Below are positions 1-64,000 of a DNA stretch of 64,000 nt, one piece after another. The DNA lies in the IMG/VR virus record IMGVR_UViG_2799112320_000001, positions 3,606-67,605 of that record. One strand, 5' to 3'. Under the pieces are notes generated by a model that saw only the letters and a program-made list of their open reading frames with translations, did no database searches and had not been told where the DNA came from. Origin of the DNA: a virus (Duplodnaviria; Caudoviricetes). Every line of letters begins with the position of its first letter. Positions within the stretch are counted from its first letter, which is position 1. Position numbers and translations under genes: made by a program.

Positions 1-724
1 CAAAAGCAAATCCTGTAACAGACATCTTGAACTGAAACTCGGAATTAGTGGCACCTGTGGCAGTCACCCCCGTATCAATATACTGCGTCCCGGTGCTCTC
101 GATGTACTCCACTGACACGACGTCCGGCCCGAGCACGAAGTCTCCCGTGCCCGCGTTGCCGAACAGCGCGCCCGACACGCGGTCGTACAGATACCCGACT
201 TGGCCCACGCGAACGGGGATGAAGTCGCGGACGAGGGTCGCTCCCTCGTAAATCCGGAAGGCGTAGATACGCCCGCTTATATACCCCGAGTTGCGGTATC
301 TAACGCAGATGCAGATTTGCCCCGTATTTTGCGCGAACGATGTGTAGGACGGCGTGGCAACCGTTGTTCCGTCGATAACCACTCCGCCCTTGCTGAAATC
401 TAGCGTGAACACGCGCCCGACGGCGTTTGTCACGGGTACTGTACTCCAGCCCCTACCGCCGCCAAAAAGGTATTCGACGCGGCTGGAACTATAACTGTTG
501 AACACAAAACCGTTTGAACGCTCGGCGCTTCCAGCAATCGAGCCGCCGAACCAGTTTCTGTTGCCTGTGGAAATCGTCATCAAGGTCGCATTTACGCGGG
601 TGTTCTCGGTCGCGTAGACGCCAGTCTCTAGATACTGCGTCCCTGTGGATTCGATGTACTCCACCTTGGCGTCGTAGGGTAGCCGCTTCCTCGTCATCAG
701 CGCGTTGCGTAGGTTTATCAGCAT
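1..724 (-). CDS. Tail-associated protein with repeated VEYIESTGTQY(L/I)(E/D)TG domain, runs off the left edge
   Basis: Translated by hand (not in the ORF track): MLINLRNALMTRKRLPYDAKVEYIESTGTQYLETG...RDFIPVRVGQVGYLYDRVSGALFGNAGTG...VEYIESTGTQYIDTG. Open to position 1 and directly follows the 729..1244 gene. Confidence 0.8.
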   Translation of the reverse strand, partial: MLINLRNALMTRKRLPYDAKVEYIESTGTQYLETGVYATENTRVNATLMTISTGNRNWFGGSIAGSAERSNGFVFNSYSSSRVEYLFGGGRGWSTVPVTNAVGRVFTLDFSKGGVVIDGTTVATPSYTSFAQNTGQICICVRYRNSGYISGRIYAFRIYEGATLVRDFIPVRVGQVGYLYDRVSGALFGNAGTGDFVLGPDVVSVEYIESTGTQYIDTGVTATGATNSEFQFKMSVTGFAF

Positions 725-728
725 GGCG

Positions 729-1244
729 TCAGCCCTCCGTCGGGATGTTCGCAAGGAACGCGTCGATTTCCTCGCGGGTCTTGCCGAGAGCTTGCGCCGC
801 GCCGTCAAGAAGCGCGTTCCACGCCTCTGCTCCGCCGTAGCCCTCCTCGATGTAGTCGCAGTCCGTGAGGGCTTCCCACGCCGTGTAGCCCGTGGCGATT
901 TCGGTAGACGAGAGGAACTGCCGCGCCGCGTCGAGCATCTGCGCCTGCGCGAGCGCGGTCTTTATGGACAGGCGGCTCCACCTGCGCGGCGGGGGCGGAG
1001 GGTTGTCAACGAGAACGTAGACCCACTTGTAGCCGTCATCTCCGTTCGGCTCGATCTTGTCCGTGCGCTCGTAGTGCTTGCCCTCGGGCGGGTCTACGGG
1101 CCAGTCGGGGGAGAGCGGAAGGTAGCCAGCAATCTTGCAGTGGACCACCTTCGGGTTGTAGACCTTGCGCCCGTTGATTTCGAGGACGTCCGGCGCAAAC
1201 TCGGGCGTCATGTCCTCACGCGGCCTTACGAAATTCCTGTTCAT
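729..1244 (-). CDS. Hypothetical protein, possible tail-fibre assembly chaperone
   Basis: 171-aa ORF coupled to the tail fibre gene (1-nt overlap). Function inferred from position only. Confidence 0.6.
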   Translation of the reverse strand: MNRNFVRPREDMTPEFAPDVLEINGRKVYNPKVVHCKIAGYLPLSPDWPVDPPEGKHYERTDKIEPNGDDGYKWVYVLVDNPPPPPRRWSRLSIKTALAQAQMLDAARQFLSSTEIATGYTAWEALTDCDYIEEGYGGAEAWNALLDGAAQALGKTREEIDAFLANIPTEG

Positions 1245-4099
1245 TATGCTACCTCCTCGACCTGTTCACCCTTGACGACGAATACCCCCGGAGCGGTCTC
1301 CGAAAAGTAGAGAAGCGTCACACCCTTTGCCGTCGCCGTTCCGTCGGCAAGCGCGGGGATCGCGCCGTCGGCGTTTTCTAGCGTTATCGTCTCGCCACTC
1401 GGTGCAACGGGGACGAGCGCGGGAGCCGTAAGCGCGGCGTCGCCAGTGCCGATCTCCACGCGAAGCCCGAAGTCGCGCACCTTGCCGCTTGTCGCGGCGG
1501 GGAACGTGATGCGCAGTTCGTCGAGCGGGGTCGCCGCAGTAACCTGCACGATGTTCGCCGTGCGGTTGGCAAGCGTCGCCGCGCCGTAGTAGACCGTCTC
1601 GCCCTCGACGGTTTCCGAGGACGCTGTGTTGATTACGATTGGGGTGCCGAGGGAGTAGTGAAGGTCGGCGGCTCTCGCCACGTCCTGCACCGCGATGCCG
1701 CTGTCATCCAGTGTTGTGCCATCGTCGCCAATCCCAAACGCGGCAAGATTGCCGGGGGTTATGAGCAGTGGCGGTTTTATAAGCTTGGTTGTACCCCAGC
1801 ACGAGGCGTTCCACGTTCCGCCGGTAGTCTGGACAATGCAAGTGTACACCTTGCCGTTGTAGGTGCAGTGGTCGCCCACGGCGTATATCCTAGCCGCCGA
1901 CTCCGAGAACGCGGGCGCGGCGGAGGTCGCGTCGAGCTTGCCCGCGAACCGGCTCGCGCACCAGTCGTATAGCGACGAAAAGCCCGTCGGGAGCGCGGCG
2001 AGCGCACCCCAGATCGCCGACCAGATGCCGCCGCTCTTCACGGGGTTGTTGCTCCCCGCCGTCGGGGTGTTGTCGAAGGTCAGCACATCCTGCTTGCCCT
2101 GCCGCAGCGCCTCCGCCTCCGCCTCGCTCGCCAATATATGGTCCGTATCACTGCCGAGCTGGTAGCCGGGGAGAGCCGTGCGGGTGGCGGAAACTTGATC
2201 TCCTGTGTCGCTGATGTAAAACGACAGGCTTGTCGCGGATTTGTCGGGACTCCCGTCGGCCTTCGCTGGTTCACTCGCAGGCTGGTTCACATACCACCCC
2301 GGGCCTCCGAGCGCATGCCATTCGTCGTCTGTCCAGAAGGGCTGGCCTAGCTCCCAAGGTACATCGTTGAACACGACCTCGCTCGGCGTCAGAGTCCACT
2401 CGCTGAACCCGCGCTCCGTGAGCGTCGCGTCCGCCTTCGTCGCAAGCGTATCCGTCCCCGCCGTCGCCCTCTTCTCCACCACTACCCCAGCAAGCTCGGG
2501 ATAGCCGGAGCTACCCTCTGCCGTGAACTGCGTCGCCGCGTTCGCCGCCGCCTCCGTATCGTACATCTCCTCGGATGCGCTCATCGCCGAGCCGTCGCCG
2601 GAGATGAACCACTTGTACTTCATGCCGGACGCCGAGATATAGGCCCCCACGGCGACACCGATCGTGAGCGACGGATACAGGGCCTGTACCACGGACAGAT
2701 CCCACGCCGCCGCCCCGTCGTACACCTTAAGGTCGGTCTTGTCGCGCTTCCCCGCTATCTTGGAATCCACCACCGCCACCGTTGCGGCATTGTCCACCTT
2801 CGCCTTGTCCGCGTCCGTGTAGTCGTTGGTCGAGAGCCCCTTGCCCGCCTCCTTCTGCACGAACCGCGCGTCCACCGCCATCTTGTCGTAGTAGTTTGCA
2901 GGATTGAAGATGTCGGTGAGGGGGATGCTTATCGGCTGCTTGCCTGCTTCCGTGTTGAAGGTTATGACGAGATTCCCGTCGTCAATCTCCACGTTATCCA
3001 CCATCCCGTCTATCGCAAACCGCGCCATGTTCACTTGCGCAACAACGGTATCGCCGTGCTTGAGGTACAGGATGTTTTTGTGGTCGCCCGTGCCCAATGC
3101 CGCGCCATCAACAAATTGCATCACCGCCGCGGGATCCAGTTTGGCGTTCCAATTCAGACGGTCCTGCTTGGACACATGGATCGGATTGCCGGCAACCTCG
3201 GTCGCGCCCGACGCATGACTCCGGAGCAGTCCGACGGCGGTTTCTATGTCGTCGGCGTTTTTCGCTATGCGCTCGGCATTCCGCCCCACCAGATCAGACA
3301 CTGCGTTTACCGCCGCACCCGTAGACGCCGCGTCGGCAGCACGTCCGTCCTCAACTTCTTCTTGGGTCAGCGGATCCACCGGAGGCTGTATTGAGTCACG
3401 GGCCTCCTCTGCGGCCGTAGCAGCGGCGGAGGCATTACTTGCAGAGGAGGCTGCTGCGCTTGCAGAGTTCGCGGCAAGGCCCGCCGAGCCCGCTGCTGCA
3501 TTCGCGCTTCCGGTAGCTGTCGCAGCCGCATCCGTTGCTACGGTCTTTGCGGACTGCGCCTGCGCGACGATCCCCGATGCCTCGTCAACCGCTTCCTCTA
3601 TTGCGGTCTGCGCCGCCGCTATCGCGTCCTTCGCTTCCTGGACAAAGTCCGGGTAGTCGTCAAGGCTGTACGGCTCGTCCGCCGGACGCATCTTGGGCCA
3701 CGGCTCCACACGAAACTCGCCGGCGCCGTACATCGTATGGTTCACGGGATCGTCCAGTATGCAGAGGCATTCGCCGCCGCAGCGAAGGAGCTTTTCCGCC
3801 GGGATGGAGTTGAGGTTCAGTTCGCACGCGGCATCGGAAGGATCTTCCGGGTCTTCACTCCACTCATCCGTCGGTTCGGACGGATCCGCATCCGGCTGTT
3901 CCGGCCTGGGGAACATGGCGACCGTGTGCCCGCCGAAAAGCACTCGCAGACGAAGCGTCTGGCCTTCCGCGTCTTCGCCTGGCTGTATCCACTCCGCGCC
4001 GCCAATCACCCTGACGGACACATGCTCCCCCGCAGCAACCGTGCCGACGAGCTTCAGTCTCTTCTTGCCGTAGTCGGGTATTATCGTAAGTGCCGTCAT
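1244..4099 (-). CDS. Tail fibre / receptor-binding protein
   Basis: 951 aa with Ala/Ser-rich coiled segment, GLSTNDYTDADKAK and KQDVLTFDNTPTAGSNNPVKSGG motifs typical of phage fibres; lies in the structural operon. Confidence 0.75.
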   Translation of the reverse strand: MTALTIIPDYGKKRLKLVGTVAAGEHVSVRVIGGAEWIQPGEDAEGQTLRLRVLFGGHTVAMFPRPEQPDADPSEPTDEWSEDPEDPSDAACELNLNSIPAEKLLRCGGECLCILDDPVNHTMYGAGEFRVEPWPKMRPADEPYSLDDYPDFVQEAKDAIAAAQTAIEEAVDEASGIVAQAQSAKTVATDAAATATGSANAAAGSAGLAANSASAAASSASNASAAATAAEEARDSIQPPVDPLTQEEVEDGRAADAASTGAAVNAVSDLVGRNAERIAKNADDIETAVGLLRSHASGATEVAGNPIHVSKQDRLNWNAKLDPAAVMQFVDGAALGTGDHKNILYLKHGDTVVAQVNMARFAIDGMVDNVEIDDGNLVITFNTEAGKQPISIPLTDIFNPANYYDKMAVDARFVQKEAGKGLSTNDYTDADKAKVDNAATVAVVDSKIAGKRDKTDLKVYDGAAAWDLSVVQALYPSLTIGVAVGAYISASGMKYKWFISGDGSAMSASEEMYDTEAAANAATQFTAEGSSGYPELAGVVVEKRATAGTDTLATKADATLTERGFSEWTLTPSEVVFNDVPWELGQPFWTDDEWHALGGPGWYVNQPASEPAKADGSPDKSATSLSFYISDTGDQVSATRTALPGYQLGSDTDHILASEAEAEALRQGKQDVLTFDNTPTAGSNNPVKSGGIWSAIWGALAALPTGFSSLYDWCASRFAGKLDATSAAPAFSESAARIYAVGDHCTYNGKVYTCIVQTTGGTWNASCWGTTKLIKPPLLITPGNLAAFGIGDDGTTLDDSGIAVQDVARAADLHYSLGTPIVINTASSETVEGETVYYGAATLANRTANIVQVTAATPLDELRITFPAATSGKVRDFGLRVEIGTGDAALTAPALVPVAPSGETITLENADGAIPALADGTATAKGVTLLYFSETAPGVFVVKGEQVEEVA

Positions 4100-4116
4100 G
4101 TAAATCCTCCCGTCTG

Positions 4117-4560
4117 CTATGCTGTCGGCGCATTAGCCGCGCCACTGTTTTTCGCCTTGGCCGCCTTGATCACGTCCGCACGCTCTATTTCCGTCTGCGC
4201 GTTGCGTATCTCCCCGACGACAAGCGCAAGATCAGACGCGTGGAAAAGCAGATCCACGGGGCCCTCCGGCCTGATGAGAACGTCAATCTTCATCGGCTCC
4301 TTTTCGAGTGCCTTGGAAAAGCCCTGGACGAAAAGGTCAAACGCGGCGTCGTCGTTCGCGGCGTTCAGAAGTGGACCGACTATCGGGGCAAGCTCCGGCT
4401 TCACGTTCACAAGCGCGGTTTCGGCAAGTGCCGGGTTTGCCTCCGCGGCATACACCGCGCCAAGGCCCATGAGTTTCTTTGGCGACATGGCGGGAAATCT
4501 CGGACAGACCTCTTTCCCGTACCATCTTGCTATGCCCTTCACGATCGCCGCTCTAGTCAT
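4117..4560 (-). CDS. Hypothetical protein
   Basis: 147-aa ORF with GAGGAG RBS, co-oriented in the late operon. Confidence 0.7.
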   Translation of the reverse strand: MTRAAIVKGIARWYGKEVCPRFPAMSPKKLMGLGAVYAAEANPALAETALVNVKPELAPIVGPLLNAANDDAAFDLFVQGFSKALEKEPMKIDVLIRPEGPVDLLFHASDLALVVGEIRNAQTEIERADVIKAAKAKNSGAANAPTA

Positions 4561-4661
4561 TGTATTTCTCCTCTTGCTTTAGGTTTGTGGAATCGTCCGG
4601 GTCAAGCCCCCGACACAGGGGCAAGAGGCTTGGCCCGGACGTGAGCCACAAGCCCGGGCAA

Positions 4662-5309
4662 TTACGAGCCGGAGGCGGCCGGCGCCTTTGCGGACTGCGC
4701 GGCCTGAATCTGCGCGTAGACCGCCTGCGAAGGCGCGAAGGTCTGCGGCGTGATGTAGGTGCCGAGCATGTTGCCGAGCGTAGCCTTGAGGTTCGCGTTC
4801 TCCGCCTTGAGCGTCGCGACGTCCGCGGCGGTCTGCGTGTCGATAAGCTCCTGGCGCTGACGCCACTCGACAAGGGTCTTCACAACGCCGTCGATCTTGT
4901 TGTCAGTGTAGATCTGGGCCTTGAGCTGGCCGTTCTCCCCCTGGAGCGCGCCATTCTCGCGGACAAGCGAAAGCTCGCGCTGCGTGACGAAATCGTCATG
5001 GCAGTGGTGGTCGTTGCCAAAGAGGCCGCCGTTGCGCCCGAGAAGCCCGAGCCCGACAAGTCCGAGCGCGGTAGCGCCGAGAGCCGTGCCCGTGGCGGCA
5101 AGTCCGCGCCCCGCGCCGACGTTGATGTTGCCGCCGAAGCCGCGCATGATGTCGCCGATGCCTCCGCCGAAACCGTAACCGCCGTATGCAGGAACCGCAA
5201 CAGGATAGCCGTAGCCACCCCATCCGCCGCCCCACGGTCCGTTCCAGCCATTGTTGTTGGGGTACTGGTTGATTGTGGTCGATCCCTCAGTTGTCTTTTC
5301 TTCTGTCAT
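4662..5309 (-). CDS. Gly-rich hypothetical protein with hydrophobic segment and coiled coil
   Basis: 215 aa, GAAAGGA RBS, GGWGGYGYP low-complexity region and ALGLVGLGLLG segment. Confidence 0.75.
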   Translation of the reverse strand: MTEEKTTEGSTTINQYPNNNGWNGPWGGGWGGYGYPVAVPAYGGYGFGGGIGDIMRGFGGNINVGAGRGLAATGTALGATALGLVGLGLLGRNGGLFGNDHHCHDDFVTQRELSLVRENGALQGENGQLKAQIYTDNKIDGVVKTLVEWRQRQELIDTQTAADVATLKAENANLKATLGNMLGTYITPQTFAPSQAVYAQIQAAQSAKAPAASGS

Positions 5310-5385
5310 GGTCTTGTTCCTTTCCGTGCATTTGCATTTCTGTTACTGCTTGCTTCCCCGCGCCCACCCTGGACACGGGAAATCG

Positions 5386-5901
5386 CTAGTCCATGTCGTC
5401 CTCCTCCACCGAACGCGCGGCTTCCCTGGCGACATCCTCGGTCTCCTTCTCGCAGCATCCCCAACGGCAGTCTATCGCCGCGATGATGGCCTCCGCCGCA
5501 TCGTCATACGAACGGTTGCGCATAATGAAAGACAGGGCCTTCTTGAGGGATTCCTTGTCGCCGTTCACCTTCATGCCACCGGAAAGGCGCGTCAGGTCTT
5601 CGCCGGCCTCCCTCTTGGTGCTCTCGTACTTCTCGCGCTTTGCCTTGTGGGCGGCGCGCTTGCGCTCCTTCATTGCCTTGATCTGCTTGGACGCGCCATT
5701 GGAGTCATTTTCCTCGCCGCCCGGCTGCATCTGCCGGGACACCATCGGAGGCATTCCGCTGCCCTGCACGTTCCCCTGCATTTCCCAGGTGCGGTTCACG
5801 CCGCTGCCGTTCATCATGCTGGTGTTCGTGTTGCCGATCTGCATGCCGGAGCGCACCATGTCGCTGGCACCGCTCTGCCCCATGTTCTGATCTATAGCCA
5901 T
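5386..5901 (-). CDS. Met/Gly-rich hypothetical protein
   Basis: 171 aa, GAAAGGA RBS. Confidence 0.7.
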   Translation of the reverse strand: MAIDQNMGQSGASDMVRSGMQIGNTNTSMMNGSGVNRTWEMQGNVQGSGMPPMVSRQMQPGGEENDSNGASKQIKAMKERKRAAHKAKREKYESTKREAGEDLTRLSGGMKVNGDKESLKKALSFIMRNRSYDDAAEAIIAAIDCRWGCCEKETEDVAREAARSVEEDDMD

Positions 5902-5965
5902 TTCAGCTTTCCTTTCCGGGCGTTTGCCCTGTTGTTTCCCCCTCGGCGCACGCCTCGGGAAATCG

Positions 5966-6730
5966 TCATACCATAGTCGTCAAATCGAGCGCAAATCCAC
6001 GTCCTGGATTTGCAGCAGGGCCCCCTTCCATGCCGCGCTGCCGTGCTTCCGAAAGCGCGTTCGTGTAGGCTATGCCGTGCTGACGGGCCTGCTCTGGATC
6101 GCTCCAGGGCCTATTGGACATCGAGAAAAGCCGCACAAGGGCGCCGTCTACAATCGCGTCTCCGTAGCGCTGCAGGAACGCCTTGGGGGCCCGCTCCTCG
6201 TTCATGTGAGGCACCTCTACGGCTTCGACCCACAGGCATTCCGGCATCGGACGGGGCGGTTCGGTGTCGTCTGGGCTCGCTGGGAGCGTGCCGACATTAA
6301 CGCGAACCTGGACAAGATTCGGATCGTCTCTACCGACAAAGAAATCGTGAGCCGTAAGATGCGGCAGCGATAGCATCGGGGGAACGCCTCCGAAACGCCA
6401 TCCACGCACATTCCTGTGCCAGCCCGGTCCGGCGAGAACAACCTGCGTCACGCTGTCTACCTCGCCGGAAAGTACCGGGGAAACGGCACATCCGAAGTTG
6501 GCATACGGGAAACCGCACCTAAAAAGCCCGGCGACCTCGTCGCGCGGCATCTCCATTCGGCGCCACGTCCTGAGAGCCGCGCTGCGCTTGCAGAAGTCGC
6601 GGTAGGACGCCTGAAGCATCTTTCGGACGAGAATGTCGTCGCAGTCGCGGAGAAGATAGACCATGTTCTCCGCAAGCGACGGCACGGAGTCGAACTCCGG
6701 CCTCTCCCATTCTGTCTCGAAGAAGCCCAT
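5966..6730 (-). CDS. Head-tail adaptor / tail tubular-type protein
   Basis: Start moved to MGFFETEW (ATG 6730). DAIVDGALVRLFSMSNRPWSD motif resembles podovirus adaptor proteins. Lies downstream of the capsid genes. Confidence 0.55.
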   Translation of the reverse strand: MGFFETEWERPEFDSVPSLAENMVYLLRDCDDILVRKMLQASYRDFCKRSAALRTWRRMEMPRDEVAGLFRCGFPYANFGCAVSPVLSGEVDSVTQVVLAGPGWHRNVRGWRFGGVPPMLSLPHLTAHDFFVGRDDPNLVQVRVNVGTLPASPDDTEPPRPMPECLWVEAVEVPHMNEERAPKAFLQRYGDAIVDGALVRLFSMSNRPWSDPEQARQHGIAYTNALSEARQRGMEGGPAANPGRGFALDLTTMV

Positions 6731-6731
6731 C

Positions 6732-7169
6732 TTAGACGACCACCTTCGGCTTGGCTGCGGCAGGCTTCGCGGGATGCGACAGTCCACCCACGTTCGTGTT
6801 GTCTTCGCCCGAAGCCCCGCCGGCGTCGATGCGGTTCAGCTCCACAAACGAGACGCTGGGGTTTATGGGCTTCGGCTTGCCGTCGTTGCCGACGCCTGTC
6901 ACGTCGCTGTCGCTGCTGCCCTTCAGATCGAACTTCGCCTTGCGGACGTTCAGCCTGTCGCGCAGAAGGTCGTACTGCGACCAGTCGAAATCGGGGTCGT
7001 TGTTGCGCTTGGCGCGGACGGCGTTCGCAACAACCTTCCAGGTCAGCTTGCCGCTCTTGATCGCAGCGTGGATTTCGTCGTCGATCTCCACGTAGTTGAC
7101 GTTGGTGCCGACAGCCTCGGAATTGAACACAATCCTGCCGTCGTTCAGGTTCATCGCGTATCTGCTCAT
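6732..7169 (-). CDS. Hypothetical virion-module protein
   Basis: Start at MSRYAMN (ATG 7169) after an AAAGGAAA RBS. Confidence 0.65.
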   Translation of the reverse strand: MSRYAMNLNDGRIVFNSEAVGTNVNYVEIDDEIHAAIKSGKLTWKVVANAVRAKRNNDPDFDWSQYDLLRDRLNVRKAKFDLKGSSDSDVTGVGNDGKPKPINPSVSFVELNRIDAGGASGEDNTNVGGLSHPAKPAAAKPKVVV

Positions 7170-7247
7170 TGCATGTTTCCTTTGTTTACTGTGGATAGGT
7201 GCATGGCGCGGAGGAGGAACCACCCGCCCTCCGCGCCACACACGGGG

Positions 7248-7805
7248 CTAGCCGCGGCGAACCGCGGTAAGCTGGTACGGATCCAGGCCCGCGACGTTCG
7301 TCTGGGTCTGGGCGATCTCGCGATAGGCGGGCGCCTCGATGTTGTCGAGGCTGTCGCCGTAGGGCGTGTAGCCGTAGACAACGAGGTTCACCTCGCCCTT
7401 CGGGAACGTGGCGCCGCTCGTGGCGGTGGCCGCCATGTAGACGAGGTCGCCTTCGTTGAGGACGACCGCCGTCGAGAGCTGGGCCGCGCCGCGCGCCTTC
7501 ACGCTGCCGCCTACGGACGTGGCCGAAAGGACGGTCTTGTCCGCGGTGGAGTCGGCAGAGTCGGCAACCTTGAGGGCGATGGTGCCCGGGGTGCAGAACT
7601 CGGTCTCCTCGATGAATGCGCCGGTCACGACAAACGCCTTCGGAAGCCCGAAGAGCGCGTAGGCCGCGCCGCTTGCGGCTTCGAACGCGGCGAAGTTCAC
7701 CTTGCGCTTGATGCCGACGAGGCCCGGATGGAACATCACGGGATCGCCGGCGCCCGGCGCGCCGAACTTCGTCTTGTTAACGGTTGTGGGGGTTTCTCCT
7801 GCCAT
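7248..7805 (-). CDS. Capsid decoration / cement protein
   Basis: 185-aa beta-rich Ala/Gly/Thr protein directly after the major capsid gene. Confidence 0.55.
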   Translation of the reverse strand: MAGETPTTVNKTKFGAPGAGDPVMFHPGLVGIKRKVNFAAFEAASGAAYALFGLPKAFVVTGAFIEETEFCTPGTIALKVADSADSTADKTVLSATSVGGSVKARGAAQLSTAVVLNEGDLVYMAATATSGATFPKGEVNLVVYGYTPYGDSLDNIEAPAYREIAQTQTNVAGLDPYQLTAVRRG

Positions 7806-7823
7806 TTTTTCACGCTCCTTTCA

Positions 7824-8843
7824 TTAGGCGATCTTCACGTAGCCGACGCCGAAGCGCTCGGGGTACTGGAGGAACCAGTCGTACACCAGCTTGGAGCGCG
7901 CGAAGGTGCCCCAGTAGTCGATGTCCGTGAGCTGGCGCTCGTCCACCATCATGTCCTCGGTGTACATGATCGCGCTCTTGTCGAGGAAGTACACCGGATA
8001 GACCGGGTTGCCGTTGGCGTCGGAGAACACCGGAAGCGCGTTCGTGACATACACGTCCGCCCCAGAGATCTTCCCGAGCGAATACACGTCGCCGCGAATG
8101 ACGCTCTTGGCGTCGCCCATGCCGTCCGCCTTGCCGAAGCGCTCATCGGCCTGAAGCGCGTCCGCCACCATGACGGGGCACACGATCTTCAGTCCAGCAA
8201 GAGTGCTCGCTCCCTTGAACTGGCGCAGCGAGTTGACGCCGCGCTGGAAGTAGCGCAGGGAGGATGCGACGTACGGATTGGTGCTCGCGTTGTAGGCGGC
8301 GTCGGCTGCAGCCTTCGACTCGTAGAGCACGACAGGTGCATCGGCCGCTCCGAGCTGGACGCTCTTCGATATGAAGCCCGCCGTGTTGCCCGTGTTGAAC
8401 GACGCCACCTTGAGGATGATGTCGTTCAGCAGCTCCGTCTCCTTGTCGTCGTTCATCGCGCTGATGGCTTCCTGCGTAATAGGAGCCTCGACGTCGAACG
8501 CGGAGTACCGCTTGTCCTCCAGCTCGAAGTAAAGTCCCCACGCACGCTCGCGCCCCTTGATGTAGCGCTCGTACGAAGACTTGGGGAGCTGGTACTTGGC
8601 CTTGTCGCCCGGCTTGGTGGCATACGTCTCGATGATGGGAAGCACGGGGATCATGGCCTCCGTGGAGCCCTTCTCGAAGTATATGTCGCCGCTCGTGGTG
8701 ATCTCGGGGAGAAGCGACTTGTCGCGAAGGCGCTTCTTGAACTGCCTGGCAATCGTAGTGTGCCGGGTGCCAGGGAAGGATATCTTCTGCCCTTCCACGA
8801 ACCCGGGCGCATTGTAGCCGAGGGTATTGATAAGTATTGGCAT
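7824..8843 (-). CDS. Major capsid protein
   Basis: ~339 aa from MPILINT (GAAAGGA RBS); follows portal and scaffold; C-terminal RSKLVYDWFLQYPERFGVGYVK is capsid-like. Confidence 0.75.
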   Translation of the reverse strand: MPILINTLGYNAPGFVEGQKISFPGTRHTTIARQFKKRLRDKSLLPEITTSGDIYFEKGSTEAMIPVLPIIETYATKPGDKAKYQLPKSSYERYIKGRERAWGLYFELEDKRYSAFDVEAPITQEAISAMNDDKETELLNDIILKVASFNTGNTAGFISKSVQLGAADAPVVLYESKAAADAAYNASTNPYVASSLRYFQRGVNSLRQFKGASTLAGLKIVCPVMVADALQADERFGKADGMGDAKSVIRGDVYSLGKISGADVYVTNALPVFSDANGNPVYPVYFLDKSAIMYTEDMMVDERQLTDIDYWGTFARSKLVYDWFLQYPERFGVGYVKIA

Positions 8844-8892
8844 TTTGCCGTTCCTTTCCGTCAATCGACCCGGAGAGGACGGACGCGGTCGA

Positions 8893-9711
8893 TTACTTCA
8901 CGCGCCCTTCCTTCTGGGCCCTTTCAACTTCGTCCGACAACCGCTTCATCCCCTCCTTGTCGCCGCGGGCGCGAAGAACCTCAATCTCGTCGTAGAGCTT
9001 GTCGATCTCGTCCCACGTATAGACTTTTCCGGGAGTCAGGGCCACGGACATTCCGCCGCCGGTTGCGCTGGGGTCGGGTGCGGCTGCCCCCGTACCGCCA
9101 GAAGGAGCGGCTATTCCAAGCTTGGTTGCGAAGAACTGCTGGATATGCCACGAAAGAACGTCGAAGTCGCCAGTCCTAACCGCCACGTTTATCGACGCGG
9201 CGTTAGGGCGCTGGTAGTCCACCCATGCGGCGTGGTACTTTCCCGCCTCGGATACGGCGTTGGCAAGGAAGCCGGGGAACTCCTGCTCGATCCGCGCCCC
9301 GAACTGCTGCCGGGTCACGGCGGCATTGCGCTGATCGCGCTCCGCCATCTGGGCCTTGAGCTGCGCAAGCTCGGCGTCGCGCGCCGCCATGGCCGCCTCC
9401 ACCGTCTTCTGCGCAATGAGGGAAGTGCCCTTTGCGACAGACTCCGGCATGTCGTTCCTGATGTCTTCGGGCAGGGCGCTAAGCGCCTCCTGTGCCCTAC
9501 CAGAGGCAGACAGCTCGGCGATCTTCGCCTCGAGCGCCTTCTTCTCTTCGTCCAGCTTCTTCACGCGCCCCTGTTCGACCTGTGCCGAGGCGAACTTGCG
9601 TTCCATCTCCTCGTACTTGGCCTTCCAGTCGGTCGTGTCGCCGCCGGCGTTACCCGTCGGAGACCCCTCGCCCGCGAGCGCGTCCATTGCCTTTTTCATT
9701 TCGTCGTTCAT
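8893..9711 (-). CDS. Capsid scaffolding protein
   Basis: Acidic coiled-coil protein (DWKAKYEEME...) ending in EVERAQKEGRVK, immediately upstream of the capsid gene. Confidence 0.75.
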   Translation of the reverse strand: MNDEMKKAMDALAGEGSPTGNAGGDTTDWKAKYEEMERKFASAQVEQGRVKKLDEEKKALEAKIAELSASGRAQEALSALPEDIRNDMPESVAKGTSLIAQKTVEAAMAARDAELAQLKAQMAERDQRNAAVTRQQFGARIEQEFPGFLANAVSEAGKYHAAWVDYQRPNAASINVAVRTGDFDVLSWHIQQFFATKLGIAAPSGGTGAAAPDPSATGGGMSVALTPGKVYTWDEIDKLYDEIEVLRARGDKEGMKRLSDEVERAQKEGRVK

Positions 9712-9803
9712 TTTCCTTTGCTCCTCATCAAGCCCCTTGCCACAGGGGAGTTGGTGTTGCCTCGCCGAGCCTCAAAACGGGAGGAATCGACGGACGGAAT
9801 CGC

Positions 9804-10076
9804 CTAGGCAGACACTGAACCTCCTTCCGGGAATCCTCCGGCGTCCTGGGAGTTGGCTTGCCCCCTCAACGCCGCCAGAGCCCTTCCGGCTTCGTCAGAC
9901 TTACCTAGACAAAATCTCATTTCCGCTATCACGTCGCGCCGCACGTCATCGGGTTCGCCGATGGTGCACAGCCTGTGCGCGACATATAGCGAATGCTCCT
10001 TCAGCAGTGCCGAGAAGTCACGCAGACAACCGGCCTTGTCGAGCATCGTGTAAAGCTTCATCCAGCCGTCGCTCAT
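9804..10076 (-). CDS. Hypothetical protein
   Basis: 90 aa, ATGA-coupled to the portal gene. Confidence 0.7.
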   Translation of the reverse strand: MSDGWMKLYTMLDKAGCLRDFSALLKEHSLYVAHRLCTIGEPDDVRRDVIAEMRFCLGKSDEAGRALAALRGQANSQDAGGFPEGGSVSA

Positions 10077-12337
10077 GCTACTGACCTCCTTTCGGCCACA
10101 CTACCGGGCGCGGGCGCGCCTTCGGCCGGCGGCGCAGCGACACCCTGTTCCTGCTGCATCCCTTCTACAGCCTGCTTCTCCGCGGCCGCCAGAGCGGCCA
10201 GTTTATTCATCTGCTCCAGCCACCGCGCGTGCTCCTCGCTTGGGAAGTCTGCGTCCGCGTTTATGTCGAGCCCCTTCACGATCGGACGCGCTATTGCAAG
10301 CGCGAGCTTCGGTCCGAGGAGCTGCATGAGCTGCGGGTTGGAGGTCATTATCTGGAAGAACTGCATACGCGCGCTGTCGAGCTGCGCCTTTAACATGCGT
10401 CCAAACATGCCGACCGGACGAATGTACACGTCGCCCTTTATCTCCTGGTCGTCGTCGTTCGCGAGGATCCAGTCCGCACAGCGCTGCGCCGTCGGCTTTA
10501 TGATGCCGTCGTCGAACAGCATGGCGACCATCTTCACGACGATCATCATGTGCTCTGTCATCTGGGCGAGTCCGCCGGAGGTGCGCAGCGCTCCCATGGC
10601 GCCGGAGGTCTGCCCCTCCGCGAAACGCGGGATGCCGCTGTCTATGTCCGCCTGCGACTGCCACTCCTCGAACTCGCGGATGAGCTGCGCCGCCTTCGTC
10701 GGGATATCGAGAACTCCCATCGGAGCGCCGTTCGCGCCGGACGGCGCGTACATCTCGTCGCCAAAGCGAAGAAAACCGTACGGGCGCCACCGGAGCGCGT
10801 CGGGGCTCTTATCGAGAAGCCGCTGCGCCTGATTGATCCACACCATCGGACCCGTCGCGCCGAGGTCGAGGAAGAGCGCCTTCGCCGTGTTGTTCTGCAT
10901 CATCTGCACGAACGCCAGCTTGTCCGCAATGCTCTCGCCCCAGAAGGCCCCCGGAAGCTCGTAGAACACACCCTTGGAAATCGGAACATCAAGCCTTGCA
11001 TCGAGTATCCGGCAGTAGACCACCTTGCTGTCGATGACAATGGCCTCTACATGGTAGAAGTCGCCGAGAACAATCTTCTTGCCCTTGTTGTCCTGGACGA
11101 TCCCTATCTCCGCTAGTTCCGAGCCGCGCACGGACATGAAGCAACGCACGGCCTCGAACGTGCAGTCCTCCGTATCGCCGGCGCCGCCGTTCATCTCTGC
11201 GTCCTTCTTGCGCTGGTCCTCCGGCTCCATGTGGAACTTCACGCCGCCGTTGGGATACTTCGCAAGCAAGGCGCGCACAACCTCTTCGTTCCACCCCTCG
11301 CCGTTCTTGTCGCGCGTCGCGCCGCCGTTGGAAAAGCGCCAAAGAGACTCCGCCGTGTACTTTTCGCGGATGCAGAACGGCCCGTCGGCCGGATTCTTCG
11401 CGTCGGGCGCAGGGTAGCAGTCCATCGGGTTGGGGCTCTCGAACACCGGCTTGACCCTGAAATCGCGGACAAACCTGCGGACCGTATCCTCGACGCCGTT
11501 CTCGCCCTTCACATTCTCCTCGACGACCTTGTTGCAGGCGACGACGCGCGGTATCGGGCCAATGACGAAGCACGTCCCGTAGAGGCAGCAGTTCGCGATC
11601 GCATTCGAAAGCGCCTTGTCGCCGCCGCCCTCGACGAACATGTCCCAGATCTTCTCCTGCATACGGCGGGCACGTACGTTCGCATACTCCTTGCGCCTGC
11701 CGTATATCTCGTCCCTGCGCTTGGACGGGGTGCTCTTGATGACCTCCAGGAGCAGCGCCTCCTGCTCCGGCGGTATCGGGTTCCCGCTGCGAGCCGAGGC
11801 GATTGCCGAAAAAATCGTGTTGATGTCCCGCATCATGGAAGCATCGACCTCGCGGTCCACGCTCTCCGGCACTTCCGGCCACGGAGACGGCGCAACCTCG
11901 AACAACGGCTCGCGGGCATTGTTCACTACGTCCACAAAGCGGGATTTTGCGCCGCGGGTCTTGGTGAACGTCAGCGAGGTGAAGAGCTTCTTCGCTATCA
12001 GAGGCGGAACGACGGTAGAAAGTGCCGCAAGCTGCTCGTCCGTGAACCTGTTTGTGTTTGCGTTGAGCGCATACTGAAGCCGTTCGGTGACGCCGGACCT
12101 TGCGCGGAACGAGACGTTGCGCCGCATCGCCGCGTTCACGAGCTCAGCCATCCTCGTCATGGGCTCGGTTTGCGGAACCTCCTCCACGGCCTCGGGCGAA
12201 AGCACCTCCGCAGGCGCAGGGGACGCAATGGCCGCAGCCCCCTGTGGGGCCGTCATATCGCGCGTTTGCGCGTCTAGCGCCGCGCCGAATATCTGTGACA
12301 CCGCGTCCATGAGTCTGATTCTAAGGGCACTTGACAT
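10073..12337 (-). CDS. Portal protein
   Basis: 754 aa directly after terL; NCCLYGTCFVIGP, YELPGAFWGESIADKL and TSGGLAQM segments typical of podovirus portals. Confidence 0.85.
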   Translation of the reverse strand: MSSALRIRLMDAVSQIFGAALDAQTRDMTAPQGAAAIASPAPAEVLSPEAVEEVPQTEPMTRMAELVNAAMRRNVSFRARSGVTERLQYALNANTNRFTDEQLAALSTVVPPLIAKKLFTSLTFTKTRGAKSRFVDVVNNAREPLFEVAPSPWPEVPESVDREVDASMMRDINTIFSAIASARSGNPIPPEQEALLLEVIKSTPSKRRDEIYGRRKEYANVRARRMQEKIWDMFVEGGGDKALSNAIANCCLYGTCFVIGPIPRVVACNKVVEENVKGENGVEDTVRRFVRDFRVKPVFESPNPMDCYPAPDAKNPADGPFCIREKYTAESLWRFSNGGATRDKNGEGWNEEVVRALLAKYPNGGVKFHMEPEDQRKKDAEMNGGAGDTEDCTFEAVRCFMSVRGSELAEIGIVQDNKGKKIVLGDFYHVEAIVIDSKVVYCRILDARLDVPISKGVFYELPGAFWGESIADKLAFVQMMQNNTAKALFLDLGATGPMVWINQAQRLLDKSPDALRWRPYGFLRFGDEMYAPSGANGAPMGVLDIPTKAAQLIREFEEWQSQADIDSGIPRFAEGQTSGAMGALRTSGGLAQMTEHMMIVVKMVAMLFDDGIIKPTAQRCADWILANDDDQEIKGDVYIRPVGMFGRMLKAQLDSARMQFFQIMTSNPQLMQLLGPKLALAIARPIVKGLDINADADFPSEEHARWLEQMNKLAALAAAEKQAVEGMQQEQGVAAPPAEGAPAPGSVAERRSVA

Positions 12338-12370
12338 CGCTTGACGTCAATATCTCAAAAAAAAAAATTC

Positions 12371-14017
12371 CTAGCAGCCGAAATTACACCCGCCGACCGG
12401 CTGATAGGCGTCCTGCGAGAACCCCCGGAGCCCGCCCGAATACCCTCCGGCCGACATCGAGAACGCCCCGCCCTTCCACCCTGTTGAACCAACCACGACG
12501 TACTGGAGCGCGTCGGAGACATGCGAGAACTTCGACTCCTTGTCCGGCTTGTCGTCGTACCGCGCCGAACCATCGGCAGCCCGCTTCTTCCGGTAGCAGT
12601 ACCCGCCGTTCATGGCCTCGCGGAGCGTCTTGCACCCCTTTCGCGACATCAGGAACATCGGCATCGCCGCCCCGTTCTCGCCCTTGTATATCTGCCGGAG
12701 GATCGCGTCTACCGCCGTGATTCGCACGGTGACGTCGTTGTTCACTAGCTCCGGGATCACGACCTCCAGCCCCTTGCTCTTCAGGTAGTTGTACGCCGAA
12801 ATGGTGGACATCTCCGTCCGGTTCTGCCCCGCCGGGTCGATGAACACCGTGCACGGCGTCTGCGGCCAGTTGAAGTCCCGCATCAGCCGCGGGATAAGAT
12901 TCTCCTCCACGAACGGCGGCACCATCTTGTTGAACTCCACCTCCTCGCCAAGGACGCGGAACTGCCCGAGGCGCGTCCGCTGGCAAATCACCGCAGCCGG
13001 GTTGCCGCCGAGATCCATGCCGACGAACGTCCGCGTCCCCCGCTCGAACGGCAACTCCTCGTCCGTCGAGTGGATGTTGTCGATGTACCCCGGCCACACC
13101 GGAAGCCCCGCCCTGATCTTGCCGTACTCGTTGAGGAGCCGCCGCTTGATGTAGTCCTCGTCCGCGCCGACAAGCTGCTTCTCATAGTAGTCCCACCCGT
13201 CCTGAAGGTTCTCGATGTTCTCGCACGGCCCGTCCGTGCCGAAGAATTTGTGCCCCGCCTCGTCGTTCCGCACATAGAACACGTCGCCTACCTTCGTGTA
13301 GACGCACCCCGACTCCCGCGGCGGCGGCTTCGTCGTGCGGATCATCGCCGGCGGCTGGATTATCCAGATCATCCTCTCCGGCTTCGTCACCTGCTCAAGC
13401 TGGTACCACCACGAGGAGTCCGTCGGCGTGTTCGTGTCCATCAGGACGCCGAACGAAAGCCCCTTCCACCCCTGCGCCGAAGCCCCAGGCGGCTTGAAGC
13501 GCCCGACGCGCTCCTGCACCTTGTGGATCATCTCCCAGTCCTGCGCCGCCGCCTCGTTGAAGTACGCCCCCGAAAGCGAAAGGCCGTCGATGTCGTTCAC
13601 GAACGTCGGCGCCCCGCTCGCGTAGAACTCAAGTTCGATCCGGACCCAGACATTCTTCCCCTCGTCGTCCACACGCATCGAGGGTATCTCGTACACGCCG
13701 TGAATCGGCGGCGCCGTCCACATGCGCATGTTCGGCCCCTCGGGATGCCAGTCGAGCCAGTCCCTGATCGTCGTCTTCTGCAGCGCCTGGAACGTGTCGC
13801 GGAACATCCCCCACCGCGTCCACCGCACCATCTTGTTCGTCGCCGGGTCGAAGATCGGCGGCTGCATGTGCGACTTCATCACGATGTCCTGCTGGCATAT
13901 CACCGTCTTGCCACACCCCGGTACCCCGCGGATCGCCTTGTACAGGTACGTCCCGGGCGCCGCCGAATGAAACGCCACCCCCGAAGGCGACGCCTTGTAC
14001 GTGAAGTCCCGGCTCAT
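12371..14017 (-). CDS. terL: Terminase large subunit
   Basis: Walker A GVPGCGKT, Walker B-like YFNEAA, DTNTP motif, RNase H-fold nuclease acidic residues (GMDLGGNPA; SHVSDALQY). Confidence 0.92.
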   Translation of the reverse strand: MSRDFTYKASPSGVAFHSAAPGTYLYKAIRGVPGCGKTVICQQDIVMKSHMQPPIFDPATNKMVRWTRWGMFRDTFQALQKTTIRDWLDWHPEGPNMRMWTAPPIHGVYEIPSMRVDDEGKNVWVRIELEFYASGAPTFVNDIDGLSLSGAYFNEAAAQDWEMIHKVQERVGRFKPPGASAQGWKGLSFGVLMDTNTPTDSSWWYQLEQVTKPERMIWIIQPPAMIRTTKPPPRESGCVYTKVGDVFYVRNDEAGHKFFGTDGPCENIENLQDGWDYYEKQLVGADEDYIKRRLLNEYGKIRAGLPVWPGYIDNIHSTDEELPFERGTRTFVGMDLGGNPAAVICQRTRLGQFRVLGEEVEFNKMVPPFVEENLIPRLMRDFNWPQTPCTVFIDPAGQNRTEMSTISAYNYLKSKGLEVVIPELVNNDVTVRITAVDAILRQIYKGENGAAMPMFLMSRKGCKTLREAMNGGYCYRKKRAADGSARYDDKPDKESKFSHVSDALQYVVVGSTGWKGGAFSMSAGGYSGGLRGFSQDAYQPVGGCNFGC

Positions 14018-14697
14018 ACGTCAACGACCTCCGCCGCCGGCTTCGCCTCAACCCGCCTAGCCAACTCCGCCGGCGCAACGATCCAGTTCACCGTCATGTT
14101 CGGGAAGTTGTACGAGATCCCCTTCTTCGCGTCCGAACCGCCGCCGGCCTCCTCGCCGTCGCCGTACACGTCCTTCACCGTCGCCTTCAGCGAAAGCTCC
14201 ACCGCCCGCTGGTTCAGCTCACACCCCTCCTCCGTCACCAGACGCTCCTGCGCCAGCTGCGCCGCGTAGCCCGTGTCGATCGCCCTCGCCCGCGTCACCT
14301 TCTGGCTCGCCCTCGTGATGTACTCGTACACCAGCCGAAGCTCTGGGTGGTAGTCCTGCCCAACGAACAGCGCGTCCGTCGTCACCCCGTGCTCCGCGAA
14401 TATCTTCGAAATCCCCCGCATCCGCTCGGCGCCGCCGACCCTGTTGCCGTAGTAGTCCACCAGCGCCGCCTTCACTTTCTCCACCGGGAACGAAACCGCA
14501 AGCCCCCGCTCCTTCGCCCGCCGCCACTTCTTCTTCGCCGCCGCCTGGCTCTTCGCCCAGCTCTCCTCGCCCTTCTCGTCCAAATCGAGCTCCGCGTACC
14601 CGAACAGCTGCTCCCACGTGACCGACGGCGAACCTACCGGCGCGGACTCCTCCACGTCGGCCACTCCCGTCAGGCTTCTGGCACACTTCCGTCTCAT
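14014..14697 (-). CDS. terS: Terminase small subunit (putative)
   Basis: ATGA-coupled to terL; C-terminal ISYNFPNMTVNW tail. Start placed 7 nt below a TATGAT box; alternative starts exist upstream. Confidence 0.6.
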   Translation of the reverse strand: MRRKCARSLTGVADVEESAPVGSPSVTWEQLFGYAELDLDEKGEESWAKSQAAAKKKWRRAKERGLAVSFPVEKVKAALVDYYGNRVGGAERMRGISKIFAEHGVTTDALFVGQDYHPELRLVYEYITRASQKVTRARAIDTGYAAQLAQERLVTEEGCELNQRAVELSLKATVKDVYGDGEEAGGGSDAKKGISYNFPNMTVNWIVAPAELARRVEAKPAAEVVDV

Positions 14698-14704
14698 CGC
14701 CGCT

Positions 14705-14710
14705 ATCATA
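14705..14710 (-). promoter_or_regulatory. -10 box (TATGAT) 7 nt upstream of the terS ATG
   Basis: Minus strand reads TATGAT agcggcg ATG; no SD sequence present. Confidence 0.4.
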
Positions 14711-15022
14711 CCCCCGCTTGACGCCACTTGACATGTCGCCCCGGAATTTTTCGCACACGGGTCCCTCCCTGCGCGCCGGCGACGGGACCCCGCCTCGCCC
14801 CCATACCCCAACCGCGCCGCTCCGACGCGATCCGCCCACATACAGGGGCCCCCTCATTAGACCTTCTGCCCCCGCCCGCCCGCTGACACCCACACGCGCC
14901 CCCACACCCACCCCCGCGCTCGACCGCCTGGCGCCGGTGATTGGTGTCTGCGAAAGTCGCGCGAAAATCTACGAGAAAATAGGGCATCACGGCGCGTCGT
15001 GTGGCGCGTGCTGCGCGGGGAA

Positions 15023-15118
15023 TTGGCGCGCGCGTTGGGTTTGAAACCCACGGAACACGGCGCGAACCTCTGCCATTTTTGGGATTTCGGCGCAGATTTG
15101 GCGCGCGCGTTGGGTTTG
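15023..15118. repeat. Two exact 21-bp direct repeats TTGGCGCGCGCGTTGGGTTTG
   Basis: Copies at 15023-15043 and 15098-15118. Confidence 0.9.
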
Positions 15119-15336
15119 CGGCGCGTTTCTCGCATCGTTCTTACACTCTTTTTCGCTCATGATGAGGGCCGATGGTTAGTCCGTCGCGGCTCGCTTTTCG
15201 GCCTGTTGCCGAGGTTGCGCTTGTCTTGGTGCAGGATTCGGCGCGCTTGTGCCGGTGCTGGCGTGATCCTGGCGCGCTGCGAGGATTGCGCGCGCGCATC
15301 CGCGACCGATTTTTTGAAAACGAGACCCGGCGCCAG

Positions 15337-15633
15337 GGCGAAACGAAGCGCGCGCGAAAGTAGTAAATAGTTTTTTTAATAGTCAATTAAATGGTAGTAA
15401 TGGTAGTGTACTACGCGCATACGCGCGTACACGCGTACACGCGTGAGCGCATGACACGCGACGCGCTACGCACGCGCACGCGTAGCGCGCGGAGTTGCCG
15501 TGAGCCAACGGCGAAAAGGCGAAACGAAATAGGGTATACCCCCTTTAGGGGGTACCCTATCATTTCGTTTCGCGTGGGCGGCAACGGGCGAAACGAAACA
15601 GCAGGCGAAATTTCGCCATTTCGCCATTTCGCC
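15337..15633. repeat. Iteron-like GGCGAAA(CGAAA) repeats with central imperfect palindrome; candidate origin
   Basis: GGCGAAACGAA at 15337, 15518, 15587; inverted TTTCGTTTCGC at 15563; GGCGAAATTTCGCC at 15604-15617; TTTCGCC again at 15619 and 15627; TACCCCCT-TT-AGGGGGTA hairpin near 15537-15554; AT-rich tract at 15361-15410. Confidence 0.7.
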
Positions 15634-15728
15634 ATTTCTCACGCGTGCAGGCGTGCAGGCGTACGCGCGCGAGGGAGAAAAAAAAAACCGAACGCAAATT
15701 ATTTTTTTATTTCTCTATTATTTCCCTG

Positions 15729-15758
15729 TTGACGCATTACCCAATTATATGATATCAT
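15729..15758 (+). promoter_or_regulatory. Sigma70-type early promoter
   Basis: TTGACG-18 bp-TATCAT with extended -10 TGn, upstream of the first early gene. Confidence 0.7.
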
Positions 15759-15808
15759 ACTCGACGCCAAGCGGGAATAGGCCCGCGGCGACAACGGAGA
15801 AACGAATA

Positions 15809-16156
15809 ATGAAAACAATTATCGAGGAAAATATCAAAATCGAAACAGTTGACAGCAACGAATTGTGGCGCATATGGCGCGACAGAGAACCGGACGGCAA
15901 CAACTATGGCTACCCGGTTAGGGTCAGGAACCCAACCAGAGCCGTAGAGGCAGTTCTTCGCGGCCAACTCGTTGGTGTACACCAACGCGGCTCTCATTGC
16001 GACGTTTACCTGGTTGATGATGCCACAGGGACGAACTCCGTACTGATCGGGACGGTGACAAACGTTGACGAGGCATCCGGCCTATACCTATGCCAACCGA
16101 TGGGAACGCGCAACTCGCCAAACGAATGCCGTGCTCGTGTATATTGCTACAACTAA
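15809..16156 (+). CDS. Early hypothetical protein
   Basis: MKTIIEEN start after a GGAGA RBS, below the promoter. Confidence 0.75.
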   Translation: MKTIIEENIKIETVDSNELWRIWRDREPDGNNYGYPVRVRNPTRAVEAVLRGQLVGVHQRGSHCDVYLVDDATGTNSVLIGTVTNVDEASGLYLCQPMGTRNSPNECRARVYCYN

Positions 16157-16187
16157 ACCACGAACCATAAAACAAGGAGAATAGACA

Positions 16188-16628
16188 ATGGACACGACAA
16201 CGACGGCGCGCGTGAGGATAGCGGACATCCGCGCGGACCTGGACAACTACAGCAAAACCTCGACCTGGCGGCGGGGAATCGCAGCGGCGGCGCGCGACCT
16301 GTGCGACGATCTAGAGGAGGCGGCGCGCTTTCGCGGCTGCCCTGGCGAGGTTCCGGCGGCGAATGCGGACGAACTGCGCGCGCTTCTCTTGAACGGCGCG
16401 GGCGACTGGCAGCAGTTCAGCGCGGGCGGTTGCGCGCTCGTGGCAAACGAGGACATAGCCGAGCGGTATTTTCCGCCGTCGCGACGTGATCGGGAGTTTC
16501 GCCGGTGCGACGCAAACCCGGTGCACCTCCTCAACATCCAGGCGTACGCGCTCGCGAACGCTTCCGCGCGGATTGTCGCTTGCTGGCGTTCGCTGGCGCG
16601 CCGTGCGGGTATCATTATCACCAAGTAA
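16188..16628 (+). CDS. Early hypothetical protein
   Basis: 146 aa, AAGGAG RBS, LLLNGAGDWQQFSAGGCAL motif. Confidence 0.8.
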   Translation: MDTTTTARVRIADIRADLDNYSKTSTWRRGIAAAARDLCDDLEEAARFRGCPGEVPAANADELRALLLNGAGDWQQFSAGGCALVANEDIAERYFPPSRRDREFRRCDANPVHLLNIQAYALANASARIVACWRSLARRAGIIITK

Positions 16629-16647
16629 CACGAAAGGAGCAAAACCA

Positions 16648-17172
16648 ATGAACACCACAGACACCAATACGACCACGGGCCGCCCGGGCCTCACATTCAA
16701 TCACCCCAACGCCAGAGGGACCGGCGGCGCGGTACAGTTCGCGCTTCGTCCGGCGCGGATGGCCGAGGGGCACAGGATCGAGGGCGGAATCCACGTATAC
16801 CTTGCGCCGCAGCGCGGGGAGGGTTTCGACTGGGCGCACGCGCTGGAGTTCGACCTTCGCGCGGAGGATGTCGGGCGCGTCCTTGAGCGGCGCGCACGCC
16901 GGGCGGAGAGGCGGACGGCGAAACGCCGCGAGGCGAACGCCGGGCTTTTGCCGTGGCTTCGACGCGACGGGCGGAGCCATGTAGTATGGACAACCACGAC
17001 GCACAGCAGGAGGGCGAATGCCAAGACCTGGACGGGGTATTGGTTATTCGAGGACGGCAAGCCGCGCTTTTATTGCGGCACGGGCGACGACTGGCGCGCA
17101 ACCGCGCGCTTTGCCGCCGGTTATTCGGAAATTCTGGTTTGGGACAATCCAGCGGAGGAGGCGGGGAAATGA
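16648..17172 (+). CDS. Early protein with Whirly-like N-terminal segment
   Basis: GAAAGGAG RBS; GGIHVYLAPQRGEGFDWAHALEFDLRAEDVGRVL resembles the Whirly ssDNA-binding signature. Confidence 0.55.
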   Translation: MNTTDTNTTTGRPGLTFNHPNARGTGGAVQFALRPARMAEGHRIEGGIHVYLAPQRGEGFDWAHALEFDLRAEDVGRVLERRARRAERRTAKRREANAGLLPWLRRDGRSHVVWTTTTHSRRANAKTWTGYWLFEDGKPRFYCGTGDDWRATARFAAGYSEILVWDNPAEEAGK

Positions 17173-17252
17173 GCATATTGGACAATGTTTTATTCTGGCT
17201 GGTGCTGGCGATTGCGCCGGTGCTGGTGCTGATAAACATCCTAGCGGGATGA
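17169..17252 (+). CDS. 27-aa hydrophobic peptide
   Basis: MSILDNVLFWLVLAIAPVLVLINILAG, ATGA-coupled to the previous gene. Confidence 0.45.
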   Translation: MSILDNVLFWLVLAIAPVLVLINILAG

Positions 17253-17361
17253 CTGCCGAAACGCGGGCGGGTTCGTTCGTCCGCGTCGTCGTGCGCTGGC
17301 TACGCACGGCCTGAAGATGGCAAGCCGACAGAAGCAAGGCCGCGAGGCCGGAAAGGAACAA

Positions 17362-17751
17362 ATGAAAAACAAACTTGAAAAACTGTTGTCCAACATGTGC
17401 TTGCACAAGGGCGGCGACTCGTCCAACTGGCGCGTATACGACTGCGGCGAAGTTGGCGGATGCTACGAGCTGGAGCAGTGGAGCGACGAGGGCGAGGACG
17501 TGATTATCACACTTCGCGGCGCGACGCTTGCCGAGCTTGCCGCCGATGCGCGGGAGGCATGGGAGAACTTCGACGCGGACGAACACGCGGTGCAAATCTA
17601 TCTCGCCAAGCGCAACGGCGACGAGAACGCGCGACGGTTCTACGCCGCCGCGCCGGACTCCCTGCGCGAGCTTCTGGCAGACGCGCGGAACATCAAGGCC
17701 ATGCACAGGTGGGTTTACAGGACCCTAACAAAGGCGGCGCGTGCCGCCTAA
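17362..17751 (+). CDS. Early hypothetical protein
   Basis: MKNKLEKLL start with GAAAGGA RBS. Confidence 0.75.
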   Translation: MKNKLEKLLSNMCLHKGGDSSNWRVYDCGEVGGCYELEQWSDEGEDVIITLRGATLAELAADAREAWENFDADEHAVQIYLAKRNGDENARRFYAAAPDSLRELLADARNIKAMHRWVYRTLTKAARAA

Positions 17752-17768
17752 CGAAAGGACAGGACAAA

Positions 17769-18086
17769 ATGAGCAAACAGGAAGCAAGGAACACGGCTGC
17801 GGGCATGGTGCGCGATGCGCTTCAGCAGCTCGCCAACTGGGAGCGGGTGCAGGACTTGCGCCAGTTCGAGAACACGAAGGAGGAGGCCGCGCGCTTGCTC
17901 GACATGGCGGAGACGGCGCTCAACTACTTTGAGTGGCACTATGACTTCCCGCAGGAAGACGCAGAGTCGAAACTCGAGGCGGTGCGGAACGCCATAGACA
18001 ACACGGGCAACAAGTGGAACATCGAAGTGCTGGACGCGATACGCGAAATCGTCTTCCCGCAGGAGGAAAGCGAGGTGACTGAATGA
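17769..18086 (+). CDS. Early hypothetical protein
   Basis: MSKQEARN start with GAAAGGA RBS. Confidence 0.75.
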   Translation: MSKQEARNTAAGMVRDALQQLANWERVQDLRQFENTKEEAARLLDMAETALNYFEWHYDFPQEDAESKLEAVRNAIDNTGNKWNIEVLDAIREIVFPQEESEVTE

Positions 18087-18337
18087 AACTGTGCACTAGA
18101 CGCGAAATCCGGTGGCTTCGGCTGCGGTTCGCCCGCGACTGGCGCAAACTCGCCATCGTGCCGGTGACGACCGCGGCCTGGATCGCCGCCGTGTCGCTGG
18201 CGCTGCCGGCGGACGGCGACCTGACGGGCGTCGAGACGGCGTTCCTGGTGGCGTCGTTCGCTGCGGTGTTCCTTGGAAACCTCATAACGGCCAACTGGCC
18301 GAAGAAGAAAGCGGCGGAAGGCGAGGGGCGGCCATGA
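18083..18337 (+). CDS. Small membrane protein (2 TM)
   Basis: 84 aa with two hydrophobic stretches, coupled overlap. Confidence 0.65.
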   Translation: MKLCTRREIRWLRLRFARDWRKLAIVPVTTAAWIAAVSLALPADGDLTGVETAFLVASFAAVFLGNLITANWPKKKAAEGEGRP

Positions 18338-18663
18338 TTGAAGAAACGCCAATGATACGGCAATACAAGCACTTAAAGTGCGAGGCTCCTCTTGGTAGCC
18401 TGTTGCTCTTCAGGCTGGGCGACTTCTTCGAGGCGTTCGGGGATGACGCCGTCCGCTTGTCGGCGGCCTTTGATGTTCCGTGCGGTCTTCGCGGCGGGGT
18501 GTCGATGGCGGGTTGCCTATGCGACTCGTTTTGGGAGTTGGCGCGCCGACTTACGGCGTCCGGCATTGTGTTTGTGATTGCGGAGGAAATGGAATCTCGC
18601 GCTGGTTCGCGTCTCCCGCGGCGCGAGATAGTGCGCACGGTAAAAGGAGGGCCGATAGAATGA
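18334..18663 (+). CDS. Stand-alone MutS domain I (mismatch-recognition) protein
   Basis: TPMIRQYKHLK...LLLFRLGDFFEAFGDDAV...MAG...RREIVRTV matches the MutS N-terminus including the GDF(Y/F)E motif; no ATPase domain. Confidence 0.8.
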   Translation: MIEETPMIRQYKHLKCEAPLGSLLLFRLGDFFEAFGDDAVRLSAAFDVPCGLRGGVSMAGCLCDSFWELARRLTASGIVFVIAEEMESRAGSRLPRREIVRTVKGGPIE

Positions 18664-18890
18664 GCAAAACAACCTACTACATCGTACAGGCGACCACGCG
18701 CCTCTTCGCCGCACGCGACAATCTCGGCGTGAGCCTAGCAATGGGCATGGAGAACGCGGCGCGGTTGACGCTGCCGGAGGCACGTCGCGCGCTGCGTGAT
18801 GTCCGCCAGGACTACGGCGACAACGGCCCGCGGCGGTTCCCGCGGATCGTCAAGGCGACAATCGAAACGACAACCATAACGGAGGGTTAG
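18660..18890 (+). CDS. Early hypothetical protein
   Basis: MSKTTYYIVQ, coupled overlap. Confidence 0.65.
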   Translation: MSKTTYYIVQATTRLFAARDNLGVSLAMGMENAARLTLPEARRALRDVRQDYGDNGPRRFPRIVKATIETTTITEG

Positions 18891-18892
18891 CA

Positions 18893-19174
18893 ATGAACAT
18901 CACATCAAGCGTGAACGACTACCGGCTTTCGGAAACGCCGCGCGAGGTCACGATTGTTACCTACGTCGCCGCATCCGGCAGCATCTGGCCGAGCGTGTAC
19001 ATCGACTACAAGCGCGGCAAGGACGCTGTGGCGCAATTCCTACGCGAACGGCGCAGGCGAGGTGAGCGCTGGCGTACCGTCGAATGGCACGGCGCATGGG
19101 CGAACGACAAGGGCGACCGGCTAGACAGGGTGATTTGCGACGAGTCATCCGATAATCCCGGAGTTTACGAGTAA
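18893..19174 (+). CDS. Early hypothetical protein
   Basis: 93 aa, GGAGG RBS. Confidence 0.7.
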   Translation: MNITSSVNDYRLSETPREVTIVTYVAASGSIWPSVYIDYKRGKDAVAQFLRERRRRGERWRTVEWHGAWANDKGDRLDRVICDESSDNPGVYE

Positions 19175-19232
19175 CTAGACAACACCAATTAACGGCTGGA
19201 CAAAAAACATAAAGCAACGAAAGGAACACACC

Positions 19233-19385
19233 ATGAAAACCTACATCGTATCGACACACCTGGGCGACTTCGAGACTACGGCCTCATCGCCGGAGAAGGC
19301 CATCAGCAACATCCGTTTCCGCATCTTCGGACGGAGTCCGGCGGCTGCGCGGTTCGTGCAGGGCTGGACGGTTTGCGAAGCGTAA
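19233..19385 (+). CDS. Small early protein (50 aa)
   Basis: MKTYIVSTHLGDFETTASSPEKAISNIRFR..., GAAAGGA RBS. Confidence 0.65.
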   Translation: MKTYIVSTHLGDFETTASSPEKAISNIRFRIFGRSPAAARFVQGWTVCEA

Positions 19386-19420
19386 TGACAACAACAACAA
19401 CTTCGCGCGGTAGTGGGGGC

Positions 19421-19449
19421 TTGACCGCCGCCGTGCTTTATGGCAAAAT
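19421..19449 (+). promoter_or_regulatory. Sigma70-type promoter
   Basis: TTGACC-17 bp-CAAAAT with TGn. Confidence 0.5.
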
Positions 19450-19471
19450 CCACAACAACCGAAAGGACACC

Positions 19472-19801
19472 ATGGACAACACACTTGTAAAACTCGGCTT
19501 CATCCTTCATTCGTCGCCTGCGTTCGACTTTTACCACGACGCAACGGGCCTGGTGCTGCCGAAAATGCCGGAGGGCAAAAACACCCTTGTGACTCCGTTT
19601 GTCGTGAAGGACGAGAACGGCATCGACCGCGCCGCCGCGCTTGTGCATCAAACGGGATTCGCGGAAACGCCGGAGGAAACGGCGAACGGCGACGAGGCAT
19701 CAGGCCTGGGCGTGATCGTCGCAATGGATGTGCCCCTCGAACAAGGCCGGAATGCCATCGACGCATACCTCGACAAGACACTCCGCGGCAAGGAAGGCTG
19801 A
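19472..19801 (+). CDS. Early hypothetical protein
   Basis: MDNTLVKLGF start, GAAAGGA RBS. Confidence 0.7.
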   Translation: MDNTLVKLGFILHSSPAFDFYHDATGLVLPKMPEGKNTLVTPFVVKDENGIDRAAALVHQTGFAETPEETANGDEASGLGVIVAMDVPLEQGRNAIDAYLDKTLRGKEG

Positions 19802-19804
19802 TAT

Positions 19805-20017
19805 ATGGGACGCAACGCCGAACACATGACACCCCGCGCGCTTGACCTTCTCGCCAAGGCCACGCCGGACAAGCCCCGCAAACCGAAAACGCCGCAGACT
19901 CTACGCATCCCTGGCATCGGCAAGTGCCGCATCACCGCCCGCAACGGTGAATGGCTGCGCCTCGCCGCGTCCGACGGTGAGCCGTTCGTGCGGCATATTT
20001 CGGAGATCAGGCAATGA
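19805..20017 (+). CDS. Early hypothetical protein
   Basis: 70-aa ORF in the operon. Confidence 0.6.
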   Translation: MGRNAEHMTPRALDLLAKATPDKPRKPKTPQTLRIPGIGKCRITARNGEWLRLAASDGEPFVRHISEIRQ

Positions 20018-20226
20018 GCTTGCTAGGCCTCTTCAGGAGTAAGCCGAAGCGCTGCCCGCACTGGAAGCGCGACCTGTCCGTCATCGGAGACCGGCACGAG
20101 GGGTGCCGGACCTGCAAGCGCCGCATCGGCAAATGGCCGTGCTCGCTGATCGCCGTGCGCGGCGTCCCGACGATACCCGACGTGCCGTATCCCGACGCGC
20201 CGTATCCCGACGCGCCGAAAATTTAG
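20014..20226 (+). CDS. Small Cys-containing protein
   Basis: 70 aa, coupled; PD(V/A)PY repeat at the C-terminus. Confidence 0.5.
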   Translation: MSLLGLFRSKPKRCPHWKRDLSVIGDRHEGCRTCKRRIGKWPCSLIAVRGVPTIPDVPYPDAPYPDAPKI

Positions 20227-20231
20227 TACCA

Positions 20232-20273
20232 CTGTTGCCGCAACATTTTTGCTATAATCTACTGCGGCAACAG
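20232..20273 (+). promoter_or_regulatory. Extended -10 promoter (TGCTATAAT) enclosed by an 11-bp inverted repeat
   Basis: CTGTTGCCGCA (20232-20242) and TGCGGCAACAG (20263-20273); TATAAT at 20253-20258. Confidence 0.7.
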
Positions 20274-20302
20274 AAATTACAATTTTAACAGGGAGACAGA
20301 AA

Positions 20303-20638
20303 ATGCCGTATGTCAAAGGTGTGGGGTATGTCCGCAAGACCAAAAGCAAGGAAGAGTTGTCAGCCCTGCGATCCCAACTGGGAAAGCAAGGCGGCGCCAA
20401 GCGCAAGGCGATGGGCTATGCTGGAGTGGGCCGCAAAAAAGGCTGGACTAAGGATCCGGCGCTAAGGGCTATCCCGTCGAAGACGCTGACGGTGAGGGAG
20501 CCGGACTACAATGTGTTCGTCCGCCTGGCGAGCGTCCAGGGCGTCGCAATCGTCGAGTTCATGCACATCGTCGCGGAGAGCCTGCGCGGGAAGAACGCGG
20601 AGCTGTTCGCGCCGGACGCGCCGCGGGTCACGGTGTAG
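20303..20638 (+). CDS. Basic protein with C-terminal ribbon-helix-helix-like domain
   Basis: SKTLTVREPDYNVFVRLASVQGVAIVEFMHIVAESL fits the strand-helix-Gly-helix pattern; Lys/Gly-rich N-terminus. Confidence 0.55.
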   Translation: MPYVKGVGYVRKTKSKEELSALRSQLGKQGGAKRKAMGYAGVGRKKGWTKDPALRAIPSKTLTVREPDYNVFVRLASVQGVAIVEFMHIVAESLRGKNAELFAPDAPRVTV

Positions 20639-20646
20639 GCAAGCCG

Positions 20647-20859
20647 CTAGCCGTACCAGGGGGCGTCGTCGTAGCCGTCGCTGTGCGACCGAGACGACAC
20701 CATTAGACAAAACGTCCACACGAGGTATGCCACAAATGCTACCCTAACACACCATTTTACGACAGGATAGACAGTTTTGTTTTCGGCGTCGTCGCTGTGA
20801 AGCCAGCCAAATGCGGCGATAAACAGCGCAAGCGCAATAAGTATCGTCGCCAGTTTCAT
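20647..20859 (-). CDS. Small membrane protein
   Basis: 70 aa with two hydrophobic helices, coupled to the nuclease gene. Confidence 0.6.
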   Translation of the reverse strand: MKLATILIALALFIAAFGWLHSDDAENKTVYPVVKWCVRVAFVAYLVWTFCLMVSSRSHSDGYDDAPWYG

Positions 20860-22046
20860 GTGTTTTGTGGTTGTTTGGGGTGGTCGTAGGCGTCAATCAA
20901 TCGCGCAGCTTCTGATAAGATTCCCCAGAGTTTTTCTGGCGAAATGGCCTCTGTTGAAATACGGTAGGGTTGAATGTCGGATTGGGTCACACCAAACGCA
21001 AGCTTGGAACGATGGCGAAACATCCGGGCGATTTCATCAGGTAAAACCAGCTTTGTCCTGTACGCCGCTATGAAACGAAGCAACATCCATAGTTGACTGT
21101 GTCTGTTGCGCAATCGCGAATTGTTTTTCAATCGCCTAATCACTGTGTCACCAGCGCGATTGATTAGCTCTTGTCTCGCTTCGGCGGACATAATGTTTTC
21201 GGGGTCACCATACATTCTCCATAGCTGCCTCACGACCAGAAAAAGTCCATCTTCGTTTTGTGTATGTCTCTTGCTGGGCTTGGTTGTTTCTGGCTCGACG
21301 CCGTAATTGCCATACCTGAAAGAGACTTCGACGCCTCCAAAATTGGACCCGTAGTCATCTAGCTCTTGGAGCGCCTTCTCGTAAGTGTCTGCTGAGATGA
21401 TGCTGACGCCTGCTTTTTGGGAGTATGTATTAACCACCCTGATCGGCGGTGTATCACAGACCAGCCAGGCGTCCTGACACGACAGCACCGACGCGGCGGC
21501 GCTTATGGCCTGTATGGCGCGGACGATACCTACCGTGCTGTGATACGCAGATACGGCGATGCGCTTGTCGCCAGATTCCAGGACGAAGTCGCAGCCAGGA
21601 ACAAAGCGGGTGTCTGTTCTTTCGATATGATCATAGGCCCATGTATACGTGGTGAGGCTGCGAACGGTGGCCTCACGTATGGCGCGCGCCTGGTTCTCGA
21701 TCAGCGCTTTCAGCTGGCTATAGTGAAGTAATTGCACCTTGGCCTTATTGGCTAGTTCGTATGCGGACTTAGAAAAGCGTGTGTTGGAAACTACAGCGGC
21801 ATCGTCGCAATCCCAGAATATTTTTCCCGCCACCACTTGTTGAACCGCATCATTGCCGACCAAGTTCTCTGAATAAAATTTACACTGTATGGCAATTTTC
21901 TTGTTGCCTACATAAGCGATCGCATCTACCCCCTGATCCCCACTTTCAGGTGTAAGTTTGCATTTGAAGCCGCACGACTCAACCATCGCCAACACGGCTT
22001 TCTCGAAGTCGATTCCGTTGTTTACGATGTAGATTTGCTGTTTCAC
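20856..22046 (-). CDS. Mrr-like (Mrr_cat) restriction endonuclease domain protein, moron
   Basis: FEKAV...SGDQGVDAIA...IAIQCKFY...VGNDAVQQVVAG...SNTRFSKSAYELA is the Mrr_cat PD-(D/E)xK signature; visibly more AT-rich and opposite in orientation to neighbours. Confidence 0.85.
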   Translation of the reverse strand: MKQQIYIVNNGIDFEKAVLAMVESCGFKCKLTPESGDQGVDAIAYVGNKKIAIQCKFYSENLVGNDAVQQVVAGKIFWDCDDAAVVSNTRFSKSAYELANKAKVQLLHYSQLKALIENQARAIREATVRSLTTYTWAYDHIERTDTRFVPGCDFVLESGDKRIAVSAYHSTVGIVRAIQAISAAASVLSCQDAWLVCDTPPIRVVNTYSQKAGVSIISADTYEKALQELDDYGSNFGGVEVSFRYGNYGVEPETTKPSKRHTQNEDGLFLVVRQLWRMYGDPENIMSAEARQELINRAGDTVIRRLKNNSRLRNRHSQLWMLLRFIAAYRTKLVLPDEIARMFRHRSKLAFGVTQSDIQPYRISTEAISPEKLWGILSEAARLIDAYDHPKQPQNT

Positions 22047-22053
22047 ATTGCGA

Positions 22054-22062
22054 ATTATACCA
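22054..22062 (-). promoter_or_regulatory. Extended -10 promoter (TGGTATAAT) for the nuclease gene
   Basis: TATAAT lies 7 nt upstream of the GTG start at 22046; no SD. Confidence 0.55.
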
Positions 22063-22125
22063 CTTCCCCGCCGCCCCTTGTAGGTGCTTGTAAAAAAAAA
22101 TCAAAATTTTACAGGATTGTGCTTG

Positions 22126-22145
22126 CATAGTGTCGCGACACTATG
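22126..22145. promoter_or_regulatory. Operator 1: perfect 20-bp palindrome CATAGTGTCGCGACACTATG inside promoter TTGCAT-18-TATTAT
   Basis: Core AGTGTCGCGACACT at 22129-22142; -35 at 22123-22128, -10 at 22147-22152. Confidence 0.85.
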
Positions 22146-22190
22146 ATATTATATCCGCGCAACCCCCAAATAGGGGAAAGGAACCACATC

Positions 22191-22466
22191 ATGCCAAGTC
22201 GAATGGGAAAACATAAAGAAGGAAAATCAAGTATCGGCTTGTATGTCGATGACGATTTTCGCGCCCTTCTCGCGTTTTTGGTGGATCAGACAGGTGAGAC
22301 AGCTACTGATATCATCATGGATGGAGTACGGGCACGGGCCACGGCCTTGGGAATTATGCGCAACGACCAGATATTGCCCGAATACCTACCAGCAATAGCT
22401 GTCATCAAAGAGGCTTTTACAGCAAAGAGGGTAATGCGCCACGCGCAGAAGGGAGTCAAAAAGTGA
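22191..22466 (+). CDS. Ribbon-helix-helix-like regulator
   Basis: SSIGLYVDDDFRALLAFLVDQTGETATDIIMDGVRA; GAAAGGA RBS. Confidence 0.6.
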   Translation: MPSRMGKHKEGKSSIGLYVDDDFRALLAFLVDQTGETATDIIMDGVRARATALGIMRNDQILPEYLPAIAVIKEAFTAKRVMRHAQKGVKK

Positions 22467-22565
22467 AGTCAAAATACTCGGACAAGTTCAGAGCAGCCGC
22501 AAAGGCATCAAAACTTTCGCCCGCAAAATTCGCAATGAAAGTACGCGATCTTCTTTCGCCAACGA

Positions 22566-22579
22566 AGTGTCGCGACACT
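22566..22579. promoter_or_regulatory. Operator 2 AGTGTCGCGACACT
   Basis: Exact copy of the 14-bp palindromic core. Confidence 0.85.
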
Positions 22580-22629
22580 AAACGACTTTTTTCTGCTCGC
22601 ACCATGCAGGCCATTTCTTGTCAAGCATA

Positions 22630-22643
22630 AGTGTCGCGACACT
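22630..22643. promoter_or_regulatory. Operator 3 AGTGTCGCGACACT
   Basis: Exact copy between TTGTCA (22618) and TATAAG (22643), upstream of the Arc-like gene. Confidence 0.85.
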
Positions 22644-22665
22644 ATAAGCTAACCTAGGTGATACC

Positions 22666-22836
22666 ATGAAAGCCACTCCACCCAAGGACGAATACATCAA
22701 CACCCCGGTCAGGCCGGAGGTCAAAGCTGCACTGCGCGAACGTGCCGCGGAGAACGGGCGCGCCATAGGGCGCGAGGCATCGCTGATCCTGACGAAGGCC
22801 GTAATGCGCGGCAAGACACAGGAGAACCAGCCATGA
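22666..22836 (+). CDS. Arc-like ribbon-helix-helix regulator (56 aa)
   Basis: Hand translation: MKATPPKDEYINTPVRPEVKAALRERAAENGRAIGREASLIL..., matching the Arc pattern L..RA..NGRS...E. Confidence 0.7.
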   Translation: MKATPPKDEYINTPVRPEVKAALRERAAENGRAIGREASLILTKAVMRGKTQENQP

Positions 22837-23018
22837 ACAAACCGAAGGAACTGAAGCTCGTCGAACGTCAAAAGCCGGAGTCGTACTCCGAAACGCTCGC
22901 GGTGCGCGTGAAGCCGTCCGAGAAGGCGGTGGTCCGCGAGTACGCCGAGAAGCACGGCGCCACCCTCGATACGGTTATGCGCTCCGCGCTCGTCGCCGCG
23001 GGCATACTTGCAGCATAG
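22833..23018 (+). CDS. Ribbon-helix-helix-like regulator
   Basis: TLAVRVKPSEKAVVREYAEKHGATLDTVMRSAL. Confidence 0.7.
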   Translation: MNKPKELKLVERQKPESYSETLAVRVKPSEKAVVREYAEKHGATLDTVMRSALVAAGILAA

Positions 23019-23038
23019 GGGTGCTCCACAGCTCAACC

Positions 23039-23419
23039 ATGACGCACTACCTCCCAAGAGAGTTCGTGAACGAGAGATTGAGACTCACCGTCCCGACCTC
23101 GTACCGCATACTCGGCGACGCACGCCACTACGGCGCGCGCATCTCGTCCGACTGGGTGGTGGAGTTGCTGAACCGCGCGCGCCGCGGGTACGCCGCCGGA
23201 GACGCACTGCGGGGCATCCCTTCTGACCTTCTGACCGGCGAGGAGCTGGCCTCGGAGATGGCGGAGAGCCACATCACGGCGCACGATCTCCTCAACTGGT
23301 CCAGCCGGAAGAAGAACATCGTGCCGCACTTCCGCCTCACGTCGCACACGCGCCTCTACCGGCGCGAGGACGTCGAGCGTTGGCTGGAGACGCGCTGCGT
23401 ATCAAGGAGGACCGCATGA
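23039..23419 (+). CDS. Helix-turn-helix DNA-binding protein, excisionase-like
   Basis: LLTGEELA...LLNW...VPHFRL...RLYRREDVERWL winged-helix pattern. Confidence 0.7.
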   Translation: MTHYLPREFVNERLRLTVPTSYRILGDARHYGARISSDWVVELLNRARRGYAAGDALRGIPSDLLTGEELASEMAESHITAHDLLNWSSRKKNIVPHFRLTSHTRLYRREDVERWLETRCVSRRTA

Positions 23420-23823
23420 CACCGGAACTTGAACGTCGCGCAATCTCGTTCATTCGCACGATTGCGAACCGCTGCGAGCGCTGCCTGCGCAGGACGCCGG
23501 AGAACTGCCGCAACTGCCCTTCGGCGTGGGCGAACGAGATCATGGCCGACTACGAGAACGACGGTCGGCCGCCCGCCGTGGACTACACGCTTGCGGCCCG
23601 TGAACTGCGGATCCTCGAGGCGCTGCGAACCTCGGGACGTCCGCTCTCGGCGACGGAGATCGACCTGTCGGACATTTGCTCGCGGGCGCTCAAGCACTGG
23701 ACCCTTTGCAGAATGGTGCGGACGGGGCGCCTGGTCCGCCAGAAGATCAGCGACCATGAGGGCCGCAAGGGCAGGTATCTCTATTTTATCCCAAACAACA
23801 AAAACAAAGGAACCACAAAATGA
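23416..23823 (+). CDS. Zn-finger plus HTH hypothetical protein
   Basis: CERC...CRNC followed by ILEALRTSGRPLSATEI. Confidence 0.6.
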   Translation: MTPELERRAISFIRTIANRCERCLRRTPENCRNCPSAWANEIMADYENDGRPPAVDYTLAARELRILEALRTSGRPLSATEIDLSDICSRALKHWTLCRMVRTGRLVRQKISDHEGRKGRYLYFIPNNKNKGTTK

Positions 23824-25097
23824 AAATCGTCTCTCTTGAGATGGCGAACGTGAAGCGCATAAAGGCGCTGCGGCTTGAGCCCACCGAAAACGGGCTCACG
23901 ATAATCGGAGGGAAGAACGGGCAGGGGAAGACGTCCGTTCTCGACGCGATAGCCTATGCGCTAGGCGGCGAGAACTACGCGCCAAGCTCGCTGAAGCGCG
24001 ACGGCGCAGTGGGCGACACGTTCATCCACATCGAGACAGACGACGGCCTCGTCATAGAACGCAAGGGGAAGAACGCCAACCTCACCGTAACCGACTCAAC
24101 CGGCAAGCGTGAGGGCCAGAGGCTCCTCAATTCCCTGCTGTCCAAGCTTGCAATCGACCTTCCGAAGTTCCTCAACGCCAACGACAAGGAAAAGGCCGAC
24201 ATTCTACTGCAGATACTCGGCATCGGAGACCAGCTCGCCGCCATCGACCGCGACATAAAGGCGAAGTACGACCAGCGGCGCGCCGTAGGGCAGCTTGCCG
24301 ACCAGAAGGAGAAGGCCGCCGCAGATATGCCCTGGCACGAGGACGCGCCAAAGGAGAAGGTGTCTGTGAAGGAACTCATAGACAAGCAGCAGGAGATACT
24401 GGCTCGAAACGGAATCAAAGAAGAGCACCGTCGGAAGTACGAATCCAACAAGGCGGAACTATTGCGCGTCAGCGGAGAAATCGACCGTCTGCGTCAGCGT
24501 CAGAAAGAATTGTCGGAAGAGGTGCGTTCGGCTGAATCCGAGGATTTCACGCTTGAATCCACAACTGAACTTGAAAAGCAGATCGCCAACTTCGAGGAGA
24601 CGAACCGCAGGGTCGCGGAGAACGAGGACCGCACTCGCCGGATGGAGGAGGCGTCCGCCATGCGAGAACAGTACGACTCGCTTACCGCGGAGATCGAGGA
24701 TGCCCGTGCAAAGCGCCTCGCCCTTCTCGACGGAGCGGATTTGCCCCTTCCCGGATTGTCAGTCGAAGACGGAGTGCTGATGCTGAACGGCAAGGCGTGG
24801 GACTGCCTCTCGGGGTCCCAGCAACTGATCGTCGGGGCCTCTATTGCCTCCAGGCTCAACCCCAACTGCAAGTTCGTCCTCATCGACAAGCTTGAACAGC
24901 TCGACCTCGACAGCCTCGGGGACTTCGACTCCTGGCTGAAGGAGCAAGGGCTCCAGTGCATCGGCACGCGCGTTTCCACGGGTGGCGAATGCTCGATCGT
25001 GATAGAGGACGGCGAGGCTGAGGTACCGGACGGCACCGTCATTGTGCCCAAGACCAAGGCAGACCCCGCCCCGCTGGGCGACCTGGACGATTTGTAG
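23820..25097 (+). CDS. SMC/RecN-like AAA ATPase
   Basis: GGKNGQGKTS Walker A, long coiled coil, LSGSQQ signature, VLIDKLEQLD Walker B. Confidence 0.85.
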   Translation: MKIVSLEMANVKRIKALRLEPTENGLTIIGGKNGQGKTSVLDAIAYALGGENYAPSSLKRDGAVGDTFIHIETDDGLVIERKGKNANLTVTDSTGKREGQRLLNSLLSKLAIDLPKFLNANDKEKADILLQILGIGDQLAAIDRDIKAKYDQRRAVGQLADQKEKAAADMPWHEDAPKEKVSVKELIDKQQEILARNGIKEEHRRKYESNKAELLRVSGEIDRLRQRQKELSEEVRSAESEDFTLESTTELEKQIANFEETNRRVAENEDRTRRMEEASAMREQYDSLTAEIEDARAKRLALLDGADLPLPGLSVEDGVLMLNGKAWDCLSGSQQLIVGASIASRLNPNCKFVLIDKLEQLDLDSLGDFDSWLKEQGLQCIGTRVSTGGECSIVIEDGEAEVPDGTVIVPKTKADPAPLGDLDDL

Positions 25098-25183
25098 TCC
25101 AAAATTCCCGAAGTTGCGGGTAGCGGCTAAATGGTATGCCGGGGAGCATTTTTTTCTAAAACCTCAACTAAAGGAAAACCAAC

Positions 25184-26248
25184 ATGAAGATCATCAAGGG
25201 TAAGACAAAGCCCAAGGGCCTGCGCATCGTCGTGTACGGCCCACACGGGCTGGGCAAGACAACTCTTGCCAGCAAACTGCCGGATGCGCTGTTCTTCGAC
25301 TACGAAAACGGGACGCACGGCATAGATGTGGCGAAAGTTGACGAATCGGACCTTCCCCGCTCGTATGCGGCGGTAAGGGGTGCGCTCGACGAACTGAAGC
25401 GCAACCCGCAGGGGTTCAAGAACCTCGTGATCGACTCCGCCGACAAGCTCGAGGAGGCTCTGGACAAGACCTTCTCCGCGGAAAAGGGAATCGAAAGCGT
25501 GTTTGCGGTCAACGACTACGGGCGCACGATCGCAGGTCACAAGCAGCAGATGGCCGCAATAATCGACAAGGCCGCAGATCTTGCGAATGCAGGAGTGAAT
25601 GTCATCTGGATAGCCCATGAGACGCCGCGCAAGGTGGAGGTCCTTGAAGGACAGGGGGCATACGACCACCACGAAATGAAGCTCTCCAAGACGGTCACGC
25701 CGCTCTTCATGGAATCGGCTGACGTCGTGATCTTCTGTTCCTACAAGACATTCATGGTTGCCGCCAACAAGCAAGCCGGCGAGACAAAAGGACATGTCGA
25801 AGGAGGAAAGCGCTGGTGCTGGACGACTCCGCACAACGAATGGGACGCCAAGCACCGCGCCTGCATCGAGCTTCCCGACGACTGTTCCCTTGACAAAATG
25901 GCGGAACTGCTGCCAAAGGCCCTGGCTGCCGCCACTTCTAGGAGCGAAAGCGTGGCTGTTGTTGAGGCGAAACAAGCAACTGTTTCTGCACCCGCCCCCA
26001 CCCCTAAGGCGGAAGACTCGCATTCTTCCGACAAGCCGGCGCTGGCGGAGCTCAGGCGGCTCCTCGGCAACTACGGCGTGTCGGAGGACCAGATACGCAC
26101 CTTCGCGGACGCGCAGCCGAAGCTCAAGGGGCGCTACGGGACGGACTTCTCCTTTGCAACCGCAAGGATGGCAGACTGGCCCGACGAGGCGCTGCAGTGG
26201 CTTTCGCGGAACATGGAAAAGATCGCAGCAAAAATCAAGGACAACTAA
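25184..26248 (+). CDS. AAA_24 / Sak4-like NTP-binding recombination protein
   Basis: VVYGPHGLGKTT, LVIDSADKLE, VIWIAHE motifs. Confidence 0.85.
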   Translation: MKIIKGKTKPKGLRIVVYGPHGLGKTTLASKLPDALFFDYENGTHGIDVAKVDESDLPRSYAAVRGALDELKRNPQGFKNLVIDSADKLEEALDKTFSAEKGIESVFAVNDYGRTIAGHKQQMAAIIDKAADLANAGVNVIWIAHETPRKVEVLEGQGAYDHHEMKLSKTVTPLFMESADVVIFCSYKTFMVAANKQAGETKGHVEGGKRWCWTTPHNEWDAKHRACIELPDDCSLDKMAELLPKALAAATSRSESVAVVEAKQATVSAPAPTPKAEDSHSSDKPALAELRRLLGNYGVSEDQIRTFADAQPKLKGRYGTDFSFATARMADWPDEALQWLSRNMEKIAAKIKDN

Positions 26249-26263
26249 CAAAGGAACAAGGCA

Positions 26264-26531
26264 ATGTCACTCACATCGGAATCAACGCTGACGGCAGATA
26301 AAGAGAATCGCCGGAAAAGAGCTATTCAAGCAGCTATCCGCCGGCAATATAAAGCCGGAGATCAAAGAACAGATAAACCACTTCGAAACGGCGTTCGTCG
26401 TTTTGAAGCCAGGTACAGACGAGGTCATCTGCTACTGCAATACGCAAAAGGATGCAGACATGGTGGCCCTGTCGATAAAAATGTCGAATGACATGGCGAT
26501 AGGGTTCTTGGTTGACAAAATCGTAAGCTGA
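26264..26531 (+). pseudogene. Frameshifted 88-aa ORF (one extra base near 26293-26294)
   Basis: Start frame gives MSLTSESTLT; the +1 frame continues QIKRIAGKELFKQ...GFLVDKIVS* and stops just before the next RBS. Confidence 0.5.
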
Positions 26532-26545
26532 AAAGGAGTAAGAAC

Positions 26546-27043
26546 ATGGCAAACGAAAACGGTGCAATCGGCTGGGACGACGACGTCTCCGAATCTGAAG
26601 TCAAGGGCGGCGGCAAACGCGAAGATTTCGTGGTTCTGCCGGACGGCGAATATCCCTTCGCCGTCGCGAAGGTAGAGCGCGGAACGTTCGCGGGATCGAA
26701 GAAGGTCCCGCCCTGCAACAAGGTGGATGTAGGGGTTATCATCGACGGCGGCGACAAGGGTCGCTCCTACGTCACCAAGATGTTCCTCATGCACACAACG
26801 ACGCTTGGGTTCATCTACGAGTTCCTGACCTCGCTGGGGCTGCACAAGAAAGGCGAGGGGGCGGGCCCTATCCCCTGGGGCAAGGTCCAGAACGGCATGG
26901 AGGGCCGCTGCAAGGTCTCCTCCAGGACGTACACCACGCGCGACGGCGAGAGCCGCACGTCGAACGAGGTGAAGAAATGGCTCGCGCCGGCTGCTGCATC
27001 GGAACAGTCGGGATTGTCCGACGATCTGGACGACCTGAAATGA
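26546..27043 (+). CDS. DUF669-like single-stranded DNA-binding protein
   Basis: FVVLPDGEYPFAV...KV...N.VKKWL with acidic tail DDLDDLK; canonical position in the replication module. Confidence 0.75.
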   Translation: MANENGAIGWDDDVSESEVKGGGKREDFVVLPDGEYPFAVAKVERGTFAGSKKVPPCNKVDVGVIIDGGDKGRSYVTKMFLMHTTTLGFIYEFLTSLGLHKKGEGAGPIPWGKVQNGMEGRCKVSSRTYTTRDGESRTSNEVKKWLAPAAASEQSGLSDDLDDLK

Positions 27044-29700
27044 CACTGCGTCCGTATCAGAAAAAGGCCGTCGAGGCAGTGGAGGCGGAGTTCGGCAAAC
27101 CGGACATCCGCTCCACCCTCATTGTCCTCGCGACGGGGTGCCACGCCATTGGCGAGAAAGTGCTTCTCGCCAATGGCGACTCGGCAAGCGTAGAGAACGT
27201 CCATGCCGGAGATTTTTTGCTCGGCATGGACGGAACGCCGCGTCGCGTACTTGCCGTCCATCATGGCCATAAGCCATGCTATGAAATATCGCCAATCAAA
27301 GGCAAGCAGTTTGTCGTCACGGAAGACCACATGCTTTCGCTCGTGAAAACATCCATACGCCGAAACGGATTTCCGTCGCAGATTGGCGGCGATGTCGTTG
27401 ACCTTACGGTAAAAGAATATATCGGCAAATCAAAAACGTACAAGCATCAGCACAAGCTCTTTCGTGCGCCGATGATTGCATTCCCCGTGAAGGAGACACC
27501 CCTGCCGATACCCCCGTACATTGTCGGCGTCATGCTTGGGGACGGCGGACTAAAGTACAGCATAAACGTTACCACAGCAGAGCCGGAAGTGCTCGAGGCG
27601 TTGAGTTCGTATGCAAGATCGCTTGGCTATACGCTACGACCTGAACCTGCCGGTCTTGCAAATACGTGGATATTTCAGACTGGCGAAATCGGCTGCAACG
27701 GATCGCGTTTGCGCGGGATGCTCGCTCGTTTGGGGCTTTGGGGTTGCGGTAGCGGAGAAAAGCGCATACCGCGACAGTATCTGACGTCTTCAATCAAGGA
27801 CAGGCTAGAGCTGCTTGCCGGTCTCATTGACACAGACGGCTCAAAATCAAGCAATGGAAGTTGTGACTACATAACAAAGTCGCCGCGTCTGGCAGACGAC
27901 ATTTGTTTCGTGTGTAGATCGCTTGGTCTTGCGGCATACTCAAGCGTCTGCAAAAAATCAATTAAAAGCATTGGGTTCGTTGGTACGTATTACCGGATAT
28001 CGGTTAGCGGAGACTTGTCTGTGATTCCAACGCGAGTGCCTCGCCGCAAGTTTGACGTTAGGCGTCAGAAGAAATCAGTTTTGCGTACAGGTTTTTCAAT
28101 ACGGCCAGTCGGCGTGAAAGAATACTTCGGCTTTACAGTTGACGGCGACAACCGCTATTTGCTTGACGATTTCACCGTCACGCACAACTGCGGGAAGACC
28201 ATCATCTTCTCGCACCTCGCCCAGCGCGAAGTGATGCGGGGCGGACGTGTCCTTATCCTCGCACACCGCGGCGAACTCCTCCAGCAGGCAATCGACAAGC
28301 TCTACAAGGCCACTGGGATAGAAGCCGGGCTTGAGAAGGCCGAGGAGACGAGCGAAGTCTCAAGCTTCGATCTGCCGTATACGGTGGTCGTCGGATCCGT
28401 CCAGTCGATGAAATCGCAGAGACGGCTTGACCGATTCCGCAGCGACGAGTTTTCGCTTATCGTGATCGACGAGTGCCACCATGCGCTTACCAGCACTTAT
28501 CGTGCTGTTATAGACCATTTTCCCCATGCGCGCCTCCTCGGCGTCACCGCCACACCGGACCGCGGCGACCTGCGCGACCTCTCCGAGGTGTTCCAGACGA
28601 TTTCCTACGAGTATTCGATAGTGGACGCCATCCGCGACGGCTACCTGTGCCCGATACAGGCGCAGACAGTGCCTCTAAGGATTGACCTCACCCAGGTCTC
28701 CAAGCAGGGCGGCGACTACCAGGCCTCATCCCTCGGCAATGCGCTCGACCCGTATCTGAGGCAGATTTGCCGCGAAATAAAGGAACGCTGCCATGACAGA
28801 AAGACGATTGTTTTTACTCCTCTTATCGCGACCTCGCGAAAGATGTTGCAGATTTTTGTGGAAGAGGGCGTACAGGAAGTGCGCGAAGTTAACGGAGAAA
28901 GTACAGACCGAGCCGATATCCTTGACTGGTTCTCTCAGGCTCCGGCAGGCTGCGTACTTCTCAATTCTATGCTTCTCACGGAAGGATATGACGAGCCGTC
29001 TGTTGATTGCATTGTTGTTCTTCGGGCAACGAAGGTTCGCGCCCTATTTGTCCAGATGGTTGGGCGTGGAACCCGCCTCTCGCCTTCCACCGGAAAGCAG
29101 AATCTGCTTCTTCTCGATTTTCTGTGGCTTACATCGACGCACGACCTGTGCCGTCCTGCTTGTCTCCTGTCTGACGATCCAGAGGTGTGCGAGACGATAA
29201 CAAAGAAGCAGGAAAGCAAGGACGGCCAGGCGGCGCTCGACCTGACGGCGGAAACTCTGGAATCGGCGGAATCCGAGACCGTGAAGAAACGGGAGGACGC
29301 GCTGGCGAAGAAGCTCCGCGAACAGGCACACAAAAAGGGGAAGCTGATAGACCCGCTTGCCTATGCCTCGATGATCGGCTCCGAAGACCTCACGAAGGCT
29401 ATTCCGGCATCACTCGACCAGTCGAACCGCCCCACGATGGAACAGCTGGACCGGCTTGAACGCCTCGGGTTTGCCTGCCCCGGCTCCGCATCCGCCGCCG
29501 ATGCGTTATTGACAGCCTATCAACAGCGTGTTGACAGCGGGCTTTCCACCCCGCGCCAGATCAAGTTTCTGTCGTCGCGCGGCTTCCGCAACGTGGAGAC
29601 GTGGCCCATGCAGGCCGCGCAGAAGCTCATCAACCGCTTTGCGGCCTGCGGGTGGAACCGCATTCCCGCCGGAATCAATCCGGAGACCTACACGCCATGA
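27040..29700 (+). CDS. SF2 DEAD/DEAH-box helicase, intein-containing
   Basis: LRPYQ, LATG/CGKT (split), VIDECHH, GVTATPDR, LTEGYD, QMVGRGTR; start ATG 27040. Confidence 0.92.
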   Translation: MTLRPYQKKAVEAVEAEFGKPDIRSTLIVLATGCHAIGEKVLLANGDSASVENVHAGDFLLGMDGTPRRVLAVHHGHKPCYEISPIKGKQFVVTEDHMLSLVKTSIRRNGFPSQIGGDVVDLTVKEYIGKSKTYKHQHKLFRAPMIAFPVKETPLPIPPYIVGVMLGDGGLKYSINVTTAEPEVLEALSSYARSLGYTLRPEPAGLANTWIFQTGEIGCNGSRLRGMLARLGLWGCGSGEKRIPRQYLTSSIKDRLELLAGLIDTDGSKSSNGSCDYITKSPRLADDICFVCRSLGLAAYSSVCKKSIKSIGFVGTYYRISVSGDLSVIPTRVPRRKFDVRRQKKSVLRTGFSIRPVGVKEYFGFTVDGDNRYLLDDFTVTHNCGKTIIFSHLAQREVMRGGRVLILAHRGELLQQAIDKLYKATGIEAGLEKAEETSEVSSFDLPYTVVVGSVQSMKSQRRLDRFRSDEFSLIVIDECHHALTSTYRAVIDHFPHARLLGVTATPDRGDLRDLSEVFQTISYEYSIVDAIRDGYLCPIQAQTVPLRIDLTQVSKQGGDYQASSLGNALDPYLRQICREIKERCHDRKTIVFTPLIATSRKMLQIFVEEGVQEVREVNGESTDRADILDWFSQAPAGCVLLNSMLLTEGYDEPSVDCIVVLRATKVRALFVQMVGRGTRLSPSTGKQNLLLLDFLWLTSTHDLCRPACLLSDDPEVCETITKKQESKDGQAALDLTAETLESAESETVKKREDALAKKLREQAHKKGKLIDPLAYASMIGSEDLTKAIPASLDQSNRPTMEQLDRLERLGFACPGSASAADALLTAYQQRVDSGLSTPRQIKFLSSRGFRNVETWPMQAAQKLINRFAACGWNRIPAGINPETYTP
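27139..28188 (+). mobile_element. 350-aa intein with LAGLIDADG homing endonuclease
   Basis: N-terminal CHAIGEKVLLANG, GVMLGDG and LLAGLIDTDGS motifs, C-terminal TVTHN followed by +1 Cys; more AT-rich than the extein. Confidence 0.93.
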
Positions 29701-31937
29701 GCGAATACAGCGACTACGGCATGATCGAGCAGAAGCTCCGCGAAGGCATGTATGTCGGCAACAGGCACAAGTGCCGCCGCGACGTAGGCCGCATCGCCGG
29801 CGGGTGCCTGGCGTCTGGCCGCATTTCCGAAGAGGAGTCCGTCGCGCTGCGCAAACTTGCCTTGTCGTTGTCGTCCGACGGCGAGCGCCTGGGTGCCCGC
29901 GAATGGGACGAGGCTGTAGCCTATGGATGCCGACAGCCTCTTGAGAAGAGCGCCCCAGTGCCTACTGGCACATCGCATGCCGTCGGCTGGGACGAAGTTG
30001 TAAATCCCGACGACTACAGGATAGTGGACCGCAACTGGCTGGAGCACGAGACCGTGGCGGCCCCGTCCGAATGGAATCCGTGTCGTGAGCTGTCCGAGTA
30101 CCTTTCGGCGCTGTTCAGGCCGGAGGAACATGTCGCGTACCTTACGAATCCGCCGAACATCGGCGGCGAATACCGCTGCGTCGGAGGCGTGTGGTCCAAG
30201 ACGGTTGCCGAGATACAGAAATCCCTCGCCAAGGGGACGGACGACGGTTTTGCCGAGGCTGTCGGCACGCCGAACCCCGAATCCGGCGCGTGGATTGTAG
30301 TCAATCCCGTTGACGGCCAAGGCCGCAAGGACGCAAACATCGTCGCATTCCGTCATGCGCTCATCGAATGCGACACCATTCCCGTCAACGAGCAGGTTGC
30401 GATCTACAGGAAGCTTGAGCTGCCGTGTTCGGTCATCGTGCACTCCGGCGGCAAATCCGCACATGCGATCGTGCGCATCGACGCCGCCGACATTTCCGAA
30501 TACCGCAAGCGGGTGGACTTCCTGTTCACGGTCTGCGAACAGAACGGGCTGGCGTTCGACAAGCAGAACCGCAATCCGTCACGTTTTACGCGTATGCCGG
30601 GCTTTATCCGCGGCGAAGGCAAGCAATACATAATCTCCCGCGCCTGCGGCAAGAAGTCGTGGGAGGAATGGGAGTCGTGGATAAAGGAGCAGAACGACAG
30701 CCTCCCAGACTTCGAGACGCTTACGGAAGCCGAGATCGAGAATCCGCCTGCCCCGTTGCCGGAGCTGGTGGAGGGCATTCTCTCGATCTCATCCAAGATG
30801 ATAATAGCCGGTCCGTCGAAAGCCGGCAAGTCGTTCCTGCTCATCGAACTGGCGATCGCCATCGCGGAAGGAGGTCTTTGGGTCGGGCGCCGCTGCCGGC
30901 AAGGTCGCGTCCTCTATGTCAACCTGGAGCTGCACAAGGATTCGTGCACACGCCGCTTCTCGGCAGTCTACAAGGCCCTTTTCCCGACAGGGCGCCACGT
31001 CTCGTTCATCGACAGGTGGAACCTCCGCGGGTGCGCGGAGCCGATGGATACGCTCGCCCCAAAGCTCATCAGGCGCGCAAAGGACCGCGGCTACGCGCTG
31101 ATAATCGTAGACCCGATATACAAGGTGCTTACCGGCGACGAGAACAATGCGCGCGACATGGCCGAGTTCATGCGCTACTTCGACCGCATCGCCTACGAAT
31201 GCGGCTGCGCCGTCGCGTTCTGCCACCATCACTCCAAGGGGTTCCAGGGCGACAAGAACTCGCTCGACCGCGCCTCCGGATCCGGCGTTTTCGTGCGCGA
31301 CACGGATGCGCTCATCGACATGACTCAGCTCGACGCGGAGAACGCGCGCGCGCAGCTCCAGAACCGCTACGAGTGCGAGGCGATGCTGGAGGTCGCCCGG
31401 CGCGTGGCGATAGACACGTCGTGGGAGCAGGGCGTGTCGGCCGACGACAAGCTCGTCGCAAATCGGCTGGCTGGGATTCTTCCTGCTTTCTTCTCCGCCG
31501 AGGACATGTCGGACATCCTGGCCGCACGAGACGCCGCGGCAAAAAGGTGCGAGTCGATTACGGCGTGGCGGCTGTCGTACACGCTCCGCGACTTTGCGAC
31601 GCCAAAGCCACTCGGCACCTGGTTCCTCCACCCATATCACATGCTGGACGAGGAGGACCTGCTCACGGATGCAACGCCACAGGGCGCCCCCGTCCCCAAG
31701 TGGCAGGCCGCCAAGAACGCAAAAAAGGCCGCCTCCGAGAAGCCAGACAAGGCGCGGACCATGGTGAACCTTGTCAAGTTCGACCCCAAGAGGAGCTGGA
31801 CTACATCCGAACTGGCGTCGCAGCTGGGGGTGTCGCAACGTCGCATACAGCAGTATTGCAAAACCCTCGGCTGGACGATCGAGAAAGGCACTGTCGTGCC
31901 AAAGGAGGAAAACGACGATGAATGCCCCCCGTTTTAA
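29697..31937 (+). CDS. Primase-like / AAA_25 RepA-type replication protein
   Basis: HSGGKSAHAIV, NRNPSRFTRMPG, AGPSKAGKS Walker A, IIVDPIY, HHHSKG, RASGSGVF. Confidence 0.85.
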   Translation: MSEYSDYGMIEQKLREGMYVGNRHKCRRDVGRIAGGCLASGRISEEESVALRKLALSLSSDGERLGAREWDEAVAYGCRQPLEKSAPVPTGTSHAVGWDEVVNPDDYRIVDRNWLEHETVAAPSEWNPCRELSEYLSALFRPEEHVAYLTNPPNIGGEYRCVGGVWSKTVAEIQKSLAKGTDDGFAEAVGTPNPESGAWIVVNPVDGQGRKDANIVAFRHALIECDTIPVNEQVAIYRKLELPCSVIVHSGGKSAHAIVRIDAADISEYRKRVDFLFTVCEQNGLAFDKQNRNPSRFTRMPGFIRGEGKQYIISRACGKKSWEEWESWIKEQNDSLPDFETLTEAEIENPPAPLPELVEGILSISSKMIIAGPSKAGKSFLLIELAIAIAEGGLWVGRRCRQGRVLYVNLELHKDSCTRRFSAVYKALFPTGRHVSFIDRWNLRGCAEPMDTLAPKLIRRAKDRGYALIIVDPIYKVLTGDENNARDMAEFMRYFDRIAYECGCAVAFCHHHSKGFQGDKNSLDRASGSGVFVRDTDALIDMTQLDAENARAQLQNRYECEAMLEVARRVAIDTSWEQGVSADDKLVANRLAGILPAFFSAEDMSDILAARDAAAKRCESITAWRLSYTLRDFATPKPLGTWFLHPYHMLDEEDLLTDATPQGAPVPKWQAAKNAKKAASEKPDKARTMVNLVKFDPKRSWTTSELASQLGVSQRRIQQYCKTLGWTIEKGTVVPKEENDDECPPF

Positions 31938-32349
31938 CAAGTGCATATCCATGAGGCTGGAGCCGGACATACCCCGGCTCACGCATCAGAACGGCGTCAA
32001 GGTTGTTGTGCAGAACGGCAGGCCGCGCGTATACAAGACCCCCGCCCTTCGCGACCTTGAGGCAAAATACTGCACCCTTCTCAAGCCCCATGCGCCGCCT
32101 TCGCCGCTCGACGGGCCGATATGCCTCCGCGTCGCATACTATTTCCGCAGCTCCGCGGCTTGCACAACGTGGAAGACAACAAAGCCCGACACGGACAATC
32201 TCCTCAAGACACTCAAGGACTGCCTGACGCACTGCGGCTTCTGGAAGGACGACGCCCAGGTTTGCAGCGAAAGCGTAGTGAAGTTCTTGTCCGGCGAGGA
32301 CTGGCACGGAATAGTCGTGAACATTCAACAGCTGGACGGAACGCCATGA
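31918..32349 (+). CDS. rusA: RusA-like Holliday junction resolvase
   Basis: KPDTDNLLKTLKDCL...FWKDDAQV catalytic motif. Confidence 0.88.
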   Translation: MNAPRFNKCISMRLEPDIPRLTHQNGVKVVVQNGRPRVYKTPALRDLEAKYCTLLKPHAPPSPLDGPICLRVAYYFRSSAACTTWKTTKPDTDNLLKTLKDCLTHCGFWKDDAQVCSESVVKFLSGEDWHGIVVNIQQLDGTP

Positions 32350-32516
32350 TCCCCAAAGAAATGCAATCCTGCCACAACTGCATCCACTACGAGGACGATC
32401 CGCAGCCGAAGCCGTACTCTAGTGACTGTAAGACCCGTCACGCTGCATGGTATCCCCAGCGCGGCTATGGGCCGTGCCCACACTACAGCGAAATACCGCT
32501 TACCGACGAAATCTGA
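32346..32516 (+). CDS. Small Cys-rich protein
   Basis: SCHNCIHY...CPHY, coupled overlap. Confidence 0.6.
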   Translation: MIPKEMQSCHNCIHYEDDPQPKPYSSDCKTRHAAWYPQRGYGPCPHYSEIPLTDEI

Positions 32517-32529
32517 AAGGAGCCCCGAC

Positions 32530-32676
32530 ATGGCAGAGACATTGGCACACCTGTGTTTCGAATGCCCGACCCGCGACGAGTGCCGCAGGGCGTTCGGGAG
32601 ATACTACCTGGACAAGTCGCGCAACGGCCGCGGCTGCAACCATCCCTACCCGCCGCCCAAGAAGGAGGACAAGTAA
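32530..32676 (+). CDS. Small Cys-rich protein
   Basis: CFECPTRDEC...GC; GAAAGGAG RBS. Confidence 0.6.
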   Translation: MAETLAHLCFECPTRDECRRAFGRYYLDKSRNGRGCNHPYPPPKKEDK

Positions 32677-32677
32677 C

Positions 32678-32848
32678 ATGGCAGATACGATCATAAAGTT
32701 CGTGTTCGCCGGCGCGCTGTGTGTCAGCGTCGTGGTCGTGATGATAGTCGCGGTCTGCGAACTCATAGACTTCACACGCAAGGTCGAGGACCCTATCGGG
32801 AGCCTCGCAGATGAAGAGCAGGAGAAGGAGGACGGCAATGACAACTGA
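32678..32848 (+). CDS. Small membrane protein
   Basis: One TM helix; GGAGG RBS. Confidence 0.6.
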   Translation: MADTIIKFVFAGALCVSVVVVMIVAVCELIDFTRKVEDPIGSLADEEQEKEDGNDN

Positions 32849-33062
32849 AGGCATGGTGTCCGAAATGTGCGAGTACGCCGACGGGATCGCAAACCCGATG
32901 ATAAGCGACCGCATCAAAGAATACGGCGACCTCATCCTCGCCGCCGTTGAAGCAGAGCGAAAGGAATGGCAGAAGGAGCGGCTGACTTGGGAGCGGCGCG
33001 TGAAGATGGCCGCGAGTGTGGCTAAGGCAAAAGGCGGCAAAGTTGTGGAGGCGGGGAAATGA
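32838..33062 (+). CDS. Hypothetical protein
   Basis: 74 aa, GGAGG RBS. Confidence 0.6.
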   Translation: MTTEGMVSEMCEYADGIANPMISDRIKEYGDLILAAVEAERKEWQKERLTWERRVKMAASVAKAKGGKVVEAGK

Positions 33063-34726
33063 GGACCTTGAACACAGTAGACCTTTTCTGCGGCGCAGGC
33101 GGCGCATCCACAGGCATGGAGGACGCCTTGCACCGCATGAAACTGCACCACAAGGGGCTTGCAATAAATCATTGGGCCGTGGCCGTGGACACAATGCGCG
33201 CAAACCACCCCGACATTGACACCAAGCGCATGAGCATTGAAGAAGCGGTGCCGGCCGACCTCGTTCCGGGCGGCGAGGTTGACTTGCTCTGGGCGTCCCC
33301 GTCCTGCACACACCATAGCCGCGCCAAAGGCGGCAAGCCGCGCAGCAACCAACTGCGCGCACAGCCGGAGCTTGTGCTGACATGGCTCGATCAGCTTTTT
33401 GTGCGCCGTATCATCATTGAGAACGTCCCCGAATTTGTGGATTGGGGGCCACTCTCGAAGGACGGCAAGCCGATTGAGAAATTAAAAGGGTCATGCTTTA
33501 GGGCTTGGGTCGCGGCTATCGAGGCGCGCAATTACGCCGTTGAATGGCGCGTAGTGAATTGCGCCGACTACGGCGACGCAACGAGCCGCCGCCGATTTTT
33601 CCTTAAGGCCGTCCGGCGCGGGTGCGGAAGGATATGCTGGCCGGAGCCTACTCACGCCGAGAACCCGCAGCCGGATTTATTCCGCAAGCTGAAGCCGTGG
33701 CGCGGCGTCCGCGAGTGCCTTGACCTATCCGACACGGGCCGGAGTATTTTCAACCGCAAGAAGCCATTGGCAAAGAATACCCTCCGCCGAATTGCTGTCG
33801 GCTTGCGTAAGTTTTGCGGGCTTGATTTTCAGATGGATATGCTGGGTGCGGGCGAGAACGACGAAACGCGGGTATTGCCGACGACCGCGCCGTTGCGGAC
33901 ACAGCACACGGCGAACCGCACGGCCATCGTGCGCCAGTTTGTGGTGCGCATGAACAGGAACTGCGACGCCGAGAGCGTGGACGCGCCGCTTTCCACTACG
34001 ACGACGAAGGAACACCACGCCTTGTGTTCGCCGCTCATTCTGGATCACTTCAAGAACGGCGAGGCACAGAGCGTGGACGCGCCTATTGGAACGCAGACGA
34101 CGCACGACCGTTTCAGCATGGTTACGCCGTATCTCATAACAGAGCAGACGAACAACGCGCCGCGAGGGATCGACAAGCCGCTCCGGACGCAGACGATGGT
34201 GTGCAAAGACTACCTCTGCACTCCGCTAATTTTGGGGCAACAGGGTGGCGCGGCTTGCCGACCGATTGACGAGCCATGCCCGACGATTGCGACTGGCGGC
34301 GCGGTGCGGATGATTACGCCGCTTGTTTTGGGGCGCGACGCTTGCGCACAATGCCGCCCGGTGACGAAGCCCATGCCGACCCTTACTTGCGGCGGCGCGA
34401 TGCGCGTAATCACGCCGCTGATCCTTGACATGAGCCGACCAGGAGGAGCCGATGGCGGACACATCCGCACGGCGGACAAACCGATTCAGACCTTGACGAC
34501 GTGTGACAACGTGCAGGGCGTTTTCCCCGTGTTGGAAGACGGGCGCGTGATCGACATCCGCATCCGTATGCTGAAGCCGTCCGAACTTGCGGCGGCGCAC
34601 AGCTTCCCGAAGGACTACGTGCTTACGGGCAACCGTGGTGAACAGGTGAAGCAGATCGGGAACAGCGTACCAGTTATGACAGCCGCCGCCATGTGCGAGG
34701 CAGACTTTCGGGAGATGGCATCATGA
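33059..34726 (+). CDS. C5-cytosine DNA methyltransferase with repeat-expanded variable region
   Basis: Motif I DLFCGAGG, motif IV ASPSC, motif VI ENV, motif VIII R.R.F, motif X QIGNSVPV. Confidence 0.92.
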   Translation: MRTLNTVDLFCGAGGASTGMEDALHRMKLHHKGLAINHWAVAVDTMRANHPDIDTKRMSIEEAVPADLVPGGEVDLLWASPSCTHHSRAKGGKPRSNQLRAQPELVLTWLDQLFVRRIIIENVPEFVDWGPLSKDGKPIEKLKGSCFRAWVAAIEARNYAVEWRVVNCADYGDATSRRRFFLKAVRRGCGRICWPEPTHAENPQPDLFRKLKPWRGVRECLDLSDTGRSIFNRKKPLAKNTLRRIAVGLRKFCGLDFQMDMLGAGENDETRVLPTTAPLRTQHTANRTAIVRQFVVRMNRNCDAESVDAPLSTTTTKEHHALCSPLILDHFKNGEAQSVDAPIGTQTTHDRFSMVTPYLITEQTNNAPRGIDKPLRTQTMVCKDYLCTPLILGQQGGAACRPIDEPCPTIATGGAVRMITPLVLGRDACAQCRPVTKPMPTLTCGGAMRVITPLILDMSRPGGADGGHIRTADKPIQTLTTCDNVQGVFPVLEDGRVIDIRIRMLKPSELAAAHSFPKDYVLTGNRGEQVKQIGNSVPVMTAAAMCEADFREMAS

Positions 34727-34884
34727 CGCCCGGCGATATCCCCTGCAACGCGCCATGCTCGTGGCGGTGGTGCCTCTTCTGGAGCGACGGGCACTGCACG
34801 GATAACGAGACGTGCGAGAAGCAGACGCAGACGGATTTGGGCGAACCCGATGAACGGGACTACGGAGAGGCGGACGATGAATAG
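34723..34884 (+). CDS. Small Cys-rich protein
   Basis: 53 aa, coupled overlap. Confidence 0.5.
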   Translation: MTPGDIPCNAPCSWRWCLFWSDGHCTDNETCEKQTQTDLGEPDERDYGEADDE

Positions 34885-35161
34885 AAGCTACAACATGAAC
34901 ATTGACACGGGCGAAAAGACTTGGCTCACGCCGCGCTACATCATCGACGCACTCGGGCCGTTCGACCTCGACCCGTGTTGTCCGCCCAAAATGCCGTGGC
35001 GGACTGCGGCGGAGATGGTATGCCGCCCCGCCGACGGGCTCGCCGTGGACTGGCGCGGGACTTTGGCCCGTCTGCGCGAAAGCGGGCTTGTAGGGGCTTT
35101 GGTGCGGCTTAGAAGCGGCACAGACACAGACAACAACAGTGAAACGGAGGACAACCAATGA
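34877..35161 (+). pseudogene. Truncated phage Dam-like N6-adenine methyltransferase
   Basis: WLTPRYIIDALGPFDLDPC...DGLAVDWRG matches the N-terminal half; no NPPY motif follows in any frame. Confidence 0.75.
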
Positions 35162-35865
35162 GCAAAAAATACGAGTTCACAGGCGAGACGAAGGAGTGGT
35201 GTGGATGCACCCTGCACCGTATTCGCGCCGTCGTCTCGTTCGCCTATATCAAAGAGGGCGAGATGGGCGGATGGATCGAGACAGAAAGCAACCTATCCCA
35301 TGACGGTAACGCGTGGGTCTCCGGCGACGCGAGTGTCTCCGGCAACGCGGAGGTCTCCGGCAACGCGAGGGTCTACGGCAACGCGTGGGTCTACGGCAAC
35401 GCGGAGGTCTACGGCAACGCGTGGGTCTCCGGCGACGCGAGTGTCTCCGGCAACGCGGAGGTCTCCGGCAACGCGAGGGTCTCCGGCAACGTGAGAGTCT
35501 ACGGCAACGCGGAGGTCTACGGCAACGCGGAGGTCTACGGCAACGCGTGGGTCTACGGCAACGCGAGGGTCTCCGGCAACGCGAGAGTCTCCGGCAACGC
35601 GAGAGTCTACGGCAACGCGGAGGTCTCCGGCGACGCGAGTGTCTCCGGCAACGCGGACTATGTTGTCTTTAAGAACTGCTGGTCGTCGATGCGGTGGTTT
35701 ACCTATACGCGCTCCAACAAAAAGTGGAAAGTTGGGTGCTTCTACGGCACGGGCGAAGAGCTGATAAAGAAGGCGTACGCCGATTCCGAAAAGAGCGGCA
35801 AATGCTATGAGGCGATAGTCCGCGCGATGGAAACTATCGAGGCGGCGATAACCAAGGAGGACTAA
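35158..35865 (+). CDS. Hexapeptide-repeat (beta-helix) phage protein
   Basis: KKYEFTGETK...LHRIRA...GGWIE head followed by G(N/D)AxV(S/Y) repeats. Confidence 0.9.
   Translation: MSKKYEFTGETKEWCGCTLHRIRAVVSFAYIKEGEMGGWIETESNLSHDGNAWVSGDASVSGNAEVSGNARVYGNAWVYGNAEVYGNAWVSGDASVSGNAEVSGNARVSGNVRVYGNAEVYGNAEVYGNAWVYGNARVSGNARVSGNARVYGNAEVSGDASVSGNADYVVFKNCWSSMRWFTYTRSNKKWKVGCFYGTGEELIKKAYADSEKSGKCYEAIVRAMETIEAAITKED
35305..35655 (+). repeat. 19.5 tandem 18-nt coding repeats
   Basis: GGC(A/G)ACGCGnnnGTCT(A/C)C units counted by hand. Confidence 0.92.
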
Positions 35866-35867
35866 CA

Positions 35868-36455
35868 ATGGCTGAAACACAAGAGACAATCGCGGACATC
35901 ATCGCGGAGATGCATAGATTCGCAAAGCAACATGAGTATGACCATCCTGACATGGATACAAATGCTTGTGGCATAGAAGATTACGCCGACCGCCTGGAGG
36001 CGGCGTACGAGCGCGAGAAGGCCGCGATAGAGGCTGACGCGCTCGCTGTCGGCGGAGTCGTAGAGGCGGCGCACAGGCGCGAGCTTGCGGAGCGCGGCGA
36101 CGCGGCGAAACTGCGCGAGGCGCTGCTGTCAATTAAAGAGCTTAACTTCGAGCACGAGGAGGACTGGTATGACTTTTATCGAATAATTGAGACCGCCCTT
36201 GCCGCGCCGCCGCGCAACTGCGAGTCTTTGGACGCGCCGAAAGATTGCAACGATAAAGCCATTCACGTATCAGACAGAGTCCACATGCTCAATACTGATT
36301 CTAGCGGCGACCACGAGTGGGATGACGAGGTTTGCTCGCTTGAGTTTGTGGGCGAAGGCGGTGGTGACACGTGGCTCGTTCATGGGCGCGAAGGAGCGGC
36401 GTGGGCGTGCGAGTGCGAGGTATTGAAGCAGGAAGGAGCCACCGATGCAGACTGA
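35868..36455 (+). CDS. Hypothetical protein
   Basis: 195 aa, AGGAGG RBS. Confidence 0.75.
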   Translation: MAETQETIADIIAEMHRFAKQHEYDHPDMDTNACGIEDYADRLEAAYEREKAAIEADALAVGGVVEAAHRRELAERGDAAKLREALLSIKELNFEHEEDWYDFYRIIETALAAPPRNCESLDAPKDCNDKAIHVSDRVHMLNTDSSGDHEWDDEVCSLEFVGEGGGDTWLVHGREGAAWACECEVLKQEGATDAD

Positions 36456-36822
36456 AATCGAGAGCGCGAGGGACGCGCTAGAGAAGTGCTACGAAATCGC
36501 CCTACAGTGGGAGGCCGACGAGCTGGCTGGCGTCGCCGGAACGACCGACAAGCCCGAGGCGCTGAGCGCAAGCGAGGCGTTGCTGGAGGTAGAGCGGCTG
36601 TGTAAAAGCGCGCTTGCCTTGCCCCGCCTCAACTGCGAGGTGGGGACGGCGGAGGAGCAGGCTGTGCGGTTTGGAAAGTTGTGCGACAAATACTACAACG
36701 AAGAGGAGTCGTGCAACAAGGAATGTCCGCTTGCGTCGCTTTCCATGATACCCGGATTCCCTCGATGCCACGCATACTGGGCGCAGATGCCCTATGAGGA
36801 AAAGGAAGGAGGAGAGGAATGA
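36445..36822 (+). CDS. Hypothetical protein
   Basis: 125 aa, AGGAG RBS. Confidence 0.7.
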   Translation: MQTEIESARDALEKCYEIALQWEADELAGVAGTTDKPEALSASEALLEVERLCKSALALPRLNCEVGTAEEQAVRFGKLCDKYYNEEESCNKECPLASLSMIPGFPRCHAYWAQMPYEEKEGGEE

Positions 36823-37274
36823 ATAGTTGTGTCAATATCGGCGGAAACGCCGTCAGTATTATGGGCCGCGAAAGCATAAACAAGCAATGCTACGAGTGTG
36901 CCAACTGCAAAGAGCCGACTACGGGCTGGGACGGAAGCAAATTCCGATGCGCATTTCTCGGCAAAGACTTCGGCACATGGCACTATGATGTTCCAAATGA
37001 ATGCCCATGCAAAGGAAAGGGATGGAAGCCCGAGAAGAAGGAAGAAAGGAGGCGAGAAATGAGCGAAGAGGTCATCGTGACGGGCGAGTTCGTCAAGAAC
37101 GCGAAGCACCTATACCGCACGGCACTCCGCTTTGCAAAGGCGCAATACAACTGCTCTTGGGGGGCGACGATGGAGGAATGCGAAAAAATCGCAAGGAACC
37201 TCCGCCTGCTCCGCAAAGCGTTGACGCGCTTCAACCACGGCGTTGACCCGCTGACGGAAGGAGGCGCGAAGTGA
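36819..37274 (+). CDS. Hypothetical protein, in-frame fusion with internal start at 37059
   Basis: Cys-rich N-half; AAGGAGG RBS and ATG in frame at 37059. Confidence 0.65.
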   Translation: MNSCVNIGGNAVSIMGRESINKQCYECANCKEPTTGWDGSKFRCAFLGKDFGTWHYDVPNECPCKGKGWKPEKKEERRREMSEEVIVTGEFVKNAKHLYRTALRFAKAQYNCSWGATMEECEKIARNLRLLRKALTRFNHGVDPLTEGGAK

Positions 37275-37588
37275 ATGACCCGACAATAGACATTTGCGAC
37301 AACACCTACACGCGCAACACGACAACCGACATAGACAAGCGCCGAGAGTTCGGGCGGCTTGAGGGCCATACATCGAATACCGTAGGCCATCACTATTTGC
37401 GCTTAACGATGTCCGAGCCGCGAACACGCACAGAATGGCGGTGGGGAGAGATTGCCAGGACAATAGGAGCGGACAAGGCAATCACTACCCGCGTCGGCAT
37501 CCGCCTTCACGCAGGCCAGGTCAAGCAGTTGCGCGACTTCCTCAACAAGTGGCTGCAGTGCCACTATAAGGAAGGAGCCACAAAGTGA
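37271..37588 (+). CDS. Hypothetical protein
   Basis: 105 aa, coupled overlaps. Confidence 0.65.
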   Translation: MNDPTIDICDNTYTRNTTTDIDKRREFGRLEGHTSNTVGHHYLRLTMSEPRTRTEWRWGEIARTIGADKAITTRVGIRLHAGQVKQLRDFLNKWLQCHYKEGATK

Positions 37589-38478
37589 ACCCCGACATCG
37601 AATACGACTGGGCGGCGCACGACGCCCGCATACGCGAGCACTACGCACACGCGAGGGAGAAGCACCCGTACTTCTGCGATATTATCGGAGACGACGGCTC
37701 GTCGTTTGACTTTGCGGGATGGCGACTTGGAGACTGCCGCAGGCGTCTGGTCCACGCAATAGAGGCAAACGTTGTTAGATGGGACGAGTTGCTGGATTGC
37801 GAGAAGTACGAAGCGATGGTGGAGATTCAGAACGGCCACGCCGCCGCCGCCGTGGAAGAGCTCTACGACTGCGTTGCGGTCCTCCTCCGCACAATCGATG
37901 TGCTGGAGGGCAGGCAGAAACTCGGGAAACCAGGAAACGAAAAGGGTAGAGAAATGGAAAAGGGTAGAGAAATGAAACCAATACTTGATGCCTGCTGTGG
38001 CGGGCGAATGATGTACTTCGACAAGCACGATCCCCGTGTGGTTGGGCAAGACATCCGCGTTGTTCCACGCCATAAGGTCGAAAGCAACGGCTCTTATTTT
38101 GAGGTATCCCCAGACGTTGTTGGCGACTTTCGCAAGATGGATTTCCCCGACAACTCCTTTTCGATGGTGATATTTGATCCACCGCACCTCAAGTGCGGCG
38201 AGACGTCGTTCATGTTCCACAAATACGGTTCGCTTGGCGCAACTTGGGAAGACGATCTCAAGAGGGGCTTCGCAGAGTGTTTTAGAGTGCTTAAGCCAAA
38301 CGGCACACTCGTATTCAAGTGGTGTGACAGCTTTCGTTCTCTTGATATGGTCCTCGAATTGTCTCCGGAGAGGCCGGTAATCTCTCACAAGACCATTTCT
38401 CGCTCCGGCTCCAAGTACACTTATTTTGTCATATTCATCAAATCGCCACAAGCCGAAACGAAAGGAGAAGCGAAATGA
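37585..38478 (+). CDS. MazG-like helical domain fused in frame to a SAM-dependent (DPPH) DNA methyltransferase (internal start 37972)
   Basis: AREKHP...EELYDCVAV in the N-half; ILDACCGGRMM, DFRKMDFPDNSF, IFDPPHL, LVFKW in the C-half. Confidence 0.75.
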   Translation: MNPDIEYDWAAHDARIREHYAHAREKHPYFCDIIGDDGSSFDFAGWRLGDCRRRLVHAIEANVVRWDELLDCEKYEAMVEIQNGHAAAAVEELYDCVAVLLRTIDVLEGRQKLGKPGNEKGREMEKGREMKPILDACCGGRMMYFDKHDPRVVGQDIRVVPRHKVESNGSYFEVSPDVVGDFRKMDFPDNSFSMVIFDPPHLKCGETSFMFHKYGSLGATWEDDLKRGFAECFRVLKPNGTLVFKWCDSFRSLDMVLELSPERPVISHKTISRSGSKYTYFVIFIKSPQAETKGEAK

Positions 38479-38651
38479 TACTACGACTGATTGTAGCGTT
38501 CACGCGCTGGGCATGGGGCATCAGCCCCGCGTTCGTTACGGCGGATTCGGAAACGTGGTACATAGCCATGTATTTCGGCGCGCTCGTTGACGTTGCCGTT
38601 GTCACTATACTGATTGTCGTACTCGTAAATTGGATGCAGGAAAGGAGGTAG
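38475..38651 (+). CDS. Small membrane protein
   Basis: 58 aa with hydrophobic C-terminal helix, coupled. Confidence 0.55.
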   Translation: MILRLIVAFTRWAWGISPAFVTADSETWYIAMYFGALVDVAVVTILIVVLVNWMQERR

Positions 38652-38652
38652 C

Positions 38653-38781
38653 ATGAGGATTTATATTTCTGGTTGTATGACGGACCATCCCGACATCAAC
38701 TGCCCCGCGTTCAGCGCGGAGGAGTTCGTGCCGACGCCGCATCCGAAGCCGAGGTTCCAGCAGGAGGAGCTGTTCAAATGA
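38653..38781 (+). pseudogene. DUF4406-like N-terminal fragment
   Basis: MRIYISGCMTDHPDINCPAFSAEE matches the start of the family, then ends at 42 aa. Confidence 0.55.
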
Positions 38782-39929
38782 GTACACTATTCCTTGGCGA
38801 TTGCCTCGACGTGATGCACCATCTCGCCGACAACTCAATCGACTCCATCGTTACCGACCCACCGTATGGCCTCGGTTTTATGGGCAAGGACTGGGATCAC
38901 GGCGTCCCAGGTGTTGCCTTCTGGCAGGAGGCCCTGCGCGTCGCAAAGCCCGGGGCGCACCTACTCGCGTTCGGCGGGACGCGCACATACCACCGCCTCG
39001 CCTGCGCCATAGAGGACGCGGGGTGGGAGATACGCGACTGTATCATGTGGGTATACGGAAGCGGCTTCCCGAAGTCTATGGACGTCGCAAAAGCCATCGA
39101 CAAGATGCGTGGCAACAGCCAAAGATTCCAGCGCATGTATGCAGAGGCAGTTCGCGAATCAGGGCTAAATCACGCAGACATCGACCGTAGGCTCGGGATA
39201 AAATCATCGTCATGCTATTGGGTTAGGGAAGATGACCGCAAGAGTTTCCCGACGAAAGAAAACTGGGAAAATCTTAAGACCTTTCTTCCGCTCCCTGATA
39301 ATGCCGATGAAATTTACGAAGAAGCCGCGCGAAAAGACAGGGAGGTTTCCGATGTGGGGGCAAACAGGGTGTTCCAACCTTCTCAAACGGTAATCAACCC
39401 CGGCACGCCCGCCACTCACGAAGCCGCCGCGTGGAACGGCTGGGGCACTTGCCTTAAGCCCGCACTAGAGCCCATCGTCGTCGCCCGCAAGCCCCTCGAA
39501 GGGACCGTCGCCGCCAACGTCCTCAAATACGGCACGGGCACAATCAACATCGACGCCTGCAGGGTGCCGACGGAAGAGACTTGGACACATGGAGCAACAC
39601 CAACAAAGCCGCGTGGAGAGTTCGACGGAAACTGGAAGCGCATTGAACAGTCCTCCAACGGTAAGGGCCGCTTCCCCGCGAACCTCGTCCACGACGGCTC
39701 TCCCGAAGCCCTCGCCGCATTCCCCGATAGCAAAGGTCAGTGCGGAGCAATTAAAGGCACTGAGCCGAGCGAATCAACGCGCGGCATCTACGGCGAATTT
39801 TCGGGCAACCGCGTCCCGAACACGCCTCGAGGCGACACGGGCTCCGCATCGAAGAACACAACGTCATTACACCCCTTTCCGGCAATCCCGCCGGGAACTA
39901 GGAAACCAAACAACAAAGGAAAAACTACA
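38778..39929 (+). pseudogene. N4/N6 DNA methyltransferase lacking the C-terminal SAM-binding motif; reads in frame into the next gene
   Basis: GDCL, VTDPPY, WVYGSGFPKS, LKPALEPIVVARKP, GRFPAN present; no HPT.KP or DPF.GSG after GDTGSAS. Confidence 0.75.
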
Positions 39930-40310
39930 ATGAGCAAGAAAAAGACAAACCCGCTCGACCATGTGTTCGGCGGCACCGAATACCTCAAGGCCAAGTTCGA
40001 CGACATCGACGAGGCCGTAGTCTCGAAAAAGTCGAAACAGGCCAAGGACGTCAAGGCGCTCGTAAAGAGGCTTGCGACCGACAAGGACAGGATGTACGCC
40101 TATGCAGTCATCAAGACGGCTGGCAAGGCCGATGGCAAGCCTGTCTCTGGCTACGTTGTCCACGTCGCGATGGGGCTCAACGGCCCGGGAATGGGCTCCG
40201 ACTACGCCGCCGCACTGAAACGCCTGCTCGACACCGGCAAGTTCTGTCTGCTCGATGCGTGGATCGACGCCGTTGACGACCTCTGGGACTTCATCCTGTC
40301 CGTCAAGTAA
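39930..40310 (+). CDS. Hypothetical protein
   Basis: MSKKKTNP with its own AAAGGA RBS, in frame with the upstream MTase remnant. Confidence 0.7.
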   Translation: MSKKKTNPLDHVFGGTEYLKAKFDDIDEAVVSKKSKQAKDVKALVKRLATDKDRMYAYAVIKTAGKADGKPVSGYVVHVAMGLNGPGMGSDYAAALKRLLDTGKFCLLDAWIDAVDDLWDFILSVK

Positions 40311-40334
40311 CACACAGCACAAAGGAGAACAGCA

Positions 40335-41240
40335 ATGCAAAAGTACATACGATGCCACATGGTCGAAGCCGAGCCGATGACGCGCGGAGACTATAACATC
40401 TCTCGCGGCGAGCCGTGCAATCTGAACGGAGCGCCAGAAGACGAGGGCTACCATGTCGTCCATCCCGACGGCTACGAGTCGTGGTGCCCCAAGGCGCAGT
40501 TCGAAGCCGCAGGCCGTCCAATCGACAGCATGACGTTCGGCATGGCGATCGAAGCCATGAAGAAAGGCGCGAAGGTCGCCCGTCGCGGCTGGAACGGCAA
40601 GGGTATGTTCCTGTGGCTGAAACCAGCGACAAGCATCAAGGCGGAGTGGTGCAAGGATGAAACGCTGAAAGGTCTCGTCGAAGCCAACGGCGGCGAAATC
40701 CTCGGCCTCGGCACCATCTGCATGTACACGCACGACGCCACGGGCCGCAAGGCAATTCTTACGGGTTGGCTCGCTTCGCAGTCCGATATGCTCTACGAAG
40801 ATTGGGTTGTCGTGGAGAATGCCGCCGCCAACACCATCCGCATCGAGGCCGGCGTCCGCTATCCAGAAGACGGCAACATCAACTGCATTGCCGACGACAA
40901 CGACAACCCAAAGATGCCATTCCTTGTGCCAGATCCCGACAGCAAAGGCGAATGGCGCTGGAACCTCGACGTCAACATCGACACCGGCGAGGTCTCCGAC
41001 TGGCCGAAGGGCGTTGTTGCCGATGTCCACTACAAGGTCTGCGACTGCTGCCGCATTAAGTACGGCGACAAGAATTACGAGAACTACGTCCCGGACTTCC
41101 TGTCTATCAACGACGAAGGTTATGGGGACTATGTGATACTCACCGTAGAAGACGGACGAATAAAGAACTGGGACGCCGCCAAATGCCGTGGCTTCATCAA
41201 TGATTATCTCGCCATAACCGACACACAGAAGGAGGACTAA
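40335..41240 (+). CDS. DUF2829 (Tad2-like) three-domain protein
   Basis: MTFGMAIEAMKKGAKVARRGWNGKGMFLWL...GWLASQSDMLYEDWVVV is the DUF2829 signature; extra N- and C-terminal domains. Confidence 0.85.
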   Translation: MQKYIRCHMVEAEPMTRGDYNISRGEPCNLNGAPEDEGYHVVHPDGYESWCPKAQFEAAGRPIDSMTFGMAIEAMKKGAKVARRGWNGKGMFLWLKPATSIKAEWCKDETLKGLVEANGGEILGLGTICMYTHDATGRKAILTGWLASQSDMLYEDWVVVENAAANTIRIEAGVRYPEDGNINCIADDNDNPKMPFLVPDPDSKGEWRWNLDVNIDTGEVSDWPKGVVADVHYKVCDCCRIKYGDKNYENYVPDFLSINDEGYGDYVILTVEDGRIKNWDAAKCRGFINDYLAITDTQKED

Positions 41241-41243
41241 GCC

Positions 41244-41393
41244 ATGAAGTACCCTCGCACACGACAGGGCATGGCGCGCCGCAAGGCCGAAGGCCTCAAC
41301 CCGCGCTCGCAGTTCAACCCGCACAACGGCGAACCCCACACTAAGCGGTGGCTCGACGCGGAGCGCAAGCTGGGGCTGCGCAGGATGCGGTAG
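41244..41393 (+). CDS. Small basic protein (49 aa)
   Basis: GGAGG RBS; MKYPRTRQGMARRK... Confidence 0.55.
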   Translation: MKYPRTRQGMARRKAEGLNPRSQFNPHNGEPHTKRWLDAERKLGLRRMR

Positions 41394-41402
41394 GCCAACC
41401 AC

Positions 41403-41430
41403 GGGCAGCGGGCCGTCGCGCCCGCTGCCC
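41403..41430. other. GC-rich 11-bp hairpin without U-tract
   Basis: GGGCAGCGGGC-CGTCGC-GCCCGCTGCCC. Confidence 0.7.
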
Positions 41431-41448
41431 CAACAACCCTAAAGGAGC

Positions 41449-41997
41449 ATGCAAATGAAACAAGCACTAATAATACTCGCCGCATTTGTCGGCATAACAC
41501 TAATCGCCGTCTGCGCCGTTTTCTCGTCGAAGAATGCGGCCGTCTCGCTGGAGGAAACCGTCAACGCGGCGAAGTCCGGCATAGACGTGCAGCTCACAAA
41601 CCGCTTCAACAAGTTCCACGAACTCGCGGCGTGCGTCAAGAAATACGACGAACACGAGTACAAGACGCTCGTGGACGTCATCGAGCGCCGCGGTCGGAAC
41701 ATGAGCGGAGCGGAGGCAAAGCAGTGCATTGCGGCGTTCTCGCGCGTGGAGGAGCGCTACCCAGACCTCAAGTCGCAGGCCAACTACAAACAGCTGATGA
41801 CCGAGGTCGCGCTCACGGAAAACCACCTGGCACAACACAAGAAGGCGTACAACGAATCCGTGCGTGACTACCGCTACCACTGCCGCAAGTTCCCCACATC
41901 CATCTTCCTCGGATGGACGGGCTACGAGGTGCAGACCTACGAGATGTACGCAGCGGACGAGGCCGTGAAGGACTCAAAACCCCTCGACCTGTTCTGA
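41449..41997 (+). CDS. lemA: LemA family protein
   Basis: N-terminal TM; IDVQLTNRFNKFHEL, ERYPDLKSQANYKQLM, YNESVRDY, KFP..IFL. Confidence 0.9.
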   Translation: MQMKQALIILAAFVGITLIAVCAVFSSKNAAVSLEETVNAAKSGIDVQLTNRFNKFHELAACVKKYDEHEYKTLVDVIERRGRNMSGAEAKQCIAAFSRVEERYPDLKSQANYKQLMTEVALTENHLAQHKKAYNESVRDYRYHCRKFPTSIFLGWTGYEVQTYEMYAADEAVKDSKPLDLF

Positions 41998-42012
41998 CGG
42001 GAGCCCTCCGCT

Positions 42013-42789
42013 ATGCCCATCTTTCCATACAAAAGGAGATCCGGCCTCTCTTCGGCGGCGCACTCGTTCGAGGTTACGCCGAGGGAGGTCGTGTTCTCGG
42101 TTCTGATCGTCGGCGTGCTCTACGCCATCGGGTTTCTCGTCGCCGGTGCGATAGAGAAGCACGTCGCCGAGCGCTGCCTCAAGTACCGTCAGGCCGTCCA
42201 GATGAAGGACACCGGCGTTGAGCTGGCCTATGCCTGCAAGACGGACGTCGGGGATGCATTCGTCGAAGGCGACTTCAGGACCGTAGACCCCGTTTCGTGG
42301 GACGGGCTCGCTGGTGTGCACCTCTGCATCCGCAGGGACAAGGAGCGGTACACGATGCACACGCGGACGGTCCACTACACGGACAGCAAGGGGCGCACGC
42401 GAACGCGAACGGAGCACTACTGGACATGGGACGTGGTGGCGAGTGACAGCCGTAGAGCCACCAGGATTTCCTTCTGCGGGAATGTCTACGCCGTTGGCAC
42501 GTTCGACTACGATGGGATTGGCTCTTCTCGCCACGTTCAGGGCACGGGGTTCCACACCCGGAACGTGTTCTACTACAAGCCCAAGGACTTCCGCGGCACC
42601 GTCTTCGCGGAACTGCGGCATGGAAAAATACTCGGACACCCATATGTCTACGCGGGCATGAACCTGGCTAAGACGTATGAATTCTTCACCACGTCGCATG
42701 CGACAACGATCTTCTGGACGCTGTGGCTAGCGTTCACGGCGGCGTGCGTATGTGCGTTTTATGCACACGAGAACGGATGGCTTGAGTGA
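42013..42789 (+). CDS. Membrane protein, LemA partner
   Basis: Two TM segments flanking a ~190-aa soluble domain with YTMHTRTVHYTDSKGRTRTRTEHYWTW. Confidence 0.75.
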   Translation: MPIFPYKRRSGLSSAAHSFEVTPREVVFSVLIVGVLYAIGFLVAGAIEKHVAERCLKYRQAVQMKDTGVELAYACKTDVGDAFVEGDFRTVDPVSWDGLAGVHLCIRRDKERYTMHTRTVHYTDSKGRTRTRTEHYWTWDVVASDSRRATRISFCGNVYAVGTFDYDGIGSSRHVQGTGFHTRNVFYYKPKDFRGTVFAELRHGKILGHPYVYAGMNLAKTYEFFTTSHATTIFWTLWLAFTAACVCAFYAHENGWLE

Positions 42790-42835
42790 ACGTACAGGAC
42801 AAAGACTAACATTCAGACAACAAAGGAGCAAACTG

Positions 42836-43384
42836 ATGAACGCACGCAAGATACTTATGGACTACGACAAGTGGCACTACCACAGACCCAAGCTTCCCAC
42901 GGAATACCTGCGGCATCCCCGTTGGCTGTTCTGCCGCTGGGCGTGGGACCGCTACACCTGGCCGAGCTACGGCTCGTTCTTCTGCGAATGGCTGGAGAAC
43001 ATCTTCGTGTTTCTCACGCCGTGGTGCCGTCCGGCTCGCCGCCTGCTCAACGTGTTCGCCAACAGGAACGACACGAAGCTCCTCCACCAGACCCCCGCCG
43101 CCGTCGGAGTGCGGACGCGCGGCGAGTCGCAGGCGTACTACGACCTCCGTTGCGGGTTTTTCCTTGCGACGCTTGAGCGGACGCTCTACGTTGACCGCGA
43201 GACGGGCAAGGGCGCGAACATGTTCGGCGCGGCGATCTGCGGGCGAAGCGAAAAAGATTTTGACATACGGCACGAGCGCGTCCTCTCCGGCCCCTGCATG
43301 ACTACCGCCCAGTGCGCCAGACTCCTTGAGCGGATCGTGGCGGCGACGCCGGACTGCGAATGGTGCGGGCTGGACGAAGAGTGA
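42836..43384 (+). CDS. Hypothetical protein
   Basis: MNARKILMDY start with AAAGGAG RBS; last gene before attP. Confidence 0.7.
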   Translation: MNARKILMDYDKWHYHRPKLPTEYLRHPRWLFCRWAWDRYTWPSYGSFFCEWLENIFVFLTPWCRPARRLLNVFANRNDTKLLHQTPAAVGVRTRGESQAYYDLRCGFFLATLERTLYVDRETGKGANMFGAAICGRSEKDFDIRHERVLSGPCMTTAQCARLLERIVAATPDCEWCGLDEE

Positions 43385-43391
43385 GAAACTG

Positions 43392-43664
43392 TGTAAGAAA
43401 ATTCCTTCTGTGGGTGCGAATCCCATCAGTGTTTTCTTACAAAATTCTTACAAAGAAAACGCCCCGTTTTGAGAAATTGAACCGAGTTTTGAAAACACAA
43501 TCTCAACGAAACTTCGGTTTTAGCGAATAAATCGCAAATAATCCAAGTTATGAATGGAGCGGGCGATGGGAATCGAACCCACCACAAATGTGATAATGTT
43601 TATTTTTCACTCGTTTTATCTGCGTTTTTAGTGAAGTTCATTTTATTCTTGCACCATTCTTACA
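43392..43664. promoter_or_regulatory. Integrase arm-type sites of attP
   Basis: TTCTTACA at 43434, 43445, 43657; TTCTTGCA at 43646; inverted TGTAAGAA at 43392. Pairs are spaced 11 bp on each side of the core. Confidence 0.65.
43555..43582 (-). other. attP core: 3' end of a tRNA-Gly (T-arm to CCA)
   Basis: Minus strand GTGGGTTCGATTCCCATCGCCCGCTCCA; acceptor half CGCCCGC plus U discriminator fits Gly; 140 bp upstream of the integrase. Confidence 0.85.
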
Positions 43665-43722
43665 AGTTTTGATACCATACTGCCCGTCATCCAGAAGCCG
43701 ATTTCAAAACGACTGAAACACA

Positions 43723-44955
43723 ATGGAGTTAGCCATGTTTCGTTCAAAACGCGAGGTCCTTTCATCCATCAGGGAACACAAGTTCACCAAGGGCGGGAAA
43801 GAGTATACCATATTCTCGGCCTTCTTGGGAAGGGATCCGATATCGAACAAAGGCAAGCGCGTCGCTCGCTCCGACAAGAACGAGCTCAGGCAGTACATCT
43901 CAGACTTTTACACCCGGCTCGACAAGGGTGGAGACAACGCCGTGCAGCTGGATCATGCGCAGTCCGCGGACGCCCACGCCGCATACGGGCTCATGGCGCA
44001 GTTCGGGCTGCAGATGACCCTTGCCGACGTGGTGCGCGCATACGCGACGCAGAAGGCGTACGGCGAACTTAAAGGCGACTGCAAGACGTCCGTGGGCGAA
44101 GCCTGGCACAGATACTCCGGCACTCTGTGGACCAAGAGCGAGGCCTACCGCAAGTGCGTGACGAGCCGAATAGGCGCCTGGGTGCATTGCTTCGGCGAGA
44201 ACCGGCTCCTGTCCGAAGTCTCAGCCTCGGAGCTGAAGGAATACCTCATGGACAAAGTCTTCCGACCGGAAAAGCCGGACACGGCGAAGACCTACAACAA
44301 CGTCCTTGGCGACATCAAGACGTTCATCCACTGGTGCTGCGCGAAGGAACAGGACCTTCTGGCGGTCGATCCTCTCGACGGCATGAAGAAGATGGAAATC
44401 GGGTACCGCCAGCCGGAATACATGAAGGCGGCGGATGTGGAGAAGTTGTTCCGCGTACTCGAGGCGCGCAAGGAGAAGCGGCCGGAAAACCTGGCCGACG
44501 CGATCCTGTCGTTCTTCTGCGGCGTCAGGCAGTGCGAGATAGCGCGCGTCCGAGAAGGCGAGAGCGCAGTGAAAATCAGCCTGGAGGACCACTTCATCCG
44601 CATAGTGAAGGTCAAGGGCTCGCTCCGCGGCATCCGCCCCCGCGCGTTCAAGATACCAGCGCAGGCCGAGGCATGGATGCGCTCGTTCGACTTCATGGCC
44701 GCAGTGCAGATCCCCAACACGGCGTTCCGCTACCACCTGAACATGGCCGCGAAGAAAGCCGGTATAAAGATGCCGAAGAACGCCGGGCGCCACACCTTCA
44801 TAACGATGTACGAGGCGGCACACCACGACACCAATGCGCTCTCCGGCATAGTCGGCAACACCGAAGGCGTCCGGTCGCGCTCCTACAACGGCGTCGAGCT
44901 GGAGCGCGAGGGACGGGCCTACTTCGAGATTATGCCTACTTCTTCGGCCTCATGA
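43723..44955 (+). CDS. int: Tyrosine integrase
   Basis: FCGVRQCEI (R), VK (K), AGRHTF (xxRH), GN...RSRSY (Y). Confidence 0.93.
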   Translation: MELAMFRSKREVLSSIREHKFTKGGKEYTIFSAFLGRDPISNKGKRVARSDKNELRQYISDFYTRLDKGGDNAVQLDHAQSADAHAAYGLMAQFGLQMTLADVVRAYATQKAYGELKGDCKTSVGEAWHRYSGTLWTKSEAYRKCVTSRIGAWVHCFGENRLLSEVSASELKEYLMDKVFRPEKPDTAKTYNNVLGDIKTFIHWCCAKEQDLLAVDPLDGMKKMEIGYRQPEYMKAADVEKLFRVLEARKEKRPENLADAILSFFCGVRQCEIARVREGESAVKISLEDHFIRIVKVKGSLRGIRPRAFKIPAQAEAWMRSFDFMAAVQIPNTAFRYHLNMAAKKAGIKMPKNAGRHTFITMYEAAHHDTNALSGIVGNTEGVRSRSYNGVELEREGRAYFEIMPTSSAS

Positions 44956-47900
44956 GGTCTATGACCTGCTGCTGGTAGCGAAGGCGCGTCTTCTCGTACT
45001 TCTTCTTGGTGGCCTCCGAGGGGTTGCGCTTCCTCACCCAGCGGCCGCCTTCGCGCTCTTCGCCGTCCTCCCAGTGGCGCAGCGTCCTGATGTCGTTCAG
45101 GAGCTTCCTGATCTTCTCGTCGCGGCGCGAGCCGGCCTTGATCGTGCCATCGGCGCGGTCCACCTTGTAGCGGCGCTCCGCCTCGTAGAAGTTGTGCGCA
45201 TTGTCCGGTACGTCGCGCACATAGTCGCGCCAGAAGGGGATATGCGAATTGTCGAGGTCCTTGCCCTCCTTCAGGTCCGTCACGAAGTCCGACACAGTCG
45301 TTATGTCGCGGCCCAGGTTCTTCAACGCCGAGTCCACTACGAACTTGTAGTTCTCGGGGGAGTAGTCAAACCACCCACGGCGCCTCTCGTTGCCGCCCGT
45401 GAGCTTGTTCATCCCGCGCGCCATGGACTTCCAGACGTCGCCGGTCTGCTTGCGCCCGTTCTCGGAGTACGGTTTCGTCTCTGAGAACATCTGCTTGCGG
45501 ATCGGACGCCCGGCGTAGTCCTCGTTGCCCTTCAGCTGATAGAACGGCACCAGAAGCGTCGGAAGGAGCGACTGTACAGGCGTATCGCTGTTGAAGTCTC
45601 CAGTGCCGGTGAAGTGCATCCCGGAGTCAAGCGCCTCCTTGCCGATATGCTTTGCCGCATCCGCCCCGGAAATGTCACCGAGCGCCGCCCGCGCCGCGAG
45701 GTTGCCGGCGTACTTCAACACCGAGAACGGCCCAGCGTGGAACGGCACGCGGATGAACTTGTCCCCCATGCGGAAGTAGAGGGAGTTCGCCCGCTGGAAC
45801 TCCGTCATGGTCTCGCCCGACGGCTCGCCGCTCTTCCTGGCCTTCTTGTCGTCGTCTGCGTTGAAGAAGTGCTCGGCCATCGCCTCCATGACGCCGTAGG
45901 TGAAAAGCGCCATAGCCAACTGGCGGCCATGCTTGCCCGTGGCAAGGGACGCCGTCTGGCGGATCGCGCCGCCTATGACCGAGCCGGAGAACATCCATGC
46001 CGAGTTCATCCAGCGCTGGTTGCCGTACTTGTTGAAGTCGGTCGAGTATTCGCGCGAACGCATCGCCGCCTCGCCGTCCGAGGCGCCGCCGTCAATGTAG
46101 TCCTTGAACACAGCAAGGCGCGTCGCAAGCTCGCCCTGCTTGTTGATCTCGGAGATGCCGCGCCCGACGAACCGCAGTACGTCCATGACGCCGTGTTTGC
46201 CCGAGGCCACCTTGCCGAGGTCGTTCTTCAGCTCCGTGTAGCCCTCGTTGCCCATGCCGCCAATCGACGCGCCCGACTCGACGTAGCGGCGCATGACGTC
46301 GGCATAAGGCCCCTCGAACTTGCCGGTCTTGATGTACTTGCGGATCGTCCCCGCCATACGCACAGCGTTCGCGACGTTCCTCACGGCGGACACGCCGCCG
46401 CGGATGACACCCTTGTCGGCCATCGTATTCAGGGACGCCTCGAGCATGTCGGCGGCGAAGTTGCGCCCAAGGAACGCCGGCGAAAGCTCCGTCGCCGTGG
46501 AAGCGTAGCCGCGGGTAAAAGCCGCCACGGGTTTCCACATATTCTGGACCCCGCGTCCAATGACGGCCTCCGCAACGCGCTCGCCCTGTTTGCCGTTCAG
46601 CTCGATCATGTAGAGGTTGCCGCCCTCCTTGAATGCCACGAGGTTCGGACGCCCCGAGCCGCCCTTCACGGTCTGCTCGTGGTAGTTGGGATCCGGGAAG
46701 TCCTCGATCTGCTTGTGCGTGAAGCTCCATGCCTTGCCGCGGCGGACACCCTTGCGTACCTTGCCTACGCCCGGCGTGGAGCGCACGAAGTCCGCCAGGA
46801 CGCGACGGGCCTCGTTGATGTTCGAGCCATACATCGCGTCCTGGTACTCCTTGAACATGAACTCCACGGGGTTGTCTGGCAGCGTGTAGCGCCCGTTCGC
46901 CTCCTTGAAGTCGCTTCTGCGCCACTGCCGCGTGGAGCGGTTGTATTCGCCGCCCTCGTCGGAGAGGTCGTCGCGCATCGGGACGTGGAACGGCTCCTCC
47001 TTGCGCCACTGGTCCGCCGTCTCGCGGGCGACGCGCCCGGATTCGACGCGGCGCTCCATGCCCTCGTCCTGCATCTTCCAGAGGAAATTAGCCATCTCCT
47101 CGATCTTGGCAACCTTGTCGGCACCGAGATGCGAACGGAGGTCGGAGAGTATCTTCGCCGCGTCGGCGTCCGAAAGGCCCGCGCCGTCAAGCGTGCCCGA
47201 GCGCTCCATCACCTTGCGATTGCGGTCTTTCGCATTCGTGGCGATCATGTACATGCCGACGTCGTCAACGGTCGCGCCGGACTTGCGGAGCATGTCCTCG
47301 AAGGGGCGCTTCCATATCTTCTCGTAGCGCTGGCGCGCCGCCTCGTTGTGGCCGTGCAGAAGACGCATGGCGTTGTACGGCGAGTTCTCGGCGTACAGGT
47401 CCTTCTTGTCGCGTCTGCCGGTGGCGATTTCCATCTTCTTGATGGGGTCGTAGCGGTCGGCGAGTTCCGTTTTCGCCTTCTCCGCGATGGTCGTCTTGCG
47501 GTCCGCCGCGGGGGCGACGGGCTCCGGCTCCTTCGGCTCGCCGTCGGGGCGGATGCGCGCGCGGTTCGCGTCGTCGATCTGCGTCATGTCCTCGGCGACG
47601 TTGTGGCGGTCGGCGGTCTCCCAGGGGGCCGTCTTGCCGCGCTCCTCGGCGGACATCCTGGCGCGCGTGGCGGCCTGGCGGGCCTCCCACTCGCCGTGTT
47701 CCTGCGTGTAGCGCCCGAACGACTTGCCGTCGGTGTTCGTGCCGCCGGCCATGCCGGACGCCGCCTGTATGCGGTGCTGGAGCTCGTGGTTCAGCGTCTC
47801 GGCGGTCGTGCCGCGCTCGTAGAGGTGTATCTTCCCCTTCGTCGCGTAGCCGAGCGTGCCGTCCTTCGGCTGCTCCGCCTTGCGGTCAACCTCGATCGTC

Positions 47901-50900
47901 TCCTTGCCGAGCCTCGGGTAGGCGGCGAGGAGTGTCTTGACGGAATCCGGCAGGCGCTCGCCCTTCGCCTTCATCGCGGCCTCAAGGTCGTTGAGCGTGA
48001 AGGAGTAGGTGTTCGCCCTGTCCCTGTCGTAGAACTTGCCGGACGCAAGCGCGAAGTCGAGCATGCGCTTCGTGTCGGCGTCGCTGATGCCGGCGATCTC
48101 GTAGCGCCACTTGCCGTCCTTCGCCCTCCACCAGCCGGTCTTCTCCCAGATTTCGCGGCGCCCCGCTCCGGCGCCCTCCATGCGCTCCGCCTCGTCGCGG
48201 CCCTTCGCGTGGACGCGCCGCCCGGCCTCCTCGTCGATGTTGAAGAACCGAAGGTTGCCCGTGTCGCCGATCTTCTCGTCGTCGCGGTAGAGGTTTGCCG
48301 GGTGCTTCTCGATGATCTTCCGCAGTTTCGCCGCGTCGGGCTCCATGAAGATGCGCTTCTTGGAGACCTCGCCCCCGAGCTCCTTTGCCACGGCGTCTAT
48401 TTGCCCCGGCTCCACTCCGCGCACCATCACCTTCTTCGCGCCGTCACGCGGCACCTGCTTGAGCGTCCAGCCATTCACAAGGTCAACCGTGCGGTTGTTC
48501 AGCACCTCGCGAACCTTGCCGTCGATCACCATGTCCCGCGCCTCCTGGGCCTTGCCGAAGCGCCCGAAGACGGCGGGTATCTCGTCCGTGTCGATCTTCG
48601 CGCCGATGTACTCTGGCGCGTCGCCCGCCTTGACGCGGAACGTTCGCGGTGGCTTGGAGCCGAGGACGTCGTTCCAGTGCTTCAGGAGGTCTCCCGTCGC
48701 GTAGAAGCCGTCGTCCGCCCTCTCCTCGGGTATGACGCCGTACTCCGCGTCCCAGAGCTCCTTCGCCTTCGCCGTATCAAGTTTCTCGTATGCGGCATTC
48801 GGCTTCTCCGTATCGAGTATGGACGCCTTCATGCGCTTCTTCGTGCCGTCCACGGCAAAGCGCATCGCGGCAGGCTCCTGGCGCTTGCCCATCTTGCCGT
48901 CGGCGCGGACGGCGAACGTCTCGCCGGTGCGCTTGTTGCGGACGTATGTCAGGAACTCCGCCGCATGGTCGCGCGCGAAGTCGTCGAACGGGACCTTGTC
49001 GGTCTTGAACCACGAGTTGACGTGCTGCACGTCCATGTCGTCGGCGAGCTTCACCGAGCGAACGGCGTCGTTGTGCGTGGAGCCGATGTCCTGGAGCCCG
49101 ATGTCGTACTCGCCGTCCTCCTTCGCCCAGCGGATGTTCTGGTCGAGGAGGTTCTTGAACGCCGTGAACATGCCGTCCTGCTTCTTCGGGTCCAGCATGA
49201 GAAGCCGGTTGAGGAATCGCTTGGCGGAGACGTCGGGGACGGTTGCCCCGCTCTTGTCGCGCTTGAGCATCCCGTTCACCTCAACCACGGAGCCGTCGGG
49301 GCGCTGCACGCGCTTCACAAAGTTCATGTCGCGCGCGATGTCGTCGAGCTTGCCCATCTTGTGGAGCATGGCGATAATCTGATCCACGGCCTGCTGCGCG
49401 TACTTCGTTTCGAAGTTGTCGCCTTCGCTCGTTATGCCGTTGCCGGTCGCGGCGCGGTCGCCTGTCGTAAGCGCCTTCATCTGGCCGCGGCGGCGCTCCA
49501 CCGAGGAGTAGAAGCGCCTCTCTCCCGGGAGGTCCGTCGTGCTCGTCACGTATATCGGCGCATTCGCCTGGTTGTTGCGGTGGACGCGCCCGAGGGTCTG
49601 CTCAAGCTCGTCAGCGCGGTAGCCCAGCTGAAGCGGGAACGCCACGCGGCGCGCTTGGTTCTTGTACTTGCGGTCGGACGAGAACGTGTATCCCGTGTTC
49701 GCCACGCCGGAGAAGACAAGCACCTTCTTGTCGCCGTTCTGGAACGCGCGGTAGTCCTCGGCCATGCCGCCCTTGTTGAGCCCGGTGAGGTTCGCCACGT
49801 TGTCCTTGCCAAAGGCGTCGATTATCATGTTGATCGGGTTGCCGAAGGTGTCCGGCAGCTTCTCCACCTCGCGGACGAGCCGCCTGCGGATGCCGTCGGC
49901 AATCGGGTCGCGCTCGAACCCCACGACTTCACCGCTCTGGTCCTTGACCGGCTTCATCGTCGGGAACTGGTAGTCCTTGTACGCACCCTCCTGCTTCTGG
50001 TAGGTCTTGTCCCCCTCCTTCGTGAGGAAGTCCAGGAGAATCTGCTTCGGGCCGAAGTTGACTTCGTCCATGCCGAGCTGACGCCCCTCTTCGAGCGCCT
50101 TGGCAACCTCGCGCGTCGATCCCGCCTCGTTCGTGTTGACGAGCGAGAACACCGGCGCGTTGCCCTTGGCGAGCTCCTTCTTGGCGCGTTCGATGAGCGC
50201 CGGGATCTTGAGCGCCGTCACCATTGAGTAGTGGAGTCGCTGCTGCATACCGTGGAGCGACGACGGCGGCACGGTGTAGTCCAGCCGCCCGAGGACCTCA
50301 AGCGCGTCGTACACGCCCCGGTAGACGTCCGAGAGCGCGTGATTGTACTCCGTATAGGTCCGCTTCTGCGCTTCCGTCGTGGGTACGGCGACATGGTCGA
50401 ACTCAACACCCTCCTTCGAGAGGTTTGCCGAGAGGTACTGCCCGCGGCGCTTCAGCGTCTGGGCGACCATCTCCATTGCGGAGACGCCCTTGCCCTCGAC
50501 CTTCTTCTTGAAGTCCTCGAAGTCCTTGAACGGCGTGCCCTCGCCCCAAAGCCCGAGGCGCGTGGCGTAGCCGAGGTTGCCGACGTCCGTTGCGCCGGTC
50601 GCCGACATGTAGATTACGCGCGCCTTCGGCAGAAGCTCCTGGAGCTTCACTACGGCGTCCTGCGTGCGCCCGCCCTCCGTCTTGGCGCGGTGAATCTCGT
50701 CGAACGCGATGACGCCGTCGAAGTCCTTGCCGAGCTCATTGGCGATCTTCTCGACAACGCCTTCGTTGCGGATGTCGGAGTAGGTCGTGAATCCGATGCC
50801 GTCCTTCGGCATGGGCTTGTCGCCGATGTCCTCCACCAGCCCTTCCATGCCGAACGGCTTCACCTCGCTGCGGACGTCGTCGATGAGGCCGCGCTGCGTG

Positions 50901-53900
50901 GTTATCCACAGCGCCCTCTTGCGCCCGCGCCAGCGGTTGTCCAGGATGGTGCCCGCGATCATGCGGCTCTTGCCGGCGCCCGTGCCGTACCCGCCCATCA
51001 TGCCGAGCGGCGAGCCGTTTGCGTCCTTCATCCCGTGGGCACGCCCCGCGTAGCCGACGAACTCGAGCTGGTGCTCCTGCAGGTCGCCGTTCTTGATGTG
51101 CTTCTCGGGGATCATCAGCTTGTACTTGTTGTCCGGCGGCTCCGTCGCCCGGAGCGCAGGCGGCTCCTCAAGGAGCGTGCGGCTCTTCACCGCGCCCGGC
51201 ACCTTGTACTTCGCTGGGGCATACTGGCGCTTGTCGAAGTCTCCCGCCTCCTCGGCCTTGTCGAAGAAGCGCGTGCCCTGATCGGCCTCTCCCGCGCGGA
51301 TCGCGTCCCGCTCCGCCTGTGTGAGCCCGCGGTTGACTAGGCCCTCGTCGTGGAGCGCCGAAAGCGACATCTTCATGTCCTCGACCTTGGTCGGGGCGTA
51401 GCGGTTCGCGCCCGGCGTCTTCACGCGCACGGTGGCCGTGCCGTCGCCGTTGTCCTGCAGGAACGTAGCCTCGCGCATGTTGCCGGCGGCGTTCTTGAAC
51501 ATGACGACCTGACCGCGCTCGAAGGCGGGTTTCGCCGGAGCCGCTTCCGTCGCGGGGATGGTCCTGTTGAACAGGTCCTCGCCCTCCGCTCCGCCGAGAT
51601 CGAGCAGCCCCTGCCCCGTCTCCATGCTGCCGCCCTTCAGAGGCGCGTCCATGCGGCGCTGAAGCGCCTCGCGCTCACGCAGCCTCCGGGCTTCGTCGTT
51701 TATCTGGCCTTGCGTCACGCTCTCCAGCGCGAAGTCAGGCCGTGCGGGAGTCTCGCCTTCCTTCGGCGCGGACGGCTCCATGCCGAGGTCCTTCTCCATC
51801 TGCGCCCGCAGGTCGGGGTCGAGGTTGATGGACTCCCAGCGCATCTTTTCGAGTGTGGCCTTGTCGATGGCCTTCTGGAGCTCCGCCTCCTTCGCCTTGC
51901 CGCCTTCCGCGATCTTGCGCTCGTTGATGCCGAGGGCGCGCATGTCCTCGCGGAGTATCTTCTTCTTCACAAGGTCGTTCTCGCGCGAACGCTGGACCTC
52001 GCGGAGGCTCTTGGCAAGCCGCGAATACTTCGCCGCCTGTTCCGAGCGGTACTTCTCGGCCTTCTCGGCCGCCTTCTCCACGGTGTCGTCGCCAAAGAAG
52101 TCGAACGCCATCTGCTCGACGCCGTCCGCCTCCCTCTTCATGGCCGCCAGGTGCTTGGCCTCGCTGGCCTTGATGCCGAGGTCGCGCCTGTCCAAGGTGG
52201 GGTCGCGCAGGACGGACTTCAACAAATAACGCTGGAGGTCGGCGTTCGCCTTCCCTTCGCCGATCGGCGCAATCTCCGCTATCGCGGCCGCCTGTTCCGG
52301 CTTTATCTTGCCCTCTACGCGCCCGCCCTCGAAGTTGACGGAGGCGCGAAGGTCTTCCGTGGCGTCGTTGGCGATGGCGTATGCCTGCCGCGCTTCCTTC
52401 GATCCGAGGAAGCCCTCGCGCTCCGCCTCGGCGCGCGGAATCTTGACGTCGCCGAAGAACGCCACGTAGTCCTCTGTCGAGCCCTTGCTGTCCTGGATGT
52501 TGTCCAAGGCGTCGAGGAGCCGGATTTTCGTGAAGTCGTAGGTGCCGTCGGGCTTCTTCGTCACCCAGCCATCGGCCTCGCGCACGCGGCGCATGGGTAT
52601 GTCCATGCCGTAGCGCTCGTAAAGCTCCTTCCTGTGCCGCCCGGTGCCGACGGACACCGTGCCGTCCTCGAACTCCACGCCGAGGATCGGCTTGGAGAGA
52701 AGCGAACGGGGACGTCCCTTCAGCTCGTTCCCGGGGACGATGCCCGTCTTCGGGTCGGCCGCAAGCTTGGTGTTGGGCACGCGGGCGTCGCTGCTGTCCA
52801 GCTTCGCCGCCGGGTACATCTCCACGTCGATGTCCTGAAGCGCCGCCTGGAGCGCGTTGATGCCGGAAATGTCCCGCACGTTGCGCCCCTCGTCCGCGCT
52901 CCTGATGGCGTCCCGCGCCTCGTAGTCGCCCACGCGGTCGAAAAGGCCCGTGGTCTCCGCGGCGTAATTCCACAGGCGGCGCAGTCCGTCCTTCTGCTCG
53001 GCGTACCAGGCGGGGTTCGCCGCCTTGAACATCTTGGCAAAGTCGTAGAATCCGCGGATCTTCTTCTGGTCGTACAGGGCGGCAATGTCCCGCACCAACT
53101 CCCAGTTCTTGTCGCGGCGGTCCGAGCCCAGTTCCTCGTTCACGTCGAAGAACTTCGCCGAGGGGTCCGTAAGCCCCCAGCGGCTCATTATGTCGCGGAT
53201 ATCCCGAGACTCGCCGCCAGACGGCGAATTTCGACCCTCCGCGCCCTCCGCGCGTTCGGGACGGGTCATCGCACCCTCCGCGCCAGCCTCGCTCCTAGGG
53301 GCTTCTACAGGCGTTTCCTGGGGCATGTCGCCAAAAAGGCCTGCAAGCGCGTCCTCCGCAGCCCTTACGCCGTCGCCCAAGCGCCCTTCGTTGGCGTGGT
53401 GGACTACCACTCCCTCGCTCGGCGCTTCTGCTCCCTCCGGCTCTGCTTCCACAGGTCGCGGCGCTTCCCCGCCTTCCTGTCGCCCAGAAGCCCCTTGTTC
53501 GGGTTGCGCCGGTGCTTCATCGGCTCTACGCCCTGCCTCATCTGCGGTCTCCTTTCTTGCCTGCTCCTCGACCCGGACGAGTTCAGCCTCCATAGCCTTC
53601 TCCGCCTCCTTGCCGTAGGGCAGTCCAAAATGGTCGTGTATCTGGCGCCGCACGGCACGGATAGCGGCCATGCCGTCCTTCTTTGGCTTCGTGGTGGACG
53701 CAATAAGCGTCTCCGTGCCGTCGTTTGCGACTGCGTTGACATCCCAGCCAATGACCTTGCCGTTGCCGTCGGTGACGCGCCGGGCGACGATCTGGTTGCC
53801 GTTCGGTCCGTAGCTGGCCCGAAGGACATCGCCTTGCGATGAAGTGCGTTCCTTGCCCTGGGGCGCCTCCGGCTCCACGGCTATGCGCGGAAGGACGCTT

Positions 53901-56900
53901 GCGTTGTCCTCGGCCTCACGGCGCTTCCGCTCCTCCTCGGCGCGGTCGAACTTCTCGGCCCTCCTTGCGTCGTCCTCGCGAAGCGCCTCCTTGACGGCGT
54001 TTTTGCGGTCTAGGCGCGCCTGTGCGTCCGCCGCCTCATAGCCCGCCCTCCTCTGCGCCTCGCGCTCCTGGGCCCGATTTTCGCGCTCCTGCGCCGCGCG
54101 AACTGCCTCCGCTTCGGCGTTCTCCTTGGCTATCGCCCTCTCCCGCGCCCTGCGCTCGGTGATTTCGCGGCGGCGGCGCTGGTACTCCTCGCGCTTCGCC
54201 ATGTCGGACTCGCGCTCCTCGGCGTCGATGAGCTGCTGGAGCTCCGCCTCGTCCCGCGCGTCCTGCTCCTCCCTGCGCTCGCGCTCGATACGCTGGCGCT
54301 CCTGCTCTTCGTAGTCTGCAGCTTCCTGGCGCTGCCTTGCTCGCTCTTCTTGGCCTCTGCGGGTTGCCGCGCGGCGGTCGCGCTCTTCGCCGATCTGATC
54401 CGCGAACTCTTTTTCAGCCGCCCTGAATCCAACCCTGTGACCCGTGCGGGCAGCGTCAACTTCGCCCTGCAATCGTTCGGCGCTCGCGCTGTCAGGAAGT
54501 GCGCGGAGCGTCGGCGTCGGGGGATTCGGCGGCTCGGGCTCGTAGTAGAAGTTCCCGCCAGTCTGCTCGGCAAGCTTGTTCATCGCGCCCCGGTACACCT
54601 CCTCCGCCTCCGAGCGGCTGTACGAGAGACCATTGAACACCTTGCGGAGATTGCGCCGCAGGACGTTCACATGCTCGTCCCACCAGCCGGGCTCATCCGG
54701 GACGTCTTCGCGGTCAAAGAGGTGCGCGTACACTTCCTCCAGCGCGTTGGCGTGGAGATAGTTGCCATCCTTGTCGCGCTTGAATATCTCCTCGGGGCGC
54801 TCGATTTCGCCACGCGCCATCCGCGCCCCGACGATGCGGTTCAACTGATTCTGCACAACGGGGTCCCCGCTACGAGCAAGCCCCGCGACGAAGCCGATCT
54901 TGTCGGCAGGCGTTTCAAATGCCACATCAAGTCCGCGATGACGCCCCGCCTCGTGTAGGACGTTGCGTTTCATCTGCTGCGGCGTCTCCATTCGGTCGAG
55001 GCAGTACACTGTCGTACCGTCAGGAAGCGTAACGGCTTGTTCGCCGGGCGACGACCTGTGGGGTCTGCCAGTACCCTCGGAAACAATCTTGTCGAACTCC
55101 GCCCCGTCCTTCGCGGCATAGAAGTCCACTCCTCCGAGCCTGTACTGGTCGCGAAAGTTCTTGAGAGCCGCCGCCTTGGCATCGCGCTCCGAGGCGGTCT
55201 TCTGTCCGAGTCTGCTCATGGCGTTCGCTGCCTCAAAGGCATCCTCCGCGCCGTAGCGGGTCGCCCTGCGCCCGTTGCCGTCCTCCACGAGGTATATGCT
55301 CCTCCCGTCGGCCTTCGACGCGTCCAGCGGCCACTTCGTGACGGATATGCCAGTGTTGGCGTCCGTGAAGGTCTTGCCTGCTATGCTCACTCCGTCGCCA
55401 ACAGGAATTTCCACGTCCTGCCATGCCACTTCGCTTGTAGTCCGCATCTTGCCGTTTTCGTCCGGCTTGCCGAGCGTCAAGGTTCTGGGAACCCTGAACT
55501 GCGACTGGAACGATCCCGCATTGGAGCGTTCCCATCCCGCCGAGTTGTCAAACTGGAGGGCATACTTCCCGGCCTGCTCGAACGCCTGGCCGGCCTCCAT
55601 GCCAAGCTTCTTGCCAACTTTGTCGCACCAATTGCGCAGACGCTCCTCGAAGGTCCCCTTCTCCGTGACCTCTCCATTGACGACGCGAACCCTGTCGTAC
55701 CGTTCGCCCTTGAAGTTTCTGCCGTGCTGTTGCTCGCGGCGCAGCGTCCTTGCGCCGTCCACGTCGCCGCCAAAGGCATCCTCGCCGCTGTACAGCCTGT
55801 CGCCGATGCGAACAAGCCAGCGCTTTAGGTCCGGATTCATCTGGTCCAACTGCTCCTGTGGTATCTTGAACGCCCCCTGGAGCCGACGGTCGTATGAGGC
55901 CTTTTGGGCGCGAGCGTCGCGCCAGGTCCTCATGCCCGCAGTTCCGGCCTGGAAGAGCATCACGCCGAGCGCGCCGACAAACAGGTCAGTCTGTCCCTTG
56001 AGCGAGAGCACGCCAGGGACGTGCGTCCCATCCGGCAGATCCTCGCCGTTGGTGAACTTATCCCACTCCTTCGAAAGCCCCTCGTACTCGGAGTCCTTCT
56101 TGCCGTAGCCGAGCACCTGGTCCTTGAAGGTGTTGAGGTCCATGAGGGCGAGCATCTGCGGCTGTCCGCGCAGACCCGTGAGCTGTCCGTACTTCACATA
56201 GTTCTCGTACAGCCCCTTCACGGCAGGAGCGGCCTTCCGCGCCCATGCGGCATCCGCCCCGCGGAGACCCTTTATAGACTTGCCGATTACGCCGGGCGCC
56301 CAGCCGAACGCCGCCTCGCCGATTGGAAGCGAGAATATCGCCGCCTCGCCGAAACCGCCCTTCGCCGCCTTGGCGAGAGCCTTCTCGGGATCGTCGCCCG
56401 GAATCACCTCCAACTCACCTGTTTCGGGGTTCTGATGGTATTCCGGCGCCGTCAGCTCCTTGTAGCGGCGGCGCGTCATCTCGGCGCCCATAACCGGCGT
56501 CATCCACGCGGAATGCGCCAGCCCCGCAACCACGCGTCCGCGCCATGTAGCCTGAACCGCCTTGGCGCCGATGCCGAGGGCCTTGCCCGCCGCGCCGGTA
56601 AGAGCGAACTCCTCCATCATCGGGATCATGCCGAGGGTGCCGCCGCCGACCTTGCCCCAGAAACCCTCTTCGCCGGCCGCGGCCATGCGCCTCTGCGCCT
56701 CGCCCTTCTTCGCCGCGCGCTCGCCGAACCTGGCGCGTGCGATGTTGGCGAAGTATTCGTTCATCTTCTCGGCGTCGCCCTGCGAGTATTCGCGGGCCTT
56801 CTCGATGTCCGCTTCGCTTATGCGGGCGTCGCGCGCGTAGTTCTCCAGCACGTCCGTCATGTACTCGGCGGTCGCCATCCGCGCAGCGCCGCGCACGCCC

Positions 56901-57364
56901 TCCACGGCAAGACCGACAACCGGAAGATTCGTGGCCACGGCGGACGCCCGGCTTGTGTCCTCTGCGCTGGCGTCCTTGGCCTTGTAGCCCCGTAGCATGT
57001 AGTTCGTCTGGAGGAGACGCCTGTCCTCGGCGTCGCGCAGCGCGGAGCGATCCAGAAATGCGGCAAGGTTCCTATCCTCGGTGAGGTCCATGCCCTCTCG
57101 CGTGGCTCGGACGCCGGGGAGCAGGCCTTCCGCATAGACTTGCCCTGCCGACGCGTCACGGCCCGTCCGCGCCGTGATCTCGTCCTGCCGGCGCTCCGTG
57201 AAGCCGTAGTTGGAGTCAGAATTTTGCCTATTTGCGCCGTCCGTGGCGTCGCTGCGTTCTGCCTCGTCGGCAAAAAGTGAAGTGTAGCCATCGCCGATCG
57301 CGGAACGAATACCAGTATCAACGGGTTCCGCCTCGTCGGCAAAGAGCGAAGAATACTCTGCCAT
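44936..57364 (-). CDS. 4142-aa large polyvalent virion/ejection protein with Strawberry-notch helicase, zincin-like motifs, LPD23- and LPD38-like regions
   Basis: GYGTGAGKS, FDEIHRAK, YMSATGATD, QTLGRVHRNNQ, GERRFYSSV; HEAGRH and HELQH motifs; IWEKTGWWRAKDGKWRYEI; C-terminal DYAGRPIR. Confidence 0.88.
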   Translation of the reverse strand: MAEYSSLFADEAEPVDTGIRSAIGDGYTSLFADEAERSDATDGANRQNSDSNYGFTERRQDEITARTGRDASAGQVYAEGLLPGVRATREGMDLTEDRNLAAFLDRSALRDAEDRRLLQTNYMLRGYKAKDASAEDTSRASAVATNLPVVGLAVEGVRGAARMATAEYMTDVLENYARDARISEADIEKAREYSQGDAEKMNEYFANIARARFGERAAKKGEAQRRMAAAGEEGFWGKVGGGTLGMIPMMEEFALTGAAGKALGIGAKAVQATWRGRVVAGLAHSAWMTPVMGAEMTRRRYKELTAPEYHQNPETGELEVIPGDDPEKALAKAAKGGFGEAAIFSLPIGEAAFGWAPGVIGKSIKGLRGADAAWARKAAPAVKGLYENYVKYGQLTGLRGQPQMLALMDLNTFKDQVLGYGKKDSEYEGLSKEWDKFTNGEDLPDGTHVPGVLSLKGQTDLFVGALGVMLFQAGTAGMRTWRDARAQKASYDRRLQGAFKIPQEQLDQMNPDLKRWLVRIGDRLYSGEDAFGGDVDGARTLRREQQHGRNFKGERYDRVRVVNGEVTEKGTFEERLRNWCDKVGKKLGMEAGQAFEQAGKYALQFDNSAGWERSNAGSFQSQFRVPRTLTLGKPDENGKMRTTSEVAWQDVEIPVGDGVSIAGKTFTDANTGISVTKWPLDASKADGRSIYLVEDGNGRRATRYGAEDAFEAANAMSRLGQKTASERDAKAAALKNFRDQYRLGGVDFYAAKDGAEFDKIVSEGTGRPHRSSPGEQAVTLPDGTTVYCLDRMETPQQMKRNVLHEAGRHRGLDVAFETPADKIGFVAGLARSGDPVVQNQLNRIVGARMARGEIERPEEIFKRDKDGNYLHANALEEVYAHLFDREDVPDEPGWWDEHVNVLRRNLRKVFNGLSYSRSEAEEVYRGAMNKLAEQTGGNFYYEPEPPNPPTPTLRALPDSASAERLQGEVDAARTGHRVGFRAAEKEFADQIGEERDRRAATRRGQEERARQRQEAADYEEQERQRIERERREEQDARDEAELQQLIDAEERESDMAKREEYQRRRREITERRARERAIAKENAEAEAVRAAQERENRAQEREAQRRAGYEAADAQARLDRKNAVKEALREDDARRAEKFDRAEEERKRREAEDNASVLPRIAVEPEAPQGKERTSSQGDVLRASYGPNGNQIVARRVTDGNGKVIGWDVNAVANDGTETLIASTTKPKKDGMAAIRAVRRQIHDHFGLPYGKEAEKAMEAELVRVEEQARKETADEAGRRADEAPAQPEQGASGRQEGGEAPRPVEAEPEGAEAPSEGVVVHHANEGRLGDGVRAAEDALAGLFGDMPQETPVEAPRSEAGAEGAMTRPERAEGAEGRNSPSGGESRDIRDIMSRWGLTDPSAKFFDVNEELGSDRRDKNWELVRDIAALYDQKKIRGFYDFAKMFKAANPAWYAEQKDGLRRLWNYAAETTGLFDRVGDYEARDAIRSADEGRNVRDISGINALQAALQDIDVEMYPAAKLDSSDARVPNTKLAADPKTGIVPGNELKGRPRSLLSKPILGVEFEDGTVSVGTGRHRKELYERYGMDIPMRRVREADGWVTKKPDGTYDFTKIRLLDALDNIQDSKGSTEDYVAFFGDVKIPRAEAEREGFLGSKEARQAYAIANDATEDLRASVNFEGGRVEGKIKPEQAAAIAEIAPIGEGKANADLQRYLLKSVLRDPTLDRRDLGIKASEAKHLAAMKREADGVEQMAFDFFGDDTVEKAAEKAEKYRSEQAAKYSRLAKSLREVQRSRENDLVKKKILREDMRALGINERKIAEGGKAKEAELQKAIDKATLEKMRWESINLDPDLRAQMEKDLGMEPSAPKEGETPARPDFALESVTQGQINDEARRLREREALQRRMDAPLKGGSMETGQGLLDLGGAEGEDLFNRTIPATEAAPAKPAFERGQVVMFKNAAGNMREATFLQDNGDGTATVRVKTPGANRYAPTKVEDMKMSLSALHDEGLVNRGLTQAERDAIRAGEADQGTRFFDKAEEAGDFDKRQYAPAKYKVPGAVKSRTLLEEPPALRATEPPDNKYKLMIPEKHIKNGDLQEHQLEFVGYAGRAHGMKDANGSPLGMMGGYGTGAGKSRMIAGTILDNRWRGRKRALWITTQRGLIDDVRSEVKPFGMEGLVEDIGDKPMPKDGIGFTTYSDIRNEGVVEKIANELGKDFDGVIAFDEIHRAKTEGGRTQDAVVKLQELLPKARVIYMSATGATDVGNLGYATRLGLWGEGTPFKDFEDFKKKVEGKGVSAMEMVAQTLKRRGQYLSANLSKEGVEFDHVAVPTTEAQKRTYTEYNHALSDVYRGVYDALEVLGRLDYTVPPSSLHGMQQRLHYSMVTALKIPALIERAKKELAKGNAPVFSLVNTNEAGSTREVAKALEEGRQLGMDEVNFGPKQILLDFLTKEGDKTYQKQEGAYKDYQFPTMKPVKDQSGEVVGFERDPIADGIRRRLVREVEKLPDTFGNPINMIIDAFGKDNVANLTGLNKGGMAEDYRAFQNGDKKVLVFSGVANTGYTFSSDRKYKNQARRVAFPLQLGYRADELEQTLGRVHRNNQANAPIYVTSTTDLPGERRFYSSVERRRGQMKALTTGDRAATGNGITSEGDNFETKYAQQAVDQIIAMLHKMGKLDDIARDMNFVKRVQRPDGSVVEVNGMLKRDKSGATVPDVSAKRFLNRLLMLDPKKQDGMFTAFKNLLDQNIRWAKEDGEYDIGLQDIGSTHNDAVRSVKLADDMDVQHVNSWFKTDKVPFDDFARDHAAEFLTYVRNKRTGETFAVRADGKMGKRQEPAAMRFAVDGTKKRMKASILDTEKPNAAYEKLDTAKAKELWDAEYGVIPEERADDGFYATGDLLKHWNDVLGSKPPRTFRVKAGDAPEYIGAKIDTDEIPAVFGRFGKAQEARDMVIDGKVREVLNNRTVDLVNGWTLKQVPRDGAKKVMVRGVEPGQIDAVAKELGGEVSKKRIFMEPDAAKLRKIIEKHPANLYRDDEKIGDTGNLRFFNIDEEAGRRVHAKGRDEAERMEGAGAGRREIWEKTGWWRAKDGKWRYEIAGISDADTKRMLDFALASGKFYDRDRANTYSFTLNDLEAAMKAKGERLPDSVKTLLAAYPRLGKETIEVDRKAEQPKDGTLGYATKGKIHLYERGTTAETLNHELQHRIQAASGMAGGTNTDGKSFGRYTQEHGEWEARQAATRARMSAEERGKTAPWETADRHNVAEDMTQIDDANRARIRPDGEPKEPEPVAPAADRKTTIAEKAKTELADRYDPIKKMEIATGRRDKKDLYAENSPYNAMRLLHGHNEAARQRYEKIWKRPFEDMLRKSGATVDDVGMYMIATNAKDRNRKVMERSGTLDGAGLSDADAAKILSDLRSHLGADKVAKIEEMANFLWKMQDEGMERRVESGRVARETADQWRKEEPFHVPMRDDLSDEGGEYNRSTRQWRRSDFKEANGRYTLPDNPVEFMFKEYQDAMYGSNINEARRVLADFVRSTPGVGKVRKGVRRGKAWSFTHKQIEDFPDPNYHEQTVKGGSGRPNLVAFKEGGNLYMIELNGKQGERVAEAVIGRGVQNMWKPVAAFTRGYASTATELSPAFLGRNFAADMLEASLNTMADKGVIRGGVSAVRNVANAVRMAGTIRKYIKTGKFEGPYADVMRRYVESGASIGGMGNEGYTELKNDLGKVASGKHGVMDVLRFVGRGISEINKQGELATRLAVFKDYIDGGASDGEAAMRSREYSTDFNKYGNQRWMNSAWMFSGSVIGGAIRQTASLATGKHGRQLAMALFTYGVMEAMAEHFFNADDDKKARKSGEPSGETMTEFQRANSLYFRMGDKFIRVPFHAGPFSVLKYAGNLAARAALGDISGADAAKHIGKEALDSGMHFTGTGDFNSDTPVQSLLPTLLVPFYQLKGNEDYAGRPIRKQMFSETKPYSENGRKQTGDVWKSMARGMNKLTGGNERRRGWFDYSPENYKFVVDSALKNLGRDITTVSDFVTDLKEGKDLDNSHIPFWRDYVRDVPDNAHNFYEAERRYKVDRADGTIKAGSRRDEKIRKLLNDIRTLRHWEDGEEREGGRWVRKRNPSEATKKKYEKTRLRYQQQVIDLMRPKK

Positions 57365-57423
57365 CTGCCCTACCTCCTTGTTCGATGTCGATGAAACTCG
57401 GTTTGCTCGCCGTGCCTACGGCA

Positions 57424-59277
57424 TCAGAATGGGATCGTTATCTGGTTTGTGTCCCGCAGCTCCGCGTCTTTTCGTTCGCGGATCATCTGCGGGTCGTTTT
57501 TCATCCGCCAAGCCCGCTCGGCATTTGCCAGTTGCCTATTGATTCGCGTCGGCGTCCAGCCACGCTTCTTCCAGTCGGCTTCCAGCCTAGCCGCCTCCGC
57601 TTTCCACTTGTCGTCGATCTTCTTCTTCCCGATATTGGCTTCTTCCTGGAGCTGCGCCACCTTCTCCATGTCCAGATAGGAGTCGTCGGTTTCCTTCATG
57701 TACTGTCTCACCTGCTTCTTTACCGCTTCAGGCAGATAGTCGAAGTTCCTTATGCGAATCTTGCGCAGGCCAGTATCCTCGTCCTCCGAGTATTCGCCGC
57801 CAGCCGCCACGAAACGCGAGCTCGCATCCGAAGAATCATCGGCGGTCTTGTTCTTGCCATCCAGAGAACCTGTGTCTGCGCCTGCATTTCCAGTGTCGCC
57901 AGTGTTTGCATTTTGCTGGCTTGCCGAAGCCTGTGCCTGCTGCGGGACATAGGCCCATCTCTTCTGCTCCGGAACCCATCCCCATCTGTAAGTCTTGCCG
58001 TTGTGTTCAAAGACATCCTTCCCGTCTGGTGGCGCTACTGGACGATCTTCCGACTGTCCGGAGTTGTTTCCGTCCGCCTCCCCGCTGCCAAAACCGCGAC
58101 GCCTGTCGCGCTCAGCCTGTAGTGCGTCGTACTTCTTTTTCTCGGCCTCAGAAAGTTCTTCGTACTTGCGCCCGTCAAGAAGTTCCATCTGGTCCTGCTT
58201 GATGGACGCGTCGATGTCCTTGTTCCACTGCCGTGTATCGTCCTTCGCCGCACCATTCGCCTCGGCGATGTCGAGGCCGCGCTCCTTCAGCATGGCCGAA
58301 ACGTCGATGCCGTACTTCTTGAGGACGTTCGCGGCCTCGGCAAGGTCGCGCCGCGTGTCGGACTTGTCCCGCTGGATCGCCTCGCGGGAGGCGTTGTTCA
58401 TCGCCGCGATGCGCTCCTTCTCGGACGTGCCGCGCACGACGCTCTCGATGGACGAGCCGTCCGGGACGGATATGACCTCGCCGGTCTCGCTGTTCTCGTA
58501 GCGGCGAACCTGGCGCTGGCCTGACGGGTCGTTCGGGTCAGGGCCGACCGAAAGCACCTTCCACTGCGCACCGGCGTCGTTCGACTCCATCACCGGCTGG
58601 AAACCCGTCTCGGGTCCAGAGTACGAGCGGAGCGTGTACCCCTTGCCATTCGTGTAGAACATGCTGCCGCCGCGCTTCTCGGGGCCGAGGATGGGCGCGC
58701 CGAGCCTCTGCGCCGTGCCGCCGCCCATTGTCACCGCAGGCCCCGTCGGCGAAGGCGCGTCGGGATCCTCGATGCCGTACTTCGCAAGAGTGTCCGCCGA
58801 GTTGCGCCCGCGGAGGACGCCGTAGATTTCGCGGCGCATGTCGGGCCCCATCTTCGCGCGCTGGAGTACGAGAAGCTGCTGCGCCGGGGACGCCACGGCA
58901 AGCGGGGTGAACTGTGCCTGCCCGTCCTGGCCTTGCGACATGCTGTACAGCATGAAGTTGCCGTTCTTGTCGTAGTTGCCGCCTGCAATCGGAATACCCA
59001 TTCTCTGCGACGCCTCGCCGAGAATCGCCTTGGGAATGAAGCCCCTGTTGTTCCTCGCCTGGATCATCAGGGCGCCGAGCGTGGCGTTGCGGCGGTTCGT
59101 GGCCTCGGTCTGCGCGGCGTTGTCCCGCGCCACCAGGTCGTCGAAGTCGGCCATCGTCTGCTTGCCAAGACTTTCGATTCCCGCGTCCTGCGCGTTTTCC
59201 TGCTCGCGCTGCTGGTTCTGCATCAGCTTGTTCCAGTCGTTGTTGTAGTCGCCGGTGAACATCGTTTCCGTAGCCAT
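57424..59277 (-). CDS. Putative DNA ejection protein
   Basis: Start MATETMF (GGAGG RBS); charged helical protein directly upstream of the giant gene. Confidence 0.6.
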   Translation of the reverse strand: MATETMFTGDYNNDWNKLMQNQQREQENAQDAGIESLGKQTMADFDDLVARDNAAQTEATNRRNATLGALMIQARNNRGFIPKAILGEASQRMGIPIAGGNYDKNGNFMLYSMSQGQDGQAQFTPLAVASPAQQLLVLQRAKMGPDMRREIYGVLRGRNSADTLAKYGIEDPDAPSPTGPAVTMGGGTAQRLGAPILGPEKRGGSMFYTNGKGYTLRSYSGPETGFQPVMESNDAGAQWKVLSVGPDPNDPSGQRQVRRYENSETGEVISVPDGSSIESVVRGTSEKERIAAMNNASREAIQRDKSDTRRDLAEAANVLKKYGIDVSAMLKERGLDIAEANGAAKDDTRQWNKDIDASIKQDQMELLDGRKYEELSEAEKKKYDALQAERDRRRGFGSGEADGNNSGQSEDRPVAPPDGKDVFEHNGKTYRWGWVPEQKRWAYVPQQAQASASQQNANTGDTGNAGADTGSLDGKNKTADDSSDASSRFVAAGGEYSEDEDTGLRKIRIRNFDYLPEAVKKQVRQYMKETDDSYLDMEKVAQLQEEANIGKKKIDDKWKAEAARLEADWKKRGWTPTRINRQLANAERAWRMKNDPQMIRERKDAELRDTNQITIPF

Positions 59278-59294
59278 GTGGCACCTCCCTTTGG

Positions 59295-60392
59295 TTAGTC
59301 CGCCTTGCCGTTCGCGCGAGCGAGCCAGTCGGCGTAGTGGTCCGTGTGGTCGATGATGTTCACTCCGCCGCCGCCACCGCCGCTTGCCTGCGCCCTCGCT
59401 ACGTTGAGATAGTAGTTGGCCGCCGATTCGTAGGCGGACTCCAGCGCCTGGTACGCGCTCTGCGTGAGCCGCCCCGCGTCGATCTCCAGCCCGCCGGCGT
59501 TGCCGAACAGGTTCCCCGCCGCCGCGAACAGCTGCCCGACATTGGCGCGGAGCTGACCGGCGTCCTGAAGCAGGGCTCCCTGCTGGGTGACGATCCCCGC
59601 GGCGTTCCTCGCCATGTCGCCGGCGTCCTTGAGCGCGGCCTCGCCCGCCTGCCCCTGCTTGAGGCCCATGTTGTAGAGCGTGTCGGCGGCGCTCGTCATG
59701 TCGCCCAGGAATCCCCTCTGCTCCTTCTCGCCCTTGTCCCACGCAATGGACTTGTTCGCCGCAAGGGCGGTCGCCAGCGCGCGGTTCCACTGCTGCATGA
59801 GCGCGGACGAAGCGCCGCTGCCCGGCGAGACCCCGCGGCGCGCTAGCTGTCGCTCCTGCTGGGCGAGCGCGTTGTCGTAGGACGCCTGCGTGTCGCTTGC
59901 CGCACGGCCCACGTACTTGTCCGGCGATAGGAGCAAGTAGTGCCCGAGGTATTCCGCCGCAAGCCCGCCTGCGGACGGATCCATAGTGACTAGCGCCCTG
60001 CCCTGTCCGAACATGTCCTTCTGCTCGCCGAGGTACATCTGCGCCAGCTTCGCGAGGTCGTCGCCGTAGCCGCCGAGCTTGTCCTTGTACGGATCGAGTT
60101 GCGGGACGAGCGCCGCGAGCGCGTCGGCATCCCTGTTGATGGCATTGCCCTGCGTGTTAACGAGCTGCGCCTGCCCACGCATACTGGCCGCGTCGCCGCG
60201 TGCCGCACCCGCCGAGCTCTGCGCAGCGCCGAGTCCTGCGTTCGCCATCGAAATGGCGGCGCTCACATTGCCCAATCCCGCCCTGGCGGTCTCTATTCCC
60301 GTGTTTCCGATTCCGCCCGTGCCCGCAGTTGAGCCGGTGCTGAATGTTGCAAGCAAATCCCTTCTGGGGTTTATTCCGAAGGAGTTTCCCAT
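59295..60392 (-). CDS. Putative DNA ejection / internal virion protein
   Basis: Ala/Gly-rich helical protein, QQERQLARRGVSPGSGA motif, AAGGAGG RBS. Confidence 0.65.
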   Translation of the reverse strand: MGNSFGINPRRDLLATFSTGSTAGTGGIGNTGIETARAGLGNVSAAISMANAGLGAAQSSAGAARGDAASMRGQAQLVNTQGNAINRDADALAALVPQLDPYKDKLGGYGDDLAKLAQMYLGEQKDMFGQGRALVTMDPSAGGLAAEYLGHYLLLSPDKYVGRAASDTQASYDNALAQQERQLARRGVSPGSGASSALMQQWNRALATALAANKSIAWDKGEKEQRGFLGDMTSAADTLYNMGLKQGQAGEAALKDAGDMARNAAGIVTQQGALLQDAGQLRANVGQLFAAAGNLFGNAGGLEIDAGRLTQSAYQALESAYESAANYYLNVARAQASGGGGGGVNIIDHTDHYADWLARANGKAD

Positions 60393-60544
60393 GTTTCCCT
60401 CCTTTGCAGCTCAAGCACGGCTTTCTGCGCTTCCGCGAGCTGCTTACTTAGCGAAAGCACATTTTCGTTCAGTTTCATGAAGGCGTCACGCATGGTCATG
60501 TCCGCGATATGGTGATACGGGACGCTCCCGTGCGGAAGCGGTTT
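60371..60544 (-). CDS. Small coiled-coil protein
   Basis: MTTIIIKPLP...LNENVLSLSKQL, located between tail and ejection genes. Confidence 0.55.
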   Translation of the reverse strand, partial: KPLPHGSVPYHHIADMTMRDAFMKLNENVLSLSKQLAEAQKAVLELQRRETWETPSE

Positions 60545-60558
60545 TATGATAATTGTCG

Positions 60559-63528
60559 TCATACCACAAGCCCTCCCATTGAAGTGCCCACGAGGAGCGC
60601 GTCAACTTCCGAGTCGGCCACGACCTCCACCTGCATGTACCGCTCCATGCGCCGTACCGGGAGACGCCGCGCGTCCTGGTCGGCGATGTTGGAGAGCGTG
60701 ACGTGCGCCGTAGGGCGGGCGTCGGCGTCAGGCGCGGAGAACATGTCCACCGTAAGGTCAAGAAGCCTGGCAGGGCGGTATCCGCGCGCGTCCACTCGGC
60801 AAGCGGACGGGTTGAACGGCTTGGACGCCTCGTAGGTCTTCGAGCGCCACACCATCGTCTTGTTCTCGTCCGAGCCCTCCCACTCGCAGATGGCGTTGCG
60901 GTCGAGAACGAAGCGCGCGTAGTACGCCGTCTCGCCGTAGACCGTGAAGGTGAAGCTCTCGCTTGTGGAGATGGGTATAAACACGGTCGGATTCTGCGAG
61001 TCGTACCAGCCGTCGAACCTGTAGCCGTTGCGAGCGCGCGCGTGGACGGTGACATCGGAGCCTAACGGAACGCTCGTAAGCGCCGTAGTGGTCTCACCGC
61101 CTATGACCGTGTCTCCACTGATCCTCGTTATCCACACGTTACCCGAATGCTCTCCGCTGTCGTTCGTGGCGTCCACCGTGACGTCCACTTCGCCGTCCTC
61201 CACATAGCGGACAAAGAACACCTTGTTCTCGTTCGTCAGGATGTCCAGCGCCAAGGCCTGCGAAAGCGGATTTGCCGCGGGATGGTATGTTACGACATTG
61301 TTGTTTACTTCCTTGATGGCTTCAAACCATCCGTAGAAATAGAGTGTGCCGTCGTTTGTCTCGACGGTGTTCTGCGCGGTGGCGCGCACCGTCTTGGTGC
61401 CGACAAAGTGCTCTTCGCAGGTGTTGCCTGGCTCCTCCTCGGCTTCCGGCTGCGCGCCGCCGCCAAGCTCTGATGCGCTCGCCGCCTGCTGCTCTGCTTC
61501 CCCTATAAAGGTTATGAAGTCGTCGCCGATGTTCAGCGGGGTGTCCCCTGTCGAACCGCTCAGGGCATGGACCGTTATTTTGCGATCCAATGCGGAGTCC
61601 GCCAGTATCGTCGCCGTCGCGGTTACTGCCGCATCCACGTAGATTGTCCCTTTGGTGCTGAGCGGAAGTATCGTCGCGCCGGACCTCCACGCATCTAGCC
61701 CGTAGCCGCCGTCTATCGCCAGTTCGTAGGCGATGGTCGTGCCGACCACAAGCGTCTCGTTGTACACGCCGCCCGCGCACTCCGTGCCGTCCACGAACAG
61801 CGCGGCGTGGTCCGTGCTGTTCAAGGACAGGCTCACCGCCGCCGCCGCCTTCGCGACGAGGGAGATCGGCGCGGTGACGTTGGATACGGCGTATTCGGCG
61901 TTTGACGAAACGAAGTTGTCCTCGGTATCGTACCACCCTGCGAAAGAGTAGCCCGCGGCGGGAACAGCGGTAAAAGTCACGCTGCCGCCGTATGCCACGC
62001 TCGCCGGAGAGACGGAAGAAGATGTTATCGCGGTCGCGCTCGCTGCGTCCTTCACCGCAGTGCAGGCAAACGTCTGCGTGGACACGACGGGGACGATGAC
62101 CGTATCGCCCGTCACGACAAGCTCAAAGGTGCACGGCTCGGACGGCGTGTCGTTCGTGAAGCCGCCCTGGCTCACGCCGTTTACCGATATGCCGCCGCCG
62201 TCGAGGAGCTTTCCGGCGCGCGGCGTCGCCGTCACCGCGACGTGCGTCCCGTAGGTCCAGTACGCGACCTCGCCGATCGTCGTCGCCGCCGCTGGTTCAA
62301 CCGAGAGGTCCACCACGTCCGCGCCGCCGACCTGCGCCGCCGTTATGGTGTGCAGAGTCCGCCACTGCGCGTACAGGGTGACTGTCGCACCGTCCTCCGC
62401 CGTGAGGTTGATGACCGTCGCGCCGTCAGCGTATGCCGTCCCCAAGCCGTCCGCCGCGGTGTTCCAGCCGACGAACAGGCTTCCCGTCTTGGCGTAAGTA
62501 CAGGCGGGAAGCGAAGCGGAAACGTCGTATGTCGCGGAGACGGACTGCATCGCCGCCCCCGTTCCGGTGTTGGCGCCGAACGCGATCGTGTAGGAGTTTG
62601 CGGACCACTGCGCGTAGACAGTGGCGTTCGCGGAGGGATTGATGGTGTCGCCGGCCCCGCCGACACGCGTACCGCCCGACCGCGCCGTGTACCAGCCGAG
62701 GAACGTGTAGCCCGTGCGGACAGGAAGGGGCAGCACCACGGCGGCTTCCACGCCGCCGCTCGCAGAGTCGGGCGAGACCGTGCCGCCATTGGCATCAAAG
62801 GTGTATGTGTACAGAATTTCCTCGTACGCTGCCTCCGCCTCCACGTCCTGCCTATAGCCTGTCTTGACATATAGACACCGATTGTCAGCACCTGCCACAT
62901 ATACGCTGTCGCTGGACGATGTAGACGTGACCTTGCTTCCGTTTACATACCATCCCGCAAACCTATATCCGCTCTTCGGCGGCGAAGCCCAGATGGAGCT
63001 CTGCGTATTGGCTCCGTGGACATTATAAACTATAGCGCTGGTGTTTGAGTAAAAATAATTCGACTCGAATACGAGCGACGTGGTTCCGTAGTCCCACCGC
63101 GAAGGCTTAGCGAAAGATATGGTGCCATAACTAGGGTTGTTTGTGCTTGCGCTGCGCGTCCAGTAGTCGCACGAGACTTGGCTGGTGCCGAACGTCTGGC
63201 TTGTGTTGCTCACGCCGCCATAATAATAGGAGTCACCGGAAACGGCCGCCCTCTTCCAAACGCCATGTCCGACAAGCGCACTCGCCTGTGCCGCCGTTTG
63301 CGGCGACTCGGACGGGCGACCTTCTCCGATGTAGAAACATTCGTTTCCCTTTAAATTTGCAAACTGTCCGCCTTCGGCATCGAGGCAGTTCGTTGTAACG
63401 TTGTGGCCTGCGCCGTCATTCCAGGTCAGCGAAGACGGATTCAGGACGTAATCCCAGCGGCAGTACGAAGTATAGCCTGTAGTACCCGTGCGCTGTATAA
63501 AAGTGCCGTATACCGTTACGCTCTCCAT
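60559..63528 (-). CDS. Tail protein: InlB/Listeria-Bacteroides-type repeats fused to the C-terminal piece of the tail nozzle
   Basis: YTFDANGG...PVRTGYTFLGWY...VYAQW repeats plus several GY.F.GWY repeats; ends ICEWEG...WRSKTY...RRLP...EV...TSMGGL. Confidence 0.8.
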   Translation of the reverse strand: MESVTVYGTFIQRTGTTGYTSYCRWDYVLNPSSLTWNDGAGHNVTTNCLDAEGGQFANLKGNECFYIGEGRPSESPQTAAQASALVGHGVWKRAAVSGDSYYYGGVSNTSQTFGTSQVSCDYWTRSASTNNPSYGTISFAKPSRWDYGTTSLVFESNYFYSNTSAIVYNVHGANTQSSIWASPPKSGYRFAGWYVNGSKVTSTSSSDSVYVAGADNRCLYVKTGYRQDVEAEAAYEEILYTYTFDANGGTVSPDSASGGVEAAVVLPLPVRTGYTFLGWYTARSGGTRVGGAGDTINPSANATVYAQWSANSYTIAFGANTGTGAAMQSVSATYDVSASLPACTYAKTGSLFVGWNTAADGLGTAYADGATVINLTAEDGATVTLYAQWRTLHTITAAQVGGADVVDLSVEPAAATTIGEVAYWTYGTHVAVTATPRAGKLLDGGGISVNGVSQGGFTNDTPSEPCTFELVVTGDTVIVPVVSTQTFACTAVKDAASATAITSSSVSPASVAYGGSVTFTAVPAAGYSFAGWYDTEDNFVSSNAEYAVSNVTAPISLVAKAAAAVSLSLNSTDHAALFVDGTECAGGVYNETLVVGTTIAYELAIDGGYGLDAWRSGATILPLSTKGTIYVDAAVTATATILADSALDRKITVHALSGSTGDTPLNIGDDFITFIGEAEQQAASASELGGGAQPEAEEEPGNTCEEHFVGTKTVRATAQNTVETNDGTLYFYGWFEAIKEVNNNVVTYHPAANPLSQALALDILTNENKVFFVRYVEDGEVDVTVDATNDSGEHSGNVWITRISGDTVIGGETTTALTSVPLGSDVTVHARARNGYRFDGWYDSQNPTVFIPISTSESFTFTVYGETAYYARFVLDRNAICEWEGSDENKTMVWRSKTYEASKPFNPSACRVDARGYRPARLLDLTVDMFSAPDADARPTAHVTLSNIADQDARRLPVRRMERYMQVEVVADSEVDALLVGTSMGGLVV

Positions 63529-63529
63529 C

Positions 63530-64000
63530 CTACCTCACCTCCCTCACGTAGTACATCCTGTCCTCGGCGTTGTCCGTGCAGAGGCACCGCGCCGCCTCGT
63601 CGTGCGTGGTGACGGCTATCGTCGGCCCGTCCAGCAGGTCTATCGTCAGCCCCACGTGCGTGGTCTGCGACATGTGCAGCGTGCCGTCCGGGTCGATGAA
63701 CGAAAGCGTGTACACCGTCCCCTCCGGCGCGGTGAAGAACATGAAGAGCGCGCCGTCGAATTGCCCCATGATGCACGACTTCGGATTGAGCGCGAGCCAC
63801 TGGTCCTTCGTGAACATCTTGTCCGTGAGGTTCGCGCACACGGTCCCGGAGTCCGCCGAGTTCTGGATCGTCATGAGCCCCGCGTTCGACACATAGTACA
63901 CGGCGTTCCTGTAGACGCACACACCGCGCGGGGAGACGCACGCCGCAGGCCCCGCGAGCTTCGCCACGGACATGGACTCCGGCGCGGTCCCCGAAAGAAC
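63530..64000 (-). CDS. Tail nozzle / tubular protein B-like, N-terminal part (starts beyond the window)
   Basis: VLSGTAPESMSVAKL...ACVSPRGV...YYVSNAGL...TKDQWLALNP...TDNAEDRMYYV; open at the right edge. Confidence 0.75.
   Translation of the reverse strand, partial: VLSGTAPESMSVAKLAGPAACVSPRGVCVYRNAVYYVSNAGLMTIQNSADSGTVCANLTDKMFTKDQWLALNPKSCIMGQFDGALFMFFTAPEGTVYTLSFIDPDGTLHMSQTTHVGLTIDLLDGPTIAVTTHDEAARCLCTDNAEDRMYYVREVR

Follow-up and report, generated by a model that had tools for sequence, protein, structure and literature searches.

Two adjacent genes and the junction between them

The window, that is, the whole stretch of 64,000 nucleotides analysed here, covers most of the 67.6-kb contig of an uncultured short-tailed phage that has GP4, Bcep22 and phi24B among its relatives; the contig is circular because its first 99 bases are identical to its last 99. 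On its minus strand the window contains the 3' part of a nozzle-base gene (63530..64000; the last 156 codons and the stop codon), hereafter the N-piece, which was assigned by its match to phrog_511, an AF2 model and structural alignment. The gene crosses the junction of the circular contig to C187:1110, and its full product, P0210, is 493 aa long and lies partly outside the window. An adaptor-like gene (SU10_adaptor, E 1.8e-07) is found directly upstream, and virion proteins together with a giant polyvalent DarB-like protein are encoded downstream, a gene neighbourhood shared with GP4, Bcep22 and phi24B.

The coupled junction between the nozzle-base gene and the gene that follows it (63526..63546, minus strand) was read directly. 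The SD-like AGGGAGGTGAGG at 63544-63533 lies within the final codons of the N-piece gene and is followed by the stop codon TAG (63532-63530), a single G as spacer (63529) and the downstream ATG (63528-63526), the minus strand reading ...ATG TAC TAC GTG AGG GAG GTG AGG TAG g ATG GAG AGC... across the break. This agrees with the preliminary description of the locus, in which the upstream ORF stops at this TAG and a new SD-led ORF begins one base later. The downstream ORF (60559-63528) encodes 989 aa, and its translation ends in ICEWEG...WRSKTY...RRLP...TSMGGLVV, so that the ICEWEG...WRSKTY...RRLP...TSMGGL ending reported for it is also present. The last residues of this protein (~878-989, with the stop; 60559..60897, minus strand) form a segment that we call the C-piece, and the 877 residues preceding it comprise a hypervariable head and about eight small β-domains, including InlB-type repeats, in an insert of ~875 aa.

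The N-terminal head (residues ~1-175; 63004..63528, minus strand) has a G+C content of 0.54 against 0.61-0.66 and a fold that AF2 did not predict with confidence (pLDDT 35-60). It had no match in Pfam or PHROG, its matches in the Atlas stayed below 0.9 and pointed only to B-repeats, and no receptor-binding or enzymatic domain was identified with Pfam, PHROG, the AF2 model or the Atlas. The stalk of about eight small β-domains (residues ~177-877; 60898..63003, minus strand) was delimited by Pfam, AF2 and fold alignment, and was modelled with a pLDDT of mostly 75-97, as a string of folded domains rather than an extended rope, with an acidic low-confidence loop at residues 680-694. Pfam placed Flg_new (E 1.2e-32) in four stretches of the 989-aa protein, the best at 240-307, and Flg_new_2 (E 4.2e-17) in three, the best at 809-874; in bits, PF09479 (Flg_new) scored 112.3 against a gathering score of 27 and PF18998 scored 62.3 against 23.6, both cut-offs being exceeded. 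Residues 310-393 align with the InlB B-repeat 2y5p_C (Z 8.5) and other stalk domains with Gram-positive pilin or adhesin domains (Z 6-7), while Foldseek with the whole 989-aa model returned only generic multi-domain adhesins and pilins. The earlier claim that ~875 aa with InlB-type repeats precede a nozzle ending is thus borne out by both the Pfam matches and the fold comparison. The Listeria InlB B-repeat (Flg_new, PF09479) and the divergent InlB B-repeat (PF18998) are domains shared with bacterial surface proteins, but here they occur in a predicted phage virion protein joined to a nozzle piece, and no LRR internalin domain, signal peptide or cell-wall anchor was noted. To our knowledge, no ligand has been established for Flg_new repeats.

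A nozzle fold encoded in two genes

The N-piece and the C-piece are contiguous in a single family profile, phrog_511, the former matching profile positions 318-656 (E 3.6e-47) and 628-754 (E 2.4e-22) and the final ~113 aa of the 989-aa protein matching positions 750-856 (E 2.9e-10). The GP4 nozzle 8jov_A, a 577-aa chain present six times in the GP4 portal-tail complex (PDB 8JOV), was matched both in sequence (phmmer E 1.5e-23) and in fold (Foldseek E 3.4e-20). The AF2 model of the N-piece (pLDDT 90.8) superposes on 8jov_A 2..422 with Z 31.2 and an rmsd of 3.3 Å over 358 residues (VIA-align), and also fits the nozzles of Pa223, P22 gp10, Sf6 gp8, SU10, VP1, Carin-1 and crAss001 with Z 18-21. 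Its coverage ends early in each of three chains, spanning 2..422 of 577 residues in 8jov_A, 2..357 of ~471 in P22 gp10 and 1..394 of 521 in VP1, which identifies it as a base without propeller-C and platform-C.

These are the parts to which the C-piece corresponds in phrog_511 and in fold, namely the final strand(s) of the propeller together with the C-terminal platform. Residues 888..989 align with 8jov_A 434..576 (Z 8.7, rmsd 1.8 Å, 88 residues), a fit that is moderate in its score, and the C-piece also fits the C-terminal ends of the Pa223 (405..507), VP1 (411..513) and SU10 nozzles. A PDB-wide profile search with a five-sequence alignment of the C-piece found 8jov_A at the right place, although not significantly (E 1), and structural alignment was therefore required. 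When the C-piece domain was folded alone, its first strand (880-885) was the sole spot of low confidence, which would fit a strand dependent on a partner.

Together, the two pieces cover 8jov_A in a complementary manner and without overlap (2..422 and 434..576), and in profile alignments to Bcep22 gp67 the N-profile ends at residue 422 and the C-profile begins at 427. The contiguous alignment to one nozzle family that the preliminary description had anticipated is therefore found, and so is the continuous segment D..D.LY...I.EW.G....WRSK.F that it had named: Bcep22 reads DITEGKLYL-CIGQD-IYEWDALDSENEILVWRSKQY across the break site, and in L035, a metagenomic homologue without the split, the sequence is DELFLA-LDDG-IYRW...WKSKRW. 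In such single-chain homologues the break site is a hairpin turn of 4-5 residues (Bcep22 KLYL-CIGQD-IYEW).

In sequence and in platform and β-propeller fold, the two pieces taken together thus belong to the same family as GP4 (8JOV chain A, 577 aa), Bcep22 gp67 (580 aa), phi24B gp57 and PHROG 511, of which phi24B gp57 has been called a hexameric nozzle related to that of GP4 (preprint 10.64898/2026.04.10.717836). However, where the GP4, Bcep22 and phi24B nozzles, with one polypeptide per subunit, pass the site in a turn of 4-5 residues, the present phage has a stop codon, a new start and ~875 additional residues. Since the stop, the 1-nt spacer and the restart are kept in relatives, we regard the present protein pair as a split variant and not as a member of the canonical nozzles. 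By homology, the assembled nozzle would be expected to sit beneath the adaptor of the virion as a ring of six subunits.

Conservation of the break and of the pieces

The break is a stable property of the family. All 119 aligned clusters of the N-piece (from a set of ~120, at 50-80% identity) end in ...MYYVRE(G/E)x-stop, and none carries a C-piece; the C-piece, present in 280 representative clusters at 50% identity, stands at the extreme C-terminus of its protein in the best 150 of these, none of which carries an N-piece. The gene pair stands side by side in 22 loci with N-piece identities as low as 40%, each time with an SD and a start codon belonging to the second gene, and the 22 junctions are alike in having the SD within the VRE(G/E) codons, the stop, a short gap or overlap, and the start. 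With this conserved stop and restart and with pieces that complement each other on 8jov_A, the proposal that the nozzle is split in two genes holds. The only unsplit relatives found, Bcep22, Cimandef, GP4 and L035, are all distant (27-29% identity).

Two readings would turn the pair of genes back into one. That the stop and 1-nt gap are an error of sequencing or assembly, or arose through a recent mutation that pseudogenised a simple fusion gene, has nothing in its favour beyond the closeness of the two ORFs, and we consider it negligible: proteins identical to those of the contig are present on 8-9 independent contigs of the public collection, both pieces are evidently constrained (C-piece identity among homologues 52-75%), and an equal break is found in the ~120 N-piece clusters and in the related loci, where stop and restart are kept at 22 of 22 junctions, an assembly error being excluded by the latter. 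Programmed recoding, that is, a +1 frameshift or a bypass at AGG TAG G yielding a single chain with a large internal insertion, deserves slightly more attention but is still very improbable. The downstream ORF lies in the +1 frame at 17 of the 22 junctions, without exception among the closer relatives, as in the window itself (the ORFs being 1 or 4 nt apart or overlapping by 8, 14 or 17 nt), and an SD-like element just 5' of the stop is also a feature of prfB frameshifting. However, the frame relation varies, being in frame in L015 and +2 in L023, L026, L027, L028 and L029, intact full-length pairs included; the stop may be TAG, TGA or TAA, no slippery codon is conserved before it (AGG, GGG, GTG, GAA, GCG and GAG occur), and each downstream gene has its own start at SD distance. 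With three frame relations and six last sense codons among the 22 junctions, a family-wide recoded single chain is therefore unlikely (the preliminary description had judged recoding less likely but possible), and a fused protein was encountered in none of 87 homologues, 150 C-piece clusters (the best of 280) and 120 N-piece clusters.

Several proteins were considered as fused or unsplit forms and rejected. The longest homologues (P0063, 1518 aa; P0086, 1509 aa; P0039, 1281 aa) lack the N-piece and have extra repeats, and the same applies to the homologues of 1560-2200 aa. Proteins of ~590-690 aa that end in a C-piece, such as P0147 and P0133, do not count as unsplit nozzles either, because similarity to the N-piece is absent. 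In the best 150 of the 280 clusters, the C-piece proteins range from 68 to 2200 aa. Among short forms of 124-260 aa, considered as stand-alone minimal C-pieces, P0128 comes from a contig of 527 bp and is in all likelihood truncated, and P0209 (134 aa) comes from a contig of 1.3 kb. Searching the C-piece alone with tblastn against 50,697 phage records gave no match, and only two relatives were found in IMG/VR.

While the pieces that build the nozzle vary in concert, the head does not vary with them. Pairwise identities of the N-piece and the C-piece are correlated (r 0.72), whereas head identity between loci is at the background of ~22% and does not track that of the N-piece (r 0.07), and the head is shared at more than 45% identity by only 3 of 87 homologues.

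Proposed architecture and role of the appendage

We propose, with a probability of about 0.8, that the nozzle of this phage consists of two translationally coupled polypeptides, the second of which combines an anchor that completes the nozzle in trans with a stalk and a head, and is likely to bind the host surface or glycans. In this model, the tip, the β-propeller and the N-terminal strands of the platform would come from the 493-aa nozzle-base protein, which would stop in a β-hairpin turn at the propeller end; what the subunit then lacks, namely the remaining strand(s) and the C-terminal domain of the platform, would be added by the end of the 989-aa protein through strand complementation. 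Since the C-piece is the platform part of the nozzle, every subunit should need one, and complementation of one per subunit would place six copies of the 989-aa protein on each virion.

In canonical nozzles, the chain passes from the propeller end (blade 1) through the fibre dock into the C-terminal platform, and the dock, which lies on the outer surface, attaches a fibre (PMC6702177, PMC9509320). The fibre dock of T7 gp12 and the short-tail-fibre dock loop of SU10 gp17 occupy the topological place at which the present chain is predicted to break, so that the stalk would be expected to point outward at the side of the nozzle. This modifies the picture of an insert within a propeller blade at the tail tip: the insert is indeed inside the nozzle and at the propeller, but it would sit at the propeller end and on the outer surface, not at the tip. 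Likewise, the C-terminal piece does carry the appendage, as its description as a docking tag implied, but it also represents part of the C-terminal platform and is not only a tag. T7 and SU10 attach a separate trimeric fibre to a small dock by non-covalent contacts. In the present phage, by contrast, the appendage and the closing part of the subunit belong to one covalent chain, and the break between the two polypeptides falls on the other side of the appendage. The stalk would thus be a built-in and probably monomeric fibre, with its N-terminus as the distal end.

A comparable design has been described in the Pseudomonas aeruginosa podophage A1002, the only cultured phage in which a split nozzle has been solved so far, by cryo-EM (PLoS Biol, November 2026; PMC13730344). 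There, the nozzle-base gp42 ends in fibre-dock-N, and the nozzle-rope gp39 has the order fibre-dock, propeller-C and platform-C, with its N-terminus distal (PMC13730344). Both phages have a two-chain nozzle with a base that lacks the C-terminal platform and the final strands of the propeller, and in both the C-terminus of the second protein gives propeller-C and platform-C while the chain extends outward to a distal N-terminus, as predicted in our case. The T7, SU10 and VP1 domain maps and the published residue ranges suggest that the break may lie at the fibre-dock position in both. However, the present phage belongs to a GP4/Bcep22/phi24B-like lineage, unlike A1002; its two genes are adjacent and coupled, whereas gp40 and gp41 lie in between in A1002; its complementing piece measures ~110 aa against ~150 aa; and its modelled extension consists of Flg_new/InlB-type β-domains with a hypervariable head in place of a ~300 Å rope that binds fibre dimers. 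The split with its repeats is confirmed, but as a route to an appendage it is less unusual than the preliminary description held, given the A1002 precedent and the many relatives; judged from their sequences, well over a hundred metagenomic relatives appear to have the split-nozzle design.

What the stalk does is less certain than the split itself. It is conceivable, although unlikely, that the stalk is a scaffold for fibre subunits, a non-specific adhesin for mucus or polysaccharide, or a brace to the capsid. Weak adherence to glycans is often mediated by the B-repeat and Ig-like domains ('BAM'-type adherence) that phages carry, and the present phage encodes a separate fibre-like protein of 951 aa with weak tail-fibre and CBM_5_12 matches, so that the stalk need not be the primary receptor-binding protein. 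In addition, the equivalent protein of A1002 binds 11 fibre dimers rather than the host, and the chain-like fibres of GP4 dock on the capsid (PMC13730344). On the other hand, specific receptor recognition usually shows itself in distal heads that are hypervariable and laterally exchanged while their anchor is conserved, and the stalk is predicted as a chain of folded domains and not as an extended rope. We therefore favour the reading in which the 989-aa protein most likely serves host-surface or glycan binding.

Here we speculate, somewhat short of even odds, that the 989-aa protein represents a new class of receptor-binding appendage, monomeric, present six times per virion, built of B-repeats of the bacterial-adhesin type and inverted in polarity relative to ordinary fibres, with a C-terminal anchor and an N-terminal receptor-binding head. 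If true, nothing but its part in the fold of an essential tail protein would keep the appendage on the virion, the split between the genes would let head-stalk cassettes be swapped freely without damage to the nozzle core, and an entire radiation of phages from gut and rumen, possibly infecting PVC-group bacteria, would retarget in this way. Lentisphaerota or Kiritimatiellota of the rumen or gut are candidate hosts, a hint that comes from how the bins containing relatives are labelled.

A split at the probable fibre-dock site with the closing piece as an obligatory anchor is most likely not the curiosity of a single Pseudomonas phage, as the design appears widespread and stable in a second podovirus lineage, with the anchor in at least 280 clusters at 50% identity. 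For uncultured phages this suggests a simple rule, by which a protein ending in a ~110-aa piece of the form ...EWEG..WRSKTY...RRLP..R.ERY... would mark a candidate host-recognition gene. The conserved anchor, with cargo from a few hundred to more than 2000 residues, also suggests a natural display scaffold, and the tolerance of β-propeller and platform folds to fragment complementation during virion assembly becomes testable.

Two chains that would complete one nozzle subunit

On the minus strand, the upstream ORF ends in ...DNAEDRMYYVREVR-TAG with its stop at 63532-63530, and a single G (63529) separates this stop from the ATG at 63528 of an ORF that encodes a 989-aa protein and ends at 60559. 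Just before its stop, the upstream gene spells AGGGAGGTGAGG in its final codons, a Shine-Dalgarno (SD) sequence for the next gene. Direct reading of the minus strand at the junction confirmed the preliminary description of a split upstream ORF, a one-base gap and a new SD-led ORF. The upstream gene crosses the circular contig junction, and its complete product (P0210, here the nozzle-base) comprises 493 aa.

The two products align contiguously to uninterrupted homologues, as the proposal of a split nozzle predicts. The nozzle-base covers positions 318-656 (E 3.6e-47) and 628-754 (E 2.4e-22) of the PHROG 511 profile, and the C-piece, as the final ~113 aa of the second, 989-aa protein are called here, covers positions 750-856 (E 2.9e-10). 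This family is the nozzle family: gp67 of Burkholderia phage Bcep22 (580 aa) is near-identical in length and sequence to 8JOV chain A (577 aa), present in six copies in the portal-tail complex of Ralstonia phage GP4, and the homologue gp57 of phi24B has been called a hexameric nozzle (preprint 10.64898/2026.04.10.717836). On Bcep22 gp67, a profile of 100-odd upstream pieces reaches residue 422, and the C-piece profile begins at residue 427. Across the break site Bcep22 gp67 reads ...DITEGKLYL-CIGQD-IYEWDALDSENEILVWRSKQY..., a distant unsplit metagenomic homologue of 539 aa (L035) reads DELFLA-LDDG-IYRW, and the window phage reads ...DNAEDRMYYVREVR(stop), 877 residues and then ...NAICEWEGSDENKTMVWRSKTY...; the break thus stands in place of a β-hairpin turn of 4-5 residues.

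The predicted folds lead to the same subunit. The top structural match of the nozzle-base model (pLDDT 90.8, pTM 0.88) is 8JOV chain A (Foldseek E 3.4e-20; VIA-align Z 31.2, rmsd 3.3 Å over 358 residues), with model residues 2..491 on 2..422 of the solved chain, followed by the podophage nozzles of Pa223 (3..396 of 512), P22 gp10 (2..357 of ~471) and VP1 (1..394 of 521), in which the last 100-155 nozzle residues are always left uncovered. For the 989-aa protein (model pLDDT 77.9), residues 888..989 superpose on 434..576 of 8JOV chain A (Z 8.7, rmsd 1.8 Å, 88 residues), as well as on the C-termini of the nozzles of Pa223 (405..507), VP1 (411..513) and SU10. The two chains therefore tile one solved subunit without overlap, which supports, with refinements, the overall reading of a nozzle made from two chains. 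Low confidence in the C-piece model is confined to the first strand (880-885), whose partner in the whole protein would be the last strand of the nozzle-base.

Conservation of the split among relatives

An assembly error, one of two outcomes that the preliminary description had named as speaking against its own reading, is ruled out: identical proteins occur on 8-9 contigs, all 119 aligned nozzle-base clusters (50-80% identity) end in ...TTHDE..C.C.D...D.MYYVRE(G/E)x-stop, none of these carrying the C-piece, and in the 22 loci having DNA the two genes are direct neighbours, separated by the arrangement of SD, stop and start. Exhaustive profile search found the C-piece in 280 representative clusters, and in the best 150 of these it forms the very C-terminal end of a protein, 68-2200 aa long, none with a nozzle-base piece. 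A single chain made by recoding had already been rated the less likely option, in agreement with the three frame relations found at the 22 junctions. The second ORF is in frame +1 relative to the first in 17 of the 22, with gaps of 1 or 4 nt or overlaps of 8, 14 or 17 nt (among L006-L030), in frame 0 in L015 and in frame +2 in L023 and L026-L029, and the stop codons and last sense codons differ as well; the family is thus not characterised by a conserved frameshift or readthrough. The excess of +1 may reflect simple inheritance from a shared ancestor, or a constraint from the SD encoded in the VRE(G/E) codons.

Ten nozzle-base homologues (P0211, P0261, P0265, P0286, P0289, P0297, P0302, P0304, P0319 and P0321) are 535-566 aa long, and their best BLAST segment spans only ~55% of the query. 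Both features suggest an insertion of 50-70 aa within the base, which may be another variable site, in the tip or a propeller loop. A possible stand-alone minimal C-piece of 134 aa (P0209, L041:518-922) lies on a 1.3-kb contig, where the gene before it is on the opposite strand. Should this C-piece be genuine, a split could exist without a stalk; it may just as well be a remnant or rearrangement.

A variable head on a stalk of B-repeats

Pfam places four Flg_new and three Flg_new_2 stretches in the 989-aa protein, and its structure model shows ~8 small β-domains spread over residues ~177-877, of which one fits the InlB B-repeat 2y5p_C (Z 8.5) and others fit pilin or adhesin domains (Z 6-7); residues 680-694 form an acidic loop. 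The first ~175 residues, the head, gave no match in the family search and no confident fold in the model. Across homologues, C-piece identity is 52-75% and the N-terminal heads are of many unrelated types. In nine loci with both genes complete, nozzle-base and C-piece identities correlate (r 0.72), whereas head identity is ~22% and uncorrelated (r 0.07). In addition, the G+C of the head-coding part (63004-63528, minus strand) is 0.54, lower than in the window as a whole (0.61) and in stalk, anchor and base (0.63-0.66), which is consistent with recent acquisition through recombination. Receptor-binding proteins usually show this pattern, in which the anchor is conserved and the distal end is swapped, but here the anchor is C-terminal.

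In SU10, blade 1 extends near the C-terminus into the short-fibre dock loop (PMC9509320), and it is this position that the insert takes. By homology, one copy of the second protein would complete each nozzle subunit, so that six stalks would jut sideways from the nozzle, each a single chain with its head at the distal end. The appendage most likely binds a structure on the host surface. A stalk that is a scaffold or adheres non-specifically is less likely but possible. The same phage encodes a separate 951-aa protein (1244-4099, minus strand) that weakly matches a tail-fibre family (phrog_6578, E 4.7e-05) and CBM_5_12 (E 9.7e-04, below cut-off) and is a candidate for another fibre or spike on this virion.

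The split nozzle of Pseudomonas phage A1002, published in November 2026, follows the same logic, apparently at the same site: its nozzle-base gp42 ends in fibre-dock-N, and its nozzle-rope gp39 carries propeller-C and platform-C at the C-terminus and extends outward with the N-terminus distal (PMC13730344). In contrast to A1002, the window phage belongs to the GP4/Bcep22 lineage, its two genes are adjacent and translationally coupled, its extension is a stalk of folded B-repeat domains rather than a rope binding fibre dimers, and its head is hypervariable. Among the papers listed by a literature search on nozzles with Flg_new or InlB repeats, none was on such a design. The split nozzle with a B-repeat stalk is real, widespread and well conserved, a variant of a type that was described only very recently.

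The phage and its other genes

Contig C187 (67,605 b), of which the window is positions 3606-67605, is a circular phage genome of ~67.5 kb because its first 99 b are identical to its last 99 b. It was placed in one bin with a MAG of 5.2 Mb. The genome is probably complete and that of a temperate or free phage, not a chromosomal prophage. Relatives come from metagenomes of rumen and gut, and some of them sit in bins that carry the label Lentisphaerae or Kiritimatiellae, labels that hint at the host group without establishing it. The phage carries an integrase (43723-44955, plus strand), an SU10-type portal, an adaptor-like gene and a large polyvalent protein of 4142 aa (44936-57364, minus strand) with AAA_34/Helicase_C_4 (Strawberry-notch/Sno-type helicase), LPD23 and LPD38 domains, the gene complement of T=9 podoviruses of the Bcep22, GP4 and phi24B kind. 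The adaptor-like gene (112 aa; L003:1110-1448, minus strand), also present in the relative L007, lies immediately upstream of the nozzle-base gene, and its product matches only the first ~37 of 194 SU10_adaptor profile positions; the other parts of a canonical adaptor may be absent or have their coding sequence at another place. The polyvalent protein is the counterpart of Bcep22 gp75 and phi24B gp47, and in relatives its cargo domains differ, e.g. RadC, Zeta toxin and ART-PolyVal.
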